A stretch of 64,000 bases of DNA from Fidelibacterota bacterium (GTDB lineage: Bacteria > Pseudomonadota > Alphaproteobacteria > Rhodospirillales > Rhodospirillaceae): positions 6,507 to 70,506 of the forward strand of contig CANJPG010000006.1 in assembly GCA_947476065.1 (NCBI GenBank), in the 5' to 3' direction. Positions within the stretch are counted from its first letter, which is position 1, and each line of letters begins with the position of its first letter. Positions 1 to 64,000 of the stretch are shown here, piece after piece. The position numbers and the translations under genes were made by a program. A model generated the notes under the pieces. The model ran no database searches. It saw only the letters and a program-made list of their open reading frames with translations, and had not been told where the DNA came from.

Positions 1-2664
1 CTTACGGATCTCGGTGGTCGATTCCACCTGCTCGGGCGCGATGGGCTTGGCCGCCTTACGGAAATCCAGCAGGTCGCGCAGATGGATCGGCGGCAGCTTG
101 CGCACGCCTTCGGAATATTTGACGTAGGTGACGTAAGCATCCTTCTCTACGGCGTTCTGCAGGATGTGGATCAAGCGGCCGTCGTGGCCGTGGGCTTCGC
201 CGGACTTCGCGCGATAGCGGTAGAAGCCGCCGACCGGCAGCGTCACCACACCGGCGCGATAGGCCTTTTGGTGCTGCTCGATGACTTTCTTCTGGATGCC
301 CGCGAGGCCAAGACCCGAAATACGCGACGACATACCCGGGAAAAACTCGGCAGCCAGCGCACGCGACAAACCAACGGCTTCAAAATTGTAGCCGCCACGA
401 TAGGAACTGATCACCGAGATGCCCATCTTGGACATCACTTTCAATAGGCCGTCGCCGATGGCCTTCTGATAGCGCTTGGCGCAGTCTTCAAGGCTCACGT
501 CACCGAACAGGCCGCGACGATGGCGGTCGGCGATGGCCTCTTCCGCCAGATACGCGTTAACCGTGGTAGCACCCACGCCGATCAGCACGGCGAAGTAATG
601 CACGTCCAGGCATTCCCCAGAACGAATATTGACCGAGGTGAAGGTGCGCAGTTTCTGACGGATCAGGTGCGTATGCACGGCGCCCGCCGCCAAGATCATG
701 GGGATCGCTGCCCGGGCTGGCGTGACGCCATCGTCGGTGAGCACGATGTGGCGTTTTCCGGCGCGCACTGCTTCCTCGGCTTCCGCCTGGATGCGCGCGA
801 TGGCGGCGCGCAGCGCGTTCTCGCCGCCGTCCACGTCGAAGGTGCAGTCAATATCGCCTGCCGTGTCGCCCATATATTTGCGCATGGCGTTGAACTGCGA
901 GGTCGTCAGCATCGGCGACGACAGCTGCAGCAATTCAAGCTGCGCCGGGGCCTCGTCGAGAATGTTGCCCAGGTTGCCGAGGCGCGTGTTCAGCGTCATC
1001 ACCCGCGTTTCGCGCAAGCTGTCGATAGGCGGATTCGTGACCTGGCTGAAGTTCTGGCGGAAGAAATGATGCAGGCCGCGATAATTGTCGCTCAGCACCG
1101 CCAACGGCGCGTCATCACCCATGGAGCCGATGGCTTCTTTTCCGTCCTGCGCCATCGGATGCAGAATCAGCTCAAGGTCTTCCAGCGTCATGCCGTAGTT
1201 GGCCTGACGGCGCAGCAGCTCTTCTTTGCTGAGCGCAGGTTTGGCTGCTTTGTTCGACTTGGTCAGCGAGTCGAGATGCGTGGTGTTCTCGATCCACTGG
1301 CCGAAGGGCCGCTTGGCCGCGAGATTGTCCTTCAGCTCGCGGTCGTGGAAGAACTTGCCTTCCTTCAGGTCGACGCCAATCATCTCGCCGGGGCCGACAC
1401 GGCCCTTCTCAACGACGTTCGCATGGTTGACGCGCACCATGCCCGTCTCGGAACCCACGATCAGCAGGCCGTCGTTGGTCAGGGTGTAGCGCATGGGACG
1501 CAAGCCATTGCGGTCCATGTAGCCGATGACCCAGCGGCCGTCGGTCGCACACATGGCTCCCGGGCCGTCCCACGGTTCCATGACGGCGTTGCAATAGCCG
1601 AAAAGGTCGCGATGGGACTGCGGCATCACGGCGTTCTGACTGATGCTCTCGGGCACGAGCAGGCAGCGCGCCATCGGCGCGGTGCGCCCGGCGCGGCACA
1701 TCAGCTCGAAGACGTTGTCGAGGATCGCCGAATCCGAGCCGTGGGGCTGGGTGATCGGCTTCAGCTCTTCAATCGTGTCGCCGAACACCGGATGGGCGAG
1801 GCGGCACTCGTGGGCTTTCATCCAGTTGATGTTGCCCAGCAGCGTGTTGATTTCGCCGTTGTGGGCCAGCATGCGGAAGGGCTGCGCCAGATGCCACGTC
1901 GGGAAGGTGTTGGTCGAGTAGCGCTGGTGATAGATCGCGAACGACGACACAAAGCGCTCGTCCAGCAGGTCCGGATAGAACGCGGTCAGCTGCTCCGCCA
2001 GGAACATGCCCTTGTAGATGATCGAGCGACACGACAGCGAACAGATGTAGAAGTCGCGGATATGCTCTTCCTGCACGCGCTTTTCGATGCGGCGGCGCAC
2101 GAGGTACAGATTGCGCTCCAGGTCGTCACCGGCCAGGCCGCGGCGGTTGGCGATCATGATCTGTTCGATCTCGGGGCGCGTGGCATTGGCCTTCTCGCCG
2201 ATGATCGAGATGTCCACCGGCACCTGGCGCCAGCCATAAATGTAGTAGCCGGCGGCGAGGATCTCGCTCTCGACGATGGTGCGGCAGGTTTCCTGGGCCC
2301 CCAGGTCGGACTTGGGCAGGAACACCATGCCCGCGCACAGGGTGTCGTGCTCCGGCACCACATGGCCGGTGCGCATGACATGTTCGCGGAAAAAGTCCTG
2401 GGGGATTTCCAGGTGAATGCCGGCGCCGTCGCCGGTCTTGCCATCGGCATCCACCGCGCCGCGATGATAGAGCACGCTTAAGGCTTCGATGCCGGCGATC
2501 ACCACTTCGCGCCGCGGCTTGCCGTCCACGGCAACCACCATGCCGACGCCGCAGGCATCGTGTTCCTGCGACGGATCGTAAGCGTGTCCGGCGGTCAGCT
2601 TTTCGACGTTCGCGCGGTAGCCCGCAACAAAGGCTTCGCCGCTTTCGTATTTGATCTCGTTCAT
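1..2664 (-). CDS. gltB: glutamate synthase large subunit, N-terminal part (3' end lies beyond the window edge)
   Basis: The minus-strand frame is open from position 1 to the ATG at 2664. It is absent from the ORF track because it is truncated. Hand translation starts MNEIKYESGEAFVAGYRANVEKL..HDACGVGMVVAVDG (Ntn-amidotransferase Cys) and contains RMLAHNGEINTLLGN. GAGG lies 6 nt upstream. The gene begins 8 nt after the gltD stop. Confidence 0.93.
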   Translation of the reverse strand, partial: MNEIKYESGEAFVAGYRANVEKLTAGHAYDPSQEHDACGVGMVVAVDGKPRREVVIAGIEALSVLYHRGAVDADGKTGDGAGIHLEIPQDFFREHVMRTGHVVPEHDTLCAGMVFLPKSDLGAQETCRTIVESEILAAGYYIYGWRQVPVDISIIGEKANATRPEIEQIMIANRRGLAGDDLERNLYLVRRRIEKRVQEEHIRDFYICSLSCRSIIYKGMFLAEQLTAFYPDLLDERFVSSFAIYHQRYSTNTFPTWHLAQPFRMLAHNGEINTLLGNINWMKAHECRLAHPVFGDTIEELKPITQPHGSDSAILDNVFELMCRAGRTAPMARCLLVPESISQNAVMPQSHRDLFGYCNAVMEPWDGPGAMCATDGRWVIGYMDRNGLRPMRYTLTNDGLLIVGSETGMVRVNHANVVEKGRVGPGEMIGVDLKEGKFFHDRELKDNLAAKRPFGQWIENTTHLDSLTKSNKAAKPALSKEELLRRQANYGMTLEDLELILHPMAQDGKEAIGSMGDDAPLAVLSDNYRGLHHFFRQNFSQVTNPPIDSLRETRVMTLNTRLGNLGNILDEAPAQLELLQLSSPMLTTSQFNAMRKYMGDTAGDIDCTFDVDGGENALRAAIARIQAEAEEAVRAGKRHIVLTDDGVTPARAAIPMILAAGAVHTHLIRQKLRTFTSVNIRSGECLDVHYFAVLIGVGATTVNAYLAEEAIADRHRRGLFGDVSLEDCAKRYQKAIGDGLLKVMSKMGISVISSYRGGYNFEAVGLSRALAAEFFPGMSSRISGLGLAGIQKKVIEQHQKAYRAGVVTLPVGGFYRYRAKSGEAHGHDGRLIHILQNAVEKDAYVTYVKYSEGVRKLPPIHLRDLLDFRKAAKPIAPEQVESTTEIRK

Positions 2665-2672
2665 GTCGGGCC

Positions 2673-4142
2673 TCAAGAGGCTTTGCGCAAGCCGGCGGAT
2701 GCCGCGGCTTGAGCTTGAATATAAGTGTGGATGTTTGCCGCCACGTCGCGGCCATCGCGGATTGCCCACACCACCAACGAAGCCCCGCGCACGATGTCGC
2801 CCGCGCCGAAGACACCTTCCATGGTCGTCATCAGCGTGTGGAAGTCGGTCTTCAGCGTGCCCCAGCGCGTGACACCGAGCGCGGGTTCATTGAACATCAC
2901 CGGCAGATCTTCCGGATCGAAGCCCAGGGCTTCGATCACCAGATCGGCGGGGATGACGAACTGCGAACCCTCGATCTCTTCCGGCGAGGCGCGGCCCGAG
3001 GCATCGGGCGTACCCAGGCGCATGCGCCGCGCGCGCACCCCGGTCGCCTTGTTGTCGGCGTCGTGCAGTACTGCTTCCGGCGCCGACAGCCACAGGAAAT
3101 CGACGCCCTCTTCGACGGCATTGGTCACTTCACGCTGGGAGCCCGGCATGTTCTCGCGGTCGCGGCGGTAGAGGCACTTCACCGACTTGGCGCCCTGGCG
3201 AATGGCGGTGCGCACGCAGTCCATGGCGGTATCGCCGCCGCCGATGACGACGACATTTTTCCCCGCCGCATTCAGCGCGCCGTTATCGAAAGCCGCCACC
3301 TTATCGCCGAGATCTTTGCGGTTCGAGGCGGTGAGGTAGGTCATGGCCGGAAATACACCGTCGGCGCCCACCCCGGGGCAGCTCATGGCGCGCGCCTTAT
3401 AGACGCCGGTCGCGACTAGCACGGCGTCGTGTTTCGCACGCAGCGCCGCAAAGCTCATGTCGGTGCCGACGTTGACGTTACGGTGAATGGTAATCTTGGA
3501 GTCTTCCAGCAGCTTGACGCGGCGCTGCACGACTTCTTTCTCCAACTTGAAATTGGGAATGCCATAAATCATCAGGCCGCCGGCGCGGTCGTAGCGGTCG
3601 TAGATGTGTACCTGATAGCCGAGCTTGCGCAGCTCTTCCGCCGCCGCCATGCCGCCGGGGCCGGCGCCGATAATGCCGATGGACTCTTTACGCTCTTGGT
3701 CGGGCACAACCGGTTTGACCCAGCCCTTTTCCCAGGCGGTGTCGGTGATGTACTTCTCGACGGCGCCGATGGTCACCGTGCCGTGCTTGGACTGCTCAAG
3801 CACGCAACTGCCTTCGCACAGACGGTCTTGGGGACAGATGCGGCCGCAGACTTCGGGCATATTGTTGGTGGCCGAGGAGACCGCATAAGCCTCTTCCAGC
3901 CGGCCTTCGGCGACCAACTTCAGCCAGTCGGGAATGTTGTTCTGCACTGGGCAGTGCACCTGGCAGAAGGGAATGCCGCACTGCTCGCAGCGCGAGGCCT
4001 GGTCGCCGGCATCGGCCTCGGGCCAGGCCTCATAAATCTCATCGAAGTCCTTGCGGCGCGCTTCTGCATCACGTTTGGCGGGCGCGGCCTGAGCAAGACT
4101 GAGAAACTGCAGCATGCTGCGGTGGGGGCCTTTGGTCGTCAT
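2673..4142 (-). CDS. gltD: glutamate synthase small subunit (NADPH)
   Basis: 489-aa ORF with Cys clusters CEQCGIPFCQVHCPV and CGRICPQDRLCEGSC. Two dinucleotide-binding motifs are present (IIGAGPGGMAAA, VVIGGGDTAMD). It sits immediately upstream of gltB on the same strand. Confidence 0.95.
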   Translation of the reverse strand: MTTKGPHRSMLQFLSLAQAAPAKRDAEARRKDFDEIYEAWPEADAGDQASRCEQCGIPFCQVHCPVQNNIPDWLKLVAEGRLEEAYAVSSATNNMPEVCGRICPQDRLCEGSCVLEQSKHGTVTIGAVEKYITDTAWEKGWVKPVVPDQERKESIGIIGAGPGGMAAAEELRKLGYQVHIYDRYDRAGGLMIYGIPNFKLEKEVVQRRVKLLEDSKITIHRNVNVGTDMSFAALRAKHDAVLVATGVYKARAMSCPGVGADGVFPAMTYLTASNRKDLGDKVAAFDNGALNAAGKNVVVIGGGDTAMDCVRTAIRQGAKSVKCLYRRDRENMPGSQREVTNAVEEGVDFLWLSAPEAVLHDADNKATGVRARRMRLGTPDASGRASPEEIEGSQFVIPADLVIEALGFDPEDLPVMFNEPALGVTRWGTLKTDFHTLMTTMEGVFGAGDIVRGASLVVWAIRDGRDVAANIHTYIQAQAAASAGLRKAS

Positions 4143-4242
4143 TGCAAGGTCTCCTCAAGGTCCTGTCGGCAGGGTAGTGGCTGGCGCGCGGCCAGAACAT
4201 ACTGACGCAGCCCTTATGAAACCAGCAAAAACCGTAGAATAT

Positions 4243-4257
4243 GTCAATATAATTGAC
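4243..4257. promoter_or_regulatory. perfect inverted repeat GTCAAT-ATA-ATTGAC in the AT-rich gltD/uppP divergent intergenic region; candidate operator
   Basis: Read directly from the sequence. It lies about 100 bp upstream of the gltD start. The regulatory role is inferred only. Confidence 0.35.
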
Positions 4258-4325
4258 TTATTTATGGCGCAATTTCTCGACCTCCTAGATATCGGCAACT
4301 TCGAGAGTCATCATCGATAAAAATG

Positions 4326-4341
4326 GTAATCATATGATTAC
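4326..4341. promoter_or_regulatory. perfect 16-bp palindrome GTAATCATATGATTAC flanked by direct AAATGGTA repeats; candidate operator
   Basis: Read directly from the sequence. AAATGGTA occurs at 4321-4328 and 4343-4350. The site lies between the gltD and uppP starts. The function is inferred. Confidence 0.35.
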
Positions 4342-4421
4342 TAAATGGTAGCGTTTTGCCGCTTTGGCCATACAGGCCATGGTGTTATAAATTCGCGGGG
4401 TACAAGGGATAGGCGAAGACT

Positions 4422-5231
4422 GTGGCGCTCACGCAATTAATTGTGCTTGCGGTGTTACAAAGCTTGGCCGATGTCTTCCCTATCGGCGCGGACGGCCATA
4501 CGGCGCTCGTGTACGTTCTCCTGCATTGGGCCACGCCCGACAGTGCGCTCCGGCTGGCCTTGCGAATCGGGCTCCTACTGGGAGTCATGGCCTACTTCTG
4601 GCGTGACTTGGCCGACATGGTCGTGGGCGTCATTCGCGCCGCCAAGGGCAAGCGCAATGCCGACGCCGGCCTCGCCCTGCAAATCGCCGTTGCCGCCATT
4701 CCGACCTTGGGCCTGGGTTTTGCCTTCGAATACTACCTAGCCGGCGATTGGCAGACGCTACACGTCGCCGCCTGGGCGATTGTCGGCGGCGCGCTCCTGC
4801 TGCTGTTCTGCGACCGCATGAGCATGACGGTCAAACGCGTCGAACACGCGACCTACGCCGACAGCATCGTCGTGGGGCTGGGCCAGGTCATCGCCCTGGT
4901 GCCCGGCATCGGCAGCGCGGCCATGAGCATCACCCTGGCCCGGCTTCTGGGCTTTGAACGCGGGCACGCGGTGCGCCTCAGCGCGCTCCTTAGCATCCCG
5001 GTATCCGCCGCCGTCATCGCGCGGGATGCCTATACGCTGGTCACCGTCGACCGCGCCGGCATCAGCAACCTCAATATCCTCTGTGGTGTGGCCGCCTTTT
5101 TCGCCGCTCTCATCGGCCTTGCCATTCTGATGGGCTGGCTGCGGCGTGCGACCTTCGCGCCCTTCGTGGTCGTCCGGCTGGTCCTGGGCCTCGCGGTGCT
5201 GGCCCTGGCCTATGAGTGGGTCACGGTTTAA
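4422..5231 (+). CDS. uppP: undecaprenyl-diphosphate phosphatase (BacA/UppP family)
   Basis: 269-aa polytopic membrane ORF with a GTG start. The N-terminus LAVLQSLADVFPIGADGHTALV and overall layout are typical of UppP. Confidence 0.85.
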   Translation: MALTQLIVLAVLQSLADVFPIGADGHTALVYVLLHWATPDSALRLALRIGLLLGVMAYFWRDLADMVVGVIRAAKGKRNADAGLALQIAVAAIPTLGLGFAFEYYLAGDWQTLHVAAWAIVGGALLLLFCDRMSMTVKRVEHATYADSIVVGLGQVIALVPGIGSAAMSITLARLLGFERGHAVRLSALLSIPVSAAVIARDAYTLVTVDRAGISNLNILCGVAAFFAALIGLAILMGWLRRATFAPFVVVRLVLGLAVLALAYEWVTV

Positions 5232-5319
5232 ACGGAAGCCGGCGTAACAAAGAGGACGTTGCGCTCGTTCTCGAATTGCTTCTATCTGGGCTCTCCCGCC
5301 AACACGGACTTCCAACACA

Positions 5320-5898
5320 GTGCTGAGAAAACTCTACGACTGGACCATGAGCTTGGCCGCGCGGCCCAATGCTTTGGGCGCGCTAGCGGTGGTGTCCTTC
5401 GCCGAAAGCTCGTTCTTTCCCATCCCGCCCGACGTGATGCTGCTGCCGATGATATTGGCGCGCCGCGACCGCGCTTGGTTGATCGCCGGCGTCTGCACTG
5501 TGTCCTCGGTGGTGGGGGCTCTGGTGGGCTACGCCATCGGCGCGCTTCTTTACGACAGCGTCGGCGTTTGGGTGATCGAGCTTTATGGCCTGCAAGCGAA
5601 AGCCGATGAGTTTCACGCCTTTTTCGAGCGCTACGGCTTGATGGTGATTCTGGCCAAGGGCCTGACGCCGATTCCCTTCAAGATCGTCACCATCACCAGT
5701 GGCGCCATGCACTTCAACCTGCCGCTATTCGTCGGCGCTTGCATCGTGACGCGCGGTGCGCGCTTTTTCCTGGTGGCGGCGTTGCTGAAGTTCTTCGGCG
5801 AGCCCATCAGAAACTTCGTCGAAAAGCGCCTGACGCTGGTCTTTACGCTGTTTCTCGTCGCGCTGATCGGCGGATTTGTCGCGCTCAGATATCTCTAG
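5320..5898 (+). CDS. YqaA/DedA-family membrane protein
   Basis: 192-aa ORF. It has the SFAESSFFPIPPDVMLLPM motif and the multi-TM layout characteristic of the DedA/SNARE-associated family. Confidence 0.75.
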   Translation: MLRKLYDWTMSLAARPNALGALAVVSFAESSFFPIPPDVMLLPMILARRDRAWLIAGVCTVSSVVGALVGYAIGALLYDSVGVWVIELYGLQAKADEFHAFFERYGLMVILAKGLTPIPFKIVTITSGAMHFNLPLFVGACIVTRGARFFLVAALLKFFGEPIRNFVEKRLTLVFTLFLVALIGGFVALRYL

Positions 5899-6875
5899 CG
5901 CGCCTGTAAGCGCAGCTTCTTAGTCTGTTGCAACGGACGGAAGCGCTTCAAGTACGTCGGCACAACGACTTCCAGCGTGGTCGGCGTAATGCCGAAAACC
6001 GCCAGGCCCGGCCGGCGGCCCGTGGCCACGTTATCGATCTTCAGCAGGCGCACCTGATCGGGCGTCAACAGCGGCTTGGGCAAGAACTGCAGGAACACAG
6101 CCGCGACTTGGGCCACCGGAAAGGGCAGGCCGACCACCGCGCGCTGACGCTGGGTCTCGTGATTGACGATGTGCATGATGGCGCGCATGTCATAGACGCG
6201 CGGGCCCGCCAGTTCGTATATCTTGCCGGCATGGCCTTCGCCGGTCAGCGCCTGGGCAATGGCTTCCACCACGTCGCCGACATAAACCGGCTGGAACTTC
6301 GGGCCGCCGCCCGCGGGCAGATGTGGGTTGGCATGGGTGAAGAACGGGATGAACGGGAAAATCTGCGCCATCCAGCCGAACAGGTTGAAAAACCCGTCCT
6401 CGGTGCCGAACACCACGCTGGGGCGGAAAATCGTCGCCGTGGGGTAGGCGCCGCGCACGGCCATCTCGCCGGCATCCTTGCTGCGCGCATAGGCCGACGG
6501 CGAATTGGGATCGGCGCCCAGGGCCGACATATGAATCAAGCGCTTCACGCCGGTAGCGGCGCAGGCCTTGGCGATATTGGCCGCACCATCCACATGCATG
6601 GTCTGGAACCGGCGTTTGCCGCGTTCATACAGAATTCCGACCAGGTTGATGACCGCATCGGCGCCGTGGACCGCAGCCGCCACGCTGGCGGTATCGGTGA
6701 TCGAGGCCGGAAACATGGCGATCTGGCCCAGGTTGCCGGCGGGCTTCAGGAAGTTGGCCCTTTCCACGTCGCGGACCGCCACGCGCACCCGCCAGCCGCG
6801 TGAGGCCAGATGCCGCACCAGATAGCGGCCGATGAAGCCCGAGCCGCCGAAGATCGTGACCAATTTGCCAGTCAT
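5895..6875 (-). CDS. NAD(P)-binding extended SDR, complex I NDUFA9-like family protein
   Basis: 326-aa ORF with the N-terminal Rossmann motif VTIFGGSGFIGRYLV. Length and sequence resemble alphaproteobacterial NDUFA9 homologues. Confidence 0.75.
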   Translation of the reverse strand: MTGKLVTIFGGSGFIGRYLVRHLASRGWRVRVAVRDVERANFLKPAGNLGQIAMFPASITDTASVAAAVHGADAVINLVGILYERGKRRFQTMHVDGAANIAKACAATGVKRLIHMSALGADPNSPSAYARSKDAGEMAVRGAYPTATIFRPSVVFGTEDGFFNLFGWMAQIFPFIPFFTHANPHLPAGGGPKFQPVYVGDVVEAIAQALTGEGHAGKIYELAGPRVYDMRAIMHIVNHETQRQRAVVGLPFPVAQVAAVFLQFLPKPLLTPDQVRLLKIDNVATGRRPGLAVFGITPTTLEVVVPTYLKRFRPLQQTKKLRLQAR

Positions 6876-7007
6876 GCTGCTTGCCTATTCAAGGGTGCTG
6901 AAGCCCGAGTGTAACCCGCCTTCAGTCGCACGGAAAAGGCCGCGCTGGCAACATGTTGGCCGACCCCGAAGGCCCGCTTTTCTCTTGTCCTATCGTCCCG
7001 GCTTGCA

Positions 7008-7036
7008 TTGACATCCCCACCCGGGCCCTGTATCCG
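7008..7036 (+). promoter_or_regulatory. sigma70-like promoter candidate for tRNA-Leu (TTGACA-N17-TATCCG)
   Basis: A consensus -35 hexamer lies at 7008-7013. A 17-nt spacer follows, then a weak -10 at 7031-7036, 47 nt upstream of the tRNA 5' end. This is a hexamer match only. Confidence 0.3.
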
Positions 7037-7082
7037 TCTCGCCCTGTTCATAGGCGGACCCTTGCTGGCCCGCCTCTTGAGC

Positions 7083-7169
<87 letters not shown>

Positions 7170-7209
7170 CGCTTCGTTTTTGTTGACGCGCGTAGCGGGC
7201 TTACAAAAA

Positions 7210-10176
7210 CTAGAGCGCATCGCGGCCCTGAGGGCCAACATGGGTTCGCTTCAAGTGATGGATATTCAACAAACGTGTGAGTCCGCGTTGCCGGATACTC
7301 ACTTTAAAGTGGTCCATAACAATCGCCGCCAGGACCCTATGCCCCGCATCGTTCATATGTGCGGGATCGACGAACAGCCATTCATTGGTTTGGAAGTGCG
7401 GAGCTTCGTCCATGTCCACGAACGCAATACCATGCTTCTCGCAGAGCGACCGCGCATCTTTGCGGAAGAGTTTTGCCAGGGCTTGATGCAGGTCGCTGTT
7501 GGGCTCCTTTAAATTTCCCGGCATCGCATAAAATAACCGCGCTAATTCCTGCTCGGCGGCATGAAGCCGTTTGCCGCAGGTTTGCAGCGATGGTTGTACC
7601 GCAAACACCAAATTCCGCGCGCGCGACCCAAATACGCGGCGCAGCAATATGAGCTCGCGCTCAAGCAATACTCGCATTTGAGCCCGGCGCTGGGCAAAAT
7701 CGGTCTTGTCGGATTTTGGCATTCCGCCCAGCGTTTTCTCGAAGCGGCGTTGCATCGCATAGGGAAGAAAATTCCTGTGGTCCGCTGTTGTCGCCGCAAT
7801 CGACAAAAATACGCTGCCCGTTATCCAGACCACATGGTCAATGTCGAGGGGCGCAAAAAGCTCGGCCGCCAGGCGCTCTTGGGTAAGGGTCGTTTGTCGA
7901 AGGGCAAGCGAGAGCCACGTCGTCTTCGGCATGAGCTCATTCAGCGCATTGTGCACGACCTTGGTGTCGTGGGTTGCGCCGGTGCCCCACGAAACACTGT
8001 TGCCGATGACAATTCCCTTCTCGCCGGACAGATTGGCAAATTCGGCGCGCGATATTCTCGCTCCGTCCTTGAATGACAACCTGAATCCCATGTCACCGGT
8101 ATTGGCCGACGGCGACGCGAAGTCGCCGGCCGGCGCACACATAATGTACGGCACAGGCAGGAGTGCTACGCGATCGCTGTCGGCAAACTGCGGTGAAAGC
8201 TCAGTCCGTCGCATCCGCGCGTCGGCAAGCGTGCGATTTGTAGACGGCGGCGCTGCCGTTGGTTCGGCAACGGGATGAGCGGCGATGACGGTCGCCAACG
8301 CTAATATAGAATTATAGTTCGAAGCGTCTAAGACAACGGCGTCCGGGATGGAATGACCAAAAGCGCTTTCGAGCTCTGCGAGAAGCTCAATGAAAGACAA
8401 GGAATCGACAAGGCCAAGTTCAAAAAAGGACTCATCGTCGGCCAAAATCCCCGGATTTTTATTGGCCCGCAATATTGTCGTTCTAACGGCCGCGCGCACG
8501 CGATCGAGAATGGTGTCGGCATCCCTTGGCGCAGGACCCGAAGCAGCCAAGTCTGACGGCGCAGCTTCGGCGGCCTGATCGATCTCTTCGAGGTAGCGCG
8601 TGCGATTGAGTTGACGCGAGATTTTGCCCGAGGTTGTTTTCGCAAGCCACATATGAGGTTTGATCCGCACGTCGCGGGCCGCCACGTCCGTCAGTGACAA
8701 AATTCTGCGCGAAATCTCGCTCGAAAGCGCCGCAACACTCTGGGCCGACGTTTCGGCGGATTCCGCGACTACCACGAGACCTTCTGTACCCAGCGCAACA
8801 TCGGGAACTCCGAATGCAAGGCTGCGCCCCGGAATGACTCCGGGCACGTCATCGACCACCGCCTCGATGTCCTGGGGGTACAGGTTGCGCCCGGCAACAA
8901 TGATGATGTCCTTCTCCCGGCCGAGCACATAGAGCTCGCCGCCCGATAGAAATCCGGTATCGCCCGTGAGGAAGTGGTGCTCCCTAAATTCGGCGCGCAC
9001 GTCACCGATGTAGTGCGTAAAAAGGAAAGGGGTTCTGACGGCGATTTGCCCCAAATTATTCTCAAGCAACGGCTGAAAATCCGGATTCAGGATCCTCACG
9101 GAGACGCCCTCGAGCGGGCGCCCCGAACTTGTCAGCAGGCGTTTGCCGGCCCCTTCAACATCAGCATTGATGACTGAGCCGGGCCCACTGCCCGTGGATG
9201 TGACGGCAAAAACTGATTCCGCCATGGCATAACACGCGCCCAGCGTCGCCGGCGCAACGCCGTCAAGCGTGTAGGATTTCAGGAAGGCTTTGTGGCTTTC
9301 GGAAAGTACGGGCTCGGAGCAATTGATCCAAAGGCGAACGGACGACAGGTCGATCGATTTTCCGGCAACGCGCGTAAGAAATTTATAGGCAAAGTTCGGT
9401 TGCCAGCACAGCGTCGCGCCATGGCGCGCTATCGCCGTCAATAGGAGTGCGGGGCGTCTCACCCAGTCAAAAGGTGACAGCGCAATCACCGCTATGCCCT
9501 TTAAAAGAGGAATGAAGAACGCCGTGATAAGGCCCATGTCGTGGTACAGCGGCAACCAGCTGGCAATGCGGTCACGCGGTGTTAGATCAAGGGAGCTGGC
9601 GTAGGCGTCGAGCTGATTCAGCAACATGCGATGGGTGATGCCAACGCCCTTCTTCAGCCCCGTAGTTCCCGACGAGTACTGAATGAAAGCGATGTCATCG
9701 GGTTTAGGCGGGATGGCGGGAATACTCGCGCCAAGCTCGACATCGTCCATGATTATATGCGGCGCGATCACGGTGTAGTCGGCGGCCAGTGCGGAGAAGT
9801 CGGCGTCGTCGCAAATCAGGAACCGGCAACCGCTTTGCGCTAACAGCGTCAGAAAGATTCTTTCCTGTTCGTCCTTTTTCTGCTTCACCGAACGCGGCGC
9901 GAAAGACGATGGTACGCCTCCGGCCGCCATTACACCCAGGAAACTGCTATAAACATGCGCCGCGTGGTCCAGGCAGATGGCCACGCGTTCGCCGGGACGA
10001 AGGCCGCGCTGGAGCAGCGTTGCCGACCACTTTCCCACCTCGGAACACAGATACTCGGGCGTCAGTCCCTGTTCCGATCCGTCCGCGTGGACCAGGGTTA
10101 CCCACGGCTCCTGTTGGGCACGCGCAGCTGCGGCGGCGAAAAATGTTGGGACAACGAGGTGCTCGTTCAAAGCCAC
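7210..10176 (-). CDS. tri-domain protein: fatty-acyl-AMP ligase-like adenylation domain + acyl/peptidyl carrier domain + C-terminal SGNH/GDSL-like domain
   Basis: 988-aa ORF with a GTG start and GGAG 5 nt upstream. The N-terminal domain has the AMP-binding motifs IQYSSGTTGLKKGV and WLPLYHDMGL (FAAL-like). The middle has a carrier-protein Ser motif (FFELGLVDSLSFIELLAELE). The C-terminal roughly 330 aa carry GNSVSWGTG (block I-like Ser) and VDPAHMNDAGH (DxxH block V-like). Confidence 0.8.
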   Translation of the reverse strand: MALNEHLVVPTFFAAAAARAQQEPWVTLVHADGSEQGLTPEYLCSEVGKWSATLLQRGLRPGERVAICLDHAAHVYSSFLGVMAAGGVPSSFAPRSVKQKKDEQERIFLTLLAQSGCRFLICDDADFSALAADYTVIAPHIIMDDVELGASIPAIPPKPDDIAFIQYSSGTTGLKKGVGITHRMLLNQLDAYASSLDLTPRDRIASWLPLYHDMGLITAFFIPLLKGIAVIALSPFDWVRRPALLLTAIARHGATLCWQPNFAYKFLTRVAGKSIDLSSVRLWINCSEPVLSESHKAFLKSYTLDGVAPATLGACYAMAESVFAVTSTGSGPGSVINADVEGAGKRLLTSSGRPLEGVSVRILNPDFQPLLENNLGQIAVRTPFLFTHYIGDVRAEFREHHFLTGDTGFLSGGELYVLGREKDIIIVAGRNLYPQDIEAVVDDVPGVIPGRSLAFGVPDVALGTEGLVVVAESAETSAQSVAALSSEISRRILSLTDVAARDVRIKPHMWLAKTTSGKISRQLNRTRYLEEIDQAAEAAPSDLAASGPAPRDADTILDRVRAAVRTTILRANKNPGILADDESFFELGLVDSLSFIELLAELESAFGHSIPDAVVLDASNYNSILALATVIAAHPVAEPTAAPPSTNRTLADARMRRTELSPQFADSDRVALLPVPYIMCAPAGDFASPSANTGDMGFRLSFKDGARISRAEFANLSGEKGIVIGNSVSWGTGATHDTKVVHNALNELMPKTTWLSLALRQTTLTQERLAAELFAPLDIDHVVWITGSVFLSIAATTADHRNFLPYAMQRRFEKTLGGMPKSDKTDFAQRRAQMRVLLERELILLRRVFGSRARNLVFAVQPSLQTCGKRLHAAEQELARLFYAMPGNLKEPNSDLHQALAKLFRKDARSLCEKHGIAFVDMDEAPHFQTNEWLFVDPAHMNDAGHRVLAAIVMDHFKVSIRQRGLTRLLNIHHLKRTHVGPQGRDAL

Positions 10177-10641
10177 AGAGACTCCAGACAGAACATCGGG
10201 CTCAAAACGCCGGCCCGCACGCTTGATTTAAACTAAGCCACTGATTTACTGCAGCAACCTAGCCCGATCCCTGGCACTACCCGGTTTTCCTAGGTCAGCA
10301 AGGCGAACCTGGGAAAATGAGCACTCCACCGTAGCTTTAGCGAAGGCAGGCGGGTTCCAAAACCTCTTTCTTAAGACCCTGGAGTCCGGCGCGAGATGCG
10401 CATCGGATTTTTTGTCTATCGCATCGCACAAAAGTCGTGGCTTACCGGGCCCGGGGGGAGGCCCATGGGGTTTACGCTGCGTTGAGTCCGCCGTCAAAAA
10501 AGCGGCCTAAATCCTTTGTGGTCGGGGGATGCCTATGACGTCCGCTAAAGTTCGTCTTTCGTCGCAGGCTCGGACTTTGGGTACCGCCGGTACATTCATC
10601 GGCGTCGTCCCAGATATCTACAAGGGCACGCCAAGCTTGGA

Positions 10642-11187
10642 CGCGCGGCACTCGCCGGCACAAAATTCAACTACAGCTCCGGCGAGACGCAAGCGGGTGC
10701 CGAGATGCTGCGCGGCGCCATCAAGAAACCGCTGGCGACATATTTGTCCGAGAAGATCTGGTCCAAGTACGGCATGGATGCGCCGGCTACCTGGTGGCTC
10801 GCATCCCCGGGCGGCATTGAAATCGGCGGCAGCGGCTTCAGCGCCACCTTGCGCGACTACGCGCGCTTCGGCTTGTTCATCATGAACGGTGCCCTCATCA
10901 ACGGCCAATCCATCCTGCCCGAAGGCTGGCTCGCTGAAGCAACCCCGTCCAAAACCCTCATCGGCGGGGCCTCCATAAATTACGGCTACTGCTGGTGGAT
11001 TCCGCCGGGCGGCCCGTCGCGCGAGGCCGGTGCGTTCTATTCGAACGGCATCGAGGGGCAGAACATCTCCATCAATCCCAAGGAAAAACTCGCGATCGTC
11101 ATGTGGGGCGCGCAATCGAAGCCCGGCGGCGTTGCCCCGATCAACACTTTCGATTTTTTCGACAGCGTCGTCGCGGCTTTGAAATAA
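10642..11187 (+). pseudogene. 5'-truncated serine hydrolase / beta-lactamase-family fragment (C-terminal part only)
   Basis: ORF 10705..11187 plus in-frame upstream codons read ..AGTKFNYSSGETQAGAEMLRGAIKKPLATYLSEKIW.., the Y-S-x region of class C-like serine hydrolases. No segment bearing an SxxK motif was found upstream. The frame is closed by TAA at 10546-10548. The 5' boundary is approximate. Confidence 0.6.
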
Positions 11188-11206
11188 CGAATCCGTCAGA
11201 AAGCGG

Positions 11207-12016
11207 TTAATGGTCCCCGATCCAGAGTTTGAACTCCTGGCCGCTCGCCACGACCAATTGATGAAGCCTGTCTAGCAGCGCCGGAGTCATCTGGGTGCCG
11301 CCTTCAACGAGAAGGCCGAAGTTGGGGTCGTAGATGTTCTCGGCCAGAACCGTGCCGACGGGAATTTGCGTCATTGGGCTTTCGCGCTTATTTTGGGGTC
11401 TTGGCGGCGGGCCGGTCCGTCTCTGATTGAGTCCCGTCGCTTCTTGGCGAATTTTCTGCAAACACTCTTGGAACTGCTGGCGCTTTGCTAATCGGCTCAT
11501 CCACATGACCCATGAGATCGGGGGGGATATGTGTTCGTTGTCCGCCGCTGAACCATCGACGCCTCCGACGGCGTGATAGTATCCGGCGGGTCTCAAGTCG
11601 ATATTGCGCCCCATTGCGGAATCGATGGCTCTGACAAGGTGATGAAATGACACCGGCTTTACGACATAGCCGTGAAGGTCGAGCGCCAACGCTGAATGAA
11701 CTCTTTCGGACTCGGCGTGCACTGTCAGCATGATGAAGGGAGTTTCCGGCGCCGTGAATTCGGCGTTTCTGGTGCGGATCGTACGAAGGAATTCGAGTCC
11801 ACTGATAGGCCCCATGCTCCAGTCGCTGATAATGCAGTCGACTTGACCGCCGGCTTTGGAGAGTACGTCGAGCGCCTCACGACCGCTTTCTGCCTCCAAG
11901 ATATTCTTCGCATGTAATCGCAACAGCATGCTCCGCAACGTCTTGCGGATGAACAGCTTGTCGTCGGCGACGAGAAACCTAATGTTGCTGAAATTGCGTT
12001 CATAGTTGGTGGTCAT
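11207..12016 (-). CDS. response regulator (REC domain) with uncharacterised C-terminal region
   Basis: 269-aa ORF. The receiver motifs are RFLVADDKLFIRK, IISDWSMGPISGLEFL and YVVKPVS. Its start overlaps the stop of the upstream kinase (ATGA at 12013-12016). Confidence 0.8.
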   Translation of the reverse strand: MTTNYERNFSNIRFLVADDKLFIRKTLRSMLLRLHAKNILEAESGREALDVLSKAGGQVDCIISDWSMGPISGLEFLRTIRTRNAEFTAPETPFIMLTVHAESERVHSALALDLHGYVVKPVSFHHLVRAIDSAMGRNIDLRPAGYYHAVGGVDGSAADNEHISPPISWVMWMSRLAKRQQFQECLQKIRQEATGLNQRRTGPPPRPQNKRESPMTQIPVGTVLAENIYDPNFGLLVEGGTQMTPALLDRLHQLVVASGQEFKLWIGDH

Positions 12017-15000
12017 GTTTGCGCACCCGTTTTGTAGACATCAATAAAATCGGCAACGCGGGCGAGTTCAGCCGGGATGCGCCGCATTACCCGGGCAACG
12101 CTGCCCATGTCTCCGGCCTTGGCGCTCAATTCCAGACTCTCATAAAGTTCGCCCAGAGCGGTGGCGCCCGCGCTTTGGGCCTCGCCTCTGGCGCCGTGCG
12201 CCGCCAGACCGAGTTCGGCCGTATTGCTGTCGCTTGCGTTGGTCTCGACGTGCTTCCAGGATGTCCAGGCCACACTGCTGAAGTCCTTCAGGTGACCAAC
12301 AACGACCTTGCGGTCGTCGGTTGCCATCAGCTCAAAGACCGCGGCCAAATGAACCGGACCCGTCGGGCGCGCCAGCGCGGCCGCATCGGGGCCGCCGCCC
12401 GAAACAGCGGGCGCCGCGTCGGCGCACAGCCATTGCAGCAAGACCGCAACCAGGCGCGCCATGATGACCGGCTTGCTGATGAAGTCGTCCATGCCGGCGT
12501 TGAAACAGGTTTCCATGTCTTCGCGGAAGGCGTTCGCCGTCATCGCAATCACCGGCATATGTGCACCGTCTGCCCCGTCCAGTTCGAGCCGGCGCAGAGC
12601 ACGCGTAAATTCATAGCCGTTCATTTTCGGCATGGAGCAATCGCACAACACGGCATCAAAGTGTTCGACGCTTTTGATTTTTTCGAGGCCTTCCAGGCCG
12701 TTCGCGGCAATAGCGCAGCTGATGCCCAGTGCCGTTAGCTGGCGCTTAATGACGGTCTGATTAACCAGGCGGTCCTCGACGACTAAAAGGGGCTTGCCGA
12801 CAAGCGCCGTGCGGTCGGCGAAGTCAACGCGATGCCCGCGCGCAAGTCTTGTAGACGCTTTCGTCGTTCCTCCTAATATCCGGCGAATGTTGCGATCGAA
12901 TGGCGGTTCAACGGATGAGTCAACCAGGAGATAGGATGCGCCGGCATGCAAGGCCCTGCGCCAATCCGGTGCCGCGCCTGCGCTCCCGGCGATGATCGGC
13001 ACCGCGCCCAACTCGCGAAGGGTTGCAGCCACCTCAGCAGCTGGCCACGCGGATCCCTGCAAGACGTGAATCGCAAGGTCGATATGCTCGCCGTTCAAAA
13101 GCGACTTTCGGCCGATCACAAGTGCGGCCTCGGAATCTTCAGCCATCAGCACAGTCGCGCCGCGGGCTTGAAAATAAGCCAGCAGCTCCCGCGGCTGCTG
13201 ACTCGACGGCGGCGCGATGAACAAAACCGTGCGGTGACTTAGGTCCGTGCGTGGTCCTGTTTGCTCCGGGGTCACCACCGGCGCCGGCAGGGTGAACCAG
13301 AACGTTGCCCCGCCGCCCGGCACGCCGTCGCAGCCGATCTCGCCCCCGAAGGTCTCAACCAAGCGCCGGCAGATCGACAAACCAAGGCCGGTGCCTTCGG
13401 TCATGTCGCTCGAACTCTTGTTGTCCTGGGTGAATGGTTCGAACAACTCGTCCGCTTTCGCGGCGTCGAAACCTCTGCCGGAGTCGTGAACGGCAAACAG
13501 CAGATGACAGATATCACCGTCCCACGCCTTGACGGAAAGACGCATATGCACGCCACCTGCAGCCGTGAACTTTACGGCGTTGCCGAGCAGATTGAGCAAG
13601 ATTTGGCGTATGCGGGTGGGATCGCCCTTGATGGTGGCCGGTACGCCCGCGCCAACCGAGGCGCTAACCTGTATGCCCTTTTGCCGAGCGCGGCTCTGGA
13701 CAATGTCGACGGCTTCCTGGATGACGAGGTCGGGCTCTACATCGACATTTTCGACCGCAAGCTTGCCCGCCTCGATCTTGGAGAAATCGAGCACGTTACC
13801 GATGAGGGCCAATAGCGATTTGGCGGCCTTATCGGCGTCGAACAGCAGTTCTTCCTGCTCCGGCGCCAGATCAGACTGCGCCAGCAATTCAAGGTTACCG
13901 ATGACGCCGTTCAGAGGTGTGCGTATTTAATGACTCATACTGGCAAGGAATTCGGACTTGGACCGATTGGCGGCGGTGGCCGCGGCCGTCGCGCTGGTTT
14001 CGCGCTCTCTTGCATGTTTCTGAGCATTCAGCGCCTGTTTCGCTTGCTGGGTCAAAGTCACGCCCGCTATCGCCAAAATGACGATGCCAAAGGCCTCGGC
14101 AAGGCGTACCAGCAGAAGTATCTTTTCCTGACGTGCCGCCTGCTGTTCGAGCAAGGCGTCCTGCTCGGCGTCCATTAAGCCGATGGTGGCGCGAATTTGA
14201 TCCATCAACGACGCGCTTTCGCCGCCTCTGAACAATGCGGCCGCCGCCGCGGCGTTCATTGTGCGCGCGATAGCAAGCGATCCCCGCAATTCCACAAGTA
14301 TGGCGTCTACCCGCACACCGATCTCGTCGAGGTGCTGGCGCTGTGGTGTGTTGTTGCGGGCCTGGTCATTGATGTCGCGTAGAGAGCCGTCGAGAGTCGC
14401 GGCTGCGTTTTCGAAGTACGTAACGTACTTTTCCTCACCGGTCAGAAGAAACCCGCGCTGCCCGGCCTCGGCCCCTTCTAGCGACGTCAGCATGCGCTCG
14501 ACGTCGAACTGGGATTCACGAATCTTCGCCGTCACGTTGATCGAAGATCGAATTTGCTCTTCGCCCCAAAACGACGCGCAAATTATAACCACGAGCGTTA
14601 TGAACGCTCCGGTCAACATTGGCAGACTGAACGGCAATTCTGAACGCGTGAACATGTCGCGACGAATGACCACGGCCATGATGCCGTGGTGAGGATGGGT
14701 CCAAAGCAAACCGAGCGATAGGATAAGACAGACGGCTGCGCTGTGCAGACCCACGGGGAAATATCTGGCGATGGCAATCGCAGCAATCACGGCGGCGCTC
14801 AGGGCGCAAATTTGGCCAACGGACACCAACCTTCGGCTGGGGCCGGCCAAGCATATGAGGGCGGCCCCAAGGAAGAAAAGGCAAAGCGCAGTATTGGGCG
14901 CCATTTGATTGGTGACGGATGAGGTATGCTCGGCGAGCTGTCTCGTGAACAAGAGACGATCGATGCCGATATTCACGTGGGAGAGAAGCTCGATAAATTT

Positions 15001-15435
15001 TCCCATGCCGACGGCCGCAACGATTACTCCGATGAAACGGCTTAGCGAAACCATCACCGAAAAGCCGTGCCGTGCCGCGTATGTCAGGCCGATCAGAGCG
15101 AGTCCGAGGAGAGCAAGGCAGGCCGCCGTCGCCGGATTCATGGCGACCTGCAGAGGCAGGACCCGCTTCAGGGCTTCGATGTTGATGATCCAGCCGGTCA
15201 GCGCGATTGCGCCAATGACCGCAGCGCAGACCCCGGCGATAAGCGGAACTGCGCCGGGCGTTGCGCGGCTCGTCGGGAGCGCGGACTCACGTTCCTGGGC
15301 TATCTGGTCTAAGACAGCAACGGTTAAGAAGTCGGCCATCTGCATTGCTCCTAACTTGCTCGTGCACATCAAGATTTTTCGAAGAGTGGAAAAGGCGCGC
15401 GCACCTTCCCATAGCAGCGTTTGCCGCGCCCACAC
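12013..15435 (-). pseudogene. hybrid sensor histidine kinase (multi-TM, CHASE3, HisKA, HATPase, pseudo-receiver, REC, Hpt) interrupted by a single in-frame TAA
   Basis: ORFs 13927..15435 and 12013..13887 are in the same frame. Across the junction the minus strand reads FLASMSH-TAA-IRTPLNGVIGNLELLAQSDL, an H-box with a stop where Glu is expected. CHASE3-like GAEAGQRGFLLTGEEKYVTYF is present. HATPase motifs GNAVKFT, DSGRGF and GTGLGLSI are present. REC has LLVVEDRLVNQ..CDCSMPKMNG..ISKP. Hpt has AAHGARGEAQSAGA. The N-terminal start is uncertain. Confidence 0.85.
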
Positions 15436-15923
15436 CGCAGCGGTTGTAGGCAGCTAACTTAGCCGCCAACGTGCAAAGCGTCTGAAGGTTGCAAAGAGAT
15501 TGCGACCTCGCTCACAGAGCTATTGCCGGCCTTAGCCCCCGCGCGTCAGGTAGATGGCAAATGCGCCGGCGGGCAGCAACTATTCGGTGATCCCGGTGCT
15601 TATAACGACAGAGGAATCACATTCCGCCGCCGCTTCAGCCCAGAGGGTCAGGACGTGTCTCAGAACCACAGCGCTCGAACTACCGTCGAAATGAGAAACC
15701 CGGCTACGCGCCCATATCTAGCTGCGGGGTCACGCCGTGTGAAGGCCAACGACGACGATGCAATTGATCTCAAACAGTCCATGCAGTGGCTCGAAATCCT
15801 TCAAGGAGAGCTGCATGCCCAATGCTCAGGGCAAAGCCTTTTGTAGCAAACGTTATCTTGCCGCGAATTGCGGTCACCCTGGGTATGTGCGCCCACGGCT
15901 AAGCCCTTGTTATACCGATTTTG

Positions 15924-16673
15924 TTACCGTCCCTTTGCGTATTTTGTATCCACGCGCGTGATCGAGCCGTCGCCCCGATTGAGCGTCCATACCGAGTTGC
16001 CGCCCGCAGTCAGGAACCGCGGCTGCGGGCCGACGGCGACTGTCGCAACGATGGTGTCGCTGGCGGGATCATCGGCGATCAACTGGCTGTCCTTGAAAGC
16101 CTAGACCCAGATCAGGCCGTCAGCGAACAGAGGATTATAGGAGCCGGCGGGCAGCTGGATTTTCTGGCGCACGGTATTTGTCGCGGGATCGATCCGCACC
16201 AGCGTGCCCATTTGGTCGGTCACCATCCAGACGCTGTCCGGACTGGCGGTGATGCGGCCTTCGGATTCCGCCGGGGCAAGGGGCAGAACAGTAGAGATCT
16301 GGGCGCTGACGAGGTAAATGCGTGCAAGGCCCGGTGTGTCGCCGCACACCGGCACCCAGAAGCTGCCAAAGACAGCCGCGAGGTTCGAGCAGGGCTTGCC
16401 CGCCACCGCGACCGTCGCGGTAATCTGGTTGGTGGCGGCGTCGACGCGATTGACGAGATTTTTAGGTGAGTTGCTGATCTAGACGCTGCCGCCGGTCAGC
16501 ATCATCCAGTCGGGAAACCCGCCGAGTTCTATGGTGTGCGCGAGCTTCAGCGCCGCGACTTTTTCCTGAGCGCCCGGAATGCCGGGCTTCGGCGGACCTT
16601 TGACGGCCTCGGCGGCCAGCGCGGCCGCGGAACAAACCATCAGCCCCATCAGCACCGAAATTTTTTTCATCAC
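15924..16673 (-). pseudogene. decayed secreted beta-propeller-repeat protein gene (in-frame TAG, TAG, TAA; 3' part degraded)
   Basis: The signal peptide VMKKISVLMGLMVCSAAALAA is followed by repeats of the type G.VW...RIDPATN.V..T..V. In-frame stops lie at 16479-16481 (TAG where Trp is expected in GGSV-*-ISN), at 16101-16103 (TAG) and at 15924-15926 (TAA). No coherent frame continues downstream. Confidence 0.7.
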
Positions 16674-16820
16674 TTACCCAGGCTTCGGCTTTACCAACTC
16701 TAGCGGATATCGGGCCGGCGGCGTACGGTCTTGCAAAAGGGCTTCGCATAGATCGGTGCTAGGTACATTTAATCCCGGTACTTTTGATTCCAGCACTGCG
16801 AATAATCCAAGGAAACTTTA

Positions 16821-17558
16821 GTGCATTTGGATAGCAGAAACGCCGAACGACCTGTCCGGCAGCGCCTCGCCCGGGCCGCCGTGGCGCTCGGCATTTTCCT
16901 TATTCTGGCGGGCGGCAACGGCGCCTTCGCCCACGGCATTGGCGGCAAGGACGGCGCTTTCGTGGCTGCGACGACCGGCCCCGAGATCCTGCCGTTCATG
17001 TATCTCGGTGCCAAACATATGGTCACGGGCTACGACCACCTGCTGTTTATTCTGGGCGTGATCTTCTTTCTCTATCGTCTGCGGGATGTGGCGCTGTACG
17101 TCACGGTATTCTCCATCGGTCACAGCATCACATTGCTGGCCGGTGTCCTGCTCAAGATCGAGGTGAACGCCTATCTCGTGGACGCCATCATTGGGCTCTC
17201 GGTGGTCTACAAGGCCTTCGATAATCTCGGCGGCTTCAGGCAGGTGCTTGGCGTCCAGCCCAACGACAAAGTCGCGGTCGGTACATTCGGCCTGATTCAT
17301 GGTTTCGGCTTGGCGACCAAGCTCCAAGCGTTTCAGCTCAATGAAAATGGCCTCGTTGCGAATATGGTCGGCTTCAATATCGGCGTGGAACTGGGTCAGT
17401 TGATCGCCCTGTCCGTTATCCTCGGCTTCATGGTGTGGTGGCGCCGTACCGCCAGTTTCGGCCGCGTTGCTGTCGCCGCCAATGCGCTGATCCTGATGGC
17501 CGGCTTTATGCTCATGGAATATCAGCTGGCAGGATATTTCCTTGGCAAGGGCGCCTGA
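16821..17558 (+). CDS. HupE/UreJ-family membrane protein (putative Ni/Co or other metal transporter)
   Basis: 245-aa ORF with a signal-like N-terminus. It has the GAKHMVTGYDHLLFILG motif and the polytopic layout typical of HupE/UreJ_2 proteins. Confidence 0.75.
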   Translation: MHLDSRNAERPVRQRLARAAVALGIFLILAGGNGAFAHGIGGKDGAFVAATTGPEILPFMYLGAKHMVTGYDHLLFILGVIFFLYRLRDVALYVTVFSIGHSITLLAGVLLKIEVNAYLVDAIIGLSVVYKAFDNLGGFRQVLGVQPNDKVAVGTFGLIHGFGLATKLQAFQLNENGLVANMVGFNIGVELGQLIALSVILGFMVWWRRTASFGRVAVAANALILMAGFMLMEYQLAGYFLGKGA

Positions 17559-17559
17559 G

Positions 17560-18231
17560 ATGACCGCTCCTGAACAGGCCCAGAAGACATTGTCGTCGCG
17601 CACCATTCTCGCCATCACCGTTGCAGCGCTCGCCGTCGGAACGGTGATCGTGTTCGGCGCGGTGCTGCCCGCCGAATTCAATCGCGACCCCTTGGGTCTA
17701 GGCAAAATGACCGGCCTTGCGCGTCTGTGGGCGCCGTCCGAGGTTGCCTTTGAAGGTTCCGGCAGTGGTGCCGTCTCACATGAATACGACACCGGCTTTC
17801 GCAGCGACGTCGTCAATATCCCGCTCCGCCAGTTTAAAGACCCAACGCGCGGCAACGCTCTCGAATACAAGGTCAGCATGAAAAAAGGTGCGACGCTGAT
17901 TTACGAATGGAGCGTTGCCGAACTCACCGACCCCAAGGAATTTTACACGGATTTTCACGGCCAGACCCTGACCGGCGCCCAAGAGGAAACCGTTGCCACC
18001 TACAAAGAAGCCGAAGCGGTGCGCGGCAGCGGTGCGCTGACAGCGCCCTTTGACGGCATTCACGGCTGGTATGTGGAGAACCGCTCGCCCCAAAATGTCG
18101 TCATGCAAATCAAGATTTCCGGCTTCTATTCCCTGGTCCCCCCGGGCGATCCCGGCAACGACGGCGGAATAAATGCGAATGTGCCGGCCGAACACGCCTT
18201 TGACCTGCCGCCCGACGAACCGCAGCATTAA
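17560..18231 (+). CDS. single-pass membrane-anchored protein of unknown function, partner of the HupE-like gene
   Basis: The track ORF 17542..18231 begins at a TTG. The ATG at 17560 lies 1 nt after the hupE-like stop and is the preferred start. One N-terminal TM (ILAITVAALAVGTVIVFGAVL) is followed by a soluble domain of about 180 aa. Confidence 0.6.
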   Translation: MTAPEQAQKTLSSRTILAITVAALAVGTVIVFGAVLPAEFNRDPLGLGKMTGLARLWAPSEVAFEGSGSGAVSHEYDTGFRSDVVNIPLRQFKDPTRGNALEYKVSMKKGATLIYEWSVAELTDPKEFYTDFHGQTLTGAQEETVATYKEAEAVRGSGALTAPFDGIHGWYVENRSPQNVVMQIKISGFYSLVPPGDPGNDGGINANVPAEHAFDLPPDEPQH

Positions 18232-18356
18232 GAGGCGGCATACAGCGCTGCAATTCGCCCCGTTTTCCCGGCCTTGAGCCAGCGGCTAATGGCTCGTATA
18301 GATAGCTTCTTCGGCTGCGGGCGGGTCTTTTGCAGGACGCCAGCGGCCCTGGCTTC

Positions 18357-18980
18357 ATGAGGACTGCAGGCGTGACCAACCATCTGCACCGCGGCGACCT
18401 TCCCAAAAACGTCACCTTCAGCGGCAGCGTTGCCGTTGATACCGAGACCATGGGCCTGCGCTTGCACCGCGACCGGTTGTGCCTCGTCCAGTTGTCGGGC
18501 GGCGACGGCCACGCCCACCTCGTCCAGATTTTGCCAGGCGTGCCGTCCCCCAATCTGGCGGCTGTGCTGGCTGACCCCAAGGTGGTCAAAATTTTCCATT
18601 TCGCGCGCTTCGATCTCGCCATGATCCAGCGCTATCTGAACGTGCGCTGCGAGCCGGTCTATTGCACGCGCACGGCCTCGCGTCTGGTGCGCACCAATAC
18701 CGACAAACACGGCCTCAAGGACCTCTGCAAAGAGCTGTTGGGCGTAGAGTTGTCCAAGCAGCAGCAGTCCTCCGATTGGGCAGCGCCCACGCTGACCACC
18801 GAGCAGATCGACTACGCCGCCTCCGACGTGCTGTATCTGCACAAGCTCAAGTCCGAGATGGAGCGCCTGGTGACCCGCGAAGGTCGCACGGCCCTTTTGG
18901 ACGCCTGCCACCGCTTCTTGCCCGACCGCGCCGCCCTCGACCTTGCCGGCTGGGCCGACGAGGACATCTTCGCCCATTAG
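18357..18980 (+). CDS. rnd: ribonuclease D-like 3'-5' exonuclease (short form)
   Basis: DEDD exonuclease motifs are present: VAVDTETMGL, KIFHFARFDLAMI and YAASDVLYLHKL. The ATG at 18357 is preferred over the TTG at 18330. Confidence 0.8.
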   Translation: MRTAGVTNHLHRGDLPKNVTFSGSVAVDTETMGLRLHRDRLCLVQLSGGDGHAHLVQILPGVPSPNLAAVLADPKVVKIFHFARFDLAMIQRYLNVRCEPVYCTRTASRLVRTNTDKHGLKDLCKELLGVELSKQQQSSDWAAPTLTTEQIDYAASDVLYLHKLKSEMERLVTREGRTALLDACHRFLPDRAALDLAGWADEDIFAH

Positions 18981-19075
18981 GCACGAAGCGGGCCGCCCCG
19001 GCTTCGGTAGGGCTATCCCATTGGTGATTCTTACGAATCCTGCAGAATTTGTCATCTTGGCGCGGGCCGGGCGGG

Positions 19076-19103
19076 TTGACCCCCAGGCACCATAGACGAT
19101 ACT
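19076..19103 (+). promoter_or_regulatory. sigma70-like promoter candidate upstream of kpsF-lptCAB (TTGACC-N16-GATACT)
   Basis: This is a hexamer match only, read from the sequence. Confidence 0.2.
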
Positions 19104-19365
19104 TTCCGCCCCTAGGACCGAGAGCGGCCCGGACCGCTAGGCTGGCCCGGGCATTCACTGGGTTTCGCCGCGGACATTTACGTGAGGTTTCACGCCTCGC
19201 CGCCATCGCCAACTGCATAGGACACGTGCCATCTCCGCCATCGGTTCCCATAAGCCGGCGCAAACGTCGCCTGCGAAAACCGCGTCGTCCGACGGCATCG
19301 CCGCCGCCCGGCGGGTTTTTGAGACCGCGAAGGAAGGCCTTGAGGCGCTGAGCGCCGGCCTCGGC

Positions 19366-20238
19366 GTGCCGTTCACCTCTGCCCTCGATATTTTCTCCGG
19401 CGTCACCGGCCGCGTCATCGTCACCGGTGTCGGCAAAAGCGGCCACGTCGGCCGCAAGATTGCCGCCACGCTTGCCTCTACCGGCACGCCAGCATTTTTT
19501 GTGCACGCGGGCGAGGCCAGCCACGGCGACCTCGGCATGATCGCCAAGGGCGACGCGGTGCTGGCGATTTCCAATTCCGGCGAGGCCGGCGAATTGCACG
19601 ACATTGTCGGCTACGCCAAGCGCTTCGACATCCCGCTGGTGGCGATCACCAGCAAAGCCGGCTCGACACTCGCGCAAGCGGCAACGATTGTGCTGCTGCT
19701 GCCGCCGGTGCCGGAAGCCTGCCCCATGGGTCTGGCCCCCACCACCTCGACCACGCTGACGCTCGCGATGGGCGATGCCTTGGCCGTGGCCCTTCTCGAG
19801 CGCCGCGGCTTCACCGCCGACGACTACAAGGTCTTTCACCCCGGCGGTCACCTGGGGCGCAAGTTATTCAAGGTCGAAGATCTGATGCATGGCGGCGACG
19901 AGTTGCCGCTGGTTCAGGTCAGCACCTCGATGTCCGATGTCGTGCTGGTCATGACGAACAAGACCTTTGGCGTCGCAGGTGTGGTTGATGCCGGCGGCCG
20001 TCTCGTGGGCATCGTCACCGACGGCGATCTGCGCCGCCACATCCGCGGCGATCTGTTCAAGCTCGTGGCCGGCGACATCATGACCAAAGATCCCAAGACC
20101 ACAGCGCGCAATATGCTAGCCGCCGAAGCCATGCGGCGCATGAACGACTGGAAGATCACCAGCGTCTTCGTCGCCGAGGATGGCAAGCCCGTCGGCATCC
20201 TGCGCATGCACGACATTTTGCGCGCGGGTGCCGTATGA
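19366..20238 (+). CDS. kpsF: arabinose-5-phosphate isomerase (KpsF/GutQ family: SIS + tandem CBS); true 5' end probably upstream
   Basis: The SIS motif is GRVIVTGVGKSGHVGRKIAATLASTGTPAFFVHAGEASHGDLGMI. CBS pairs lie in the C-terminal half. The in-frame upstream codons (..SSDGIAAARRVFETAKEGLEALSAGLG) look like the conserved KpsF N-terminal helix, but no ATG/GTG/TTG lies in that frame between 19186 and 19366. Confidence 0.85.
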   Translation: MPFTSALDIFSGVTGRVIVTGVGKSGHVGRKIAATLASTGTPAFFVHAGEASHGDLGMIAKGDAVLAISNSGEAGELHDIVGYAKRFDIPLVAITSKAGSTLAQAATIVLLLPPVPEACPMGLAPTTSTTLTLAMGDALAVALLERRGFTADDYKVFHPGGHLGRKLFKVEDLMHGGDELPLVQVSTSMSDVVLVMTNKTFGVAGVVDAGGRLVGIVTDGDLRRHIRGDLFKLVAGDIMTKDPKTTARNMLAAEAMRRMNDWKITSVFVAEDGKPVGILRMHDILRAGAV

Positions 20239-21029
20239 GCCCCGATACCTCCAAGCCCACCGCCGATACCCCCTCCAGTTCCGCGTCCGGGCCCCGCTCC
20301 AACCAAGGCCCCAACCACGAAGCCGACAGCGTCACGATCTGGCAGCTGCGCCAGACCGAAGTTGGGCAATCGGTCGCCCAGTACAGCCGCTTCGTTTCGG
20401 CGATGAAACTCGCGCTTCCCGTGGCTGCCGGCATTCTCTTGTTGCTGGTGGTGGTGCTGCCGCAGTTCCGCGACGACGACGCCCGCTTTCGTATCGGCAT
20501 GGATCTCGTCAAAGGCTCCAGCAACGACACGCTGAGCATGACCAACGCGCGCTACTTCGGCACCGACGAAAAGGGCCAGCCCTATTCCGTGACCGCCCAG
20601 GGCGTGCGCCAGCACACCAAAGATGACAACGCCATCGACCTGGTTTCGCCCAAGGCCGAAATCAATCTTACCAACGGCACCTACCTTCAGGCTGCCGCCT
20701 CGCAAGGTCTCTACGACCGCGCCAAGGAAAAGCTCGATCTTTCCGGCGAAGTGACGGTGTTCCAGGATCAGGGCAATCAGATCAAAACCAGCCAGGCCAT
20801 GGTCATGCTGAAGGCCGGAACCGCCACGGGCCGCCAGCCGGTCAGCGGCGAGGGTCCCTACGGCACCATGCAGGCCGATGGTGGTTTTGATATGTCCGAG
20901 AACGGTCGCACGATGAAATTCCTAGGCCCGGCCCGCGTGACATTCAATCCCGACGCCAAAACAAAATCCGCGGCGCAACCGAGTCCTGCCGCTCCCCCTT
21001 CCGCGCCACAGGCCCAAACCAAACCATGA
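20235..21029 (+). CDS. lptC: LPS export system protein LptC (with Ser/Pro-rich N-terminal extension)
   Basis: Its ATG overlaps the kpsF stop (ATGA). It has a single TM (LALPVAAGILLLLVVVLP) followed by an OstA-like beta-jellyroll region. It sits in the conserved position before lptA. Confidence 0.75.
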   Translation: MSPDTSKPTADTPSSSASGPRSNQGPNHEADSVTIWQLRQTEVGQSVAQYSRFVSAMKLALPVAAGILLLLVVVLPQFRDDDARFRIGMDLVKGSSNDTLSMTNARYFGTDEKGQPYSVTAQGVRQHTKDDNAIDLVSPKAEINLTNGTYLQAAASQGLYDRAKEKLDLSGEVTVFQDQGNQIKTSQAMVMLKAGTATGRQPVSGEGPYGTMQADGGFDMSENGRTMKFLGPARVTFNPDAKTKSAAQPSPAAPPSAPQAQTKP

Positions 21030-21937
21030 GTATGTTCAGATCCCTCCTCGTTCTTGTCGCCGTTGTCGCGGGTGCATTCAACGCGCCGGCCCATGCGCAA
21101 TCACTCAAGTTCGACGGCGGCGAGCGCCCGATTGATGTCACCGCCCAGGTCGGCATTGAATTGCAGCAGGACAACAAACGCGTCATTGCGCGCGGCAATG
21201 CCAAGGCCGTGCAGGGCGACGTCACAGTGACCGGCGACGAGCTAATCGCCGACTATCGCACCAAGGCCGACGGCGCCAGCGAGGTGTACCGTGTGTTCGC
21301 CAGCGGCAGCGTCGTCATGAAGTCCGCCAGCGAAACCGCTACCGGTGATTCGGCGATCTATGATTTCGACAAGGGCGTGCTTGTGCTCGAAGGCAAGCTG
21401 GTAACGCTGATAAATCCCGAAGGCTCGGTCACCGCCCATCAGGCTTTGCAGTATTGGTCTAACGAACGTGTCGCCGTCGCCGAAGGCCAGGCCTTCGCCG
21501 AAGACAAAGACAAGCGCCGCCTGCACGCCGACAAGCTGATCGCGTTCTTTAGGGAAGACACCACACCCGCGGCCAAAGGTGCGACCAAAACCGCTTTCGC
21601 CGCAAATCGCGGCGATATCAATCTTATCCAGGGCTTCGGCAACGTGCGCATGGAGACGGAAAAAGAAACCGTGCGCGGCGACCGCGGCACCTACAATCTT
21701 GAAACCGGCATTGCCACCCTCGACGGCGGTGTCAAAATCACGCAGAACAACAATCAGCTCGGCGGCGGCTTTGCCGTGGTCAACGTCAAGGGCGGCACCA
21801 GCCGCCTTTACGCCAGCGCCAAGGAAGCCGGCATGTCGGGTGTGAAGGAAAATGGACGGGTCTCGGCGCTGATTGCGCCCAGCCCGAAGCAGACGTCCGC
21901 GCCTTCCGCTGCGCCGGCTAAAGAAGGACAGAAATGA
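21026..21937 (+). CDS. lptA: LPS transport periplasmic protein LptA (OstA-like), long form
   Basis: The signal peptide is MSMFRSLLVLVAVVAGAFNAPAHA. OstA-like repeats are present (ARGNAKAVQGDVTVTGDELI; GNVRMETEKETVRGDRGTYN). It is overlap-coupled to lptC and lptB. Confidence 0.8.
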   Translation: MSMFRSLLVLVAVVAGAFNAPAHAQSLKFDGGERPIDVTAQVGIELQQDNKRVIARGNAKAVQGDVTVTGDELIADYRTKADGASEVYRVFASGSVVMKSASETATGDSAIYDFDKGVLVLEGKLVTLINPEGSVTAHQALQYWSNERVAVAEGQAFAEDKDKRRLHADKLIAFFREDTTPAAKGATKTAFAANRGDINLIQGFGNVRMETEKETVRGDRGTYNLETGIATLDGGVKITQNNNQLGGGFAVVNVKGGTSRLYASAKEAGMSGVKENGRVSALIAPSPKQTSAPSAAPAKEGQK

Positions 21938-22713
21938 CGCCTGATACGGTAAACGACATGGGCGCTGGGGCGGCAACACAGCCCGGGTCCGACGCGGGCC
22001 TAGTGGTGCGCAATCTCGGCAAGCAGTTCAAGGGCCGGCCCGTGCTGCGCGATGTCAGCCTGTCGGTGAAGCGCGGCGAAGCCGTGGGCCTCTTGGGTCC
22101 GAACGGCGCCGGCAAGACCACGTCGTTCTATTGCGTCACCGGCCTCATCAGCCCCGACCAGGGCAAGATCTACCTCGACGGCCAGGACATCACGCCGCTG
22201 CCGATGTACCGGCGCGCGCGCCTGGGTATCGGTTATCTGCCCCAGGAAGCCTCGATCTTTCGCGGCATGACGGTTGAAGGCAACATCCGCGCCGTCGCCG
22301 AAGTCGTCGAGACCGACAAAGCTGCCCAGAGCGCGCTGGTCGATGCCCTGCTGCGCGAGTTCTCCATCGACCACCTGCGCCGCTCGCCGGCCCTGGCGCT
22401 GTCGGGCGGCGAGCGCCGCCGGTGCGAGATCGCCCGCGCCCTGGCCTCGCGGCCCAGCTTCATCCTGCTTGACGAGCCCCTGGCGGGCATCGATCCCATT
22501 GCTGTGGGTGAAATCCGCGAGATGGTCTCCCACCTCAAGGACCGCGGCCTTGGCGTGCTGATCACCGACCACAATGTCCGCGAGACCCTCGACATTATCG
22601 ACCGCGCCTACATCCTTCACGAGGGCACCGTACTGTTCGAGGGCAGCCCCTCTGAAATCGTGGCCCATGAAGGGGTTAGGCGCGTGTATTTGGGCGAACG
22701 ATTCAGCCTTTAG
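21934..22713 (+). CDS. lptB: LPS export ABC transporter ATP-binding protein LptB
   Basis: Walker A is GPNGAGKTT, the signature is LSGGERRR and Walker B is ILLDEP. It sits in the conserved position before rpoN. Confidence 0.92.
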   Translation: MTPDTVNDMGAGAATQPGSDAGLVVRNLGKQFKGRPVLRDVSLSVKRGEAVGLLGPNGAGKTTSFYCVTGLISPDQGKIYLDGQDITPLPMYRRARLGIGYLPQEASIFRGMTVEGNIRAVAEVVETDKAAQSALVDALLREFSIDHLRRSPALALSGGERRRCEIARALASRPSFILLDEPLAGIDPIAVGEIREMVSHLKDRGLGVLITDHNVRETLDIIDRAYILHEGTVLFEGSPSEIVAHEGVRRVYLGERFSL

Positions 22714-22848
22714 GCGACCGCGTCACCGAATTCTTAAACATTTTCCTTAAAAGTGGACCGGTTCTTGCATAAGCCGGTGCCTTCTGATTTCTAGGGGGCC
22801 GAGCTTTCGCAGATCAGTGCGGAAATCCCGAGCCGGTGACCCTTTTCC

Positions 22849-24357
22849 ATGGCCCTCGCGCCACGTTTAGACCTGAGGCAGAGCCAAAGCCTCGTCATCA
22901 CGCCCCAGCTCCAGCAGGCGATCAAACTGCTGCAGTTGTCGGCGATTGAGCTGGCGGAATACGTCGAGCAGGAACTCACCTCCAATCCACTTCTCGAAAC
23001 CGACGACGCCGGCGAGACCGGCGCGCTGACGGAAAGTGCCGGCAATGCCGATGATCGCCAGGGTGACGATCTGTCGGTGGTTGATGCCGTCGACGGCCAG
23101 ACCGATGCGCCTCTGGACGTGGAATCGTCCATATCCGACAGCAATTCGGCCCTGGGCGATGACGGCAGCGACCGGGGCGGCATGGATACCCACAACGCCG
23201 ACAATTGGAATGGCACCAGCATGTCGGGCGACATGCCCGATCTCGAGCGCACTTTGGCCGATACCCCCGACCTGCGCAGCCATCTCATTCAGCAGCTCAA
23301 TCTATCCGTGACCGCACCCGCCGAACGCTTCATCGGCGTGTTCCTCATCGATCAGCTCGACGAGAGCGGATACATGCGCATGAGTCTCGCCGACGCCGCC
23401 GAGCAACTCGGCACCGATGTGCCGCGCATCGAACGCGTGCTCGCCCTGCTGCAGCGCTTCGACCCCGCCGGGGTCTTCGCGCGCGACTTGAAAGAGTGCC
23501 TGCGTCTGCAGCTGGAGGACCGCAACCGCTTCGACCCGGCGATGGCGGCCTTCATCGCCAACATCGAATTGCTGGCGGCGCGCGACATCAAGAAGCTGCG
23601 CGAGATTTGCGCCGTGTCGATGGAAGACCTGCAGGACATGATCTCCGAGGTGCGCGCCCTCGACCCGAAGCCCGCCCTGAAATTTGAGCGCTCCATCACC
23701 GAAGCGGTGATCCCCGACGTCATCATGTCGCCGCGCCCCGACGGCAGCTGGCGGATCGAGCTTAATTCGGACACCCTGCCGCGCGTGCTCGTCAACCGCA
23801 GTTATATCAGCGATATCGGCCGCGGCGGTGTCACCAAAACCGACAAGGACTTCCTCGCCGAAAAGCTTCAGTCCGCCAATTGGCTGGTGAAGGCCTTGAA
23901 CCAGCGCGCGGAAACGATCCTGAAAGTGGCGACCGAACTCGTCAAACAGCAGGAGGCTTTCTTTCGTCTCGGCGTGCAGCACCTGCGCCCGCTGATTCTG
24001 CGCGATGTCGCCGACGCCATCGAGATGCACGAAAGCACCGTCAGCCGCGTGACCACCAACAAATACATGGCCACGCCGCGCGGCATCTTCGAGCTGAAAT
24101 ATTTCTTCACGCAAGGGTTGCCCTCGGCCCACGGCGCCGACGCGCATTCAGCCGAGGCTGTGCGCCACCGCATCAAGATCCTGATTGATAACGAAGCCTT
24201 GACCGACGTGCTGTCGGACGACCGCATCGTTGACATCCTGCGCACCGACGGCGTCGAGGTCGCCCGGCGCACTGTCGCGAAGTACCGGGATTCGCTCAAT
24301 ATTCCCTCCTCGGTTCAGCGGCGCCGCGACAAGGCGGCCGGCTACACCGGGCGTTAA
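22849..24357 (+). CDS. rpoN: RNA polymerase sigma-54 factor
   Basis: The N-terminus is MALAPRLDLRQSQSLVITPQLQQAIKLLQLS. An acidic region follows. The C-terminal RpoN box ARRTVAKYR is present. Confidence 0.95.
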   Translation: MALAPRLDLRQSQSLVITPQLQQAIKLLQLSAIELAEYVEQELTSNPLLETDDAGETGALTESAGNADDRQGDDLSVVDAVDGQTDAPLDVESSISDSNSALGDDGSDRGGMDTHNADNWNGTSMSGDMPDLERTLADTPDLRSHLIQQLNLSVTAPAERFIGVFLIDQLDESGYMRMSLADAAEQLGTDVPRIERVLALLQRFDPAGVFARDLKECLRLQLEDRNRFDPAMAAFIANIELLAARDIKKLREICAVSMEDLQDMISEVRALDPKPALKFERSITEAVIPDVIMSPRPDGSWRIELNSDTLPRVLVNRSYISDIGRGGVTKTDKDFLAEKLQSANWLVKALNQRAETILKVATELVKQQEAFFRLGVQHLRPLILRDVADAIEMHESTVSRVTTNKYMATPRGIFELKYFFTQGLPSAHGADAHSAEAVRHRIKILIDNEALTDVLSDDRIVDILRTDGVEVARRTVAKYRDSLNIPSSVQRRRDKAAGYTGR

Positions 24358-24375
24358 TATCTCGACCCTCAATTC

Positions 24376-24404
24376 TTGACTTCCCGGGGGGTCGCGCCTA
24401 TGTT
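24376..24404 (+). promoter_or_regulatory. sigma70-like promoter candidate in the rpoN-ptsN gap (TTGACT-N17-TATGTT)
   Basis: The hexamers were read from the sequence. It lies 235 nt upstream of the ptsN start. Confidence 0.3.
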
Positions 24405-24639
24405 CCGCCACCTTTTGAAAGGCCTGCGGCACGCGCTGCGCCGCCCGCCATTTTCGGCTACCGGTTTCTTGGGCGTCATCATTGTATGACGGGGGAGACG
24501 CGGCACTAGCCGATGCGACAGTGAACAAAAATAACGGTCGAGTTTATCGTCTCGTATGAAATCGGTTTTGTCCGCATCCAGTTCACGCTTGCCCCGCCGG
24601 CGAACGCTAGCTTTTGGTACGGCGGCTTAAGGGCGCGAC

Positions 24640-25101
24640 ATGGAAATCAGTGATCTCATCAAACCCGAAGCGGTGATTTCGGGCCTGAAGGCTAGCAGCA
24701 AAAAGCAAGGGATGCAGGAACTCGCGCGCCATGCCGCGCAGATCACTGGCGTCAACGACAAGAAGATTTTCGAAACGCTGCTGGAGCGCGAACGCCTGGG
24801 CACAACCGGCGTCGGCAACGGCATTGCGATTCCGCACGGCAAGCTGCCCGAGTTCAAGCGTCTGTACGGCGTCTTCGCCAAACTCGACAAGCCGATCGAT
24901 TTTGACGCCATCGACGAACAGCCCGTCGATTTGATCTTCCTGCTGCTGGCGCCCGAGGGCGCCGGGGCTGACCATCTCAAGGCGCTGGCCCGTGTTTCGC
25001 GCCTTCTGCGCGATGCCCGCACCTGTGAAAAACTGCGCGGCACTAATACCGCCGATGGCCTTTACATGCTGCTGATCCAGTCGGAAGCGCAGGCCGCCTA
25101 G
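24640..25101 (+). CDS. ptsN: PTS IIA-like nitrogen regulatory protein PtsN (EIIA-Ntr)
   Basis: 153-aa ORF. The phosphorylatable His lies in the context GVGNGIAIPHGKL. It sits in the conserved location downstream of rpoN. Confidence 0.9.
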   Translation: MEISDLIKPEAVISGLKASSKKQGMQELARHAAQITGVNDKKIFETLLERERLGTTGVGNGIAIPHGKLPEFKRLYGVFAKLDKPIDFDAIDEQPVDLIFLLLAPEGAGADHLKALARVSRLLRDARTCEKLRGTNTADGLYMLLIQSEAQAA

Positions 25102-25123
25102 CCGTCTTCAGAGGGGGATAGCC

Positions 25124-25429
25124 ATGAAATCCGTTGCCGCCCTCTTGTTCATCACGCTGATCCCGCTGCCCGGCTTCGCGCAAACTCTGCCGAAATCGTC
25201 GGGCAACCCGCTCCAGGAAATGTGCCTGGGTTTCCTCGAAGAAAGTGCGCAGGGTATTTCCGGCGACCGCAGCAAGCTGTGCACGTGCCTGGTACGCGAA
25301 GTCCAGGCGCGCATGACCGCCAAAGAAATGGAAGCCTACAACAAGAGCGCTGTGAACGGTCAGCAGCCACCGCCCGAGGTCATGGAGAAGGTCGTCGGCA
25401 TCGCCACCGCCTGCTTAACGGCGCAATAA
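25124..25429 (+). CDS. small secreted four-Cys protein of unknown function
   Basis: 101-aa ORF with the signal peptide MKSVAALLFITLIPLPGFAQ. GGGGGA lies upstream and codon usage is GC3-rich. Confidence 0.55.
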   Translation: MKSVAALLFITLIPLPGFAQTLPKSSGNPLQEMCLGFLEESAQGISGDRSKLCTCLVREVQARMTAKEMEAYNKSAVNGQQPPPEVMEKVVGIATACLTAQ

Positions 25430-25431
25430 AC

Positions 25432-26154
25432 TCAGCGCGGCGGCATGCGGAAGGCGACGGTGAACTTGAAGCCGGACGACGAAACCGGTCTTCCAGTACG
25501 GTCCAGCATCGGCGTGAAGCGCCACTTTCTGAAACTTTCCAGCGCCGCCTGATCGAAAACGATCGGCGGCATTGATTTCGAGATGTGCGCGTCGGTTACC
25601 GCACCCGTGGCGTCGAGGCCATAGGAGATTTCGACGTCGCCCTCGACGCGCTGCGCATGCTGATCCCGGGGATATTCGGTCTCGGTGTAATAGACCCGCT
25701 GCGGGTCCTTGCCGTCGGCCATCTCGATGCCCTTGGCGACGAGTACTGCCTGAGCGCCGGCGGTCAACGTGTCGCCGTTCTCCTCGGCCAGCTTGATCAG
25801 CAGGGTGCGGCGCGGCTGCAACTTGGATTCCGTCTGCCCGGCGGCAGCGCGCAGATCCAACTCCTGCTTTAGCGCGGCGATGGCGCCGCGAACGTTGCGC
25901 TGGCTGAGCTGGCCTTCGGAAATGGCCTGCACGAAGAACAGTGTGTCGGGCGATTTATCACCGACAATCTCGTGGGCCAGCGTAAAGCCTTTTTGCGACA
26001 GGCTGAGCACCTTGGCAAAGTCCTTCGTGCCATAGGCGCGCTGCACCTGCTCCTTGATCGTCTTGATCTCGCGCTTTTTGCTGTCGTTGCCGCAACCGGC
26101 AAGCGCAACCGCGCCGATCAAGACGGCGCACAGCAATCGCATTTTCGTCGTCAT
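25432..26154 (-). CDS. lipoprotein with C-terminal TonB_C-like domain
   Basis: The internal start MTTKMRLLCAVLIGAVALAGCG carries a lipobox (LAGC) and is preferred over the track start at 26193. The C-terminus VEGDVEISYGLDATGAVTDAHISKS..ALESFRKWRFTP resembles the TonB C-terminal domain. Confidence 0.65.
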   Translation of the reverse strand: MTTKMRLLCAVLIGAVALAGCGNDSKKREIKTIKEQVQRAYGTKDFAKVLSLSQKGFTLAHEIVGDKSPDTLFFVQAISEGQLSQRNVRGAIAALKQELDLRAAAGQTESKLQPRRTLLIKLAEENGDTLTAGAQAVLVAKGIEMADGKDPQRVYYTETEYPRDQHAQRVEGDVEISYGLDATGAVTDAHISKSMPPIVFDQAALESFRKWRFTPMLDRTGRPVSSSGFKFTVAFRMPPR

Positions 26155-26287
26155 GTAACAGCTCCTGCCGCACCGCGGCATCAATGGCGGCACAGATTTG
26201 GTTCGAATCAGGCTGGCATAATTTGGATACTTTTAGGTTAACGCGGCGGCTGTCATGATCGCAGCCGGGACGGAAACGGGAGATTCC

Positions 26288-27907
<1,620 letters not shown>

Positions 27908-28043
27908 GCCCCGGCCTACGGCCATGGGATTTGGCGTTTTGCCGAACGTTAAGGAATTTGTTACACCCTTCGGGGACTAAGAGTACCCGCTTCCATTGGG
28001 GGATAGGGGTCGCTAGCCACGGAACGGAGTGGGGACAACCAGA

Positions 28044-29765
28044 ATGGCAGTCCTCGGACGCGCAACATTTGAAATCCAGCTCTACAAGGGCGGACGGTGG
28101 GCCATTTTCGAGGTGGTGCCGACGGAGGAAACCGCGCGCCATAAGGCCGCCGACCTCCTGGCCATGAAGACCACCGAGGGCGTGCGCATCATCAAGGAAT
28201 CGCGCTTCGGCAGCGACTCCCGCCGTGAGTCGGAAATCTTCTGCCAGATGAAGGCGACCGAAAAGGGCGACGACTTCAGCATCACGCCGGTTGATGCAGC
28301 CCCGCTCTGTGAAAAGGTCACCGACTATTATCAGACCGCCGCGCGCACGACGATGGCGCGGCTGTTCACCAAATACCTCGAAAAGCAGGAGCTGACGCCG
28401 TTCGAGCTGCTGCATAGCCACAAAAATCTCAAGCGCATGCTCAACCTCGACAGCATGGTGCCGTCGGCGGTAGACAAAATTGCCCAGCTGCATGCACGCG
28501 TCTCCAATGGCGATGCACGCAAGCGCCGCGACGTCATCTATGCCGCCGTCGATTCCATCGCCAAGCGCGCCCGCGAAGTTGATAGCAAGGAGCTGCCTGA
28601 GCTCAAGGGTAGTACGCTCGACGAACTGCTGCGCCGCATCGACGCACGCTACACCGACGCCGAGGAGCGCAATTACCTAGCGCACGTTGCCTTCGTCCGC
28701 CAATCGATCAATTGGACGGGATGGCTCGGAAAGATGAGCGAACTGCTGCCCATGGCGCAGTCGCAGAAGGACGAACGCGCGCGGGCGATGGTCGACGAGA
28801 TGCTGTCCGACATCTTTGTTGCGAAAACCGTGATCAAGGATGTCATCGGCGTGTCCAAGCACTTGGGCGACGCGGTGATGCGCATCCTCGATTTGATGGA
28901 AGGCAAGTGCAAACCCACCAAGTTCGCCGTCGAGGAACTGGTCGCGCTGCTCAATGAGCTTTTCGCGGCCAACCTGCTGCCGCGTTCGAAGAAGGTTTTG
29001 CTGGACCGCCTCGAACGCGATCTGTCCAGCGCGGTGCGTCTCACCAACAGTGAAGACATCGCTCCCGACAAGGTGTTTTTCGACACCGTGCTCGACCGCG
29101 TCATCACCGATCACGGCATGATCGGTGGCAGCGCCGTGGCGATTGGCCTGACAGAGCGCTGGGCGCGCTTGAACAACATCGGCGGCCCCACCGGCCGCAA
29201 GCGCGCCATGGAAGGCGTGCGCGACAAACTCATGTCGGGCAAACGCAAGTTCATCTATCTGCTGGCGATGTACGACCCCAACGGCACGCCCGACATGAAG
29301 GCGCTCATCGAAAGCCAAGTGCGTGACCTCGGCGGCCAGCTGAACACCATCCAGAAAATCGCGCCCGAGGCGCGCACGGAAAAGACGCGGTTGCAGGAAG
29401 TCGCCGGCATGCAGCGGTTGGTGCTCGATTCAACACTGCCCGACCGCCTGCGCGATCCGGTCGCCGCCAAGTTCGACGAACTGGTGTCCGACTACATCAT
29501 CTCGCAGGGCGTCATCCAGCGCCTCGACGACGAACGCCTGGTTTTCCGCGAACGCGCTACGCGGGTCGTGACCTTCTGCGCCTCCGGTGTGCTGACCGTC
29601 GGACGCGCGACCACCATCGCGCGCGACAACGTTGTGTCCTACCTGCGCCGCAAGGACTTCATCTCTGAGTTCACCGCAGATATCCCCGATCCCGGCGACA
29701 AGGAAAAGGCGATCAAGGAGTTCTACGGCCTGCTCGCAAAAACCGGCTTCGACGTCAGGGGCTAA
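28044..29765 (+). CDS. large (about 573 aa) mostly helical protein of unknown function
   Basis: It is a long uninterrupted GC3-rich ORF with no motif I can assign. The ATG at 28044 is preferred over the GTG at 28029. Confidence 0.6.
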   Translation: MAVLGRATFEIQLYKGGRWAIFEVVPTEETARHKAADLLAMKTTEGVRIIKESRFGSDSRRESEIFCQMKATEKGDDFSITPVDAAPLCEKVTDYYQTAARTTMARLFTKYLEKQELTPFELLHSHKNLKRMLNLDSMVPSAVDKIAQLHARVSNGDARKRRDVIYAAVDSIAKRAREVDSKELPELKGSTLDELLRRIDARYTDAEERNYLAHVAFVRQSINWTGWLGKMSELLPMAQSQKDERARAMVDEMLSDIFVAKTVIKDVIGVSKHLGDAVMRILDLMEGKCKPTKFAVEELVALLNELFAANLLPRSKKVLLDRLERDLSSAVRLTNSEDIAPDKVFFDTVLDRVITDHGMIGGSAVAIGLTERWARLNNIGGPTGRKRAMEGVRDKLMSGKRKFIYLLAMYDPNGTPDMKALIESQVRDLGGQLNTIQKIAPEARTEKTRLQEVAGMQRLVLDSTLPDRLRDPVAAKFDELVSDYIISQGVIQRLDDERLVFRERATRVVTFCASGVLTVGRATTIARDNVVSYLRRKDFISEFTADIPDPGDKEKAIKEFYGLLAKTGFDVRG

Positions 29766-29824
29766 AACGAGGCCTAAACCTGCCGTCATCCGGGGCTTGT
29801 CACTAGGATCCATGGGTCGGCGCA

Positions 29825-30604
29825 CTAAGTCAGAGATTGCTGCGCATCATCGCGGAACGTCCCGGCGATGAAATGATCCCGCAACGCGTGGCGCAGATCA
29901 AAAGCGGCAGCGATGCGCACCGCGCTATCAGCTGCTTCGCCCAACGTCCCGCCATTCGCGATCGCCGTTAAAAACGCCCTATCACCGGCTGCGATGGCGC
30001 GCGTGGCGACATGATGATCCTTGCGCGTGATGATCACCGTTTCGGCGACACCCAAATCAATCTCCGGCACGGCGGCGACCTCGGGCTGGTTGACCTGCCA
30101 GATGCGCTGGATCGGAAACGCCGACGCAACCAGACGTGATGCCGGATGCAGGTGTAGCCGAGTGGTCTCTATGTCTTCGGGCGGCAGGGCCGCGAGACGT
30201 GCAAAGTCGAGCGCCGGCGCATCGGCTGCAAAATAAGCTTCCGCCCGCGCCCACTCCAGCCGCGCGACATCAGCCAGGTAAGGCAAACGCTGCCCAATGT
30301 CGGCGTGCGCGATGAAAGCGGCGAACGCGCCGCCGTAGGCCGAAAGCTGCGGCACAGAAGGTGGCGCGGCGACGACAAAGCGGTCGGCGAGCTGCGCGAA
30401 AATGGCTTCACCGACAATGCGCCGGCTCACTGGGTAGGCCGCCGCCAACACCTCCACCAGACTGCGGCGCACGGTATGGCGGTGTACCGCGACGCGGGCC
30501 GCGATGTTTTCATCCGCCCGCAACAACGCGCCCAGCGCCCCATCCCCGCTCCCCAGCACGGCTGCACGGAACCGGCTTTGCATATCGCGCAGCTCAAGCG
30601 GCAT
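29825..30604 (-). CDS. bufC: DUF2063-family protein (MbnC/BufC-like partner of the DUF692 enzyme)
   Basis: It lies directly downstream of the DUF692 gene. The start at 30604 (MPLELRDMQSRFRAAVLG) gives an 11-nt overlap with the bufB stop. The N-terminal helical region is typical of DUF2063. Confidence 0.7.
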   Translation of the reverse strand: MPLELRDMQSRFRAAVLGSGDGALGALLRADENIAARVAVHRHTVRRSLVEVLAAAYPVSRRIVGEAIFAQLADRFVVAAPPSVPQLSAYGGAFAAFIAHADIGQRLPYLADVARLEWARAEAYFAADAPALDFARLAALPPEDIETTRLHLHPASRLVASAFPIQRIWQVNQPEVAAVPEIDLGVAETVIITRKDHHVATRAIAAGDRAFLTAIANGGTLGEAADSAVRIAAAFDLRHALRDHFIAGTFRDDAQQSLT

Positions 30605-31433
30605 GGGGTCGCCCCCCGGCCCGTTGGTCAAGTATGACCTGCGCCGCATGGGCTTCGCCCAACAGGACGCTGATCTCTGGAACATCGCGGTCCCATTCGA
30701 TCAGCGTCGGTCGCGCGCCGATGCGGGCGATGGTGTCGGCGTAAAGCGCCCAGACCGCGTCGCTCACGCGCGCATCGTGCGTATCGATCAGCATTCCATT
30801 TGCAACGCTGTGTCCGGCAAGATGGATTTCACTGATCGCCATGGTCGGCAGTGCGCGCAAATATGCCGCCGCATCGCCGCCGGTATTCGCGGCGCTCACA
30901 TAGACATTGTTGATATCCAATAAGATGCCGCAGCCGGTGCGCTCTACCAGCCGTGTCAGGAATTTGGCTTCGCCCATTGTCTCATCGGCGAAGGCAATAT
31001 AGGCCGACGGATTCTCGACCAGAATGCGCCGTCCGAAACTGTCCTGGGCCGCGGCGACATTGGCCGCGACGATATCGAGGACGCGTTCGGTATAGGGCAG
31101 GGGCAATAGGTCGTTGAGATAAGCACCGCCTGTGCTGCTCCAGGCCAGGTGCTCTGAGATCAGCCCGGGCTGGACGCGGGCAAACAGCTTTTTCAGCCGC
31201 GCGAGATGGGCTGGGTCGAGGCCGTCGGCAGATCCCAATGACAAGCCGACGCCGTGGCAGCTCAGCGGATACTGTGCGACGACGGCGTCAAGCATGGCCA
31301 ATCGCGGGCCGCCGTCACATAAAAACGTCTCGCTGTGGATTTCGAGCCATGGGGCAGTCGGCGAGTCTTCAGCAGCGAACGCCGCCAGATGCGCTGTCCG
31401 CAATCCGATGCCGGCGGCCTGCGGAATCTCCAC
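30594..31433 (-). CDS. bufB: DUF692-family MNIO enzyme (MbnB/BufB-like, TIM-barrel)
   Basis: 279-aa ORF with GIGLRTAHL, WLEIHSETF, LISEHLAWS, ILVENPSAYI, LLDINNVYVSA, EIHLAGH, IDTHD and TLIEWD. This pattern is as I recall it for UPF0276/DUF692 proteins. Confidence 0.85.
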   Translation of the reverse strand: MEIPQAAGIGLRTAHLAAFAAEDSPTAPWLEIHSETFLCDGGPRLAMLDAVVAQYPLSCHGVGLSLGSADGLDPAHLARLKKLFARVQPGLISEHLAWSSTGGAYLNDLLPLPYTERVLDIVAANVAAAQDSFGRRILVENPSAYIAFADETMGEAKFLTRLVERTGCGILLDINNVYVSAANTGGDAAAYLRALPTMAISEIHLAGHSVANGMLIDTHDARVSDAVWALYADTIARIGARPTLIEWDRDVPEISVLLGEAHAAQVILDQRAGGRPHAA

Positions 31434-31456
31434 GCCACCATCCTTGCACGCCTCGC

Positions 31457-31801
31457 TCAGGTCGCGTCCTTGGTGGGCGCCGGCGTGGCTGCCGGGGCTG
31501 TGGCCGGCGGGTCATCGAAGGCCGCCAGCTTGCCGCCCATCTTCACGCAGCTGCCCGCGTCCACCAGCATCCATTCCTGGCCACTGTTGTCGATGGTCGA
31601 AAGCCCGCCGCAGGTGTGGCTGCCGTTGGCGGCGGCGCAGCCGTTCTCGCCGGCCTTGGCGACGCCGTAGCACTGCTCTTTGCCTTTGGCCTGTTGGGCC
31701 TCGGGCATGGTGCCGGCGGGGCCCTTGCCGGCGTCGAGCGCAACCGCGCCGGCAATTGCGGCAGCGCCGACCACGGCGGCAGCCAGAATTTTCTTGTCCA
31801 T
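31457..31801 (-). CDS. bufA: DUF2282-type RiPP precursor (bufferin-like): signal peptide + four-Cys core + Pro/Ala-rich tail
   Basis: The start at 31801 has AGGA 6 nt upstream. The protein reads MDKKILAAAVVGAAAIAGAVA..EQCYGVAKAGENGCAAANGSHTCGGLSTIDNSGQEWMLVDAGSCVKMGG. It lies immediately upstream of the DUF692 gene. Confidence 0.8.
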   Translation of the reverse strand: MDKKILAAAVVGAAAIAGAVALDAGKGPAGTMPEAQQAKGKEQCYGVAKAGENGCAAANGSHTCGGLSTIDNSGQEWMLVDAGSCVKMGGKLAAFDDPPATAPAATPAPTKDAT

Positions 31802-31983
31802 GGGCATTCCTAAAATCCGCGAAATGACGGCTATCATAAACCAGACGCAGCGCTTTTAGAATCACGCGCCCGCGAGCCCGGTTGCTCTAAGCGAGCGTAT
31901 TGCTGCATTTTCGGTCCGCCTGCAATATTTGTAATATTCGGTGAATTGACCCTTGCCGCCCTTGTGGGGGAGAACCCGTTGCC

Positions 31984-33747
31984 ATGCAGCATGCCCCTGA
32001 CGCAGCGCCCGTTTTGCGCCCGACCCCCAGCGATACGCCCAGCTTGCCCAAGCGGTTGGCCGACTTTGCAACCCTCAGCGAAGCCTTGGATTACGCCGGG
32101 AAAAGCGACACCGGATTCAACTTCTATTCGGCACGCGGCGAGCTTGAGAAAGTGCTGCCATTCCGCGACCTGCGCGACCAGGCCGCCAGCCATGCCCGGC
32201 GCCTGGCCGCAGCCGGGCTCAAGCCTGGTGACCGGGTTGCTTTGCTGGCCGCTACGGCGCCTGAATTCCTGATCCTGTTTTTCGCCTGCCAATACGCCGG
32301 GCTCATTCCCGTGCCTATGCCGCTGCCGACCGCTTTCGGGCGGCGCGAAGCTTACATCGATCAAATCAAAGGCCAGATGCTGTCCTCGGGCGCGCGCATG
32401 GCCTTGGGTCCCGCCGAGTTCCTGCCCTTTGTGCATGAAGCGGCGGCGGGCCTGCCGATCCAGCTTATCGGAACGCTGGCCGATGTCGCGGCTTTGCCGG
32501 AAGGCAACGGCGAGCTGCGCCCCGGCGGCACCGACGATCTCTCCTACATTCAATACAGCTCCGGCTCGACGCGGTTTCCCATGGGTGTGATGGTGACGCA
32601 TAAGAGCCTGCTCGCGAATTGTCATGCCATGAATAAGTACGGCATCGACAATCGGCCCGGCGAACGCGCCATGTCCTGGCTGCCGTTCTTCCACGACATG
32701 GGCCTAGTGGGTTTCATGCTGGGCGGCGTCACCAGCCAGTCGTCGATCGACTATCTCAGCACAGAGGATTTTGCGCGCCGTCCACTGACTTGGCTGAAGA
32801 TCATCAGCGATAACGGCGCTTCGCTGTCTTATGCGCCATCGTTTGGCTACGAGCTTTGCGCGCGGCGTGTCTCCAACATGGCCGAAGGTGCGCTGGATCT
32901 TGACCTCTCGAAGTGGCGCGTCGCTGGCATTGGCGGCGAGATGATCAAGCCAAAAGTCATGCAAGCCTTCGCTGCCGCCTTCAAGCCATATGGATTTTCG
33001 GACAAAGCCTTCTGCGCCAGCTATGGCCTTGCAGAATCTACGCTGGCGGTCAGTTTTGCGCCCGTCGGCACCGGCATCAAAGCCGATCACGTCGATAAAG
33101 CCGCCCTCGAAGCCCATCGCGCCGATCCGGTCGCGGAATCCGAAGGCCGCACCTTCGTCTCCTGCGGCCGCGTGTTGCCCGCGCACAGCGTCGAAGTACG
33201 CGACGAGGCCGGCGCTGTTCTCGGCGCGCGCCAAGTGGGCCGTGTGTTTGTGGCTGGCCCCAGCATCATGCAGGGCTACTTCAATAGTCCTGCGGAGACC
33301 GCCGAATGTCTGCAGAACGGCTGGCTCGACACCGGCGATCTTGGCTATTGGCTGGATGATGAAATCGTCATCGTTGGCCGCGCCAAGGATATGATGATCA
33401 TCAACGGCCGCAACGTCTGGCCCCAGGACATTGAGTGGACTGTGGAACACATCGACGGCCTTAAGTCCGGCGACAGCGCCGCCATTCTGCTGGCCGACGC
33501 CGACGGTGTCGAACGTCCCACCATTCTCGTACAATGCCGCCCGTCCGATCCGGCCGAGCGCGCCCGCGTCGCCGCCGACGTGCGCGCCCGCGTGCAGGAA
33601 GCCGTCGGCATTGCCTGTGACGTCGTGCTGGTGCCGGCGCGCAGCCTGCCCAAGACGACCTCCGGCAAACTCGCCCGCGGTCGCGCCAAGACCATGTTCA
33701 TCGCCGGCGCAATCCCGGTGCTCCCGGCTACGCCACCGGCCGCGTAA
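31984..33747 (+). CDS. fatty-acyl-AMP ligase / acyl-ACP synthetase-type adenylating enzyme
   Basis: 587-aa ORF with YIQYSSGSTRFPMGVMVTH, WLPFFHDMGLVG (FAAL-like) and GWLDTGDLGY..GRAKD. It is the first gene of the four-gene operon ending in spt. Confidence 0.85.
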   Translation: MQHAPDAAPVLRPTPSDTPSLPKRLADFATLSEALDYAGKSDTGFNFYSARGELEKVLPFRDLRDQAASHARRLAAAGLKPGDRVALLAATAPEFLILFFACQYAGLIPVPMPLPTAFGRREAYIDQIKGQMLSSGARMALGPAEFLPFVHEAAAGLPIQLIGTLADVAALPEGNGELRPGGTDDLSYIQYSSGSTRFPMGVMVTHKSLLANCHAMNKYGIDNRPGERAMSWLPFFHDMGLVGFMLGGVTSQSSIDYLSTEDFARRPLTWLKIISDNGASLSYAPSFGYELCARRVSNMAEGALDLDLSKWRVAGIGGEMIKPKVMQAFAAAFKPYGFSDKAFCASYGLAESTLAVSFAPVGTGIKADHVDKAALEAHRADPVAESEGRTFVSCGRVLPAHSVEVRDEAGAVLGARQVGRVFVAGPSIMQGYFNSPAETAECLQNGWLDTGDLGYWLDDEIVIVGRAKDMMIINGRNVWPQDIEWTVEHIDGLKSGDSAAILLADADGVERPTILVQCRPSDPAERARVAADVRARVQEAVGIACDVVLVPARSLPKTTSGKLARGRAKTMFIAGAIPVLPATPPAA

Positions 33748-34697
33748 TGGCACTCCCCGTCGTCGCGGTCACGGGTGCGACCGGCTTCATCGGCCGGCGC
33801 ATCGTGCGCGCGCTGGTGGACTACGGCTGCGACGTGCGCGCACTGGCGCGGCGCACTTCGGCCCTCGCACAGGAGGAAACCACCGATGCGGTCACCTGGG
33901 TGATCGGCTCTCTGACCGATGAAAACGCGCTGAACGCCTTGGTGAAGGACACCATCGCCGTCGTGCATTGCGCCGGCGCCATCAAGGCCCAGAACCGCGA
34001 CGCTTTTCTGGCCATCAATGGGGCGGGCACCCGCCGTCTGGCCGAGATCGCCGCCGCCCAACCGGTGCCGCCGCGTTTCATCCTATTGTCGTCGCTGGCC
34101 GCCCGCGAACCGCGGCTGTCGGCTTACGCAGCCAGCAAACGCGCCGGCGAGCAGGCCCTGCGCGGCCTCAAGGGCCGGCTGCCGTCGATCATTCTGCGCC
34201 CGCCCGCGGTCTACGGTCCTGGCGACCTGGAAACCCTCAAGGTCTTCCAGATGGCCGCCCGCGGCTTCATCGCCGCCCCCATGGTCGCGGGGGCCCGGGC
34301 GTCTTTGGTGCATGTGGACGACGTTGCCCGAGCGGTGCTGGCGGCCCTGGAACTCGACAGCCTCCCCGACCAGCCCATCGAGTTCGATGACGGCACCCCC
34401 GGCGCTTATAGCTGGGCCGAGATCGCCGCCGCCGCCGGCGCGGCCTTGCGCACCACCCCCCGCCTGATCCCAGTGCCGGCTCCAATCCTCTACCTGGCCG
34501 GAGCCCTGGCGAGCCTCTCAGCCGCTCTGACCCATCGGCCGGGGGTAATGTCCTGGGGCAAAGTGCCTGAATTACTGCATCCGGACTGGGTCGCCGCCGA
34601 TGGCCTATTCCCGGGCTATAAGCCCCTCTGGGATATAGAAAAAGGCTTTAAAGATGCGGTCACCTGGTACACCTCACGGGGCCTGTTAACATCGTAA
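33747..34697 (+). CDS. NAD(P)-dependent extended SDR (candidate ceramide/3-ketosphinganine reductase)
   Basis: The Rossmann motif is VAVTGATGFIGRRIV and the catalytic motif is YAASK. Its start overlaps the stop of the preceding gene. The functional assignment rests on gene context only. Confidence 0.7.
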   Translation: MALPVVAVTGATGFIGRRIVRALVDYGCDVRALARRTSALAQEETTDAVTWVIGSLTDENALNALVKDTIAVVHCAGAIKAQNRDAFLAINGAGTRRLAEIAAAQPVPPRFILLSSLAAREPRLSAYAASKRAGEQALRGLKGRLPSIILRPPAVYGPGDLETLKVFQMAARGFIAAPMVAGARASLVHVDDVARAVLAALELDSLPDQPIEFDDGTPGAYSWAEIAAAAGAALRTTPRLIPVPAPILYLAGALASLSAALTHRPGVMSWGKVPELLHPDWVAADGLFPGYKPLWDIEKGFKDAVTWYTSRGLLTS

Positions 34698-34818
34698 CGG
34701 CTGAGTTGATTTGTAACCTTTTCGTCATTCCCCCACTCTGAGCCTTAGCACCTGCAACATAATTGCCGTTTCGAAGCGCAGGGGCGGACGAGGAACGTTT
34801 CAGGATGGGGTTTAGGAC

Positions 34819-35076
34819 ATGAGTGGCGGCACGGAGCCGTCGGCCGAAACCCTCACGGCGCTCTACGACATCCTGGAGACGTTCAACAAGACCGGCGCCG
34901 CGTTCGCGCCGGGGACCCGGTTCAGCGAAGACCTGAACTTTGATTCCCTGGTCGTGATGGAGTTCGTGGCCGTTGTTGAGGATGCCTTCGATATCTCGAT
35001 ACCCCTCAACATCCTGCCGGACATTGCGACGATTAAGGACTTGGCGGTGGCGGTCGAAAAGATCGTCGCTGAATAG
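34819..35076 (+). CDS. dedicated acyl carrier protein
   Basis: 85-aa acidic ORF with the phosphopantetheine Ser motif LNFDSLVVMEFV. Confidence 0.8.
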   Translation: MSGGTEPSAETLTALYDILETFNKTGAAFAPGTRFSEDLNFDSLVVMEFVAVVEDAFDISIPLNILPDIATIKDLAVAVEKIVAE

Positions 35077-35125
35077 ACCACCGGCTCCGGATCGAGTTTT
35101 GGTTCAATTGTTAGAGGACTAATAC

Positions 35126-36370
35126 ATGGCCGCTTTGTTTGACCGCTTCGCTCCCTTGATGGCGCAACGCGACGCTATGCTCGGCGACGGCGGCGTCAAT
35201 CCGTTCAAAGTGAAGATGGATCAAGTCCTCTCGCAGACCGAAGCCATCATCGCCGGCCGTCACACCATCCTCGTCGGCACCAACAATTACCTCGGCCTGA
35301 CCTTCGCACCCGAAGCTTTGAAAGCCGCGCATGACGCGCTCGAAGCTTGCGGCACCGGCACCACCGGCAGCCGCGTCGCCAACGGCACCTATCACGGCCA
35401 CAAAGAACTCGAAGACGCGCTGTGCGATTTCTTCGGCAAAGAACACGCCATGGTCTTCTCGACCGGCTTCCTGGCCAATCTGGGCATCCTGTCAACGCTG
35501 ATGGGCCCCGAAGACTACATCCTGATGGACGCCGATTGTCATGCCTCGATCTACGACGGCGTGCGCGGCAGCTCCGCCCAGATCATCCGCTTTAAGCACA
35601 ATGACGCTGGCGATCTCGACAAGCGCTTGGGCCGTCTGGCCGACAAGCCGGGCAACAAGCTGATCGTCATCGAAGGCATCTACTCGATGCTCGGCGATAA
35701 AGCGCCTTTGGCCGAGATCGTCGCGGTGAAGAAGAAATACGAAAACGTCTACCTGCTCTCGGACGAAGCCCACTCGGTCGGCGTGCTCGGCAAGTACGGC
35801 CGCGGCCTGCCCGAAGAAGTCGGCTGCGAAGACGACGTCGACTTTATTGTCGGCACGTTCTCGAAGTCGGTTGGCACCGTCGGCGGCTTCTGTGTCTCCA
35901 ATCACCCGGATTTCGACACCCTGCGTCTGGTCACTCGCGCTTATATCTTCACCGCCTCGCTGCCGCCCTCCGTGGTGGCCTCGGCGACCGTCAACCTCGG
36001 TCTCGTGCGCAACGGCGGCGCCCTGCGCAAGCGCCTCATGCGCAATGCCCAGCATCTACACGCCGGCCTCACCGCCTTGGGTCTAAAGGTCGCCAGCGAG
36101 AACAGCCCGGTTGTCGCCGTCGTCACCCCTGATCCGCAGGTCGCCCTGATGTTCTGGCGCGGCCTCATCGAAGCTGGCGTTTACGTCAACCTCGCCCTGC
36201 CGCCGGCGACGCCTTACGGTTACTCGTTGCTGCGCGCCAGCCTCTGCGCCGCCCACACCGAAGAGCAACTCGACAAGGTCATCGCGATTTTCGCAGAAGT
36301 TGCGGCCAAGGTCGGGGTCATCGCCCCGGTCGAAAGCCTGCCGGTCCGCAAGCGGAGCGCCGTCGCCTGA
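35126..36370 (+). CDS. spt: alpha-oxoamine synthase, serine palmitoyltransferase-like
   Basis: 414-aa ORF. PLP-Lys lies in the context GTFSKSVGTVGG, with SDEAHSVG also present. The Spt call (versus BioF/Kbl) rests on the ACP/FAAL/SDR operon context. Confidence 0.75.
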   Translation: MAALFDRFAPLMAQRDAMLGDGGVNPFKVKMDQVLSQTEAIIAGRHTILVGTNNYLGLTFAPEALKAAHDALEACGTGTTGSRVANGTYHGHKELEDALCDFFGKEHAMVFSTGFLANLGILSTLMGPEDYILMDADCHASIYDGVRGSSAQIIRFKHNDAGDLDKRLGRLADKPGNKLIVIEGIYSMLGDKAPLAEIVAVKKKYENVYLLSDEAHSVGVLGKYGRGLPEEVGCEDDVDFIVGTFSKSVGTVGGFCVSNHPDFDTLRLVTRAYIFTASLPPSVVASATVNLGLVRNGGALRKRLMRNAQHLHAGLTALGLKVASENSPVVAVVTPDPQVALMFWRGLIEAGVYVNLALPPATPYGYSLLRASLCAAHTEEQLDKVIAIFAEVAAKVGVIAPVESLPVRKRSAVA

Positions 36371-36393
36371 TATATTAAGGTTTTGTGGCCATC

Positions 36394-36424
36394 AACGCCG
36401 GGATTAGTCCCGGCGTTTTTGTTT
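36394..36424 (+). terminator. rho-independent terminator after spt
   Basis: The hairpin AACGCCGGGA-TTAG-TCCCGGCGTT is followed by TTTTTGTTT, 24 nt after the spt stop. Confidence 0.8.
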
Positions 36425-36434
36425 GTGCTAAAAC

Positions 36435-36899
36435 ATGGTCTCGATAATCAGCGCGGGAGCATCGCTGATGATGACGGCTTTTCTCGACCAGATCAGCGCT
36501 CGACTGACGGCCACGGGCATACCCGCCCAGCTGATCGAGGAAGCCTATGATCCGTCGCAGCCGCACCACGGCACGCTTATTTTCCAGGCCGACTGTTTGA
36601 CTCTGCGCTTCACACGCGATCACGGGCAAGATTTTCTCGACATCGCGACGGCCTTGGCGCCGCGCGAATTTTATTGGTTCGGCGACATCGAGGTGGCGAT
36701 GGGATGGGGGTCGCTGGAACGCATTTTATCGCGTGCCGCCGCGCCGCCGATCGATGAGGTCATCAACCGGCTCGGCCAGCATGTCGCCGAGCTGAGAAAA
36801 GCCTTCTTCAAGAATATCGATCATTTCACCCACGCCCGGATCGCGCGCACCATGCGCCGCCCGGATAGCCGCACCCACAGCAGCAGGCCAACGCCTTAG
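36435..36899 (+). CDS. hypothetical protein (154 aa)
   Basis: The ORF has coding-like GC3 bias and no recognisable motif. The start is uncertain (36435 or the internal ATGATG). Confidence 0.4.
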   Translation: MVSIISAGASLMMTAFLDQISARLTATGIPAQLIEEAYDPSQPHHGTLIFQADCLTLRFTRDHGQDFLDIATALAPREFYWFGDIEVAMGWGSLERILSRAAAPPIDEVINRLGQHVAELRKAFFKNIDHFTHARIARTMRRPDSRTHSSRPTP

Positions 36900-37801
36900 C
36901 GTAGGCCCCCGCGGCGCACGGTCTTCAGCAGAAGGCGAGCGCCCGTGCGCAAAGGGCGTTTGCGTTCGGCTTCGGTCAGCTCGATCTTGACGCCTGAGTG
37001 GCGCTCGATCTTCCAGGTCGCATAATCAAGTCCGCCCTGGAACGTGAAGGCTGCTTTGATCAGCCGCAGCACATTTAAAGTCTTTCCCTGAATGCGCCGC
37101 AGACGCCAGGCCGTCGCCGCGCGCTGCAGGTCATCCGCTGTGCCCGGTTGATAGGGCGCCGCGCCAAGCGCCGCGCCCGTGATGGCCTCGTAGCGCGCGA
37201 GATCGGCGTCCACCAGTTCGATACACTTGGTTTCTTTTTCCGGCCGCAGTTCGGCCCGATAGGTTTCGGCGAAGGCCCTGACCCACAGATCGCGCGCGGT
37301 ATAGGCGCCGCTCATCAAGGGCTGCACATTCATCATCGTGGTGCGCACCGCACTGGCCAGGCCGTCGGTCAATCTGCGCCGGACTTCCGGGTTGCGGGCA
37401 TACACAATCGCCGCTGGCTGAGCGAAGCGCGCCCATAGGCTCGAGGCGAAGCTGTCAGGTCCGACGCCATGCACAAACTGTTCCACGGAAATCAACGCCA
37501 CCTTGGCGCGCAACTTGCGGCCCTCGAAATCCATCTCGTGATAGTAGACATTTGGCGGCAATAAGCGGGCGAAAGCCGCAGACGTAAAGCTGCGCAGCGC
37601 TTCGGCATAGCGGTCCACCAGTACATAGAAATCTAGCAGCAAGCCCATGTCGGTCTTCTGGCGCAGGCACGAGCCGTAGAAAATGACGCCCGCGCTGGAC
37701 CGACCGTAATGATCCACAAGATGCGCGGCGAAGGCTTTGGCGGCCGCAAAAGTGTCGCGGTCGGCTTCGGCGGTGATCAGGGTGTCCAGATGATTGCTCA
37801 T
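36896..37801 (-). CDS. uncharacterised 301-aa protein translationally coupled to the lipid kinase (possible nucleotidyltransferase-like N-terminus)
   Basis: An ATGA overlap with the upstream kinase gene lies at 37798-37801. The N-terminal VIFYGSCLRQKTDMGLLLDFYVLVD is reminiscent of nucleotidyltransferase-fold/Tam41-like proteins. That resemblance is weak and judged by eye. Confidence 0.55.
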   Translation of the reverse strand: MSNHLDTLITAEADRDTFAAAKAFAAHLVDHYGRSSAGVIFYGSCLRQKTDMGLLLDFYVLVDRYAEALRSFTSAAFARLLPPNVYYHEMDFEGRKLRAKVALISVEQFVHGVGPDSFASSLWARFAQPAAIVYARNPEVRRRLTDGLASAVRTTMMNVQPLMSGAYTARDLWVRAFAETYRAELRPEKETKCIELVDADLARYEAITGAALGAAPYQPGTADDLQRAATAWRLRRIQGKTLNVLRLIKAAFTFQGGLDYATWKIERHSGVKIELTEAERKRPLRTGARLLLKTVRRGGLR

Positions 37802-38778
37802 GCCGGAAGCCTGATGAAGTTCAGCCGATGATTGCCGTCGAGTTCCAGCGGCTGTTCGGAACTGGCCTCATACAACTCGCCGTCCAGCGTGTAGGCGCCG
37901 GTGAAACGCAGCGTGATGCGGTCCATGCGCCGCACGGTGCGCCCGGCTCCCGAGGTGATCCGACGGTGCATCAACGCCGGCAGCATGCCCGCAATCGGCC
38001 GCAGGCCCGCGCGCAGGCTGATGTAGTGCAAGGGCTCGGCCCCGTCATCGGATGCGGTCGCCGGCTGCAGGCCTAGCAAAAGCTCGTCCAAAGCCGTCAC
38101 CGCCACGGCGAAAAAATTGCCCTGCTCGACGACATCGCGGCCGTCGCTGATGTGCACCGCGCCACGGTCGCCGCGCGCCAGAAGCCCCCGCCACAGCAGC
38201 ACGCTCATAGCTGCCATGTGGCTGAGCGTATTGGGCAGCTTCAGCGGATAGATATGCCGGCGGCAAAAATGAATCCCGTCGACGATTTCCGCCGCGCCGA
38301 AAAATGCGCCGTACAGCGGCGGCATGGCCGCGTTCTGGCGCAGGGCCAGGACCGGGCGGTTGACGATGTGGCGGGCCAGCGTGCCGTCGCGCCGGCTTTG
38401 CAGCACGCGCGCGAGCGCGGCCTCAGGCGTGCCGGTCAGGCTCCAGCCCGCCGTGGTCATGTTGGTCTTGCCGGCCGGCAGCAGGGCCAGCGCCGGCAGC
38501 GCGCCATAGGCGCTGCTATTCAGCAGGGCGGCGAACACCAGATCGGCGGTACCATCGCCTCCGTTGACGGCGATGGTCTGGGCACCGAAGGCCGCACTTT
38601 GTCTGACGGCGTCCGCCACCTGATCGGCGCGGTCGATCTGCACGTGCACCACATTGACTTCAGCTGACAGCATGGGGTCGACCCAATTGTCCCCGCGCAG
38701 ATTACGGGTGCTTCCGCGGTTGGTGATGACGGCAAGGGGTGTCACGGGATGAGGTGTCGCGCTGTGGTTTGAGGTCAA
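37798..38778 (-). CDS. diacylglycerol/sphingosine-kinase-family lipid kinase (candidate ceramide kinase)
   Basis: The DAGK catalytic-domain signature is IAVNGGDGTADLVFAALL. The protein is about 326 aa with a TTG start. The ceramide specificity is inferred from the neighbourhood. Confidence 0.75.
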   Translation of the reverse strand: MTSNHSATPHPVTPLAVITNRGSTRNLRGDNWVDPMLSAEVNVVHVQIDRADQVADAVRQSAAFGAQTIAVNGGDGTADLVFAALLNSSAYGALPALALLPAGKTNMTTAGWSLTGTPEAALARVLQSRRDGTLARHIVNRPVLALRQNAAMPPLYGAFFGAAEIVDGIHFCRRHIYPLKLPNTLSHMAAMSVLLWRGLLARGDRGAVHISDGRDVVEQGNFFAVAVTALDELLLGLQPATASDDGAEPLHYISLRAGLRPIAGMLPALMHRRITSGAGRTVRRMDRITLRFTGAYTLDGELYEASSEQPLELDGNHRLNFIRLPA

Positions 38779-38950
38779 ATGCTGTGTGGCGCAGAGGTTT
38801 TAACAGCCTACGCTATATCCTTAACGTGTTGGGATGGTATGAAAAAGCCCCACTGGCTCCCCCGGACCGCCTCGCCTACACTCCCGAGTGTTAAGGCTGC
38901 TCGCGACGGGGGTGCGGGGGGCTCGCCCGACCCTTGCCGGCAGTGGATAT

Positions 38951-40210
38951 ATGATTAAAGCCATCGACCGCTACCTCCTGCGTCAAATCGTGCCGACGAT
39001 CGTGGTGATCCTGTTCATCGCCGCGGTCATCCTGTGCATGGAACGTCTGATGCGCCTTCTGGACATCGCGGTCGGCAACGGCGTCTCGACGCTGGTTGTC
39101 TTCCAGATGTTGTTCTATCTCATTCCTTATTACATCAGCCTGGCACTGCCCATGGCGCTGTTCCTGGGCGTGCTCTTGGCCTTCCGCAAGCTCTCGGCCC
39201 AGTCGGAGCTGGACGCCATCCACTCCTGCGGCATCGGTATGGGTCGATTTATCCGTTCGGCCCTGGTGCTGGCGGTCTTCATGATGGGCGTCAACCTGCT
39301 GCTCACCGGCTACATCCAGCCCTATACGCGCTATCTGTTTCGCGCGGTGATGTTCAACATCACCTCCGGCGTCATCGAGCAGGGCATCGGCGAGGGCGTG
39401 TTCATGAGCCTGCCCAACGGCTACACCCTGCGCGTCGAGCAATCGCGCGGCGGCGGACGCGAGCTGTACGGCGTCTTCGCCCACAAGCAGGAAGACGACG
39501 GCCATATCGTCACGCTCACCGCCAAGCGCGGCGAACTGCTGACCGGCGCCATGGAAGGTACGGTCTCCTTGCGCCTCTACGAAGGCAACCGCTCGGAGTG
39601 GGACCCGGCCACCAAGGCCCCCTCGACGCTGCAGTTCGACGTCTTCGACTGGCCGTTGAACCTGTCCGACCTCGTGCGTTTTCGCGGCCGCGGCGGCGAC
39701 GAGCGCGAGTTGACCCTGGTGGAGCTCATGCGCGGCTATCGCATCAATCTGCTGGCGGGCCGCCACGGCAATATCGCCGAGGTCAATCCAAAACCCGACA
39801 AACCGCCCGAAGAGGTTATAGCTCCCTCCGCCGTGGCATCGGAGTTTCACTTCCGCCTGGTGTTCTCGCTGTCGATGCTGCTGCTGCCGATCCTGGCCGC
39901 GCCCCTTGGAATCATGACCAACCGCGCCAGCCGCTCCTTCGGGCTGATCTTCGGGCTCTTGATCCTAGTCAGTTATCACAAAGTCCTGGAATTCACCGGC
40001 GCCTACGCGGCCACCACCGGTGCGCCGGCGGGTCCCTTGCTGTGGACCGTCTTCGCCATCTTCACGGTTGCCACGTTCTATTTATTCTACCGCACGGAAA
40101 GCAAAGCCGGGACGCCGCCGGTCCTGTTGATGGAAGCGCGATGGATCGCCTTCACCGATCGTATCGTCGCGGTATTCCGCCCCAACCGTGCCGCGCCCGG
40201 CACAAGATGA
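38951..40210 (+). CDS. lptF: LPS export ABC transporter permease LptF
   Basis: The internal start MIKAIDRYLLRQIVPTIVVILF is a typical LptF/G N-terminus. It is a six-TM YjgP/YjgQ-type protein followed by lptG. Confidence 0.85.
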   Translation: MIKAIDRYLLRQIVPTIVVILFIAAVILCMERLMRLLDIAVGNGVSTLVVFQMLFYLIPYYISLALPMALFLGVLLAFRKLSAQSELDAIHSCGIGMGRFIRSALVLAVFMMGVNLLLTGYIQPYTRYLFRAVMFNITSGVIEQGIGEGVFMSLPNGYTLRVEQSRGGGRELYGVFAHKQEDDGHIVTLTAKRGELLTGAMEGTVSLRLYEGNRSEWDPATKAPSTLQFDVFDWPLNLSDLVRFRGRGGDERELTLVELMRGYRINLLAGRHGNIAEVNPKPDKPPEEVIAPSAVASEFHFRLVFSLSMLLLPILAAPLGIMTNRASRSFGLIFGLLILVSYHKVLEFTGAYAATTGAPAGPLLWTVFAIFTVATFYLFYRTESKAGTPPVLLMEARWIAFTDRIVAVFRPNRAAPGTR

Positions 40211-40220
40211 GCCTTTCCAT

Positions 40221-41297
40221 ATGATTTTGTCGCGTTATCTCATGCGCGCCTTCCTCGGGCGCTTTGTCATGCTGCTGTTGGGGCTGGTGGTCTTCCTGCA
40301 GACCTTGGACCTTTTGGCCACCGCCAACGAAGTTCTTGAAGGCGGCGGCGATCCGCTGCCCTCGCTGGCCCGCTATGTCGCGCTGCGTTTGCCGGGTCTG
40401 GTGGAAACGGTCGCGCCCTTGGCGGCCCTTCTCGGTGCGCTCACCGCCATGGTCGGCATGGCCACCAACAGCGAGATCCTGGCCATGCGCGCGGCCGGCC
40501 GTTCGGTCTTGAGCCTCGTCGGCGGACTGGTCAGCGTCGGCCTCGTGCTGTCGGCGATGCTGTTCACCTTCTCCGAATTCGTCGTCGTGCCGGCCAACGC
40601 CGATCTCCAGGAGTGGCGCGACGCCGACTTCAAGACCGGCGAAGGCGCCATCGCTAGCGGCGAGAACAGCTGGATCCGCGAAGGAACCACCATCATCCGC
40701 GTCGGCCACGTCATGCGCGACGGCACGGTGCTCAACGACGTGCGCCTGTTCAAACAGGACGAGAACGGCAATATCAACGACATCGTCGGCATCCGGCTGG
40801 CGATCTGGGAGAACGAGCACTGGTCCACTTTTGAAGTCGCCCGTATCGCCGGCAATGACGACAGCGCGTCGCCGCCGGCCTGGGAAACCCAGCTGAAGCC
40901 CGAGCACTTTGCCCGCTTCGGCGCCAACCACCCCAACGAGCTGTCCTTGAACGCCCTGCAACAATATATCGGCAACGTGGCAATTGGCTCGCGGCCCGGG
41001 TACTTCTACGACACCTGGCTGCAACAGAAGATTGCGGGCCCCATCGTGCTGGCTCTGATGCCCTTGTTGGCCGCCATCGCCGCCTTCGCCCACCACCGGC
41101 AAGGTAGCTCGGTGGTCACAATTGTCTGGGGCGTGACGGCCGGTTTTGCCTTTGTCGTCATCGACAATATCGTGCTCGCCATGGGCCAGTTCGGCTCCCT
41201 GCCGCCCTTGCTCGCGGCCTGGCTGCCCATAGCCCTCTTCGGGACCCTGGGATTGTGGCTAATCTTCAACCTTGAACATACTGGCGCCCGCACCTGA
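40221..41297 (+). CDS. lptG: LPS export ABC transporter permease LptG
   Basis: The internal start is MILSRYLMRAFLGRFVMLLLGL. It has the YjgP/YjgQ layout with a periplasmic beta-jellyroll insert. Confidence 0.85.
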   Translation: MILSRYLMRAFLGRFVMLLLGLVVFLQTLDLLATANEVLEGGGDPLPSLARYVALRLPGLVETVAPLAALLGALTAMVGMATNSEILAMRAAGRSVLSLVGGLVSVGLVLSAMLFTFSEFVVVPANADLQEWRDADFKTGEGAIASGENSWIREGTTIIRVGHVMRDGTVLNDVRLFKQDENGNINDIVGIRLAIWENEHWSTFEVARIAGNDDSASPPAWETQLKPEHFARFGANHPNELSLNALQQYIGNVAIGSRPGYFYDTWLQQKIAGPIVLALMPLLAAIAAFAHHRQGSSVVTIVWGVTAGFAFVVIDNIVLAMGQFGSLPPLLAAWLPIALFGTLGLWLIFNLEHTGART

Positions 41298-41351
41298 GCG
41301 GGCTTATATACCTGCAGCGGCAGGCCTTTGTGGCCTTAAGGCGGGGCAGCG

Positions 41352-42164
41352 GTGGCTTTTAAACTCGGATTCTGGAGCGACAAGGAATACCACCTCGACC
41401 GCATGGATCTGCGCGGTCTGACGGCGGCTTATTTCCAATATTACGCCATTGCCGCCTATATCGTCGTGGCGCTCGCGGCGGGCGCTTTCGCCCTGTGGGG
41501 TGTGCTGAGCGGCGACGCCCGTTTGCTGCCCGTGCTCCTGGCCATGCTCGCCACGTTTTTCATCTACCCCGTCGTCTGGTACCTGCTGCACCGAAACATC
41601 CTGCACAGCAAATGGATGTGGAAATCGCCGCTGACCGCCGGCACCTGGAAGCGCATCCATTACGACCACCACAGTGACCCCAACAATCTGAAAGTTTTGT
41701 TCGGCGCGCTCTACACCACGCTGCCGACGGTCGCCTTGGCCAGCATGCCAGTGGGCTACCTGCTCGCCGGCTGGGTCGGCGCCATGGCGGCGCTGGCGAC
41801 GGGTGTCGTGCAGACCTGCATATATGAATACTTCCACTGCATCCAACACCTTGGCTACGCGCCGAAGTGGGCCTGGGTGCGCGAGATCAAGCGCTTCCAC
41901 ATGTCGCACCACTTCCACAACGAGAACGGCAACTACGGCATCACCAATCTGTGGTGGGACAAGGTGCTGGGCACATTCTACGACGGCGCCGCCGCGAGGC
42001 CGCGTTCAGCCACCGTGTTCAACCTCGGCTACGACGAGGAGGTAGCGAAAAGCTATCCTTACGTCGCGCGCATGACGCCCAATTGGCCCTACAACACCAA
42101 TCCGATTCATCGCCGCCGCGAGGAAGCCGCCAAGGCCGAAGCCTCCGCCGGCGCCCACGGCTAG
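41352..42164 (+). CDS. fatty-acid hydroxylase / sterol-desaturase superfamily membrane di-iron enzyme
   Basis: The histidine boxes are HRNILH, HYDHH and HMSHHFH, with several TM segments. Confidence 0.75.
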   Translation: MAFKLGFWSDKEYHLDRMDLRGLTAAYFQYYAIAAYIVVALAAGAFALWGVLSGDARLLPVLLAMLATFFIYPVVWYLLHRNILHSKWMWKSPLTAGTWKRIHYDHHSDPNNLKVLFGALYTTLPTVALASMPVGYLLAGWVGAMAALATGVVQTCIYEYFHCIQHLGYAPKWAWVREIKRFHMSHHFHNENGNYGITNLWWDKVLGTFYDGAAARPRSATVFNLGYDEEVAKSYPYVARMTPNWPYNTNPIHRRREEAAKAEASAGAHG

Positions 42165-42171
42165 CCCCGGC

Positions 42172-43323
42172 ATGAACGCAAGCCCGGTCACGATCCGCCG
42201 TGTCGGCACGGACGCCAGTCTCGCGCAGTTCATGGCGGTACCCCATGTCACTCAAGGCCACGACCCCTATTGGGTGGCGCCGCTGTCGCTGCTCGAGGCC
42301 CCGCGCCTCAATCCCAAAAAGAACCCGTGGTTCAAACACGGCGAGGCCATGCTTTTTGTCGCCGAGCGCGACGGACAAGGTGTGGGCCGCATCTCGGCGC
42401 AGATCGATCAAAGCCACCTGAAACTTTACAACGACAGCACCGGCTTCTTCGGCTTCTTTGAATCCATCGACGACCAGGCTGTAGCCGAAGCGCTGTTCAA
42501 CGCGGCGGCCGCCTGGCTCCGCGAGAAGGGTATGACCCGCTGCGTCGGCCCCTTCAGCTTCAACGTCAACGACGAGTCCGGCCTGCTCATCGACGGCTTC
42601 AACTGTCCGCCGCGCATGATGATGGGCCACGCCCAACCTCATTACGGCACACTCGTGGAGAAGGCCGGCTTCACCAAAGTCGTTGATATGCGCGCCTACC
42701 TCACGCCCATGGATACGGCGCTGCCCTTCAAGCAGATCAAATGGCTGAAGCGGGCTTTGGACCGCAATGCCAACCTGGCCGTGCGGCCCATCGACATGAG
42801 CCGTTACGATGAGGAGATGAAGGCCATCGGCCGCATCTTCCGCGCCGCCTGGCTCGAGAACTGGGGTTCGATCCCCATGACCGATGACGAGATTGCCCAC
42901 ATGGCCGCCGAGATGAAGCTCATCATCGTGCCCGAACTGGTCTCCATCGCCACCATCGACAACGTACCCGTGGCCATGTGCGTGGCGCTTCCCGATCTCA
43001 ACGAAATGACCCGCGATCTGCGCGGCAAGCTGTTTCCCTTCGGCTGGGCCAAGCTGATCTGGCGTTTGCTCACGCGCCGCTCCTTCGTCTCGGGCACGCG
43101 CGTGCCGCTGATGGGCGTCATGCCCGACTACAAGAACAAGCCCATGGGCTCGATGCTGGCGCTGCTGACGGTGGGCGCCATGCGCGACGCCTCACTCAAG
43201 ATGGGCATGCCGGTCTGCGAGATGAGCTGGGTGCTCGAGACCAATACCCAGACCTGCCACTCGATTGAGGATATCGGCGGGCGGGTCTACAAGACCTACC
43301 GCATGTATGAAAAGGCGCTGTAG
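42172..43323 (+). CDS. large (383 aa) GNAT-like acyltransferase-family protein (candidate bacterial ceramide synthase)
   Basis: The ORF begins 8 nt after the hydroxylase stop. The C-terminal half resembles a GNAT fold by eye. The functional call is context-based only. Confidence 0.5.
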   Translation: MNASPVTIRRVGTDASLAQFMAVPHVTQGHDPYWVAPLSLLEAPRLNPKKNPWFKHGEAMLFVAERDGQGVGRISAQIDQSHLKLYNDSTGFFGFFESIDDQAVAEALFNAAAAWLREKGMTRCVGPFSFNVNDESGLLIDGFNCPPRMMMGHAQPHYGTLVEKAGFTKVVDMRAYLTPMDTALPFKQIKWLKRALDRNANLAVRPIDMSRYDEEMKAIGRIFRAAWLENWGSIPMTDDEIAHMAAEMKLIIVPELVSIATIDNVPVAMCVALPDLNEMTRDLRGKLFPFGWAKLIWRLLTRRSFVSGTRVPLMGVMPDYKNKPMGSMLALLTVGAMRDASLKMGMPVCEMSWVLETNTQTCHSIEDIGGRVYKTYRMYEKAL

Positions 43324-43572
43324 ATGCTAGCCGCGTTTTTCCGGCTGTTTGTGTTTGTCGTCGTACTGGCCGCATTGGGCCTTCTGTTCTTCTACGCCTT
43401 CATCGCCGCCTTGATCATCACGCCAATCTTGTTCGTGCTGTTCTGGCTGTTCGGCCGCAAGCCGGTGGTGCAGTGGGTGGTGCGCACCGGTCCCCGGGCC
43501 GGCGCGGGCCAGGGACCGATCATCGACCACGATCCCAATGCCTTCCCGCCCCGGGATCAGGACCCCGCCTAG
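43324..43572 (+). CDS. 82-aa two-TM membrane protein
   Basis: Its start directly abuts the preceding stop (TAGATG). It has a strongly hydrophobic N-terminal 45 aa and a Pro/Gly-rich tail. Confidence 0.45.
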   Translation: MLAAFFRLFVFVVVLAALGLLFFYAFIAALIITPILFVLFWLFGRKPVVQWVVRTGPRAGAGQGPIIDHDPNAFPPRDQDPA

Positions 43573-44522
43573 GCCGCGTGCGGCATTTCGTCGCAGCAGC
43601 GCTCGACTTCCACGGTGACGTGGCTCAGCGACGAAATCCGACTCAACAGTTTCTTGTAGTGGGCCGGCGTGCGCGGGGCATGCGTGACTACGGTCAGGAT
43701 CGCGGCCAGATGGCCCGGACCCACGCGCCAGACATGCAGGTCGGCGATGCGGTTGTCGGCTTCGGCCTCGATCGCTTTGCGCACGGCGACGGTGATGTCG
43801 CCCGACGGCGTGGCATCCAGCAAGATGCGGCCCGCCGCGCCCATCAGCCCGATGGCCCATCGGGCGATAATCGCCGCGCCGACGATGCCGATGGCGGCGT
43901 CAAGCCAACTGAGTCCCCAGAACATGCCGGCGCCCAGCGCCGCGATCGCCAGCACCGAGGTCAACGCGTCGGTTAGCACATGTACATAAGCCGCGCGGAT
44001 ATTGTGGTCGTGATGATGGCCATGGTCGTGCCCATGATCGTGAGTGTGTTCGTGATGGGCGTGCGGCTCCTCTTTCAAGATAACCGCGCTGACCAGATTG
44101 ACGCCTAGACCCAGCACGGCAACCGCCATGGCTTCGCTATAGGCAATGGATACAGGATTGATCAGCCGCTGCACGGATTCAAAAGCCATCATGCCGGCGA
44201 TGACCAGCAGCAGGAGCGCGCTCGAGAATGCGGCGAGGTCGCCGACCTTCCCGGTACCGAAGGTATAAACATCGTTCTCCGCATGGCGGCGCGCGTAAGA
44301 ATAAGCGAAAACGGCGATGCCCAAGGCTGCGGCATGGCTGCCCATGTGCCAGCCGTCGGCCAACAGAGCCATGGAGCCGAACATGCTGCCGGCGATGATT
44401 TCGGCAACCATCATGACCAAGGTCAGAATCAGCACCACCATCGACCGCCGCGCGTTGGCGCCGTGCCGCTCGGCCAGGAATTGATGACGCTTTCGCCACG
44501 GGGCGAGGGAGTCGCTGTGCAT
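43569..44522 (-). CDS. cation diffusion facilitator metal exporter (CzcD/DmeF-like) with His-rich loop
   Basis: The CDF motifs are ALLADGWHMGSHA and HVLTDALTSV. The loop is HAHHEHTHDHGHDHGHHHDH. Confidence 0.85.
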   Translation of the reverse strand: MHSDSLAPWRKRHQFLAERHGANARRSMVVLILTLVMMVAEIIAGSMFGSMALLADGWHMGSHAAALGIAVFAYSYARRHAENDVYTFGTGKVGDLAAFSSALLLLVIAGMMAFESVQRLINPVSIAYSEAMAVAVLGLGVNLVSAVILKEEPHAHHEHTHDHGHDHGHHHDHNIRAAYVHVLTDALTSVLAIAALGAGMFWGLSWLDAAIGIVGAAIIARWAIGLMGAAGRILLDATPSGDITVAVRKAIEAEADNRIADLHVWRVGPGHLAAILTVVTHAPRTPAHYKKLLSRISSLSHVTVEVERCCDEMPHAA

Positions 44523-44634
44523 TACGGCCTCTCTGTTACAGACGCCAGTTTACCAAGCGGCACGCGCCTGTTCTATAGCCGCCCGCTGATCTATGCTTAA
44601 CTGCTCTATGCTTAAGGCCAAGCTGAAGGAGACG

Positions 44635-45348
44635 ATGCAAATGCGCGCCCTGCTCAAGACCCTGTTTGCCGTTGCCGTTATCGCCAGCGCCCCAGTGGCG
44701 GCGCAGGAGGGCTACGCAAACACCGGCATGTCCTTGGACGGCATTGGAAAATCCTACATGGGTCGCGAGATTGCGGCCGTCATGGGCTTCCAAGGCGCCG
44801 AGTGGCTCGACCGCGCCGACCGCGCGAAGGAAGAAGGCACCGATAAGCTGCTGCCGCTGCTCGGGCTGATGCCGACCGACGTCGTCGCGGATATCGGCGC
44901 CGGCACGGGCTACTTTAGCTTCCGTATCAGTCCGCTAGTGCCCCAGGGCAAAGTCTTCGCCGTCGATATTCAAAAAGAAATGCTCGAAATCATCGACGCC
45001 CGCAAAACCAAAAGCCACATCACCAATGTCGTCACCGTCCAAAGCAGCATCGCCGATCCACTGTTGCCGGCCAATAGCGTCGATCTGATGCTGCTGGTGG
45101 ATGTCTATCACGAGTTCTCGCTGCCGCGGGAAATGGGCCAGGCCATGGTGCGGGCCCTGAAGCCGGGCGGGCGCATCGCGCTGGTGGAATACCGCGCCGA
45201 AGATACTGATGTCCCCATCAAGACCGTTCATAAAATGACCGAAGCGCAGGCGCGCAAGGAAATGGCCGCCGTTGGTCTGACCTGGGTCAGCACCGACAGC
45301 AAATCCCTGCCGCGGCAGCACCTGATGATCTTCAGAAAAGCCCCATAG
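44635..45348 (+). CDS. class I SAM-dependent methyltransferase with an N-terminal signal peptide
   Basis: AAGGAG precedes the ATG at 44635. The signal-like N-terminus is MQMRALLKTLFAVAVIASAPVAAQ. SAM motif I is VADIGAGTGYFS and the post-I acidic residue lies in VFAVDIQ. Confidence 0.75.
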   Translation: MQMRALLKTLFAVAVIASAPVAAQEGYANTGMSLDGIGKSYMGREIAAVMGFQGAEWLDRADRAKEEGTDKLLPLLGLMPTDVVADIGAGTGYFSFRISPLVPQGKVFAVDIQKEMLEIIDARKTKSHITNVVTVQSSIADPLLPANSVDLMLLVDVYHEFSLPREMGQAMVRALKPGGRIALVEYRAEDTDVPIKTVHKMTEAQARKEMAAVGLTWVSTDSKSLPRQHLMIFRKAP

Positions 45349-45367
45349 TGTTGACGCTTCGGGCTCT

Positions 45368-45625
45368 TCACGCTTCCGGCTGGGGAAACCCCGGATCGGC
45401 CGGCGGCGAGGGCTGATAAGGCTGGATTTCAGGCTCGGGTCCCTGCGGGGCCGGGATTTCATTGGGCAAGGGCGGTTTGATTTCCGGCGCGGGCTCGTCA
45501 CCCGGCTCGTGACCGCCACCTTGGGTCTCGAGCCGTGGGGCATTGCTGCCCGTTCCACCAAGTTCGCCGCCTAAATCACCGCCGTGATCGGCCGTCTCGC
45601 GCTGGATTGGGTCGCTCATATCCAT
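45368..45625 (-). CDS. 85-aa acidic Gly/Pro-rich protein
   Basis: GGAG precedes the ATG at 45625 (MDMSDPIQRE..). The sequence is low-complexity and coding status is uncertain. Confidence 0.35.
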   Translation of the reverse strand: MDMSDPIQRETADHGGDLGGELGGTGSNAPRLETQGGGHEPGDEPAPEIKPPLPNEIPAPQGPEPEIQPYQPSPPADPGFPQPEA

Positions 45626-45852
45626 CTCCTCGCCTTTAGATGGAACCAGGGCCCGAAACCGCCCATCGGAAAAACACCACCGACAACCCTTATAACGCAG
45701 CGCGTTCAGCAAAGTTCTGTGCTGCCCGCAGTTTGAATCCACGGCGTTTTTGGGAACATCACCGGGTATGGGGCATTACATCTGCAATCATGTGCCACCG
45801 CGCAGCTCTGGCGACGCGCAATCAAATTTGAAAGGAGGCACACATTAAAACC

Positions 45853-46440
45853 TTGATCTCGATCGTGATGATGTCCTCACTCGTTGGCCTTTCGGTTTCG
45901 GCCTGCGCCGCACCTCAAAGTCTTCTATCCAACACGACTGTAGATGTTCAGACGGCGGCGCTGCAGCCAGCTGCAACGGCACCCACACCAATATCCTTCG
46001 GCGCGCCGCTCAATTTGCTGACGCAATCCGGCGCCGAGGCATGTGATGCCTCCGCCAAAATCTGCGCCGTGCGTCTCGCCGCCGAACGCCGTGCGGCCGA
46101 AGTGGTCGCCGCCGAAAGCGGCGCTGGCCAACATGCAGAACCGCGAATGAGATTGTTGATCCCGGTGGCAAGCCGCCAGAACCCGAGCGTTGCGCCCGAA
46201 CCGCTAGCGCCGAATGCACCTCAGCAGCCCGTGGTTCCGGTGCCGCCCGCCCCGGACTTAAGTATCGTACCTGAGGTCAAGCCGGTGCCCGAGAGCACGA
46301 CGCCGCCCATCGCCTCCGATTCTGAAAGCGTCATCAAGCCGCCGCGGACGGGCGACGCCGACATCGTCAAGCGCCCGCCGCGCACCGGCTCGCAAATGCC
46401 CGTGACTGTGCCTAAGCCCGAGCCTCTGGTGGTTCGGTAG
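45853..46440 (+). CDS. Pro-rich lipoprotein (lipobox LSVSAC); start codon uncertain
   Basis: The track ORF starts at a TTG 14 nt after AGGAGG. An in-frame ATT at 45844 lies 5 nt after AGGAGG and would give MKTLISIVMMSSLVGLSVSAC. Confidence 0.55.
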   Translation: MISIVMMSSLVGLSVSACAAPQSLLSNTTVDVQTAALQPAATAPTPISFGAPLNLLTQSGAEACDASAKICAVRLAAERRAAEVVAAESGAGQHAEPRMRLLIPVASRQNPSVAPEPLAPNAPQQPVVPVPPAPDLSIVPEVKPVPESTTPPIASDSESVIKPPRTGDADIVKRPPRTGSQMPVTVPKPEPLVVR

Positions 46441-46471
46441 GATTTTTCCAAACTTCCCGCCGCCGCGGATG

Positions 46472-48324
46472 TCATTCCGCGGCGGTGCGGCGTCTGGGTT
46501 CTGCGGTCGTCGTGCCGGACAGCAGATGTTGCGGAAAGCGAATGGTGGCGGTGGTTCCGCCGCCGACCACGCTGTTGATCAACAACTCGCCGCCCAGAAG
46601 ATCCATATAGCGCTTGCAGATCGATAGCCCCAAGCCCGTCCCTTGACCGCTGTGCGAGACTGCGGGGTTGCCTTGCAGGAAAGGCTCGCCCAGGCGGCGC
46701 AGCAAAGCAGGTTCGATGCCCGGTCCGTTGTCGCATATCGCGATGTCCAGATATTTATCCTCGGTGTAGCGCGCCGAGACGACGATCTCGCCGCCGGCCG
46801 GCGAGAATTTGATGGCATTAGACAAGAGGTTGATCACCACCTGGCGGCTGAACCGCTGATCGCCGGATACCGCCGGCAGAACGTCGGGCACCGCCGAGCG
46901 GATGATGATGTTTTTCTGCCCGGCCAGTCCCTCGACGAAGGATATGGCGGCATTGATCACGCCGTGCACGTTCATGGCTTCGCGGTGCAACGGCTGTGCG
47001 CCGGATTCGATCTTGGCCATGTCGAGAATGTCGCTGACGATATTCAGCAGATGCTCGCCCGAGCGGTGGATGTGATCGGCGTAAGACGTGTAGGCCGGCG
47101 AGATGGCATCGCCCAGCACCTTGTTCTTGATGATCTCGGAAAAGCCCATGATCGCGTTAAGCGGCGTGCGGAATTCGTGACTCATGTGGGCCAGGAAGCG
47201 GCTCTTCGCCTCGTTGGCCTCTTCGGCGGCGGCCTTGGCCTGGCGCAGGGCCTTCTCGTTCTCTTCTGAGCGGTTGATCTGGCGCAGAATGATCAGACCG
47301 AACACGGCCACGCCGAGCACGATGCCGGTAATCGCCAGGATCAACGCATCACCGACATTCCGCCATGACGACAAGAAGTCCTCGGAATCCAGGACGACAG
47401 ATGCCAGCAGGGGCAGATTACCTATGCCGGTGCGGGCGATGACTTTACGAGGCAGGCCGTCATCCCGCTTCACCAGGAGGTCAAGCCCGGTTCCGTTCCA
47501 TGCGGTACCGGGAGTTGTCTTGTCTAGCCAGGTCTGGCCAATGACGACTTTTTCATTGGGCGTGGCGGCAATCAGTTGCTTATCGCGCGTCCACATGGCG
47601 ATGCGGCCGTGGGGGCCGACATCGAGGGTCAGGTAGTGATCGGAAAAAAAACGCGCGTCAATCAACGCAAACACATAGCCGCGAAACTGACCCTTGGAAG
47701 TTCTAATCCTGACGCCTAAGGGCAACAGCCAGGTGTCGGGGGACGCGGCGGGGCTGGTGTTGCGGTAGACTTGGCCGATGACCTGATCCGCGCCGATGTC
47801 GCGCACCTCCTCGAAAGACATACCGGTCCCGTAGACCCGGGCCAAGTCCACCGGCAGAGTACGCGACCCGGCAATGCCCTTTAAATTCTCATCCACCACG
47901 AAGAAGCTCATCACCGCCGGCGCAAAGGCCAGTTTCCCCGCCATGAGATCGTGCAGGTAAATTTCGTCGATGTTGCCGTTCCCTCTCTCCACCGCGTGTT
48001 CAAGCTCGTGTTTATAGACATCGGCGATGCCATCCATATGCGATAGGTCTCGCCGAAGGTCTGCGTAGCGTGGGATTCGATGGCCTTGGCCGTATTGCTG
48101 GCGGCGCGGGTGGTGGCGTCCATCACCGCTTCATACTGCCGCACGTTATTGAACGAAGCGCCGGCAATAACCAGGGCCGCGAAACTCGAAAGCAGCAGGA
48201 TGGCGGCGAAACGCAGCCGGCGCAGCGACGATAGGCTTGATTTCTGGGTGGACGTTTCGCTCAGCGGTTTCACGGCAGGCCCTTGCAGAGTGGCGTCCGC
48301 GGCGGTGTCCGCAAGCATGTCCAC
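46472..48324 (-). pseudogene. sensor histidine kinase (TM - periplasmic sensor - TM - HisKA - HATPase) split by a 1-nt frameshift near 48035-48040
   Basis: ORF 47911..48324 encodes TM1 and the start of the sensor domain (..ESHATQTFGETYRI). ORF 46472..48037 continues the same domain in another frame (DGIADVYKHELEH..). TM2, the H-box SRFLAHMSHEFRTPLN and HATPase (GTGLGLSI) follow. This could be a real mutation or an assembly error. Confidence 0.75.
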
Positions 48325-48428
48325 CCGGCCGGTCTGAGTGCGGTTCGGCTATAATAACGCGCACCGGCCGGCCGGCGCACTCATTTATTGAACAGAGCAG
48401 CGGTGGCAGCGTTGTGCGTGAAATGCCC

Positions 48429-49529
48429 TTACTGGGCCGCCGGCTGCTGGGGAGCGAATTTGTTGATGGCCATCTTCAGGGCCTTGAACAGCATCTGGCC
48501 CATCTCGCCGCCGTCGCCCTCGATCTTGTCGCGCAGCACGGCACGCATGGTGTCGATATGCGCCTTGACGATCTCGAGGTTGGCGTCGTCCTGGCGGCAC
48601 GGCGCCTTGGTCACTTTGTACAGTGACTTGCCGAACACGGTGATCAAAGGATAACCAAACGTGCCGCCCTGACCGCGCAGTTCGTGGGCGATAAGGTTGA
48701 TCTCTTCGAATTGCGCCGTACGCTCGCCGCTGACCTGTTTGGCCTCGGTAACCTGGCGCGAGAGCCGGTCGAGATAGCCCTTGGCCCAGTCGAGGAAACC
48801 TTCGGCTTCGCGCTTGAGTTGCTGCTCGGCGTTGAACAAGACGTCGTCGGGCAGCACGAAGGGCTGACGCATGGCGTTTGAGCCCATCTTCTGCTTGAGG
48901 TAGTTGGGCAGCTTGAACAGCCACACGTCGCTGGGCGCCGACGGTTTTTCCACCTTGTCCTTGGAATACACAATTGTTGCGTGCGACTCATCGGGCTTGC
49001 GGCGTTCTTGTCCCTTGGGCGGGCCGGCCTTGCTCGAGCGGCGGCGGTCGGGTCCAAAGTAGGTCTGCGTGGTGACGAACTGGCGCGGTGCGTCGATGAT
49101 CCGCTGCAGAACCTTGTAGATGTTCTCGACCGAAAAGGGTTTGGCCATGAAGTCGTTGACGCCGTGGTCGCGGCTGGCTTCGACGTTCACCCGGTCGGCC
49201 GCGCCCGAAAGCATGATGAAGGGCATGAAGCGGCTGGGCGAGGCTTTGTCGTCCCTCAGCCACTGTAACAGGTGCACGCCGCTGACCGGCGACATGATGA
49301 AATCTGAAATGACGATGTCGATCGCATCGACGGCGGTGCCGAACCCTTTGCCGGTCAGCTTCAGGTATTCGACGGCCTCTTTGCCGTTCTTGCACTTGGT
49401 GACGCGCGTGAAGCCCATGCGTTTGAGGCTGTTGACCAGGATGTCGAGCATGTACTCGTTATCCTCGACCACCATGATCGAGAGGCGGTCGTGGCCCGGG
49501 TCCACCTTGTCTTTGTTCAGCATCGACAC
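48429..49529 (-). CDS. response regulator with C-terminal Hpt-like domain (REC-Hpt)
   Basis: The REC motifs are IMVVEDNEYMLD, VISDFIMSPVSG and FMAKPFS. The C-terminal IAHELRGQGGTFGY resembles the Hpt HxxKG motif. Confidence 0.75.
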   Translation of the reverse strand: MSMLNKDKVDPGHDRLSIMVVEDNEYMLDILVNSLKRMGFTRVTKCKNGKEAVEYLKLTGKGFGTAVDAIDIVISDFIMSPVSGVHLLQWLRDDKASPSRFMPFIMLSGAADRVNVEASRDHGVNDFMAKPFSVENIYKVLQRIIDAPRQFVTTQTYFGPDRRRSSKAGPPKGQERRKPDESHATIVYSKDKVEKPSAPSDVWLFKLPNYLKQKMGSNAMRQPFVLPDDVLFNAEQQLKREAEGFLDWAKGYLDRLSRQVTEAKQVSGERTAQFEEINLIAHELRGQGGTFGYPLITVFGKSLYKVTKAPCRQDDANLEIVKAHIDTMRAVLRDKIEGDGGEMGQMLFKALKMAINKFAPQQPAAQ

Positions 49530-49646
49530 GTCAGAAGCTTCCAGTCTCCACCACGATCTTTAGACCGGTGAAGTTAAGTGCACGTCTTTAGGCGCGGGGG
49601 ACAGCTTTGCCGCACCCCGGCTCCATCGCAGCCTAACGGTCACGGA

Positions 49647-49672
49647 CCCAAACCACAATCCCAAACCACAAT
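49647..49672. repeat. perfect tandem duplication of a 13-mer (CCCAAACCACAAT x2)
   Basis: Read directly from the sequence. It lies about 120-145 bp upstream of the REC-Hpt gene start. Confidence 0.9.
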
Positions 49673-49718
49673 CTAAGTTAATGTAATCAATGGGATTTTT
49701 ATAAATCAACGCGCAGGT

Positions 49719-50699
49719 TTAACTTCCCACACAGGCGGCGAATGTGCCGGCATCGACGTTGCCGCCCGACAGCACCACCGCCACGGTCCGTCCGGCGGCC
49801 GCATGATGTCCCGCCAGCACGGCCGCCAGCGCCACGGCACCGCCGGGTTCGACGACGACTTTCAGGTCTTCGAAGGCAAAAACCATAGCCGCTTTCACCT
49901 CGGCGTCCGAGACGGTGTAACCCCCTGTCAGCGCCTGTTCATTAAGGGCCCAGGTCAGCGCTCCAGGGGTTACCGCCAATAGGGCGTCGCACAGGGCATT
50001 GGCGGTTGATGCGTTGCGCTGGCGCTCGCCCGCGGCCAATGACCGGCGGTGGTCGTCGTAGCCGGCGGGCTCGGCGCTGAAAAGCTTCACCCCTGGGTTG
50101 GACACCCTGGCCGCGATGCCAATCCCGGCAAGCAGGCCGCCGCCGCTGGCCGGGGCGATGATGTCGTCCACACGAAGTCCCATGGCACGGGCCTGGGCCA
50201 TCAGTTCAAGGCCCAAGGTGCCTTGGCCCGCGATAATGTGCGGGTCGTCGTAGGACGGCACCACCGTCGCACCTCGTTCTGCGGCGATGCGCCGGGCGAT
50301 GACTTCACGGTCTTCAGTAACCCGGTCGAAGGTCACCACCTCCGCGCCAAGGGCCCGCGTTTTGGCCAGCTTGAGAGCGGGGGCGTCGGCGGGCATGACG
50401 ATGACCGCCGGTATGTCCAACAGCGCCGCCGCTGCCGCCACGCCCTGCGCATGGTTTCCCGACGACCAGGCGACGACGCCGGTTTTGCGCTCGGCTGGGC
50501 TCAGTTGTACCAGCCGATTGAAAGCGCCGCGGAATTTGAACGAGCCGGTGCGCTGCAAAGGCTCGGCTTTCAGCAGCACCGTTCCGCCCACGCGCCGGTC
50601 CAGATCGACTGAGCGCAGTACGGGCGTGACCACGGCCTCGCCGCGCAAGCGCACGGCGGCGGCTTCAACATCGGCAAAGGTCGGGAGTCTTTCGGTCAT
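49719..50699 (-). CDS. threonine/serine dehydratase (PLP-dependent, fold type II)
   Basis: The internal start MTERLPTFADVEAAAVRL at 50699 is preferred over the track start at 51020. PLP-Lys lies in the context RTGSFKFRGAF, with SSGNHAQG also present. Confidence 0.88.
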   Translation of the reverse strand: MTERLPTFADVEAAAVRLRGEAVVTPVLRSVDLDRRVGGTVLLKAEPLQRTGSFKFRGAFNRLVQLSPAERKTGVVAWSSGNHAQGVAAAAALLDIPAVIVMPADAPALKLAKTRALGAEVVTFDRVTEDREVIARRIAAERGATVVPSYDDPHIIAGQGTLGLELMAQARAMGLRVDDIIAPASGGGLLAGIGIAARVSNPGVKLFSAEPAGYDDHRRSLAAGERQRNASTANALCDALLAVTPGALTWALNEQALTGGYTVSDAEVKAAMVFAFEDLKVVVEPGGAVALAAVLAGHHAAAGRTVAVVLSGGNVDAGTFAACVGS

Positions 50700-50776
50700 G
50701 CGGGCGTTTCTATCATATTTTGCGCACGGCCAACCGGCCTCGTATAAACTGCCGCTTCGCTGAAGGAGTGACGTCG

Positions 50777-52402
50777 TTGTTGCCCATAGATCGCGGCTTG
50801 CGCCGCGCCGTCCTTGCGCTGTTTGCCCTAGTGCCGCTGGTGTTCGGCGGCATCGCCGTCTTCCTGGGCCAGGACAGCAACTGGGACTTGCGCAACTATC
50901 ATTGGTACGACGCCTACGCCGCGCTCGCGGGCCGCCTCGATCAGGACATGGGCGCCGCCCAGACGCCCACCTACTACAACCCCACCCTCGACGTGCCGTT
51001 CTACCTCCTGGCCAACGCATTGCCGGCGCGCGTCTTCGCCTTCGTGCTGGGCGCGGTGCAGGGCTGCAACTTCATCCTCCTTTATGTCCTCGCCTGGTTC
51101 ACGCTGCGGGCCGTCGACGAACGCTGGCGCGCAGCCGGCGCCGTGGCCGTCGCGTTGACCGGCATCTTCGGCGGCGGGCACATGGCGCTGGTCGGGGCAA
51201 TCTTCTACGACAACATCGTCAGCCTGTTTGTCTTTGCCGCCATGGCCGTCATCCTCGCCAACATGACGTTGCTGCGTGCCGGCCCCTTCGGCGCGGCGCT
51301 CCTACGCACGGCCTTCGCCGGATTTCTGGTGGGCTGCGGCGTCGGGCTGAAGCTGCCGACGCAGATTTTCGCCATCGGTGTGTGCTTCGGCCTTCTGTTC
51401 GTGCCGGGACCCTTCGTGCGGCGCTTCTTCCTGTCCTTTGCCTGCGGCCTGGGCGTGATCGGCGGCTTCCTGGTCTTCGGCGGCTGGTGGATGTGGGAGT
51501 TGATCACGCACTTCGGCAATCCACTGTTCCCCTATTTCAACGACATCATCCGCTCAAACTGGGCGCTGCCCGAGAGCTACCGCGATGACCGCTTCCTGCC
51601 AAAAAATATTGTCGCGGCGCTGACGCTGCCGTTCCGCCTGTTTGTCGACGGCACCATCGCCGGCGAAGTCGGCTTCCGTGATGCGCGGGTGCTGGGTGCT
51701 TACATCGTCCTGATTGCGACGCCTCCGATGTTGCTCATCGCCCGCATCAAGAAATTTGGCCGCAGCGAACCCTTCGCCGAGGTCTTTGCCGCGCGTTATC
51801 TCGCCGCCGCCGCCGGGTTGTCCTATGCCGTCTGGCTTCTGCTGTTTTGCATCTACCGCTATCTCATTCCGCTCGAGATGCTGGCGCCGCTGCTGGTCGT
51901 CGCCTGCATGGCCTTCTGGCCCCTGACGCGCCAGCGCCGCCTGAGCCTGGCCATCGGCCTTCTCGGTGTCATGGTGCTCACCATGCAGCCTGGCAATTGG
52001 GGCCGTATGCCCTGGAGTGCTAGCGGACGCTTTGTCGAGGTCACGCCGCCGGCGCTCGCCGACCCCGCCAATACGCTGGTGATCATGACCGGCTTCGCGC
52101 CCACGGCCTTCGTCATCCCGTCTTTCCCGCGCGCGGTATCGTTCCTCAGACCCCAGAGCTACCTGGTGGATCCCGCCCATGCCACCCGCTTCAACGAGGT
52201 GCTGCGCGCCCGCATCGCGGCCCATACCGGCGAGATTCTGCTGCTGCGGGCGGCCTACGAAAAAGGTGCGGCCGAACGGGTTCTGCCGGTCTATGGGCTA
52301 GGCATCGCCGCCGGAAGCTGCCGTCCGCTGCCGACCAATCTCGACGGCGAGCTGGAGATGTGTGGCGTTGAAAGAATTCCCCAGACTGAACCCGTCAACT
52401 AA
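50777..52402 (+). CDS. polytopic GT-C-fold glycosyltransferase-like membrane protein (GT87/DUF2029-like by eye)
   Basis: There are at least 10 hydrophobic segments. The first loop has the motif DSNWDLRNYHWYD. AAGGAG at 50763-50768 favours the TTG at 50777. The track start at 50720 would lie only 20 bp from the divergent gene. Confidence 0.6.
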   Translation: MLPIDRGLRRAVLALFALVPLVFGGIAVFLGQDSNWDLRNYHWYDAYAALAGRLDQDMGAAQTPTYYNPTLDVPFYLLANALPARVFAFVLGAVQGCNFILLYVLAWFTLRAVDERWRAAGAVAVALTGIFGGGHMALVGAIFYDNIVSLFVFAAMAVILANMTLLRAGPFGAALLRTAFAGFLVGCGVGLKLPTQIFAIGVCFGLLFVPGPFVRRFFLSFACGLGVIGGFLVFGGWWMWELITHFGNPLFPYFNDIIRSNWALPESYRDDRFLPKNIVAALTLPFRLFVDGTIAGEVGFRDARVLGAYIVLIATPPMLLIARIKKFGRSEPFAEVFAARYLAAAAGLSYAVWLLLFCIYRYLIPLEMLAPLLVVACMAFWPLTRQRRLSLAIGLLGVMVLTMQPGNWGRMPWSASGRFVEVTPPALADPANTLVIMTGFAPTAFVIPSFPRAVSFLRPQSYLVDPAHATRFNEVLRARIAAHTGEILLLRAAYEKGAAERVLPVYGLGIAAGSCRPLPTNLDGELEMCGVERIPQTEPVN

Positions 52403-52420
52403 ACGTGCTATGTCTGAGCC

Positions 52421-53413
52421 ATGTCCAACACCGCAGCACCCTCCGTCGCCGTTCTGATCCCCTGCTACAACGAAGAGGCCGCCATCGGCGCCGTTGTCAG
52501 GGATTTCCGCATGGTCCTTCCCGAGGCGGCGATCTACGTCTACGACAACAACTCGCGCGATCGGACCGTAGAGGTGGCCGCCGAGGCCGGCGCCATCGTG
52601 CGCCATGAGTCGCTGCAGGGCAAAGGCAACGTCGTGCGCCGCATGTTCGCCGACGTCGAAGCCGACATCTACGTCATGGTCGACGGCGACGATACCTATC
52701 ACGCCGCCAGCGCCCCGGCCCTGATTCGCCGCCTGCAGGACAGTCAGCTCGATATGGTGAACGCGGCTCGCGTGACCGAGGTTCAGGCCGCCTACCGTCC
52801 CGGCCACCGCTTCGGCAATTTAATGCTCACCGCCCTGGTGGCTTTTGTCTTCGGCAAGCGCACCACCGACATGCTGTCCGGCTACCGCGTGTTCTCGCGG
52901 CGCTTCGTGAAGTCGTTTCCCACGATGGTCGTCGGCTTCGAGATCGAAACTGAACTGACGGTCCATGCCCTCGAGCTGCGCATGCCGATCATGGAAGTGG
53001 CCACGCCCTACAAGGATCGCCCGGTGGGTTCGGTCAGCAAGCTGTCCACATTCAAGGACGGCTTTCGCATTCTCTACATGATCGGCAAGCTGGTGAAGGA
53101 AGAGCGCCCGATGCAATCCTTCGGCCTGACGGCGGCACTGCTCGCACTGGTGTCGGTCATCCTCGCCGTTCCCGTCGTGGTGACCTTCCTCGAAACCGGT
53201 CTGGTGCCGCGCCTGCCAACGGCGGTGCTGTCGACCGGGCTCATGATCCTCGCCTTCTTGGCCCTGACCTGCGGCTTGATCCTCGAGACCGTCACCCGGG
53301 GCCGGCGCGAAATGAAACGCCTGGCCTATCTCTCTCACCCCGCGCCGCAGCCCCACCCACATCCGCATGCGACCGCGCAGGTCGTCAGTATCGATCCCAC
53401 CGCGCGCTCATGA
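52421..53413 (+). CDS. GT2 polyprenol-phosphate glycosyltransferase (GtrB/ArnC/DPM1-like)
   Basis: The N-terminal GT-A domain has VAVLIPCYNEE, YVYDNNSRD and VDGDDTY. Two C-terminal TM helices follow. Confidence 0.85.
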   Translation: MSNTAAPSVAVLIPCYNEEAAIGAVVRDFRMVLPEAAIYVYDNNSRDRTVEVAAEAGAIVRHESLQGKGNVVRRMFADVEADIYVMVDGDDTYHAASAPALIRRLQDSQLDMVNAARVTEVQAAYRPGHRFGNLMLTALVAFVFGKRTTDMLSGYRVFSRRFVKSFPTMVVGFEIETELTVHALELRMPIMEVATPYKDRPVGSVSKLSTFKDGFRILYMIGKLVKEERPMQSFGLTAALLALVSVILAVPVVVTFLETGLVPRLPTAVLSTGLMILAFLALTCGLILETVTRGRREMKRLAYLSHPAPQPHPHPHATAQVVSIDPTARS

Positions 53414-53805
53414 GTTTGCGGGACAATGAATTCCTGCGCTTTGCCGCCGTCGGCGTTGTCGGGCTGTTTGCCGACATGGCGGCGCTGACCTTCGCACTCA
53501 ATGTGCTGCATCTCGACGTCTACAGCGGACGCGTTTTCTCATACCTCGTCGCGGCCACCACCACCTGGGCCTTGAACCGCCGCTTTACCTTTGTCACCGC
53601 CGAGCGGGTGTCGCCCCTGCGCCAGTGGCTGAAGTTCCTCGGCGCCAATGCCATAGGCGGGGTGGTTAATTACGCGGTCTATGCCGCCGTTGTTACCTTC
53701 ACCGCACTGGGGGCCGCCTGGCCGGTGCTGGGCGTGGCGGCGGGCTCCGTGGCTGGGTTGTTCTTCAACTTCACGATCAATAAGTTGTGGGTCTTTAAGG
53801 CCTAA
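53410..53805 (+). CDS. GtrA-family membrane protein
   Basis: 131-aa four-TM protein. Its N-terminus is FLRFAAVGVVGLFADMAAL and it ends NFTINKLWVFK. It overlaps the GT2 gene stop. Confidence 0.85.
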   Translation: MSLRDNEFLRFAAVGVVGLFADMAALTFALNVLHLDVYSGRVFSYLVAATTTWALNRRFTFVTAERVSPLRQWLKFLGANAIGGVVNYAVYAAVVTFTALGAAWPVLGVAAGSVAGLFFNFTINKLWVFKA

Positions 53806-54186
53806 GTGGCAGGACTCCTGAGGCGGGCCTGACGGAGTTAAATTTGAAGTTAACTCCCGCTCCTTAACTCTATGTTGCAGCGCGATTTTACGCCTCGGTT
53901 AAAACGCGAGTTCATCAAAGTTTTTGTTGCGCCCTCTGCGATTCGCGCGTTAAACGTAGGCGCTTTTTACGGGGGGGACGAGCCGCCAGCCGGCCATAGC
54001 TTTGACATCATCATCAGCGAATATGCCTCTGTCGTGAGTGCAGAAGCGCGATGTCACTGCGGGCTGAGACAAAGAGGCGGCGTGAACTTCGACAAAAGCA
54101 CCTGGGAGGGCGATGTGAAGCCGGCCCGAAATATTTTGAACAGATCTGCCGTTTCAACGGACCAACTTCAACAGCGAGGAATTTTC

Positions 54187-54564
54187 ATGCGTAAGGCAAT
54201 TTTGTTGGCTTCGATCCTGGTTCCCTTCTCGTTTGCCGCGGCGCAGGCCGCTGACGGCAATGCGGAAATGGGCAAGCGCCAGTTTGGTCCGTGCACCTCT
54301 TGCCACACCGTCGAAGAAGGCGGCCCGAACAAGGTCGGCCCGAACCTGCACGGTATCATCGGCCGCAAAGCCGGCAGCAAAGCCGACTTCGCCTATTCCG
54401 ACGCCATGAAGAAGGCGGGCTTCACCTGGGACGAAGAGAAGCTCGACAAGTACATCACCAAGCCGACCGACTTCGTGCCCGGCAACAAGATGGCCTTCCT
54501 CGGCGTGCCGAAGCCGGAAGTTCGCCAGAACATCATCGCGTACCTGAAGTCGGTCACGAAGTAA
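54187..54564 (+). CDS. class I c-type cytochrome (cytochrome c2-like)
   Basis: The ATG at 54187 has GAGGA upstream. The signal peptide is MRKAILLASILVPFSFAAAQA, the heme motif is CTSCH, and the distal Met lies in GNKMAF. The longer track ORF (from 53872) is rejected. Confidence 0.9.
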   Translation: MRKAILLASILVPFSFAAAQAADGNAEMGKRQFGPCTSCHTVEEGGPNKVGPNLHGIIGRKAGSKADFAYSDAMKKAGFTWDEEKLDKYITKPTDFVPGNKMAFLGVPKPEVRQNIIAYLKSVTK

Positions 54565-54638
54565 CCTTCGTCGCTTCAGACGTCATGCAGCGGCCGCATG
54601 GGCCAAAGTCCAAGCGGCCGTAGCTATTTTAACGCTGA

Positions 54639-56468
54639 TTAGAGTCCGAAGCCGCCCGATTGGCGCTGCCACAGCCGCGCGTAGACGCCGCCCGCCGCCA
54701 GCAGCTCGGCGTGGGTGCCCAGTTCGACAATGCGGCCTTCGTCCATCACCACCAGCCGGTCCATGCGCGCAATGGTCGACAGGCGGTGCGCGATGGCGAT
54801 GACCGTGCGGCCTTCCATCAGCGTGCCCAGCTGTTCCTGGATGGCGGCCTCCACTTCGGAATCCAGCGCCGAGGTGGCTTCGTCCATCACCAAGATCGGT
54901 GCGTTCTTCAGGATCACGCGGGCCAATGCGATGCGCTGGCGCTGTCCGCCCGAAAGCTTCACGCCGCGTTCGCCGACCTGAGCGTCGAATCCTTTGCGCC
55001 CTTGCCAGTCCTCCAGCGTGTTGATGAAGTCGATGGCATGGGCCTTTCCGGCGGCGTCGAGGATTTCGGCGTCGGTGGCCTCGGGCTTGCCGTAGCGGAT
55101 GTTCTCACGGATCGAGCGGTGCAGCAGCGACGTGTCCTGGGTCACCATAGCGATGTTGGCCCGCAAAGATTCTTGCGTGACGCCCGCGATATCCTGGCCG
55201 TCGATGAGGATGCGCCCCGCATCCAGCTCGAAGAAGCGCAGCAGCAGGTTGACCATAGTCGACTTGCCGGCCCCCGACGGCCCCACGAGTCCGATGCGCT
55301 CGCCGGCGGCAATCGACAGAGTGATGCCGTGCAGCACGCCGCGTTCCGAGCCATAGCCGAAGTGCGCGTCCTCGAAGCGCACCGCGCCCTTGTCCACCTT
55401 CAGCACCGCGGCATCGGGTTTGTCCAGCATCTGGCGCGGCACGGCGATGGACTTCATGCCGTCCTGCACCGCGCCGACGTTCTCGAAAATGTTCGTGATG
55501 CTGTAGGCCACCCAGCCCGACATGCTAACCACCTGCCAGGTCAGCGGCAGGGTCATGGCCACCGTGCCGACATTGATCTCGCCGATGGACCACATCCACA
55601 CCGCCGCCGCACCCATCGACACCACCAGCACCGCGTTGATGGTGGTCAGCGTCAGCGAGAACAGCGTCGTCAGGCGCTGCTGGCGGTGGAAGATCGCCGT
55701 GTGCTCGTCCACGGTCTTTCTGATGTATTCGTCTTCGTCGCGGGGGCGCGCGAACAGCTTCACGGTGAGAATGTTGGTGTAGCCATCGACGATGCGCCCC
55801 GTCAGCACCGAGCGCATCTCCGAGGTCGCCCGGCTGCGCTCGCGCATGCGCGGCACGAAGTATTTCAGCATGATGGCGTAGAACACGAACCACGCCGCCA
55901 CCGGCAGGGCGAGGCGCGGGTCGTTGGACGCGAGCAAGGCCATGGCACTGCTGCCATAGATTACGATGTACCAGACGGCGTTGGTGGCCATCACCACGCT
56001 TTCGCGCAAGGACGGACCCGTCTGCAGGATGCGGTTGGCGATGCGCCCGGCGAAGTCGTTCTGGAAGAATGACCAACTCTGGCGCACCACATGCCAGTGG
56101 TTCTGCCAGCGGATAAGGTTGGTCAGGCCCGGCACCAGGCCCTGGTTGACCAGCAGGTTTTGCGCGAGGAACACGATGGGCCGCGCGAACAGCACCGCCG
56201 CCGCCATGCCCAGGAGCTGCGGCCAATAGGTGCCCAGCACCTCGGCCGGCGTGTGGTTGGACACCAGGGTCACCAGCCGGCCGATGAACACCGGGATCAT
56301 GAGATCGAGCAGCGCCACCAGCGAGCCGGTGACAAACAGGGCCGCCACCAGACCTTTGGCCTGGCGCGCATAATACCAATAGAACGCCGTCAGCTTTGTC
56401 GGCGGGGACGAGTCTGGGGACAGCGCTGTCGGGTCCAGCAGCCGTTCGAAAAAACCAAACAGGCTCAT
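54639..56468 (-). CDS. fused permease/ATPase ABC exporter (type IV, MsbA-like fold; substrate unknown)
   Basis: The start at 56468 reads MSLFGFFERLLDP. A six-TM domain is followed by Walker A GPSGAGKST, the signature LSGGQRQR and Walker B LVMDEATSALD. Confidence 0.88.
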   Translation of the reverse strand: MSLFGFFERLLDPTALSPDSSPPTKLTAFYWYYARQAKGLVAALFVTGSLVALLDLMIPVFIGRLVTLVSNHTPAEVLGTYWPQLLGMAAAVLFARPIVFLAQNLLVNQGLVPGLTNLIRWQNHWHVVRQSWSFFQNDFAGRIANRILQTGPSLRESVVMATNAVWYIVIYGSSAMALLASNDPRLALPVAAWFVFYAIMLKYFVPRMRERSRATSEMRSVLTGRIVDGYTNILTVKLFARPRDEDEYIRKTVDEHTAIFHRQQRLTTLFSLTLTTINAVLVVSMGAAAVWMWSIGEINVGTVAMTLPLTWQVVSMSGWVAYSITNIFENVGAVQDGMKSIAVPRQMLDKPDAAVLKVDKGAVRFEDAHFGYGSERGVLHGITLSIAAGERIGLVGPSGAGKSTMVNLLLRFFELDAGRILIDGQDIAGVTQESLRANIAMVTQDTSLLHRSIRENIRYGKPEATDAEILDAAGKAHAIDFINTLEDWQGRKGFDAQVGERGVKLSGGQRQRIALARVILKNAPILVMDEATSALDSEVEAAIQEQLGTLMEGRTVIAIAHRLSTIARMDRLVVMDEGRIVELGTHAELLAAGGVYARLWQRQSGGFGL

Positions 56469-56584
56469 ATCGGGCCTTAGCACGGGCGTTGAGGGGCCGG
56501 GACTATAAGGCCGAACGCGAGTATATTGCCAGCGTGCGCCGCGCATATATTGCCAGAGCGAGCAAACCGTGCACAATCCATCGC

Positions 56585-58447
56585 ATGTTCGAGCAAGAGA
56601 TCAGGAAGCTTTACGACCATCTCTATGCCAACGCAGGCGTCAAAACTCCTGCGGCCATCGGCGCCGAAATTGGCAAGGTGCTGCATACCGCTGTTTACCT
56701 GGAGCGCGCCGAGGCGGTGATCCCGGCCTTTTCCGCAACCCAAACCCAAGACGTTCAGGCCGCCTTCACCCGTATGAACAAGGCCTGGGCCCTCTATCCG
56801 CCCGGCAGCCAGATCGACCTCGCGGATTTTGACTTGAGCTATGCCCGCACACGGCTCGCGGGCCTTACCATCTCCGATCCGCGCCACGACTTCCTTGGCG
56901 ATGCCACCGAGATATTCCGCTCCGACTGGGCCAAGCAGGCGGGCGGGCAGTTCTTCACCGATCAATACGTCACGCGCCTGGCCATGACGCTGCTGCGGTT
57001 TGATCCGCGCAACGGTGATGACCTCCTCGACATCTGCGCCGGCACCGGCGGTTTTCTGCTGGCGGGTCTCAACCATATCCGCCGCCTGGTGCCCGACGAA
57101 CGCGCAGCGGCGGCGCTGGCGGCCAAAAGCCTGAAAGGTCAGGACGCCGACGCCAGTGTCGTCGCGGTCGCCAACGCCAGCTTGCGCAGCCGCCTGGGCC
57201 AGTACGCGACATTGGTGGCCACGGGTGATTCCTTGCGCGGCGGCGATTTTGCCGAAGGCGCGCATCTGTGCATCGCCACCAATCCGCCCTTCGGCACCAA
57301 GATCACCATCAAGGACCCCGCGCTCTTGCAGCGTTTCGATCTGGCCCACAGCAGCATGGGCCTCTCGCCGCGCGCCCCCGACATCCTGTTCCTGGAGCGG
57401 AACCTGCGTCTCTTGCGTCCTGGCAAAGGCCGCATGGCGATTGTGATTCCCTATCAACTTTTATCCGGCCCCCAGGCGCGCTTCGTACGCGAGTGGCTGC
57501 TGTGTCACGGCAAGGTGCGGGCGGTTATCGACCTGCCCATGGAAACCTTTCAGCCCCACACCGGCACCAAGGCCTCGCTGATGCTGGTGGAGCGCCGCGA
57601 CAGGCCGCTGATGCTTGCCGATATAAATGATGATCACGACGTCTTCTTCGCCACCCCGCGCTGGATCGGCCACGACCGGCGCGGCAATCGGGTCTATAAG
57701 CGCGGCACCGACAAAACCCTGACCGACTTTCCTGAGGTCGAGGCCGCCTTCACGCGCTTCATCGCTGAGGGCGTTGTCGGCGACAGTTATAAAGAAGCCT
57801 TCACCGTCAACGCCCGCCGGCTTACCGCGGAAGCGGGCCTGCGGCTCAATGCGACCTTCCACGCGCCGCAGCGCGCGCTGTTGAATGCGGAGGCCCAACC
57901 GCTCGCGTCGCTGGTCGCCCGCATTTTTTGTCCCGCGCGCTTCAAGCGGCACTATGTCGATCCGGGGGCGGGCGCGGTGCCTTTCCTCGGCGGCGCCAAT
58001 ATTTCCGAGTTGATGCCGACGGGGGTGAAGTGGCTGGCCGCCGATGATCCCAAGCTGGCCGAGCTACGCGTGGAGGAGGGCTGGTTGCTGATTACCCGCA
58101 GCGGCTCCACCGGCATCGTCGCCAGCGTGCCCAAGGCCTGGGCCGGGGCGGCGGTGTCCGAGCACGTCATCCGCATCGTTCCCGACCCCGCCAAGGCCGA
58201 CCCCGGATTTCTGTTGGCGGTCTTGCGCAGCGCCTACGGCCAGCGCTATCTCGCTCGCGGCATCTTCGGTTCGGTCATAGATGAGATCACGCCCACCTAT
58301 GTCGGCGAGTTGCCGGTGCCCACATTGGAGGCGGCGAAATTGTCCGCCATTACCTCCGCCGTGAGGGCCGCCGAAGCCGGACGCGCCCAGGCCATGGGCG
58401 GATTATCCGACGCCGCCGTGCTGATCGACGAGGCCTTTGCATGTTAA
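56585..58447 (+). CDS. N6-adenine DNA methyltransferase (gamma class) fused to a single type I S-like target recognition domain
   Basis: The start at 56585 reads MFEQEIRK. Motif I is LLDICAGTGGFLL and motif IV is IATNPPFG. The C-terminal roughly 190 aa (..LITRSGSTGIVASVP..SEHVIRIVP..FLLAVLRS..ELPVPTL) resemble an HsdS half-TRD with its conserved helix. Confidence 0.8.
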   Translation: MFEQEIRKLYDHLYANAGVKTPAAIGAEIGKVLHTAVYLERAEAVIPAFSATQTQDVQAAFTRMNKAWALYPPGSQIDLADFDLSYARTRLAGLTISDPRHDFLGDATEIFRSDWAKQAGGQFFTDQYVTRLAMTLLRFDPRNGDDLLDICAGTGGFLLAGLNHIRRLVPDERAAAALAAKSLKGQDADASVVAVANASLRSRLGQYATLVATGDSLRGGDFAEGAHLCIATNPPFGTKITIKDPALLQRFDLAHSSMGLSPRAPDILFLERNLRLLRPGKGRMAIVIPYQLLSGPQARFVREWLLCHGKVRAVIDLPMETFQPHTGTKASLMLVERRDRPLMLADINDDHDVFFATPRWIGHDRRGNRVYKRGTDKTLTDFPEVEAAFTRFIAEGVVGDSYKEAFTVNARRLTAEAGLRLNATFHAPQRALLNAEAQPLASLVARIFCPARFKRHYVDPGAGAVPFLGGANISELMPTGVKWLAADDPKLAELRVEEGWLLITRSGSTGIVASVPKAWAGAAVSEHVIRIVPDPAKADPGFLLAVLRSAYGQRYLARGIFGSVIDEITPTYVGELPVPTLEAAKLSAITSAVRAAEAGRAQAMGGLSDAAVLIDEAFAC

Positions 58448-58653
58448 CCATGACCGAGCAGGAAATCGATTTTGTCGCCGCCAGCTTTCGTGCCTGGTGC
58501 ACGGAAAATGGCAAGCTGGCACCCAGCGCCGACGATGCCGCCGCCTATTTCGCCCAGGTGCAAAACAACGAGCCCATGGCGGCCGAACTGATCGACCATG
58601 ACTGGGAAGACTTTCTGGCGTTTCTGCAGGAGCGCCGGCTTCTGCGGTCATAG
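58441..58653 (+). CDS. 70-aa acidic protein of unknown function, overlapping the MTase stop
   Basis: ATGTTAA overlaps the MTase stop at 58445-58447. Codon usage is GC3-rich and no motif was recognised. Confidence 0.45.
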   Translation: MLTMTEQEIDFVAASFRAWCTENGKLAPSADDAAAYFAQVQNNEPMAAELIDHDWEDFLAFLQERRLLRS

Positions 58654-58747
58654 CCGCTACAGATTGCACTATACGCCTTTCCGTCCTTTGTCCGTGAGCC
58701 GCCGGTGCTAGGCTTGAGCCTTCTTCACCACGTAGGAGGCTTGTTCC

Positions 58748-60556
58748 ATGCGTCTCACCGGCATCTCCGCTCTCGCCGTTGTCATGCTCGCGACCACCGC
58801 CATGGCCGATGGCCCGGTTGACGATGCGCGCCTGCACGGCGTCACCGCCAAAGACGGCGACTGGATCACCTTCGGGCGCGACTACTCCAACGCGCGCTTT
58901 GCGCCCTTCACGCAGATCGACAAGACCAACGTCGCCAAGCTGACGCCCGCCTGGATCTATCAGCTGGGCGTGCTGGGCTCGACCCAGACCCAGCCGGCGG
59001 TGGTGGGCGGCGTGATGTATGTCACCACGGCGGGCAATGACCTCGCCGCCATTGATGCGGCCACCGGCAACGAAATCTGGCGCTACAAACACAAGTTCGC
59101 CAAAGCCGTTAGCCCGATCATGAGCAACCGCGCCGCCTCGGTGGCCTACGGCATGGTCTTCGAAGGCACCGACGACGAACGTGTGATTGCCTTGGACCAG
59201 GCCACGGGTAAAGTGAAATGGGATGTCACCGTGCCCACCTGGGACCCGACGCCTGTGCTCGCCCCCGGCCAGAAAAAGCCGGTGATCTCCTACAAGTTCA
59301 AGGCGCCGCCCTTCGTCTACGACGGCAAGCTGATCGTGCAGACCACCAGCATGGAGCCGCCGGGTCCGTCGCCCGAAGACATCAAGGCCGCCGTGGCTGC
59401 CGGTAAAGACATCGGGCTTGAGTGGCTCAACGCCTACATGGGCATGCGCGGCTTTATCGCGGCGCTCGACGCCAAGACCGGCGCCGAGGTCTGGCGCTGG
59501 TACGTCACCAAAGAGCCCGATTCAAAAGGCAAAGGCGCCGAAGGCGGCTACGTCAACACCACACCCGACGGCATGCCCCTCAACCGCGACATCAAGGGCG
59601 AGAAGGCCTCCTACGAGCACTACAAGAATTCCTGGGCTTCTTTCGGCGCGTCGCCGTGGATGCCGCCCGCCTTCGACGCAGAGTTAGGTTTGCTCTACGT
59701 CACCACCGGCAATCCCAATCCCGGCGATCTGCCCTCTATCCGGCCCGGCGACAATCTATATTCCAATGGTGTCGCCGCACTAGATGCCAAAACCGGCGCC
59801 CTGCGCTGGTTCGTGCAGCAGGACCCCCACGGCCAATACGACGCCACCGCTCAGCCGGTGCTCATCGACACCATGGTAAAAGGCAAAAGCGTCGCCGCCG
59901 TCGTGCAATGTGGCAAGGCCGGCTGGTGCTACGTCATGGATCGCGCTACCGGCAAGCTGCTGTATCGCAGCGACGAAGTGGTGCCGCATATGAACACCCA
60001 CGACGCCTGGAACCCGACCATGACAGCCTCGGCTGAGGGCATCGTGGTGTCGCCCAGCGATGCGGGCGGTGTCGGCGTGTCGCCGGTGTCCTACGACCCC
60101 GCCACCGGAACGCTGTTTGTCGGCGGCATCCACCTGCCGATGATCAAGACCCTCGAGAAGTACGACAACATCAAGGGCGCCCCACCGCTCTACCGCATCA
60201 ACAACAAGCCGCTGCCGGGCGAAAGCTTCGGCGTGCTGACCGCGCTCAATCTCAAGAACGGCGGCAAGACGCTTTGGTCCGCCAAGACGCCGCAGCCCTT
60301 GGTGGGCGGCACGCTGGCGACGGCGGGCGGCCTAGTGTTCATAGGCGAAGCCAACGGCCATCTCACCGCCTACGACAGCAGCGCCGGCAAGCCCTTGTGG
60401 AGCTACCAGACCGGCGCCTACGTCGGTGCGCCGCCGATCTCCTATTCACTGAACGGCAGGCAATACGTGGCTGTCGCGACAGGCGCGCCCGCCGCCGGCA
60501 ACGGCTACGGCGGCAAAGGCGGCGGGGCGATCGTGGTGTTCGCGCTGCCGCAGTAG
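58748..60556 (+). CDS. PQQ-dependent dehydrogenase-family beta-propeller protein (methanol/ethanol family-like), periplasmic
   Basis: A signal peptide is present. The N-terminal GDWITFGRDYSNARFAPFTQIDKTNVAKLTPAW..GVMYVTT..LAAIDAATGNEIWRY is typical of quinoprotein dehydrogenases. Confidence 0.8.
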   Translation: MRLTGISALAVVMLATTAMADGPVDDARLHGVTAKDGDWITFGRDYSNARFAPFTQIDKTNVAKLTPAWIYQLGVLGSTQTQPAVVGGVMYVTTAGNDLAAIDAATGNEIWRYKHKFAKAVSPIMSNRAASVAYGMVFEGTDDERVIALDQATGKVKWDVTVPTWDPTPVLAPGQKKPVISYKFKAPPFVYDGKLIVQTTSMEPPGPSPEDIKAAVAAGKDIGLEWLNAYMGMRGFIAALDAKTGAEVWRWYVTKEPDSKGKGAEGGYVNTTPDGMPLNRDIKGEKASYEHYKNSWASFGASPWMPPAFDAELGLLYVTTGNPNPGDLPSIRPGDNLYSNGVAALDAKTGALRWFVQQDPHGQYDATAQPVLIDTMVKGKSVAAVVQCGKAGWCYVMDRATGKLLYRSDEVVPHMNTHDAWNPTMTASAEGIVVSPSDAGGVGVSPVSYDPATGTLFVGGIHLPMIKTLEKYDNIKGAPPLYRINNKPLPGESFGVLTALNLKNGGKTLWSAKTPQPLVGGTLATAGGLVFIGEANGHLTAYDSSAGKPLWSYQTGAYVGAPPISYSLNGRQYVAVATGAPAAGNGYGGKGGGAIVVFALPQ

Positions 60557-60565
60557 CGGGGCCGG

Positions 60566-60949
60566 TTACTCCTTCACCACCTTACCCGTCAGCTGCACCA
60601 GCCGGCGGGTGACGTGGTCGAGCATGAAGCGTACCAGCGGGTGGGCCTCGGCCAGGCGTACCTCGAAGACCTCGTGGTTGATTTCCAGAAGCTCGCAGCG
60701 GTCGGCGGCCATGACGGTGGCGGTACGCGCCTTGGCGTTGGTCAGCAGCGCGATCTCGCCGAACAACTCGCCGGGATACATGCGGGTGAGGGGGATAAGG
60801 TCGCCGCTGGGGCTCTGTGCCACCACGTCGGCATGGCCCTTGAGAATGACGTAGGCGTTATCGACCGGCTGGCCTTCGAGGAAGATGATGTCGCCGGCCT
60901 CGACCGTGCGCATCTTGCAGGTGCCGGGCGGCAGGTCTTGCAGGTGCAT
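60566..60949 (-). CDS. stand-alone cyclic-nucleotide-binding (CAP_ED) domain protein
   Basis: 127-aa ORF. The phosphate-binding cassette-like motif is GELFGEIALLTNAKARTATVMA. No effector domain is present. It begins 13 nt downstream of the cyclase gene. Confidence 0.8.
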   Translation of the reverse strand: MHLQDLPPGTCKMRTVEAGDIIFLEGQPVDNAYVILKGHADVVAQSPSGDLIPLTRMYPGELFGEIALLTNAKARTATVMAADRCELLEINHEVFEVRLAEAHPLVRFMLDHVTRRLVQLTGKVVKE

Positions 60950-60961
60950 TGAAGCCCCCAG

Positions 60962-62665
60962 TTATTTCGTCTCAAACCGCTGCACACCGTCCCAACCGGC
61001 GGGCGGCGGCGCGGCAACAAAATCGCCGCACCGCGCGACATACAGCGCCGCCACTTTATCGCTGGGCTGCTCCGCCGCGCAACGCTGAAAGGCCGTCAAT
61101 GCATCCGCCCAGCGGCGCGACTTATATAGAGTATAAGCGGCTTCCCAGCTTGCAAGGTCCTTCAGCGCCGCAGCATCCACATCCGCCCGGGCGCCGATCA
61201 GCTCATGGATTTCGAAGGCATAGACCGCGCCCTTGGGCATCACGTGATCGACGCTGCGGAACACAAAGCCGTCGCCCGCGAGGTCACGCAGCCGCTGACT
61301 GGCTAATATCTCGGTGCCGTAATACTTGTTGAGGCCCTCGATGCGAGAGGCGAGGTTCACCGAGGAGCCGATGACGGTGAAGTCCATGCGGTCCGGCGCG
61401 CCGACATTGCCGAACACCGTCTCGCCGGCGTGCAGGCCAAAGCGCGTGTGCCAGGGGAACTCGCCCGCCGCCTGCCACTTGGCCGCCAGCGCCTTGCTCG
61501 CCGTCCGCGATTTTAGCGCCGCCGTACAACAAAGCGCCGCGTGATTCTCCTGGGGCAGGGGCGCGTTCCAGTACGAGAAAATCGCGTCGCCGACGTATTT
61601 ATCCAGGATGCCGTTCATTTCTAGGATAGGCGCCACGACCGTGCCGAAGTATTCGGACATCACCACCATCACCCGTTCAGGGGCCAGTTGCTCGCTGATG
61701 GTGGTGAAGTCCGTCACATCAGTCATCAGCAACGACAGCTCACGCCGCTCGCCGCCGATCTCGGCCTTGCCCGTGGCCAGCACGCGTTTGATCACGCTGG
61801 TCGGCACATATTTACTGAAGGCCTTGAGGCCGTTCTTCATGTCGAACAGCGCCCCGAACAGCTGGTCCACCTCGAGGATCAGGCTGCTCTGGCGTTTGTC
61901 ATCGGGGTTCAAGTCGAGGCGGCTGACGGCTTCGGTTTCGCCGACGACGATATTGATGTCGCGCGCGACGCTGTTGCTGATGGCGCGGATGACCGACAGG
62001 GTCACCAGCAGCACGACAAAGCCTATGCCCAGATTGGCGAACAGGTCGCGCAGCAGCCGGTCGTTGACGTCGCTGATCTCCATGTCGGCGCCGAAGATCG
62101 CCACGCTGCCGGGGTGATTGATGTCGCCCGGAAACGGCGCCGGCACCAGGCACGAGCGGAAGTAGCCGTATTCGTCCTTGGCGATGTCGATGACGCGCTC
62201 GCGGGTTTTGGCCGCGCCCACCATGCCGGGCGAGGGCTTGTAGGGCTTCAACAAAAGACTCTTGAGCGGATCGATGTTGGCCGACTTCTGCTCGGGCGAT
62301 AGGTTGCTAACCAGCTCGAAGGCGGTGCTGTCGTTACGCACGACGATGGAATAGAGGAAGTTCAGTTTGGTCGCCGAGAAGTAGCGCTCCAGCTCCCGCT
62401 GCGTGCGCCGATAGCTGTCGTCGTATAAGGGCTGCGTGCGCGTCTCGGTTTCGGCCTCGATCACCAGAAGCGGCGGCACGATCCCGCGCACGCCTTCGGC
62501 CGCCGCGCACAGGATGTCGTCGATGTTCTCTAACGTGGACTCGCGCGACGCCTGGTAGGCCAGCGCCGAAAAAATCAGCGAGCCGAAAATGCTGACCACC
62601 GCCAGGCTCCAGCCCAGCCGGCGGCGCAGCGCCCTTGGACGCGTGTGAAACGAAAAAGCTGCCAT
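60962..62665 (-). CDS. membrane-anchored class III adenylate/guanylate cyclase (TM - sensor - TM - HAMP-like - CYCc - C-terminal helical repeat)
   Basis: The start at 62665 reads MAAFSFHTRPRALRRRLGW. The cyclase core has LSLLMTDVTDFTTISE, KYVGDAIFSYW, FGLHAGETVFGNVG, FTVIGSSVNLASRIE. Confidence 0.85.
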   Translation of the reverse strand: MAAFSFHTRPRALRRRLGWSLAVVSIFGSLIFSALAYQASRESTLENIDDILCAAAEGVRGIVPPLLVIEAETETRTQPLYDDSYRRTQRELERYFSATKLNFLYSIVVRNDSTAFELVSNLSPEQKSANIDPLKSLLLKPYKPSPGMVGAAKTRERVIDIAKDEYGYFRSCLVPAPFPGDINHPGSVAIFGADMEISDVNDRLLRDLFANLGIGFVVLLVTLSVIRAISNSVARDINIVVGETEAVSRLDLNPDDKRQSSLILEVDQLFGALFDMKNGLKAFSKYVPTSVIKRVLATGKAEIGGERRELSLLMTDVTDFTTISEQLAPERVMVVMSEYFGTVVAPILEMNGILDKYVGDAIFSYWNAPLPQENHAALCCTAALKSRTASKALAAKWQAAGEFPWHTRFGLHAGETVFGNVGAPDRMDFTVIGSSVNLASRIEGLNKYYGTEILASQRLRDLAGDGFVFRSVDHVMPKGAVYAFEIHELIGARADVDAAALKDLASWEAAYTLYKSRRWADALTAFQRCAAEQPSDKVAALYVARCGDFVAAPPPAGWDGVQRFETK

Positions 62666-62731
62666 GACCCCGCAACGATCCCCGGCCCATTTGTAGCAAG
62701 CCCGCTGGAAGAAGTCTCGGGGCCGAGCCTT

Positions 62732-62772
62732 GTCCCATGTCCCAGACCCGCCAAGGGGATGGGACTTGGGAC
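62732..62772. repeat. 13-bp inverted repeat (GTCCCATGTCCCA / TGGGACTTGGGAC, one mismatch) with 15-nt spacer upstream of the cyclase gene
   Basis: Read directly from the sequence. It lies 67-107 bp upstream of the cyclase start. It could be an operator or a 5'-UTR hairpin. Confidence 0.7.
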
Positions 62773-62985
62773 GAGGCGGGCGTATTGCTCCGATGTCTTT
62801 CAACCGCGACGCCTGCGCCTTCAGGAAATACCCGACCAGACCTACAGACCTAGATCTGTAAGCAGGAGGGCCGGCGCACCCCACCGGCATAGATTTTCCA
62901 CGGGTCAGTGCAAGAGAAGTTTTCGCCCCCACCCCCAGCTGGGATGAGATGTGCGCATTCGGTATCTGCTACCAATTTCGCGATT

Positions 62986-63663
62986 TCACGGACCAGGCCC
63001 GACGTTCGCAGCCGGGCGCTCAAACACCGTCACCTCCACGCCCGCCGCCGGACCCTGCGCCAGAAACGCCTCCACTTGGGCAGCGCAAGATGCGGCGTCG
63101 CCGCCCGGTGAGCCTTCCCCGCGAAACACGAGGGTGACGATCTTGCGGTCGTCCGCCGCGCCGAATTCATCCAACTGCGCCTTGGCTTCGATAATGGTCC
63201 GCGTCAGCTTGCCGTGTAGAAAATCGTCGGACAGCGCCGCGTCTGAAAGAATGAGGGTTTTGACTTCGCACAGCACGCGCCGCCCCTCCAGCATCGCCAC
63301 CACATCCGGCGACTTGCGGTCATAGGTCCGCGCGACAAAGCTGATCTCGGTGCATCCCAGACTTTTCAGATACGCGTAGCCCTTCACCTCGTTCAGAAAA
63401 TCCCCCAGCGCCTCCCACGGGCGCGCCCTGATCCGGCTCAGGCGCTGCAGGGCCTCGGCCTTCAGCGACTGCCACGCCGCGTCGTCCACGCCGGCAAGAT
63501 CGGCTTCATAGCCATCAAGTGTTTCGCGGGAAATGAGGCGCGATTGGATCGCCTTGTCCAATGTGCGCGCCAAAGAGTCGCCTTTGCCCGCGTCCTGCGC
63601 AGCGGCGATCAGCTCCCGGATGCGGGAAAGCGGCGAAGGCAGGGACGACGGCATGACAGGCAC
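62986..63663 (-). CDS. hypothetical protein with PD-(D/E)xK nuclease-like motif
   Basis: 225-aa ORF. The segment ..FLNEVKGYAYL..RKSPDVVAMLEGRRVLCEVKT.. fits the E...PD...ExK arrangement. The assignment is by eye only. Confidence 0.45.
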   Translation of the reverse strand: MPVMPSSLPSPLSRIRELIAAAQDAGKGDSLARTLDKAIQSRLISRETLDGYEADLAGVDDAAWQSLKAEALQRLSRIRARPWEALGDFLNEVKGYAYLKSLGCTEISFVARTYDRKSPDVVAMLEGRRVLCEVKTLILSDAALSDDFLHGKLTRTIIEAKAQLDEFGAADDRKIVTLVFRGEGSPGGDAASCAAQVEAFLAQGPAAGVEVTVFERPAANVGPGP

Positions 63664-63685
63664 TATGTGTGAGGCGTGGGAATAA

Positions 63686-64000
63686 CTACATCCCGGTTTC
63701 GCGCAGGCCGAGATATTCGGCGGTTGGAAACCTTTCTTCTAACCGCGCCCAGAAATCGTCGCCCGACAGGACGGGTGGGTAAACGGTTTTATTCGCAAGT
63801 TCCGACCTTGCACAAAACGCAGCCGACACGATGCCTTCTCGTACGGCTTCGTGCGCCGCGGCGGAGGGTGTACCGCCGAGATCCTCGCAGAAGAACCACA
63901 TCTTGCATTCGCGCTTGCCGAGGATGTGTAATTCCTCGACGTAAGCAAGGCGCACCACCTCGACTTTCACAGCGGCTTCTTCCATGACTTCACGCATCGC
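63686..64000 (-). CDS. Nudix hydrolase, C-terminal part (5' end beyond the window edge)
   Basis: The end of the Nudix box, REVMEEAAVKV, lies at the window edge, and the frame is open to position 64000. Confidence 0.6.
   Translation of the reverse strand, partial: AMREVMEEAAVKVEVVRLAYVEELHILGKRECKMWFFCEDLGGTPSAAAHEAVREGIVSAAFCARSELANKTVYPPVLSGDDFWARLEERFPTAEYLGLRETGM

Follow-up and report, generated by a model that had tools for sequence, protein, structure and literature searches.

The locus and its fusion gene

The window, by which we mean the whole 64,000-nucleotide stretch of DNA that was analysed, carries on its minus strand a complete open reading frame (ORF) of 988 codons that begins with GTG, has a GGAG Shine-Dalgarno sequence 5 nt upstream of this start and reads through without interruption. 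A protein identical to the 988-aa product is present in public data (P0001). The first-pass annotation, made from the sequence by itself, had described a single ORF encoding three domains; the ORF is indeed intact, and the three domains are borne out by Pfam, by a profile match to CgnD and by an AlphaFold model. The features discussed below are the following.

7210..10176, minus strand: fusion protein of a FAAL-like domain, a carrier and a CgnD-like SGNH domain (complete ORF, 988 aa, GTG start)
8557..10176, minus strand: adenylation (ANL, FAAL-like) domain, residues 1-540 (Pfam, NCBIfam and PDB matches, family alignment)
8278..8511, minus strand: carrier (phosphopantetheine-binding) domain, residues 556-633 (Pfam, homologue conservation, full-length model)
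7303..8244, minus strand: CgnD-like SGNH-fold domain, residues 645-958 (profile match, AlphaFold model, conservation)
7996-7998, 7366-7368 and 7357-7359, minus strand: codons of the candidate catalytic residues Ser727, Asp937 and His940 (conservation, CgnD alignment)
7213..7302, minus strand: 30-residue C-terminal extension, VSIRQRG...RDAL (sequence comparison with homologues)
7083..7169, plus strand: tRNA-Leu(CAG), converging on the ORF, whose stop codon is 40 nt away (context only)
10650..11187, plus strand: remnant of a beta-lactamase-family serine hydrolase gene, C-terminal half only, upstream of the ORF and divergent from it (context only)

The tRNA-Leu reported earlier as a neighbour is indeed present. 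On the other side of the gene, the hydrolase remnant has no relationship to the beta-lactamase gene found after the homologue in locus L089, and the neighbourhood includes, besides this truncated gene, a histidine kinase gene with an in-frame stop. A Pfam scan of 30 ORFs in the window, including those within 10 kb, revealed no MBOAT, condensation or thioesterase gene, in agreement with the earlier reading; KS, C and TE domains were found neither in these 30 ORFs nor in the loci of homologues, and no precursor peptide, CgnB/C/E-like or dioxygenase genes were found near the fusion gene among the window ORFs scanned.

The protein has no detectable signal peptide and, as stated before, no transmembrane segment, its most hydrophobic 19-mer (213-233) being a buried helix behind the YHDMG motif, and it is predicted to be cytoplasmic. 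Alleles of 958 aa in the same 90% cluster lack the 30-residue C-terminal tail, as do all other homologues. A metagenomic contig that is 99% identical to the query has TAG at codon 372, indicating that at least some cells can do without the gene.

The three domains of the protein

The domain searches proposed in the first-pass annotation gave Pfam matches above the gathering score for AMP-binding (PF00501, residues 21-389, E 6.7e-51) and for PP-binding (PF00550, residues 568-626, E 4.8e-10, 40 bits against a cut-off of 20.8 bits), and a sub-threshold match for Lipase_GDSL_2 (PF13472, 22.4 bits, or 27.2 for the domain alone, against a cut-off of 32.9 bits) that covers block V only. The motifs cited at that time were all recovered, namely SSGTTG at residue 168, YHDMG at 211, DSLS at 591, GNS at 725 and DPAH at 937.

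The remaining adenylation core motifs lie at residues 404 (TGD), 419 (GREKD) and 516-518 (SGK). Given that SSGTTG, TGD, GRxKD and the motif of the C-terminal catalytic Lys are invariant in 45 homologues, the domain can be placed in the ANL superfamily. The claim that it is of the FAAL type is supported by its closest solved relatives, as residues 35-530 match the FAALs 3kxw from Legionella (E 1e-50) and 3pbk from E. coli (E 8e-49) best. Its best-scoring NCBIfam models are those of FAAL and long-chain ligase subfamilies, led by the FAAL models PRK07768 and PRK09192 (E about 1e-76), with all of these scores under the curated cut-offs. The amino-acid adenylation model TIGR01733 reaches 1e-30, compared with 1e-75 and better for the FAAL models. 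The presence of the FAAL-specific insertion, which the first-pass annotation had suggested checking, is not borne out. The diagnostic insertion is about 20 residues long and belongs to the N-terminal domain; at its site the query shows a 16-residue gap against 3kxw, and the family alignment leaves it with about 5 residues, compared with 20-30 in most members, so that strict rejection of CoA is not assured. Several relatives of the query likewise lack most of the insertion.

The carrier domain proposed earlier is real. Beyond the Pfam match, G588, D591 and S592 are invariant in the 45 homologues, the region folds as a helical bundle in the full-length model, and the predicted site of phosphopantetheine attachment is Ser592 (codon 8401-8403) within the DSLS motif. 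The full-length model has a pTM of 0.60, at which the inter-domain geometry is not reliable.

Since Lipase_GDSL_2 stayed below its cut-off, the assignment of the C-terminal domain to the SGNH fold was based instead on a profile match and on a predicted structure. The profile match is to CgnD (PDB 8a2n), the only solved member of the subfamily, with an E-value of 5.6e-51; its two stretches together span about 288 of 335 profile positions. The AlphaFold model of the domain (pLDDT 90.5, pTM 0.88) also has CgnD as its top Foldseek match (TMq 0.73, TMt 0.85, 24% identity), and nearly all of the best 50 among 57 matches at E <= 1e-3 are GDSL/SGNH enzymes. Those following CgnD in the best 50 include lipases, phospholipase A1 and esterases; the SGNH acyltransferases 8zbc, SsfX3 (3skv) and MsAcT (2q0q) and the E. 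coli thioesterase I, TesA (1ivn, 1u8u), are also among the structural matches. Structure prediction thereby confirms the SGNH fold claimed in the first-pass annotation, and on profile and model evidence the domain is assigned to the CgnD family. Neither Pfam nor NCBIfam holds a curated model for this subfamily, and a standalone member returned no NCBIfam match; the subfamily comprises 351 clusters at 50% identity (E <= 1e-30) with one studied member.

The predicted active site is strongly conserved. S592, S727, R760, D937 and H940 are invariant in all 45 full-length homologues compared, with identities of 30-63%, and the block I Ser (G-N/S-S, Ser727) is shared in addition by one standalone homologue. 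At the block II position the family shows (A/S)-x-R-(A/Q/G)-(S/T), with Arg760 and no invariant Gly, and both D and H of block V (DPAH, 937-940) are fixed. The query Ser and DxxH align with those of CgnD, which are Ser79, Asp325 and His328 in the paper and 81, 326 and 329 when counted by chain numbering. The Asn of block III (GxN) is absent from the query, which has Val in its place (TGSV, 786-789), and is absent as well from its seven closest homologues; among 37 more distant homologues, 33 have SGxN and four have Asp. Loss of this residue from the oxyanion hole could weaken or alter catalysis.

A DltD- or AlgX/AlgJ-type domain, which had been considered before, was rejected for the C-terminal region. 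No Pfam model of these families matches at E <= 10, none of them appears among the best 50 structural matches, and neither an MBOAT gene nor a signal or transmembrane segment accompanies the domain.

Distribution, sister proteins and genomic contexts

The three-domain fusion is genuine and not a one-off: the same architecture was found in other bacteria, in 48 of the best 120 database clusters, distributed over many proteobacterial and metagenomic genomes. A FAAL-carrier-SGNH fusion is listed in neither of two FAAL surveys. A set of sister proteins of about 850-900 aa (e.g., P0054 and P0100 of Minwuia), all uncharacterised, retain the FAAL-carrier part and have a hexapeptide (LbH) acyltransferase domain in place of the SGNH domain. 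The shared cassette is 38-45% identical over about 63% of the query (E ~1e-125 to 1e-135). The LbH/hexapeptide fold is that of acyl-ACP- and acyl-CoA-dependent acyltransferases such as LpxA/LpxD and PglD.

In each of the six contexts seen for the query clade, the gene is an orphan surrounded by unrelated housekeeping genes; none of the six contains a linked gene related to an acceptor, and no tailoring genes are linked to it in the clade. In two diverged genomes it is inserted between pgk and pyk. The G+C counts given earlier by hand are exact (59/120 at 7201-7320 and 44/60 at 33721-33780), and the fusion gene as a whole has a GC of 0.579 and a GC3 of 0.658, compared with 0.627 ± 0.025 and 0.798 ± 0.049 in 33 other ORFs, its GC3 being the lowest measured in the window. 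Horizontal acquisition, proposed in the first-pass annotation on the basis of low GC, is consistent with this GC3 and with the differing insertion sites in relatives; its other expected marks did not materialize, as no att repeat, integrase or transposase was found by the fusion gene and no repeat of the tRNA-Leu 3' end occurs in the window.

More distant members are found in a different setting. We sampled six loci, five of fused members outside the query clade and one of a standalone copy. The five fused members all belong to loci for flagellin, pilin or nonulosonic acids, with flagellin/FlbT/FlaF genes, a prepilin-type pilin with T2SS E/F, or NeuB, CMP-transferase and PglD-like genes for nonulosonic acids, and the standalone copy adjoins flagellin genes. 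A radical-SAM/SPASM gene is present in four of the five. In L002, L004 and L006 it is orthologous (47-63% identity) and accompanied by a CmcI-type O-methyltransferase (49-56% identity); the L005 protein is just 21-24% identical to these, and L090 likewise has a radical-SAM/SPASM gene. The acceptor of these distant members is probably a sugar of the nonulosonic-acid type or a protein of the flagellar or pilus filament. Judging from gene neighbourhoods and alignments, the query clade appears to have left this filament and sugar context and to have remodelled its oxyanion hole.

Proposed function and comparison with known systems

In its order of adenylation domain, carrier and C-terminal catalytic domain, the protein is built like a loading module with an off-loading domain behind it. 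We propose, with a probability of about one half, that it works without CoA: it would activate an acid, tether it to its carrier and hand it on to an acceptor by way of Ser727. In this mechanism the FAAL-like domain would adenylate a carboxylic acid with ATP, a fatty or hydroxy acid being likelier than an alpha-amino acid, and the built-in carrier would receive the acyl group on its Ser592-bound phosphopantetheine arm, a transfer that the fusion of the two domains makes likely. The CgnD-type SGNH domain would then take the acyl group from the thioester to Ser727, with His940 and Asp937 as the base relay, and an amine or hydroxyl acceptor would resolve the acyl-enzyme to an amide or an ester. 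Given that CgnD goes through an acyl-enzyme at an amide bond, the reverse direction would give N-acylation. The proposal draws support from the LbH sisters, from the SGNH acyltransferases among the structural matches and from the filament and sugar loci. The orphan contexts, the lost block III Asn, the nearly lost FAAL insertion, the unreliable inter-domain geometry of the full-length model and the TAG allele argue against it, as does the fact that CgnD, the only characterised relative, is a very slow hydrolase.

A more specific version can be put forward tentatively, with the odds somewhat against it. The protein would be a minimal, stand-alone, ATP-driven acylation machine in which a CgnD-type SGNH domain, a type known to date only as a peptidase, serves as the off-loading transferase of a one-module FAAL-carrier line and joins the acyl group by an amide or ester bond to a sugar, a protein or a small molecule without CoA, PKS or NRPS; the wider family would supply the missing acylators of the nonulosonic-acid glycans of flagellin and pilin, and the query clade would be a transferred single-gene offshoot with a new acceptor.

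It is also conceivable, if unlikely, that the protein scavenges, activates and carries an acid, with the SGNH domain freeing it as an esterase, lipase or amidase, the FAAL loading the carrier and a partner encoded elsewhere taking the acyl-carrier. CgnD is itself a hydrolase, the closest structural matches after it are lipases, phospholipase A1 and esterases, and the lipothrenin cluster has adjacent genes for a FAAL (LitD), an ACP (LitF) and a GDSL-like lipase (LitG) that its authors propose to recruit the fatty acid. The role of LitG is, however, only a proposal, no query-clade locus has a linked partner to take the acyl-carrier, and a downstream transferase is favoured both by the placement of the hydrolase behind the carrier and by the existence of parallel FAAL-carrier-LbH proteins. 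We give a similarly low likelihood to hydrolytic release or editing, in which the SGNH domain acts as a cis thioesterase that releases a modified acid or clears mis-loads while an enzyme in trans performs the useful chemistry. SGNH enzymes do include thioesterases, as the TesA matches illustrate, and the radical-SAM and methyltransferase genes near distant relatives could modify a tethered substrate; for the orphan query, without tailoring genes in its clade, activation followed by hydrolysis would nevertheless be a futile ATP cycle, and the parallel LbH fusions cannot be hydrolases.

The clade may, though this seems quite improbable, represent a relic of a filament-glycan system that moved singly, lost its partners and retains little or no present function. 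The loss of the block III Asn in the clade and of most of the FAAL insertion in the query and several relatives, the orphan context, the low GC3, the lost stop codon with its gain of a 30-aa tail, the TAG allele and the disrupted hydrolase and histidine kinase genes alongside would all agree with decay. Against this, all ATP, carrier and triad motifs are kept down to 43% full-length identity in intact ORFs of 926-989 aa, which is not expected of neutral decay, and the pgk-pyk insertion is kept in two diverged genomes. Dlt-like D-alanylation or aminoacylation in one chain, with the SGNH domain in the role of DltD, is very improbable. The three activities do follow the same logic and DltD is SGNH-like, but the FAAL models far outscore TIGR01733, no DltA model is among the best 25 NCBIfam matches of the adenylation domain, DltD and AlgX models fail to match in Pfam (E <= 10), no MBOAT (DltB) gene lies near the query and the fusion is predicted to be cytoplasmic whereas DltD acts outside the membrane. 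The Dlt comparison drawn in the first-pass annotation is a likeness of logic and not one of homology.

That likeness extends to the proposed load-carry-transfer enzyme as a whole. DltA/DltC/DltB/DltD and AlmE/AlmF/AlmG likewise adenylate, tether and transfer without CoA, in the case of Alm glycine to lipid A, but they are separate proteins that activate amino acids, and their families were not detected in the query. The Dlt system requires a membrane MBOAT and an extracytoplasmic DltD, and AlmG is a lysophospholipid-acyltransferase-family enzyme. The LbH sisters resemble the query in having one extra C-terminal catalytic domain, which in their case has a left-handed beta-helix acyltransferase fold.

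CgnD, the hydrolase that acts on the leader peptide when Chondromyces crocatus makes the RiPP crocagin, cleaves its amide bond very slowly and resisted labelling with PMSF (crocagin paper). It is homologous to the query C-terminal domain over nearly its whole length and has the same block I Ser, DxxH and block II-position Arg. It is, however, a standalone protein of 348 residues in a RiPP operon that cuts a peptide bond, and its block III Asn is in place (SGVNN), whereas the query domain follows an adenylation-carrier pair in one chain and has Val for Asn. The group II flagellin glycosylation islands of Aeromonas contain separate ACP and AMP-dependent synthetase genes near pseudaminic-acid genes and flagellins, and with this load-and-carry pair they resemble the contexts of the distant fused homologues; these are, however, separate genes of putative function, without a reported CgnD-like SGNH protein, and the query lies outside such islands.

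FAALs with a fused or partner ACP (3kxw, 3pbk, FadD32 and the loading modules of PKS/NRPS lipopeptide pathways) share their adenylation motifs with the query, in which the carrier directly follows the adenylation domain as in FAAL-ACP didomains. Relative to 3kxw, the FAAL-specific insertion of the query is about 16 residues shorter, and its SGNH domain stands where a KS or C domain would follow in a loading module. In Aas, the 2-acyl-GPE acyltransferase/acyl-ACP synthetase, an ANL domain and an acyltransferase are joined in one chain. Aas and the fusions of a FAAL-like domain with a lysophospholipid acyltransferase reported in a FAAL survey resemble the query, as read here, in combining an activating domain with an acyltransferase independently of PKS/NRPS, a context that the same survey describes as always present for typical bacterial FAALs and that the query lacks. 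These proteins use a PlsC-type transferase and the cell's own ACP in trans, whereas the query has a built-in carrier and a candidate SGNH transferase. If the transferase reading is true, this would be a third ending for the FAAL-carrier module besides PKS/NRPS hand-over and PlsC-type fusion and the first cellular role for a sizeable SGNH subfamily without a family model; the distant members would become candidates for the as yet unassigned enzymes attaching non-acetyl acyl groups to filament glycans, and one soluble polypeptide should suffice for the whole load-carry-transfer sequence in vitro.

Domain architecture of the fused protein

The 988-aa query protein is encoded by a single ORF at 7210-10176 (-), uninterrupted over 988 codons with no internal stop, as the first-pass annotation had it. 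The start codon is GTG, with GGAG 5 nt upstream, and all of the motifs noted earlier were found (SSGTTG at residue 168, YHDMG at 211, DSLS at 591, GNS at 725 and DPAH at 937). No TM-like 19-residue window is present, again in line with the earlier reading, and the hydrophobicity maximum is the buried helix following YHDMG. A protein identical to the query is already in public data, and the corresponding 90% cluster has 13 members.

The proposed AMP-binding and carrier domains were both recovered by Pfam (AMP-binding, 21-389, E 6.7e-51; PP-binding, 568-626, E 4.8e-10), and the carrier residues G588, D591 and S592, the last being the attachment site, are invariant in the homologue alignment. Among solved structures, the adenylation domain is closest to the Legionella FAAL (3kxw, E 1.2e-50) and then the E. 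coli one (3pbk), which bears out the FAAL-type proposal; PKS-loading FAALs and FadD32 rank after them. In NCBIfam, models of FAAL and long-chain ligase subfamilies score best for this domain (with E about 1e-76, each under its curated cut-off), the amino-acid adenylation model gives 1e-30, and none of the 25 best NCBIfam models for the query is a DltA model. Given these PDB relatives, the NCBIfam ranking, the poorer amino-acid model score and the lack of a DltA model, we class the domain, by its sequence, as FAAL-like. The FAAL-specific insertion is nearly lost, with a 16-residue gap against 3kxw; about 5 residues remain at this site in the family alignment versus 20-30 in most members, and the shortening is common to the query and several of its clade relatives.

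For the C-terminal domain (residues about 645-958), Lipase_GDSL_2 of Pfam reached 22.4 bits against a cut-off of 32.9 and spanned the last block only, and no Pfam or NCBIfam model covers the CgnD-like SGNH subfamily. We therefore built a profile from 26 homologous domains and an AlphaFold model on that alignment. The profile search against the PDB gave one strong match, 8a2n (CgnD, E 5.6e-51), with ordinary SGNH esterases at merely E 0.17-1.4. The model is confident (pLDDT 90.5, pTM 0.88) and its top Foldseek match is likewise CgnD (E 1.9e-19, TMq 0.73, TMt 0.85); the rest of the list consists almost entirely of GDSL/SGNH lipases, esterases and thioesterase I, with a few acyltransferases. The suggested DltD/AlgX/AlgJ-type relation was not upheld, these families being absent from the best 50 structural matches and their Pfam models giving no hit.

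Ser727 and Asp937/His940 align with the block I Ser and the DxxH of CgnD. In the C-terminal domain, P662, G697, R699, G725, S727, G733, D737, R760, E875, D937 and H940 do not vary among 45 full-length homologues with 30-63% identity; this set includes the predicted catalytic Ser and His. The model, its matches and these residues thus dispose of two objections to the SGNH assignment, namely that the fold is lacking or that Ser and His are unconserved; the predicted fold is CgnD-like. In the full-length model all three domains fold well, with linkers of low confidence between them (542-547 and 639-645), but at a pTM of 0.60 the model gives no reliable domain docking. CgnD itself, a hydrolase with the residues Ser79, Asp325 and His328, slowly cleaves off the leader peptide during crocagin biosynthesis (PMC10070186).

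Recurrence of the fusion and a proposed acyl route

The fusion recurs, as 48 of the best 120 clusters carry a CgnD-like domain behind the FAAL-carrier pair. Their sources are Rhodocyclales, Magnetococcales, Azospirillum, Nisaea and many metagenomes, where they are annotated merely as 'AMP-binding protein', 'fatty-acyl-CoA synthase' or 'non-ribosomal peptide synthetase'. A word-indexed search with the C-terminal domain as single query yielded one standalone protein only (P0121); the family became visible once 1.84 billion representatives were searched exhaustively with the profile. The proteins found number 2318 at E <= 1e-3, of which 753 reach E <= 1e-10 and 351 reach E <= 1e-30; the majority are standalone and 300-380 aa long, and fusions of 930-1030 aa make up about 20 of the top 150. 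A scan of the genome collection with the full-length alignment returned 80 FAAL-only loci and none with a CgnD-like domain.

In other proteins, ~850-900 aa long and 38-45% identical to the query over 63% of its length, the FAAL-carrier cassette is followed by a hexapeptide/LbH acyltransferase domain. A third architecture is seen in P0048, P0057, P0058 and P0087, four homologues in which the cassette precedes a ~330-aa C-terminal domain with LILGSS and (D/N)xAH motifs; Pfam, PDB and CgnD-profile searches gave no match for this domain, which may be another SGNH-like transferase domain.

Eleven homologue contexts were sampled, and all five of the sampled fused members outside the query clade sit in surface-filament or sugar loci. 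Their settings, and that of a standalone copy, are as follows.

Rhodocyclales fused member: prepilin-type protein, T2SS E/F, two radical-SAM/SPASM genes and a CmcI-type methyltransferase
Fused member on a 1-Mb contig: within a flagellar cluster with flagellin, FlbT, FlaF and FlgE/K
Magnetococcales fused member: flanked by a radical-SAM/SPASM gene and a CmcI methyltransferase
Azospirillum soli fused member: nonulosonic-acid cluster with two NeuB, CMP-transferase, aminotransferase, PglD-like, GNAT, free ACP and NeuC
Nisaea fused member: behind a CMP-sugar pathway
Standalone copy: beside two flagellins, FliD and FliS/T, flanked by radical-SAM/SPASM and CmcI genes

A trio consisting of a radical-SAM/SPASM gene (~275 aa), a (FAAL-carrier-)CgnD-like SGNH gene and a CmcI/rhamnosyl-O-methyltransferase-like gene occurs at loci L002, L004 and L006/L007, in three distant taxa and adjoining pilin or flagellin genes. 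In the three loci compared, the radical-SAM genes are 47-63% and the methyltransferases 49-56% identical, the latter resembling rhamnosyl O-methyltransferase; NCBIfam has no model for the radical-SAM or SGNH members.

We consider it an even bet (a probability of about 0.5) that the query is an enzyme that adenylates an acid, tethers the acyl group on its carrier and passes it via Ser727 to an acceptor. The FAAL-like domain would adenylate a carboxylic acid and load Ser592-Ppant, the SGNH domain would receive the acyl group on Ser727, and an amine or hydroxyl acceptor would then take it over. The domains, their conservation, the architecture and the sister fusions are observed features of this route. 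The way in which the acyl group flows, its transfer in preference to hydrolysis and the nature of acid and acceptor are inferred, as are all functional statements made here, from sequence, structure prediction and genomic context.

One rival has the SGNH domain working first, as a lipase or amidase supplying the acid, and the same role has been proposed for separate FAAL, ACP and GDSL genes in the lipothrenin cluster (PMC10616846). A second would make the domain a thioesterase for hydrolytic release or editing. Our main argument for an acyl-accepting transferase at the C-terminal position is that the domain found there is swapped, including for LbH domains, and LbH enzymes (LpxA/LpxD/PglD) are transferases, not hydrolases.

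The query clade and its locus

The query and seven relatives (P0002-P0008) form a clade with 43-63% identity over the full length, and no filament, sugar or radical-SAM/CmcI setting was present in any of its contexts seen. The query lies between tRNA-Leu and a beta-lactamase-family remnant, followed by a response regulator and a CHASE3 hybrid kinase. Two relatives come after the mreBCD-pbp2-rodA operon, two between pgk and pyk within a tkt-gap-pgk-pyk-fba cluster, one among recR and rmuC, and one after a GT61 gene. A metagenome scan with a clade-specific alignment gave three loci, which brought to light the TAG allele described below, confirmed the pgk/pyk insertion site and held no partner gene. 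Likewise, tblastn of radical-SAM/SPASM, CmcI-methyltransferase and other homologue neighbours against the 64-kb window found no match.

The block III Asn position, part of the oxyanion hole, holds a hydrophobic residue throughout the clade (TGSV in the query); SGxN is found in CgnD and in 33 of the 37 more distant members, the other four having Asp. Clade members retain the catalytic triad, along with the carrier Ser and every ATP motif. Given the housekeeping contexts, the lost Asn, the short FAAL insertion and these retained motifs, the clade looks like a single-gene offshoot that left the filament-glycan setting; a rival view is that it is decaying.

Beside P0008, a standalone 329-aa CgnD-like paralogue (contig L091, 8348-9337 (-)) is convergent to the fused gene and 45% identical to the fused domain. 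It has GNG in block I (nucleophile Ser to Gly) with DxxH kept, and could act as a non-catalytic partner. CgnD forms a dimer. An unassigned 318-aa gene takes the matching position beside P0007.

Features of the window around and beyond the query gene are given below.

7083-7169 (+): tRNA-Leu(CAG), the neighbour reported earlier, convergent and 40 nt off the query stop codon
7213-7302 (-): 30 codons by which the query runs beyond the end of 958-aa alleles of the same 90% cluster
10177-11187 (+): directly upstream, truncated beta-lactamase-family serine hydrolase, C-terminal half only (Pfam positions 159-314/329), preceded by ~470 nt without a convincing ORF
12013-15435 (-): CHASE3 hybrid histidine kinase split by a single in-frame TAA (13927-13929)
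19366-24357 and 38888-41297: genes in the order kpsF-lptC-lptA-lptB-rpoN, with lptF/lptG further along
31984-38778: AMP-binding protein (587 aa), NAD epimerase/reductase (316 aa) and class I/II aminotransferase (414 aa, serine-palmitoyltransferase-like), with a DAG-kinase-like gene after
34819-35076: 85-aa ACP-like ORF with a DSL motif, within the 31984-38778 set

The 958-aa alleles (...VMDHLK) and all other homologues end at that point, and the query stretch beyond it contains VMDHFKVSIRQRG and ends in DAL. Metagenome contig L092, 99% identical, has GAG changed to TAG at codon 372 (L092 2620-2622, window 9061-9063); this allele, a natural or an assembly variant, leaves ORFs of 371 and 584 aa, also seen as P0123 and P0129. 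Although intact in the window, the gene thus varies across the population and is accessory there. An Rfam search of 6800-11300 found no riboswitch or other family besides the tRNA, and promoter and terminator scans gave results at chance level.

The earlier hand counts of G+C were exact (59/120 and 44/60). Whole-gene GC is 0.579. GC3 is 0.658, below that of every other ORF among the 34 measured (0.798 ± 0.049 on average for the others), with the adjoining regulator and kinase genes also low (0.68-0.71). This composition and the varied insertion sites of relatives fit horizontal acquisition, as first suggested, but a second copy of the tRNA-Leu 3' end and an integrase were both absent from the window, and the flanks had no meaningful direct or inverted repeats; acquisition is thus likely but unproven.

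The beta-lactamase-family fragment shows no relation to the beta-lactamase gene found after the homologue in L089, a sampled locus, and a link between the two contexts was dropped. In the CHASE3 kinase, the stop falls exactly on the H-box Glu (FLASMSH*IRTPLNG) and the halves otherwise share one frame, which denotes either a pseudogene or a sequencing error. The order of the LPS-transport and sigma-54 genes is ordinary and suggests a proteobacterial chromosome. The 31984-38778 set, which resembles the alphaproteobacterial ceramide synthesis cluster, is a second, unfused load-and-carry system.

Comparison with known systems

A true Dlt-like aminoacylation system is the least likely alternative because the adenylation domain is FAAL-type, DltD/AlgX similarity is lacking and the location is cytoplasmic. 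FAAL surveys describe stand-alone, ACP-fused and PKS/NRPS-fused forms as well as lysophospholipid-acyltransferase and aminoadipate-reductase fusions, and an SGNH or hexapeptide fusion is in neither (PMC8460268, PMC11837247). Aeromonas flagellin glycosylation islands hold separate ACP and AMP-dependent synthetase genes with only putative roles there (PMC7874193). A full-text literature search, most subscription journals being outside its scope, found neither FAAL joined with SGNH nor flagellin glycosylation together with ACP and AMP-binding. The FAAL-carrier-SGNH combination, with a CgnD-type domain behind the carrier, appears undescribed and uncharacterised. Its parts are all of known kinds, and Dlt, AlmEFG and Aas are precedents for its load-carry-transfer logic.

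Follow-up and report, generated by a model that had tools for sequence, protein, structure and literature searches.

The locus considered here lies in a stretch of DNA 64 kb in length (64,000 nucleotides; hereafter, the window) and consists of three tightly packed minus-strand genes, bufA, bufB and bufC (Table 1). A check of the open reading frames places all three exactly where, and on the strand on which, the initial annotation had put them, and the packing that it described is likewise as claimed: bufB lies downstream of bufA across a gap of 23 nt, and bufB and bufC overlap by 11 nt, an overlap that is also present in four related loci (L016, L017, L019 and L021). All three reading frames are intact and have good ribosome-binding sites, that of bufA being AGGAA, 6 nt 5' of the ATG. 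Independent gene calls on six public contigs with an identical locus agree on the limits of all three genes, and the identical locus occurs in at least 17 metagenome contigs. Taken at the level of protein families, the gene trio is supported as a Buf1-type bufferin gene cluster, with a predicted DUF2282 precursor, an MNIO and a DUF2063 partner.

Table 1 Features of the buf locus, in positions of the window
Feature	Position	Strand	Basis
bufA, Buf1-type (DUF2282) bufferin precursor, 114 aa	31457..31801	-	PF10048
Predicted Sec signal peptide, BufA residues 1–21, MDKKILAAAVVGAAAIAGAVA	31739..31801	-	Sequence inspection
Conserved bufferin core, about BufA residues 42–91	31529..31678	-	Pfam match, residues 41–91
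Low-complexity Pro/Ala/Thr-rich C-terminal tail, BufA residues 92–114, LAAFDDPPATAPAATPAPTKDAT	31460..31528	-	Outside Pfam match
bufB, MNIO/DUF692 multinuclear non-haem iron oxidase, 279 aa, GTG start	30594..31433	-	NF050167, PF05114
bufC, DUF2063-domain MNIO partner protein, 259 aa	29825..30604	-	PF09836
bufA upstream region expected to hold the promoter	31802..31920	-	Position

The next gene (28029–29765, plus strand) is convergent, its distance to the stop codon of bufC being 59 nt, and it matches no model of Pfam or NCBIfam. Divergent from the buf genes is an operon encoding a fatty acyl-AMP ligase (FAAL; NF006624, 781 bits), an epimerase-type reductase, an ACP and a serine palmitoyltransferase; the match of the latter to NF047599 (606 bits, cut-off 500) bears out the earlier description of this neighbour as a ceramide operon.

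Precursor, enzyme and partner protein

The initial annotation took the 114-aa product of bufA for a DUF2282 precursor with four Cys, an assignment to be dropped if no match to that family emerged. The match is found, at 67 bits against a cut-off of 22.4 (PF10048, DUF2282/BufA1; E=1.5e-18), and spans profile positions 1–52 of 53. The four Cys, at residues 44, 55, 64 and 85, are invariant in an alignment of 54 BufA homologues, as are E42, G46, N53 and G90, and PF10048 is present in all 112 homologues found. Viewed by eye, the N-terminus has a basic n-region (KK), a 16-residue hydrophobic stretch and an A-x-A motif (AVA before Leu22), with neither a lipobox Cys nor a twin-arginine motif; on such inspection, cleavage of a signal peptide after AVA is probable. 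Modification in Buf1 affects the central Cys, while a disulphide joins the outer pair (PMC12452194). By homology, Cys55 and Cys64 are the predicted thiooxazole sites, and Cys44–Cys85 is the predicted disulphide. An AlphaFold2 model of BufA, based on 54 homologues, is of only moderate quality, with low values for loop residues 51–70; its mean pLDDT of 61 is too low for comparisons of fold to be meaningful. A search of solved structures with BufA returned only noise.

The C-terminal tail of BufA has no predicted secondary structure. Its P/A/T content is 59%, and it is both longer and P/A/T-richer than the tails of most relatives. It had been listed as an unusual feature, a view that does not hold, in that variable low-complexity tails are typical of the closest BufA relatives: among the homologues, tails at the same position vary in length and sequence. 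Such hypervariability among close relatives is as would be expected of an unconstrained linker.

The same check on the 279-aa product of bufB yielded matches to PF05114 (DUF692; E=9e-101) and, above the cut-off of 310, to the NCBIfam equivalog NF050167 MNIO_BufB (361.9 bits). The DUF692 motif set ascribed to this gene is in place: EHLAW (residue 94), VENPS (139), LDINN (172), HLAGH (204), IDTHD (216) and IEWD (245). Alignment with the DUF692 structure of PDB entry 3bww gives E=1.8e-34, and with MbnB structures 1e-10 to 5e-9. Nine residues (H60, H95, E140, D173, N176, H204, D217, H219 and E246) are invariant in six orthologues and, wherever the alignments cover them, coincide with identical residues of the MbnB and DUF692 structures. 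These nine residues are putative iron ligands, in line with the ligand set of the MbnB structures.

The third product matches PF09836 (DUF2063) over residues 8–98 (E=1.7e-19, 70.3 bits, cut-off 27.2), in keeping with its description as a DUF2063-like protein whose gene overlaps bufB. Its match to the HvfC model is weak (55.6 bits, below the cut-off of 142). A C-terminal RRE-like domain was sought in BufC, and Pfam gives no match beyond residue 98; searches of the PDB with the single sequence and with a 20-sequence profile returned zero relatives. Profile-HMM searches have thus matched the three proteins to the families named for them, DUF2282, DUF692 and DUF2063, with E-values that lie well outside the range of chance.

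Proposed pathway and nature of the product

Every sequence-level test that was run agrees with the core proposal of a bufferin-type operon (PF10048, NF050167, PF09836, the MbnB/DUF692 structure alignments and the invariant residues), and the bufferin literature on which that proposal drew exists and says what was attributed to it (PMC11626156; PMC12452194). In our opinion, the locus is very probably a functional Buf1-type bufferin (“captophorin”) biosynthetic operon, bufABC, for which the chemistry, export, disulphide, metal and physiological role are ascribed by homology. Translation would yield BufA as a precursor of 114 aa that begins with a Sec signal peptide. In the cytoplasm, BufB, together with its DUF2063 partner BufC, would oxidise Cys55 and Cys64 to 5-thiooxazole heterocycles, such heterocycles being installed broadly by partner-dependent MNIOs (bioRxiv 10.1101/2025.11.18.689057). 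The modified peptide would then be exported by Sec, the signal peptide would be removed, and Cys44 and Cys85 would form a disulphide. The resulting periplasmic product of ~93 residues would sequester copper and thereby protect from copper excess. The accessory DoxX gene would have been lost in this lineage, with the core pathway kept.

It is unlikely that the operon is functional and yet makes a product different from Buf1 of Caulobacter, be it one that carries an oxazolone-thioamide, binds another metal (Au, Hg, Zn or Ni), serves in redox or sulphur stress, or gains a property such as tethering or glycosylation from its tail. Gold (in the case of the gig operons) and mercury (through MerC fusions) have both been associated with operons of the bufferin type (PMC12452194); the window contains a CDF cation-efflux gene and a HupE/UreJ gene, neither adjacent to the buf genes; and the length and composition of the tail, noted above, could be read in the same sense. 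Moreover, thiooxazoles and oxazolone-thioamides are hard to tell apart even experimentally, according to one preprint (bioRxiv 10.64898/2026.06.05.730506). However, BufB scores above the cut-off of the BufB equivalog model, all partner-dependent MNIOs characterised to date install thiooxazoles and bind Cu (bioRxiv 10.1101/2025.11.18.689057), and the tail, as would be expected of an unconstrained linker, differs widely between close relatives in both length and sequence. A Buf1-like copper-binding product is the reading that we prefer.

Absence of DoxX, regulation and the sphingolipid neighbour

The observation that no DoxX gene follows bufC, and that the next gene is instead convergent, stands, and it extends to the whole window. 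Searches with two DoxX proteins from related loci (tblastn) found nothing there at E<=10, and Pfam scans covering the window's predicted genes, apart from the truncated gene at 1–2769 and a few short ORFs, turned up neither DoxX nor an ECF sigma factor nor NrsF. What does not stand is the view of this absence as unusual. By our own estimate, DoxX is absent from 19 of 64 informative related loci, which makes the arrangement frequent and recurrent, and Caulobacter can do without it (PMC11626156). In C. vibrioides, installing thiooxazoles and protecting the cell from copper takes BufA1, BufB1 and BufC1, which are both necessary and sufficient; deletion of doxX has no phenotype, with Buf1 still made, and the buf2 operon is naturally without DoxX (PMC11626156). 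Because the gene is dispensable there and missing from so many related loci, its absence from the window does not exclude membership in Buf1.

The distribution of DoxX points in the same direction. In one clade, the buf operon occupies the same chromosomal site throughout; one of its subclades has kept DoxX, the other has lost it. The BufB subclade of the window itself has nine members, none of which has the gene. Loss recurs independently in other clades, even between sister loci. This pattern supports the experimental conclusion that DoxX is accessory, rather than core, to bufferin biosynthesis. Nine diverged DoxX-less relatives, which belong to one BufB subclade and have BufB identities of about 55–67%, retain intact bufB and bufC in every case and bufA in eight (the exception is L028). 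Such retention argues for purifying selection on the genes.

Upstream of bufA, a scan for a sigma-70-like site found none, and the terminator scan produced hits at chance level only. SigF/NrsF regulators or a SigF-type promoter occur in some Buf1 clusters, as an accessory feature. The Caulobacter SigF-type motif GTAACC-N16-CGAA (PMC3511200) does not occur upstream of bufA, either here or in close relatives of the window, and gives only scattered single hits in other loci. Only short blocks in the bufA upstream region (CTCGC..GTGATTC and TATGAT) are common to three relatives. Among the window's genes, Pfam scans identified none for a metal-responsive regulator (such as SigF/NrsF or CueR). With neither a promoter nor a metal-responsive regulator found in the window, copper-responsive expression is therefore unsupported.

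These negative results, the absence of DoxX, and the case of L028, in which bufBC lies beside the lipid operon with no bufA between, would fit a decaying remnant, in which the lost DoxX would signal that the cluster has ceased to function or to be expressed. We consider this very unlikely. The reading frames are intact and have good ribosome-binding sites; conservation extends to the catalytic motifs and to all four Cys; the nine diverged relatives maintain the arrangement without DoxX, and at least 17 metagenome contigs carry the identical locus; and in the model system DoxX can be dispensed with (PMC11626156). The locus is better read as an operon that has probably kept its function.

The ceramide operon next to bufA had also been presented as unusual. 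That description does not survive comparison: the gene order is conserved in one alphaproteobacterial clade, and shared regulation is unsupported. The sphingolipid genes (Spt-ACP-reductase-FAAL) stand back to back with bufABC(D) in 13 non-redundant loci whose BufB is only 53–67% identical to that of the window, and LPS-transport (lpt) genes flank the region, as might be expected if bufferin were functionally or regulatorily coupled with outer-membrane lipid synthesis. Such coupling is nevertheless extremely unlikely. All 13 loci fall in a single clade of the BufB tree, so that shared ancestry suffices; in seven of them, FAAL and bufA are separated by one to four unrelated genes or by 1–3.6 kb; and the sole strongly conserved intergenic block stays with FAAL, not with bufA. 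In Caulobacter, judging by locus numbers, buf and ceramide genes do not adjoin each other, which also counts against coupling.

Two candidate signs of function were rejected in the course of the analysis. A conserved 30-nt block in the bufA–FAAL spacer was considered as a buf regulatory element and set aside because it lies beside FAAL even where other genes intervene before bufA. The number of residues after the fourth Cys of BufA (CysIV) has a median of 22 in DoxX-less loci versus 13 in loci with DoxX (Mann-Whitney p=4e-6); since one clade supplies most of the DoxX-less loci, no functional reading is given to this correlation.

A broader conjecture unites these features: the long-conserved position of a DoxX-less bufABC beside Spt-ACP-CerR-FAAL, in an lpt/rpoN outer-membrane neighbourhood, would reflect a functional link, and the P/A/T tail might in that case anchor the metallophore to the envelope, replacing the contribution of DoxX. 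We regard it as hardly credible. Examples of such a link would be a bufferin that shields envelope lipid or LPS biogenesis from copper, or co-regulated operons. If the tail or the linkage to the lipid operon did prove functional, bufferin biology would gain a new aspect; what was observed here points to neutral variation and to an inherited gene order.

Comparison with known systems

The bufferin family has already been described, and current Pfam and NCBIfam models would annotate the locus automatically. Buf1 clusters are known by the thousands, and the locus extends them to one more lineage of uncultured freshwater Alphaproteobacteria; beyond annotation, it matters little. A scan of genomes gave relatives with identities of at most 52%, in Sphingobium, Novosphingobium and alphaproteobacterial MAGs.

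The buf1 operon of Caulobacter vibrioides (bufA1B1C1D1, CCNA_03363-03366; Leprevost et al. 2024, PMC11626156) shares with the window its protein families, a four-Cys precursor and the order A-B-C. By homology, the predicted product is also alike, a periplasmic Cu-binding peptide with two 5-thiooxazoles and one disulphide. The window differs in having neither bufD (DoxX) nor a nearby sigF-nrsF pair, in a precursor whose N-terminal linker is longer and whose C-terminus is extended by a P/A/T-rich stretch, and in its context, which adjoins a sphingolipid operon. The buf2 operon of C. vibrioides (bufA2B2C2, CCNA_02999-03001) likewise consists of three genes in the order A-B-C without DoxX; its precursor is exported by Sec, and it contributes to protection from copper. 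However, the precursor of Buf2, a member of the BUF_6/12Cys family, contains six Cys, whereas BufA of the window has four Cys and scores 17.5 bits against the BufA2 model NF050166 (cut-off 60); it is not Buf2.

The gig operons of Cupriavidus metallidurans and Legionella pneumophila (DUF2282-DUF692-DUF2063-DoxX) encode the same Buf1-type families as the window and are now regarded as bufferin gene clusters (PMC12452194); unlike the window, they include DoxX, and they are induced by gold and copper. The “captophorins” oxazolin/HvfABC, fontiphorin and gonophorin resemble the window in pairing an MNIO with a DUF2063 (PME-type 1) partner; in these systems, Cys is converted to 5-thiooxazole and the products bind Cu (bioRxiv 10.1101/2025.11.18.689057). 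The precursors of these systems are EGKCG-repeat peptides rather than DUF2282 proteins, whereas BufA of the window is without EGKCG repeats, and BufB, at 228.7 bits against the HvfB model (cut-off 360), is not of the HvfB type. Methanobactin (MbnABC) is made by an enzyme of the same superfamily as BufB and is also a Cys-derived copper-binding RiPP, as is predicted for the product of the window. MbnB differs in having MbnC as its partner, where the window has a DUF2063 protein, and in acting on a short leader-dependent precursor to form an oxazolone-thioamide in a product that is secreted as a chalkophore; with 62 bits against the MbnB model TIGR04159 (cut-off 325), BufB of the window is not of the methanobactin type.

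Assignment of the buf operon

The three minus-strand reading frames proposed in the initial annotation were confirmed exactly in coordinates and strand (see the table), and gene callers picked identical limits for all three on six public contigs with an identical locus. An AGGAA ribosome-binding site lies 5' of the bufA ATG; neither a sigma-70-like site nor a SigF-type motif was found upstream of bufA, and no regulator gene was seen near the operon. Profile searches bore out the families suggested for the three products: BufA matches Pfam PF10048 (DUF2282, currently named BufA1; E 1.5e-18), BufC matches PF09836 (DUF2063; E 1.7e-19), and BufB, the DUF692/MNIO enzyme, matches PF05114 (E 9e-101) and the NCBIfam equivalog MNIO_BufB (361.9 bits; cut-off 310). 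Current Pfam and NCBIfam models would pick up this locus automatically. BufB scores below the HvfB (228.7 bits; cut-off 360) and MbnB (62 bits; cut-off 325) models and well under the cut-offs of ApyH and ChrH. It can be aligned to the solved DUF692 protein 3bww (E 1.8e-34), as well as to MbnB structures, and contains the motifs EHLAW, VENPS, LDINN, HLAGH, IDTHD and IEWD; six orthologues share H60, H95, E140, D173, N176, H204, D217, H219 and E246 without exception.

The four BufA cysteines are invariant in 54 homologues. Because it has four cysteines and scores under the cut-off of the BufA2 model (17.5 bits; cut-off 60), the precursor is of Buf1 type, not Buf2 type. This is a genuine bufferin operon of the Buf1 type, which very likely makes a Cys-modified periplasmic metallophore; we infer the chemistry, export and metal specificity of its product from homology.

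Coordinates of the buf genes and other features of the window
Feature	Position	Strand	Description
bufA	31457-31801	-	114 aa, starting MDKKILAAAVVGAAAIAGAVA; Cys 44, 55, 64, 85
bufB	30594-31433	-	279 aa; GTG start; 23 nt after bufA
bufC	29825-30604	-	259 aa; 11-nt overlap with bufB
Spacer block	31921-31950	+	30 nt, TGCAATATTTGTAATATTCGGTGAATTGAC; 33 nt upstream of the FAAL start codon
Convergent gene	28029-29765	+	573-578-aa predicted cytoplasmic protein; convergent with bufC; no Pfam/NCBIfam match
988-aa ORF	7210-10176	-	AMP-binding, PP-binding and weak C-terminal GDSL-lipase domains
tRNA-Leu(CAG)	7083-7169	+	adjoins the 988-aa ORF
CDF-family cation-efflux gene	43569-44522	-	
HupE/UreJ metal-transporter gene	16821-17558	+	

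Absence of DoxX and the C-terminal tail of BufA

The absence of a DoxX gene after bufC, noted initially, holds: the next gene is convergent, 59 nt away, tblastn found no DoxX across the 64-kb window, and Pfam scans of the window's predicted genes revealed no DoxX, ECF sigma factor or NrsF. Its description as unusual does not hold. Related loci were drawn from genomes, exact-protein look-ups and metagenomes and HMM-scored for BufA, BufB, BufC and DoxX; an adjacent DoxX is present in 45 of 64 informative, non-redundant loci and absent from 19, in a sample comprising close BufB relatives only and tilted slightly to DoxX-positive loci by the informativeness criterion. In a BufB neighbour-joining tree, all nine loci of the window's own subclade (the window, L016-L019, L024, L026, L028 and L033) are devoid of DoxX. 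In the sister subclade, DoxX occupies the same chromosomal site in L021, L030 and L035 and is missing from L031. Loss of DoxX is recurrent, because DoxX-less loci occur in separate places on this tree, some even as sisters of DoxX-positive ones (L006 and L004; L059 and L061).

The Pro/Ala/Thr-rich tail of BufA was likewise flagged as unusual, but a variable tail is typical of close relatives. No structure is predicted for residues 92-114, which the Pfam match does not cover; in a set of 112 homologues, almost every close relative has a low-complexity tail, differing in sequence and about 10-35 residues long, behind the conserved C-x-K-M-G-G-K-L-E-A-F segment. Within the locus set, the tail in the window is one of the longer ones and one of the richest in P/A/T (59%); it is one point on a continuum, and we read it as an unconstrained linker.

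BufA copy number varies among the closest relatives. Two tandem bufA genes are found in L019 (5001-5750), L024 (5699-6918) and L033 (6171-6952); in L028 (1-2565), bufBC directly adjoins the fatty acyl-AMP ligase (FAAL) gene with no bufA between. Two more distant BufA homologues have no adjacent MNIO: one stands alone beside inositol-phosphate/CDP-alcohol lipid genes (L020, 5001-5390), and the other, lacking bufB and bufC, has DoxX and MsrB (SelR) immediately downstream (L022, 5001-5713).

The sphingolipid neighbour and the wider window

The divergent operon was correctly recognised as a ceramide operon: it encodes FAAL (NF006624, 781 bits), an epimerase-type reductase, an ACP and serine palmitoyltransferase (Spt; NF047599, 606 bits, cut-off 500), the four gene types of the Caulobacter ceramide cluster. 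This neighbour is typical of the lineage rather than unusual, since 13 non-redundant loci, all within one BufB clade, repeat the order sphingolipid operon, bufABC(D), convergent ~573-aa protein gene, AMP-binding gene. In at least 10 related loci, the gene for the convergent protein keeps its place between bufC/DoxX and the AMP-binding gene.

The spacer block, which includes two AATATT hexamers, occurs unchanged in L016 and L017, whose proteins share only about 65% identity with those of the window, and is recognisable with 4-7 mismatches in seven further loci (L018, L019, L024, L025, L026, L028 and L033). Other genes separate FAAL and bufA in seven of the 13 loci; the block always lies beside FAAL. 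It probably serves the bacterial ceramide operon as an operator or promoter; no known regulator was found for it. The adjacency of buf and sphingolipid genes is inherited gene order, and the conserved spacer element belongs to the lipid operon.

The buf operon lies within an outer-membrane biogenesis neighbourhood (33747-45348 and 20235-25101), flanked on one side by lptC-lptA-lptB-rpoN-ptsN and on the other by genes for Spt, ACP, reductase, FAAL, a DAGK-type lipid kinase, lptF/lptG and a fatty-acid hydroxylase. The latter flank also encodes two proteins without a family match (301 and 154 aa) and one of 383 aa that is weakly GNAT-like; the ceramide synthase or head-group enzymes may be among the unassigned proteins. 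The CDF and HupE/UreJ genes are the only further metal-related genes seen in the window, and neither adjoins buf. The 988-aa ORF, in a lower-GC stretch (0.58) directly after tRNA-Leu(CAG), is a putative stand-alone adenylation-carrier-hydrolase protein.

Comparison with known bufferin systems

Work on Caulobacter vibrioides (Leprevost et al. 2024, PMC11626156) established that cysteines of a Sec-exported DUF2282 precursor are modified by BufB1 and BufC1, and that the product binds both Cu(I) and Cu(II) and confers protection against copper. In Buf1, modification falls on the central two cysteines, and the outer pair is joined in a disulphide; several gene organisations are listed for Buf1 clusters (2025 survey, PMC12452194). 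A 2025 preprint places every partner-dependent MNIO product in one group, the thiooxazole 'captophorins' (bioRxiv 10.1101/2025.11.18.689057). Deletion of C. vibrioides bufD1 (doxX) has no phenotype and maturation still occurs, and the buf2 operon of this species lacks DoxX (PMC11626156). The loss of DoxX in the window's lineage is old and stable, and fits this experimental dispensability.

Follow-up and report, generated by a model that had tools for sequence, protein, structure and literature searches.

An aasR-cerR-acpR-spt gene module at the front of a predicted sphingolipid biosynthesis and export cluster in an uncultured Rhodospirillaceae-like bacterium

The four-gene core

The window (the whole stretch of 64,000 nt of DNA that was analysed) carries four ORFs on the + strand, at 31984–33747 (587 aa), 33747–34697 (316 aa), 34819–35076 (85 aa) and 35126–36370 (414 aa). 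A first-pass annotation, made from the letters of the sequence, had described four co-directional genes at 31984–36370, and the ORF coordinates match it exactly; an independent gene caller called the same four core genes on six public contigs. The genes had also been described as partly overlapping. This is correct for the first junction, where the stop codon of the first gene and the start codon of the second have one base in common (TAATG), and incorrect for the other two, which are gaps of 121 bp and 49 bp. The motifs that had been named are all in place: QYSSGST (from residue 190) and FFHDMGL (from residue 235) in the fatty acyl-AMP ligase (FAAL), GATGFIG (from residue 10) and YxxxK, here YAASK at 127, in the extended SDR, DSL (from residue 42) in the ACP and GTFSKS (at residue 243) in the alpha-oxoamine synthase (AOS).

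The strong terminator proposed after the fourth gene was likewise recovered, as a stable hairpin 3′ of spt. This terminator-like hairpin with its T-tract (36394–36427, + strand) is the putative end of the spt transcript. The hairpin proper (36394–36417) begins 24 nt past the spt stop codon and has a stem of 10 bp (seven G-C pairs) and a loop of 4 nt, followed by TTTTGTTTGTG; its fold energy of −21.3 kcal/mol (z = −3.1) was equalled by 1 of 200 shuffles. A consensus scan for terminators gave no excess over shuffles (3 sites versus 5.0 ± 2.4), so the case for the terminator rests on the position and stability of the hairpin.

Families were assigned by Pfam E-values and by NCBIfam bit scores relative to the cut-off of each model, and the predicted assignments of the core are well beyond chance. 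The first gene (31984–33747) is of the aasR type, encoding a fatty acyl-AMP ligase/acyl-ACP synthetase with an AMP-binding domain (E = 3.5e-51) and a score of 781 bits (cut-off 600) with the fatty acyl-AMP ligase model NF006624. The E. coli FAAL of known structure, 3PBK, aligns with it end to end (531 bits), and BL21 ECD_02851 is its reciprocal match, with 45% identity over 552 aa. In EcFAAL the elements that reject CoA are W224, M231, F279 and the helix T252-R258 (PMC8460268); in the 3PBK alignment, from which the mapping was read, they align with W232, M239, F287 and TEDFARR 260–266 of the window protein, which is thus predicted to keep the CoA-rejection elements.

The second gene (33747–34697) encodes a cerR-type extended SDR, a predicted C3-ketone reductase, recognized by PF01370 (Epimerase/extended SDR, E = 8.8e-30), by its motifs and by a reciprocal match to BL21 ECD_02852 (37.5% identity over 296 aa, E = 4e-58), for which it outscores the second SDR of the window (5895–6875). 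Genes of this type adjoin SPT in loci of several phyla. The CerR of Caulobacter is reportedly periplasmic (PMC11087976), while in the window protein, whose Rossmann motif is already at residue 10, no signal peptide is recognisable; we count this difference against the interpretation given below.

Carrier protein and serine palmitoyltransferase

The third gene (34819–35076) encodes a dedicated ACP of the acpR type with the predicted phosphopantetheine serine in DSL 42–44. It matches the PP-binding family PF00550 (E = 2.4e-8) and BL21 ECD_02853 (40% identity, E = 2e-12), and stays under the cut-offs of all NCBIfam housekeeping ACP models (41 bits versus 66). Throughout the Rhodobacteria listed in PMC9386255, acpR is directly 5′ of spt, and the window gene is placed likewise.

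The fourth gene (35126–36370) is predicted to be spt. Its 414-aa product, an Aminotran_1_2 protein (E = 5.4e-57), scores 606 bits with the NCBIfam serine palmitoyltransferase model NF047599 (cut-off 500), and passes the 'BetaP' model while missing the 'AlphaP' one (530 bits, cut-off 670). Assignment as BioF, Kbl or ALAS was considered and rejected: the scores (312, 311 and 239 bits, respectively) are each under the model's own cut-off, as are those with the CqsA-type NCBIfam models. The best solved relatives are bacterial SPTs, those of Sphingomonas wittichii (2X8U, 488 bits) and 2JG2 (460 bits), with Kbl structures at 235 bits or less. The catalytic set H139, D213, H216, K247 and R370 corresponds to H159, D231, H234, K265 and R390 of S. 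paucimobilis SPT. Identity is 51% to BL21 ECD_02854 and 54–57% to the SPT genes of the Sphingomonas loci fetched. In the comparison with BioF, Kbl and HemA suggested in the first-pass annotation, the AOS therefore scores as an SPT, by profile and by structure matches alike.

Taken together, the aasR, cerR, acpR and spt proteins are reciprocal best matches of BL21(DE3) genes standing in the same order. Three of these four BL21 genes (aasR, acpR and spt) have been tested experimentally, and formation of 3-oxosphinganine from acyl-AcpR was shown for both BL21 and Caulobacter (PMC9386255).

Extension of the cluster downstream

The cluster is larger than the interval first described: it continues for ∼7 kb and spans 11.6 kb in all (31984–43572). 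Next to spt, on the − strand, are a gene for a 301-aa protein (36896–37801) and a lipid kinase gene (37798–38778; 315–326 aa by start codon), which overlap by 4 nt and thus appear to form a two-gene unit. The 301-aa protein alone has no Pfam match. However, the profile of its family finds Tam41 structures 6IG2 (E = 2e-4) and 7ECD (E = 4e-3), PF09139 is matched by 9 of 64 family members, and the AF2 model (pLDDT 90.6) has Tam41 6IG2, 6IG4 and 7ECD as its best PDB folds (TM 0.51–0.57, E down to 9e-8). CC_1161 homologues have a Tam41 domain (S1 Text, PMC11324152). We consider the protein a CpgC/CC_1161-like nucleotidyltransferase of the Tam41 fold, and probably a head-group enzyme acting on ceramide phosphate.

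The kinase is of the DAGK_cat family (PF00781, E = 8e-12; GGDG at residue 73) and is CpgB/CC_1160-like; its position corresponds to Swit_3903 and CC_1160, its match to YegS is distant and weak, and its family evolves fast. It is probably a ceramide kinase. The likeness of the pair to CpgB (CCNA_01218) and CpgC is one of family, description and position. Both genes stand beside SPT in close relatives and in loci L038 and L089, and in L063 the kinase match is marginal. All database matches of the two proteins are MAG proteins.

On the + strand follow lptF (38888–40210), encoding an LPS-export-type ABC permease (TIGR04407, 244 bits, cut-off 230), and lptG (40188–41297; TIGR04408, 269 bits, cut-off 240). 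BL21, Caulobacter (PMC11324152) and Sphingomonas loci likewise have lptF linked to spt. The single LptC-family gene of the window (20235–21029) is part of the housekeeping lptCAB block, which lies 10 kb upstream; the cluster itself contains no further LptC copy.

Next is a gene for a 270-aa membrane di-iron enzyme of the fatty acid hydroxylase family (41352–42164, + strand; PF04116, E = 1e-19), whose sole PDB relative is yeast Scs7p, a ceramide fatty-acid 2-hydroxylase (E = 2e-9); it is probably a ceramide/N-acyl hydroxylase. It ends 7 bp 5′ of a gene for a bCerS-type bacterial ceramide synthase (42172–43323, + strand; 383 aa), an adjacency that recurs in relatives and in the Nitrospirales locus L027. 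The bCerS protein is a reciprocal match of E. coli YghO (42% identity over 379 aa, E = 5e-102) and has a weak GNAT signal (E = 0.009); PMC9386255 gives yghO/ECD_02850 as orthologous to CC_1154. In loci of Nitrospirota, Desulfobacterota and Planctomycetota, homologues of bCerS directly adjoin SPT. The bCerS stop codon abuts the start codon (TAGATG) of the last gene (43324–43572, + strand), whose 82-aa product is a predicted membrane protein: its N-terminal part includes ∼45 hydrophobic residues in a row, room for two membrane helices. The protein follows bCerS in relatives as well, with 40–67% identity. The gaps across lptF, lptG, the hydroxylase gene, bCerS and the 82-aa gene are 10, 54, 7 and 0 bp, and the five probably form one unit ending at 43572.

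Comparison with known systems

The layout is close to that of Caulobacter crescentus, where the cluster CC_1168–CC_1152 contains aasR (CC_1165), cerR (CC_1164), acpR (CC_1163), spt (CC_1162), cpgC (CC_1161), cpgB (CC_1160), lptF2/G2 (CC_1156/55) and bcerS (CC_1154) (PMC11324152, PMC9386255, PMC9393093). The earlier statement that the same four functions are adjacent there is borne out, and the order aasR-cerR-acpR-spt is shared. In both, genes for a Tam41-domain protein and for a kinase of the DAGK family directly adjoin spt, and the cluster includes an lptF/lptG pair and a ceramide synthase; the likeness is one of gene order and published descriptions and, for CC_1154, of homology via YghO. 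Among the window ORFs scanned there are no counterparts of CpgA/PgsA, CC_1158, CC_1153 (MobA-like), CC_1152 and the flippase CC_1166. Since CpgA/PgsA-, CC_1152- and CC_1153-like genes are missing from these ORFs, the Caulobacter CPG2 head group cannot be assumed. The window hydroxylase gene adjoins bCerS, whereas Caulobacter uses the unlinked DesA-family CC_0202, and the genes for the 82-aa membrane protein and the 154-aa ORF are extra relative to Caulobacter.

The BL21(DE3) island yghO/ECD_02851–02854/lptG-lptF (NC_012971, 2989282–2997066) has the FAAL, SDR, ACP and spt genes on one strand in the same order; adjacent to them are a homologue of the ceramide synthase and an additional lptFG pair. 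It differs in that yghO is upstream and divergent, that lptGF directly follows spt on the opposite strand and its proteins share only ∼24% identity with window LptF and LptG, and that the kinase, Tam41-like and hydroxylase genes, all present in the window, are lacking.

In S. wittichii RW1, the source of the best PDB match to the window SPT, Swit_3897–3908 is collinear with the window (cerR, acpR, spt, the CC_1161 orthologue, kinase, lptF2, lptG2 and cerS), but aasR is elsewhere in the genome. Sphingomonad SPTs have Arg378 where the window SPT has Leu358, and a 653-aa gene replaces the kinase/Tam41 pair in the Sphingomonas loci fetched.

The overall chemistry predicted for the window is that by which eukaryotes make ceramide de novo (SPTLC1/2, KDSR and CerS, with Scs7/FA2H, CERK and Tam41). 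The window SPT is homologous to LCB2/SPTLC2 (∼170 bits), the hydroxylase resembles Scs7p and the 301-aa protein shares the Tam41 fold. Unlike its eukaryotic counterpart, the SPT is of the soluble homodimer type, with an ACP-bound acyl donor made by the FAAL; the bacterial reductase and ceramide synthase are non-homologous to KDSR and CerS (PMC11087976), and the kinase is without the CxxxCxxC of CERK, a difference also reported for CpgB (PMC10331486).

Predicted pathway and alternatives

We interpret 31984–36370, with a probability of about 0.88, as the proteobacterial ('Rhodobacteria-type') long-chain-base module aasR-cerR-acpR-spt at the front of an 11.6-kb cluster for sphingolipid biosynthesis and export. 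The analysis shows genes, motifs, catalytic residues, reciprocal homology to tested genes, a predicted fold and conserved synteny; the enzymatic activities and the lipid product are all inferred from homology. The FAAL-type AasR would adenylate a long-chain fatty acid, refuse CoA and load the phosphopantetheine of the dedicated ACP (Ser43). The SPT, with PLP on Lys247, would then convert acyl-AcpR and L-serine into 3-oxosphinganine, CO2 and holo-AcpR. The base would be N-acylated by bCerS and its C3 ketone reduced by CerR; the order of these two steps is disputed, with acylation first in PMC11087976 and the eukaryotic order in another proposal. The ceramide would probably be hydroxylated by the Scs7-like enzyme and phosphorylated to ceramide-1-phosphate by the DAG-kinase-family kinase, and the phosphate head group probably activated or extended with a nucleotide by the Tam41-fold protein. 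LptF-LptG, whose genes are apparently co-transcribed with bCerS, would probably pass the product to the outer membrane.

The earlier proposal that the organism makes sphingolipids from an ACP-bound acyl donor is supported by the SPT scoring and the BL21 reciprocal matches. The four genes labelled 'ceramide core operon' do not by themselves suffice for ceramide, as bCerS is outside the interval to which the label was attached. Spt, bCerS and CerR are co-localised in the window by the definition of PMC11334938 (E ≤ 1e-30, coverage ≥50%).

The same biochemistry could be served by two transcripts, aasR-cerR and acpR-spt, the second starting from a promoter within the 121-bp spacer; we hold this architecture possible though not the likelier one, and it is compatible with the sphingolipid pathway proposed above. 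Just 3′ of the cerR stop codon the spacer contains AGTTGATTTG (34704–34713, + strand), identical in 15 of 15 aligned relatives while the rest of the spacer is variable and AT-rich, and occurring once in the window. It may be a promoter or operator for acpR-spt, and it has TGA(A/G)TTGA in common with a second conserved block, TGCAATATTTGTAATATTCGGTGAATTGACC (31921–31951, + strand), a putative promoter or operator ∼30 nt 5′ of the FAAL start codon. The latter hardly varies between the window and 14 relatives, in flanks that do not otherwise align; it lies within the intergenic region that aasR shares with the divergent bufferin genes and could serve either side. Furthermore, PMC9386255 describes acpR-spt as the operon that is conserved; in most taxa aasR is only in the vicinity, and in Sphingomonadaceae it is far away. 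Against a division in two, consensus scans gave neither a terminator-like + strand site between cerR and acpR nor a promoter in the spacer, and AGTTGATTTG might just as well act as an operator, RNA element or processing site.

FAAL-ACP-AOS cassettes are known from natural-product pathways too. An AOS that does not use serine might make another amino-ketone lipid or signal, such as a 1-deoxy base if it took alanine or glycine, a precursor of capnine/sulfonolipid if it took cysteate, an autoinducer resembling CAI-1, or the starter unit of a natural product. Sequence does not fix substrate choice with certainty, and the window protein also matches, with lower scores, cysteate acyltransferase (174 bits) and CqsA (129 bits). 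Yet we judge this very improbable: the SPT equivalog model is passed with BioF, Kbl, ALAS and CqsA-type models below cut-off, the similarity to Sphingomonas SPTs is close (54–57% identity; 488 bits to the S. wittichii enzyme), the catalytic residues are all kept, and bCerS, CerR, the lipid kinase and lptFG are co-localised as in proven sphingolipid producers.

Slightly less probable still is a silent or relict cluster yielding no significant membrane lipid, as possibly in E. coli BL21, where it was horizontally acquired: a consensus scan found no sigma-70 promoter on the + strand 5′ of the operon, but every gene is intact, GC3 is high and host-typical, the core is maintained across related loci from different lakes and the accessory module is kept even where it has moved (see below), and the conserved non-coding blocks 5′ of aasR and acpR suggest that regulation is maintained.

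Distribution

The cluster had been thought notable for a Rhodospirillales-like lineage, which does not hold. An spt-terminated 'four-gene operon', as in the window, is reported in 'some Rhodospirillales' (PMC10411912), and aasR-acpR-spt (GOX2058–2056) is listed for Gluconobacter oxydans 621H (PMC9386255), which belongs to the Acetobacteraceae, within the Rhodospirillales sensu lato. Gluconobacter has its cerR (GOX1849) and its ceramide synthase gene (GOX2417) at unlinked positions, whereas the window has all five ceramide genes plus accessories within 11.6 kb. The same operon occurs in ∼24 related freshwater MAG loci. Wherever a locus of the set L001–L024, L041 and L042 is complete, the core order is kept, with protein identities of 55–100%, and incomplete contigs of this set show only the fitting part. 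The window cluster is an ordinary, well-conserved copy of a known proteobacterial ceramide gene set, in an uncultured freshwater Rhodospirillaceae-like host. In one complete genome the accessory module is split from the core operon, 1.2 Mb away, and is still together. The SDR-SPT-bCerS triad is present in other phyla as well.

Core operon and its counterpart in E. coli BL21(DE3)

The core operon occupies 31984-36370 and consists of four co-directional genes, all on the plus strand: an FAAL/acyl-ACP synthetase gene (aasR, 31984-33747, 587 aa), an SDR gene (cerR, 33747-34697, 316 aa), an ACP gene (acpR, 34819-35076, 85 aa) and an AOS enzyme gene, the putative serine palmitoyltransferase (SPT) gene (spt, 35126-36370, 414 aa). 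The first-pass annotation had given exactly this interval, and an independent gene caller has called the identical four genes on six public contigs encoding an identical SPT. All motifs quoted in that annotation are present, namely QYSSGST (residue 190) and FFHDMGL (235) in the FAAL, GATGFIG (10) and YAASK (127) in the SDR, DSL (42) in the ACP and GTFSKS (243) in the AOS enzyme. Its description of the genes as partly overlapping holds for the FAAL-SDR junction, where one base is shared (TAATG), and fails for the other two, where gaps of 121 and 49 bp separate the genes. The terminator it saw after spt starts 24 nt past the stop codon and has a 10-bp stem, a 4-nt loop and a T-tract; folding of the hairpin gave −21.3 kcal/mol (z = −3.1). 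A consensus scan found no more terminator-like sites than in shuffled sequences, so the case for the spt hairpin rests on its position and stability rather than on the scan total.

The operon has a counterpart in the sphingolipid island of E. coli BL21(DE3), where ECD_02851, ECD_02853 and ECD_02854 are the equivalents of aasR, acpR and spt (PMC9386255). In the fetched island a divergent yghO is followed by FAAL, epimerase-family SDR, ACP and spt genes on one strand and then by lptG and lptF; the order of the core genes is the same as in the window. The FAAL is 45% identical to ECD_02851 (552 aa aligned, E about 1e-171), the SDR 37.5% identical to ECD_02852 (296 aa, E = 4e-58), the ACP 40% identical to ECD_02853 (60 aa, E = 2e-12) and the SPT 51% identical to ECD_02854 (387 aa, E about 1e-133). 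These matches are reciprocal: a search with the BL21 proteins against all window ORFs returned the same four genes, with the second SDR and the two further AMP-binding enzymes of the window ranked lower. We therefore rejected the second SDR (5895-6875) as the cerR orthologue, the gene at 33747-34697 being clearly the better match to ECD_02852, and likewise the AMP-binding enzymes at 7210-10176 and 26255-27907 as aasR orthologues, for which the operon gene is clearly the better match.

Assignment of the four core proteins

The AOS enzyme passes the SPT equivalog model NF047599 of NCBIfam (606 bits versus a cut-off of 500) and does not reach the models of its sister families: BioF (312 versus 426), Kbl (311 versus 460), ALAS (239 versus 339) and the CqsA type (194 versus 428). 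Ranking against the PDB gives the same picture, with bacterial SPTs at 456-488 bits, Kbl at 235 bits or less and BioF at 174 bits or less, a lead of more than 200 bits. By score the enzyme does not side with BioF or Kbl, an outcome that would have spoken against the first-pass assignment; both the cut-offs and the ranking favour SPT. The catalytic set of the Sphingomonas paucimobilis enzyme (H159, D231, H234, K265 and R390), including the PLP lysine, aligns with H139, D213, H216, K247 and R370, and these positions are invariant among 87-88 aligned homologues. The replacement of Arg378 of the 'RPPATP' loop by Leu358 might be read as the loss of a substrate-binding residue; we rejected this idea because the arginine is confined to 13 Sphingomonas sequences, while all other SPTs have L, I, V or F, and leucine occupies this site in the experimentally active BL21 SPT as well. 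From these comparisons the enzyme is predicted to condense L-serine and a long-chain acyl thioester to 3-oxosphinganine. The SPT of this alphaproteobacterial lineage passes the 'BetaP' model of NCBIfam (606 versus 500) and fails the 'AlphaP' model (530 versus 670), which may reflect either a separate SPT clade or the way in which the models were constructed.

In the fatty acyl-AMP ligase family NF006624 the FAAL reaches 781 bits (cut-off 600). Among solved structures its best match is the FAAL of E. coli (3PBK, 531 bits). The two proteins align from end to end with indels of at most four residues, so no EcFAAL segment is deleted in the window protein, where the FAAL-specific insertion of the N-terminal domain may be present. 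In EcFAAL, CoA is rejected by the bulky residues W224, M231 and F279 together with the FAAL-specific helix T252-R258 (PMC8460268). The alignment to 3PBK shows that these elements are kept as W232, M239, F287 and a helix TEDFARR at 260-266, opposite TQDFAMR.

The ACP, encoded 49 bp upstream of spt, carries a PP-binding domain (PF00550, E = 2.4e-8) with the DSL motif at residues 42-44 in its 85 aa, and scores under every NCBIfam cut-off for housekeeping AcpP, as would be expected if it were a specialised carrier. In Caulobacter, CC_1165 (AasR) selectively acylates CC_1163 (AcpR), and SPT favours acyl-AcpR (PMC9386255). Given the co-occurrence of the three genes, we infer that the window ACP would be selectively acylated by AasR and that its acylated form would be preferred to acyl-CoA by the SPT.

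The SDR is of the extended type, with NDUFA9-like proteins as closest solved relatives, and its gene adjoins spt in most fetched loci, across phyla. Caulobacter CerR is reported to be periplasmic (PMC11087976); no N-terminal signal peptide is apparent in the window CerR, whose Rossmann motif begins at residue 10.

Ceramide synthase and genes downstream of spt

The gene predicted to be the ceramide synthase, bCerS, is found at 42172-43323 (383 aa). Its product is 42% identical to YghO over 379 of the 383 aa (E = 5e-102, reciprocal), and for CC_1154, the ceramide synthase gene of Caulobacter, yghO/ECD_02850 is the listed orthologue (PMC9386255). The protein has no strong Pfam match, only a weak GNAT signal (E = 0.009), and no solved-structure relative was found. 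Homologues occur directly beside SPT in loci of Nitrospirota, Desulfobacterota and Planctomycetota, as SDR-SPT-bCerS triads, an arrangement seen in many phyla. The function is assigned on two grounds, homology to a recognised member of the family over the full length and linkage of the gene to spt and cerR; if 42172-43323 is indeed a YghO/CC_1154-type synthase, the gene that actually makes ceramide lies outside the 31984-36370 interval of the first-pass annotation.

The stretch from spt to bCerS holds a 154-aa ORF, a 301-aa gene and a DAGK_cat kinase gene (both on the minus strand, with a 4-nt overlap), lptF, lptG and a PF04116 hydroxylase gene. LptF and LptG both score over their NCBIfam cut-offs. 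The sole solved relative of the hydroxylase is yeast Scs7p, a ceramide fatty-acid 2-hydroxylase. The gaps in the series lptF, lptG, hydroxylase, bCerS and a gene for an 82-aa protein are 10, 54, 7 and 0 bp, which suggests a single transcription unit. The 82-aa protein (43324-43572, plus strand) has an N-terminal hydrophobic stretch of ∼45 residues, with the length needed for two membrane helices, and ends in a tail rich in Pro and Gly. The gene starts without a gap after the bCerS stop codon (TAGATG) and is kept after bCerS in relatives (40-67% protein identity); no described counterpart was found in the clusters of Caulobacter, E. coli or Sphingomonas. The 154-aa ORF (36435-36899, plus strand; 143 aa as called), between spt and the Tam41-like gene, has no family match and was seen only in same-species contigs and in one relative (53% identity), being absent from the others.

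The 301-aa protein taken alone has no Pfam family match. Its family is large, with 1,159 clusters at 50% identity, and a profile of 64 diverse members matches the CDP-DAG synthase Tam41 (6IG2, E = 2e-4) and bacterial Tam41 (7ECD, E = 4e-3); nine of the 64 members match Pfam Tam41_Mmp37 (PF09139). The best folds for its AlphaFold model (pLDDT 90.6) are Tam41 structures (TM 0.51-0.57, E down to 9e-8). Its gene is found beside the kinase gene and spt in the window, and this adjacency recurs among the fetched loci. In Caulobacter, CC_1161/CpgC was described as having no conserved domain (PMC9393093) and was given the Tam41/Mmp37-type InterPro domain IPR015222 in another study (PMC11324152, S1 Text); it thus resembles the 301-aa protein both in the Tam41 domain and in its position between spt and the kinase gene.

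The kinase has a DAGK_cat domain (PF00781, E = 8e-12) with the ATP-binding motif GGDG at residue 73, a motif highlighted in the Caulobacter ceramide kinase CpgB (PMC10331486). Like the window kinase gene, Swit_3903 and CC_1160 are placed between a Tam41-like gene and lptF, a position that makes the kinase a candidate for the CpgB clade rather than those of YegS, dhSphK or other DAG kinases. The orthologue table of Sphingomonas wittichii lists Swit_3897 (cerR), 3899 (acpR), 3900 (spt), 3902 (CC_1161), 3903 (CC_1160), 3905/3906 (lptF2/G2) and 3908 (cerS) (PMC11324152), an order collinear with the window. On the strength of domain, fold and position, the kinase and the 301-aa protein are candidate members of the CpgB and CpgC families. 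Database searches with the two proteins matched only Rhodospirillaceae MAG proteins and no Caulobacter CpgB or CpgC. The fetched Sphingomonas loci, tried as a bridge to Swit_3902/3903, were rejected: at that place they have a 653-aa gene instead, with no phmmer or profile match.

Counterparts of CpgA (PgsA-domain, CC_1159), CC_1153 (MobA-like) and CC_1152 were not found among the window ORFs scanned and could be elsewhere in the genome; neither a CDP-alcohol phosphatidyltransferase nor a MobA-like NTP-transferase domain is present in these ORFs. In this respect the window differs from Caulobacter, as the complete CPG2 pathway would include CpgA, CC_1153 and CC_1152.

Predicted pathway and proposed export step

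According to the predicted pathway, AasR would adenylate a fatty acid and load AcpR, SPT would condense acyl-AcpR with serine, bCerS would N-acylate the base and CerR would reduce the C3 ketone; which of the bCerS and CerR steps comes first is disputed in the literature (PMC11087976). Hydroxylation, C1 phosphorylation and a nucleotide-dependent head-group step would follow, with the product exported by LptFG. All these enzymatic activities are predictions, while what was directly observed is homology, motif, fold and synteny.

The lptFG pair of the Caulobacter sphingolipid cluster was proposed to be a dedicated second copy. In contrast, the window pair may be the housekeeping copy, because the housekeeping lptCAB-rpoN block is situated upstream (about 10-15 kb from the cluster and its lptFG, 15 kb from the lptFG pair) and because the orthologous pair of a complete relative genome has pepA, the classical neighbour of housekeeping lptFG, in its vicinity. 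We give about one chance in four to the reading that the pair is the only LptFG of the lineage. A single Lpt machine would then carry out LPS as well as an anionic, hydroxylated phosphosphingolipid, whose head group would be added by a Tam41-like CTP-dependent step (through a CDP-ceramide-type intermediate) without CpgA. The housekeeping block itself (19366-25101, plus strand) starts with a gene for a KdsD-like SIS+CBS protein, followed by lptC, lptA, lptB, rpoN and ptsN.

The first-pass annotation had considered the operon notable for a lineage with a Rhodospirillales-like gene order; this claim to novelty has to be withdrawn. The aasR-acpR-spt set was shown in Gluconobacter (PMC9386255), extended sphingolipid clusters were described in alpha-, beta- and gammaproteobacteria (PMC11324152) and co-localisation of Spt, bCerS and CerR is a routine marker across 40 phyla (PMC11334938). 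Published work already covers the pathway, the ACP-dependent donor, the four-gene operon and its occurrence in Rhodospirillales. Mildly particular are the compactness of the cluster, the Scs7-like hydroxylase fused into the bCerS unit, the lack of a CpgA homologue in the window and the perhaps housekeeping nature of lptFG. For this uncultured, Rhodospirillaceae-like freshwater lineage, known from MAGs of lakes Erken and Baikal and of other freshwater datasets, the locus is a compact and complete sphingolipid cluster of the proteobacterial type, with all five ceramide genes, the kinase, the Tam41-like enzyme, the hydroxylase and lptFG within 11.6 kb. It leads to the prediction that the lipid pools of lakes receive sphingolipids, probably hydroxylated phosphosphingolipids, from these bacteria, and offers a tidy gene set for heterologous reconstitution; no concept is changed by it.

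Conservation in relatives

An identical SPT is encoded on metagenome contigs and in GCA_947466105.1. Relatives whose SPT is 79-91% identical come from freshwater MAGs (Erken, Baikal and others), which are mostly filed as Rhodospirillaceae. Six loci with the Rhodospirillaceae-type cluster and 84-90% SPT identity (L008, L009, L012, L013, L015 and L042) are filed as 'Candidatus Marinimicrobia', a label that is probably a taxonomic mistake. The four-gene core is kept in all complete loci of the freshwater group (55-100% protein identity), and truncated contigs hold the fitting part of it.

In the closer relatives the accessory genes form one contiguous set. A complete relative genome of 4.4 Mb has its core operon (L019) and accessory module (L089) about 1.2 Mb from each other; the module itself remains together, with bCerS, hydroxylase, lptG-lptF, kinase and Tam41-like genes orthologous at 44-70% identity. 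Between the hydroxylase gene and lptG, at positions 3288-6412 of L089, there are extra genes for a 204-aa protein, a 530-aa Sulfatase-family protein (PF00884) and a second kinase (DAGK_cat+YegS_C), which suggests a different head-group chemistry in that lineage.

Two non-coding elements are conserved as well. A 31-nt block, TGCAATATTTGTAATATTCGGTGAATTGACC, at 31921-31951, ∼30 nt ahead of the aasR start, hardly varies among 15 sequences and contains the repeat AATATT-TGT-AATATT. The 10-mer AGTTGATTTG at 34704-34713, just past the cerR stop in the cerR-acpR spacer, is invariant in the same 15 sequences. The conservation of both elements and the TGA(A/G)TTGA common to them suggest that regulation has been maintained, possibly with a second promoter before acpR-spt. 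A regulon-wide role for AGTTGATTTG was rejected, as it occurs once in the window.

Neighbouring loci

Divergent from the FAAL gene, a bufferin-type RiPP cluster takes up 29825-31837 on the minus strand, with a BufA-like DUF2282 precursor (31457-31837), the MNIO maturase BufB (30594-31433; NF050167, 362 bits versus a cut-off of 310) and an HvfC/DUF2063 partner (29825-30685). Its adjacency to the sphingolipid operon is kept in nearly all relatives of this family and is absent in other clades; since it is limited to a family-level clade, we read it as inherited gene order and rejected a functional link between the two. Further upstream are genes for a 550-aa FACL-type AMP-binding enzyme with AMP-binding_C (26255-27907, plus strand) and a 578-aa protein (28029-29765), the latter with no Pfam or NCBIfam match and kept upstream of the bufferin genes in most relatives at 63-85% identity.

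A 988-aa protein (7210-10176, minus strand) combines an FAAL-like adenylation domain, a PP-binding domain and a C-terminal region of ∼360 aa without a family match. Its gene adjoins tRNA-Leu(CAG) at 7083-7169, and the 8-12 kb stretch just beyond has a G+C content of 0.58 versus 0.62 for the window. An Rfam scan of the window matched only one tRNA. The protein may belong to an island, or be an unrelated, second system for acyl loading. At the other side of the cluster, the region 50720-53805 (plus strand) encodes a 560-aa protein without a family match, a GT2 glycosyltransferase (52421-53413) and a GtrA-family membrane protein (53410-53805), a layout typical of lipid-linked glycosylation of envelope components.
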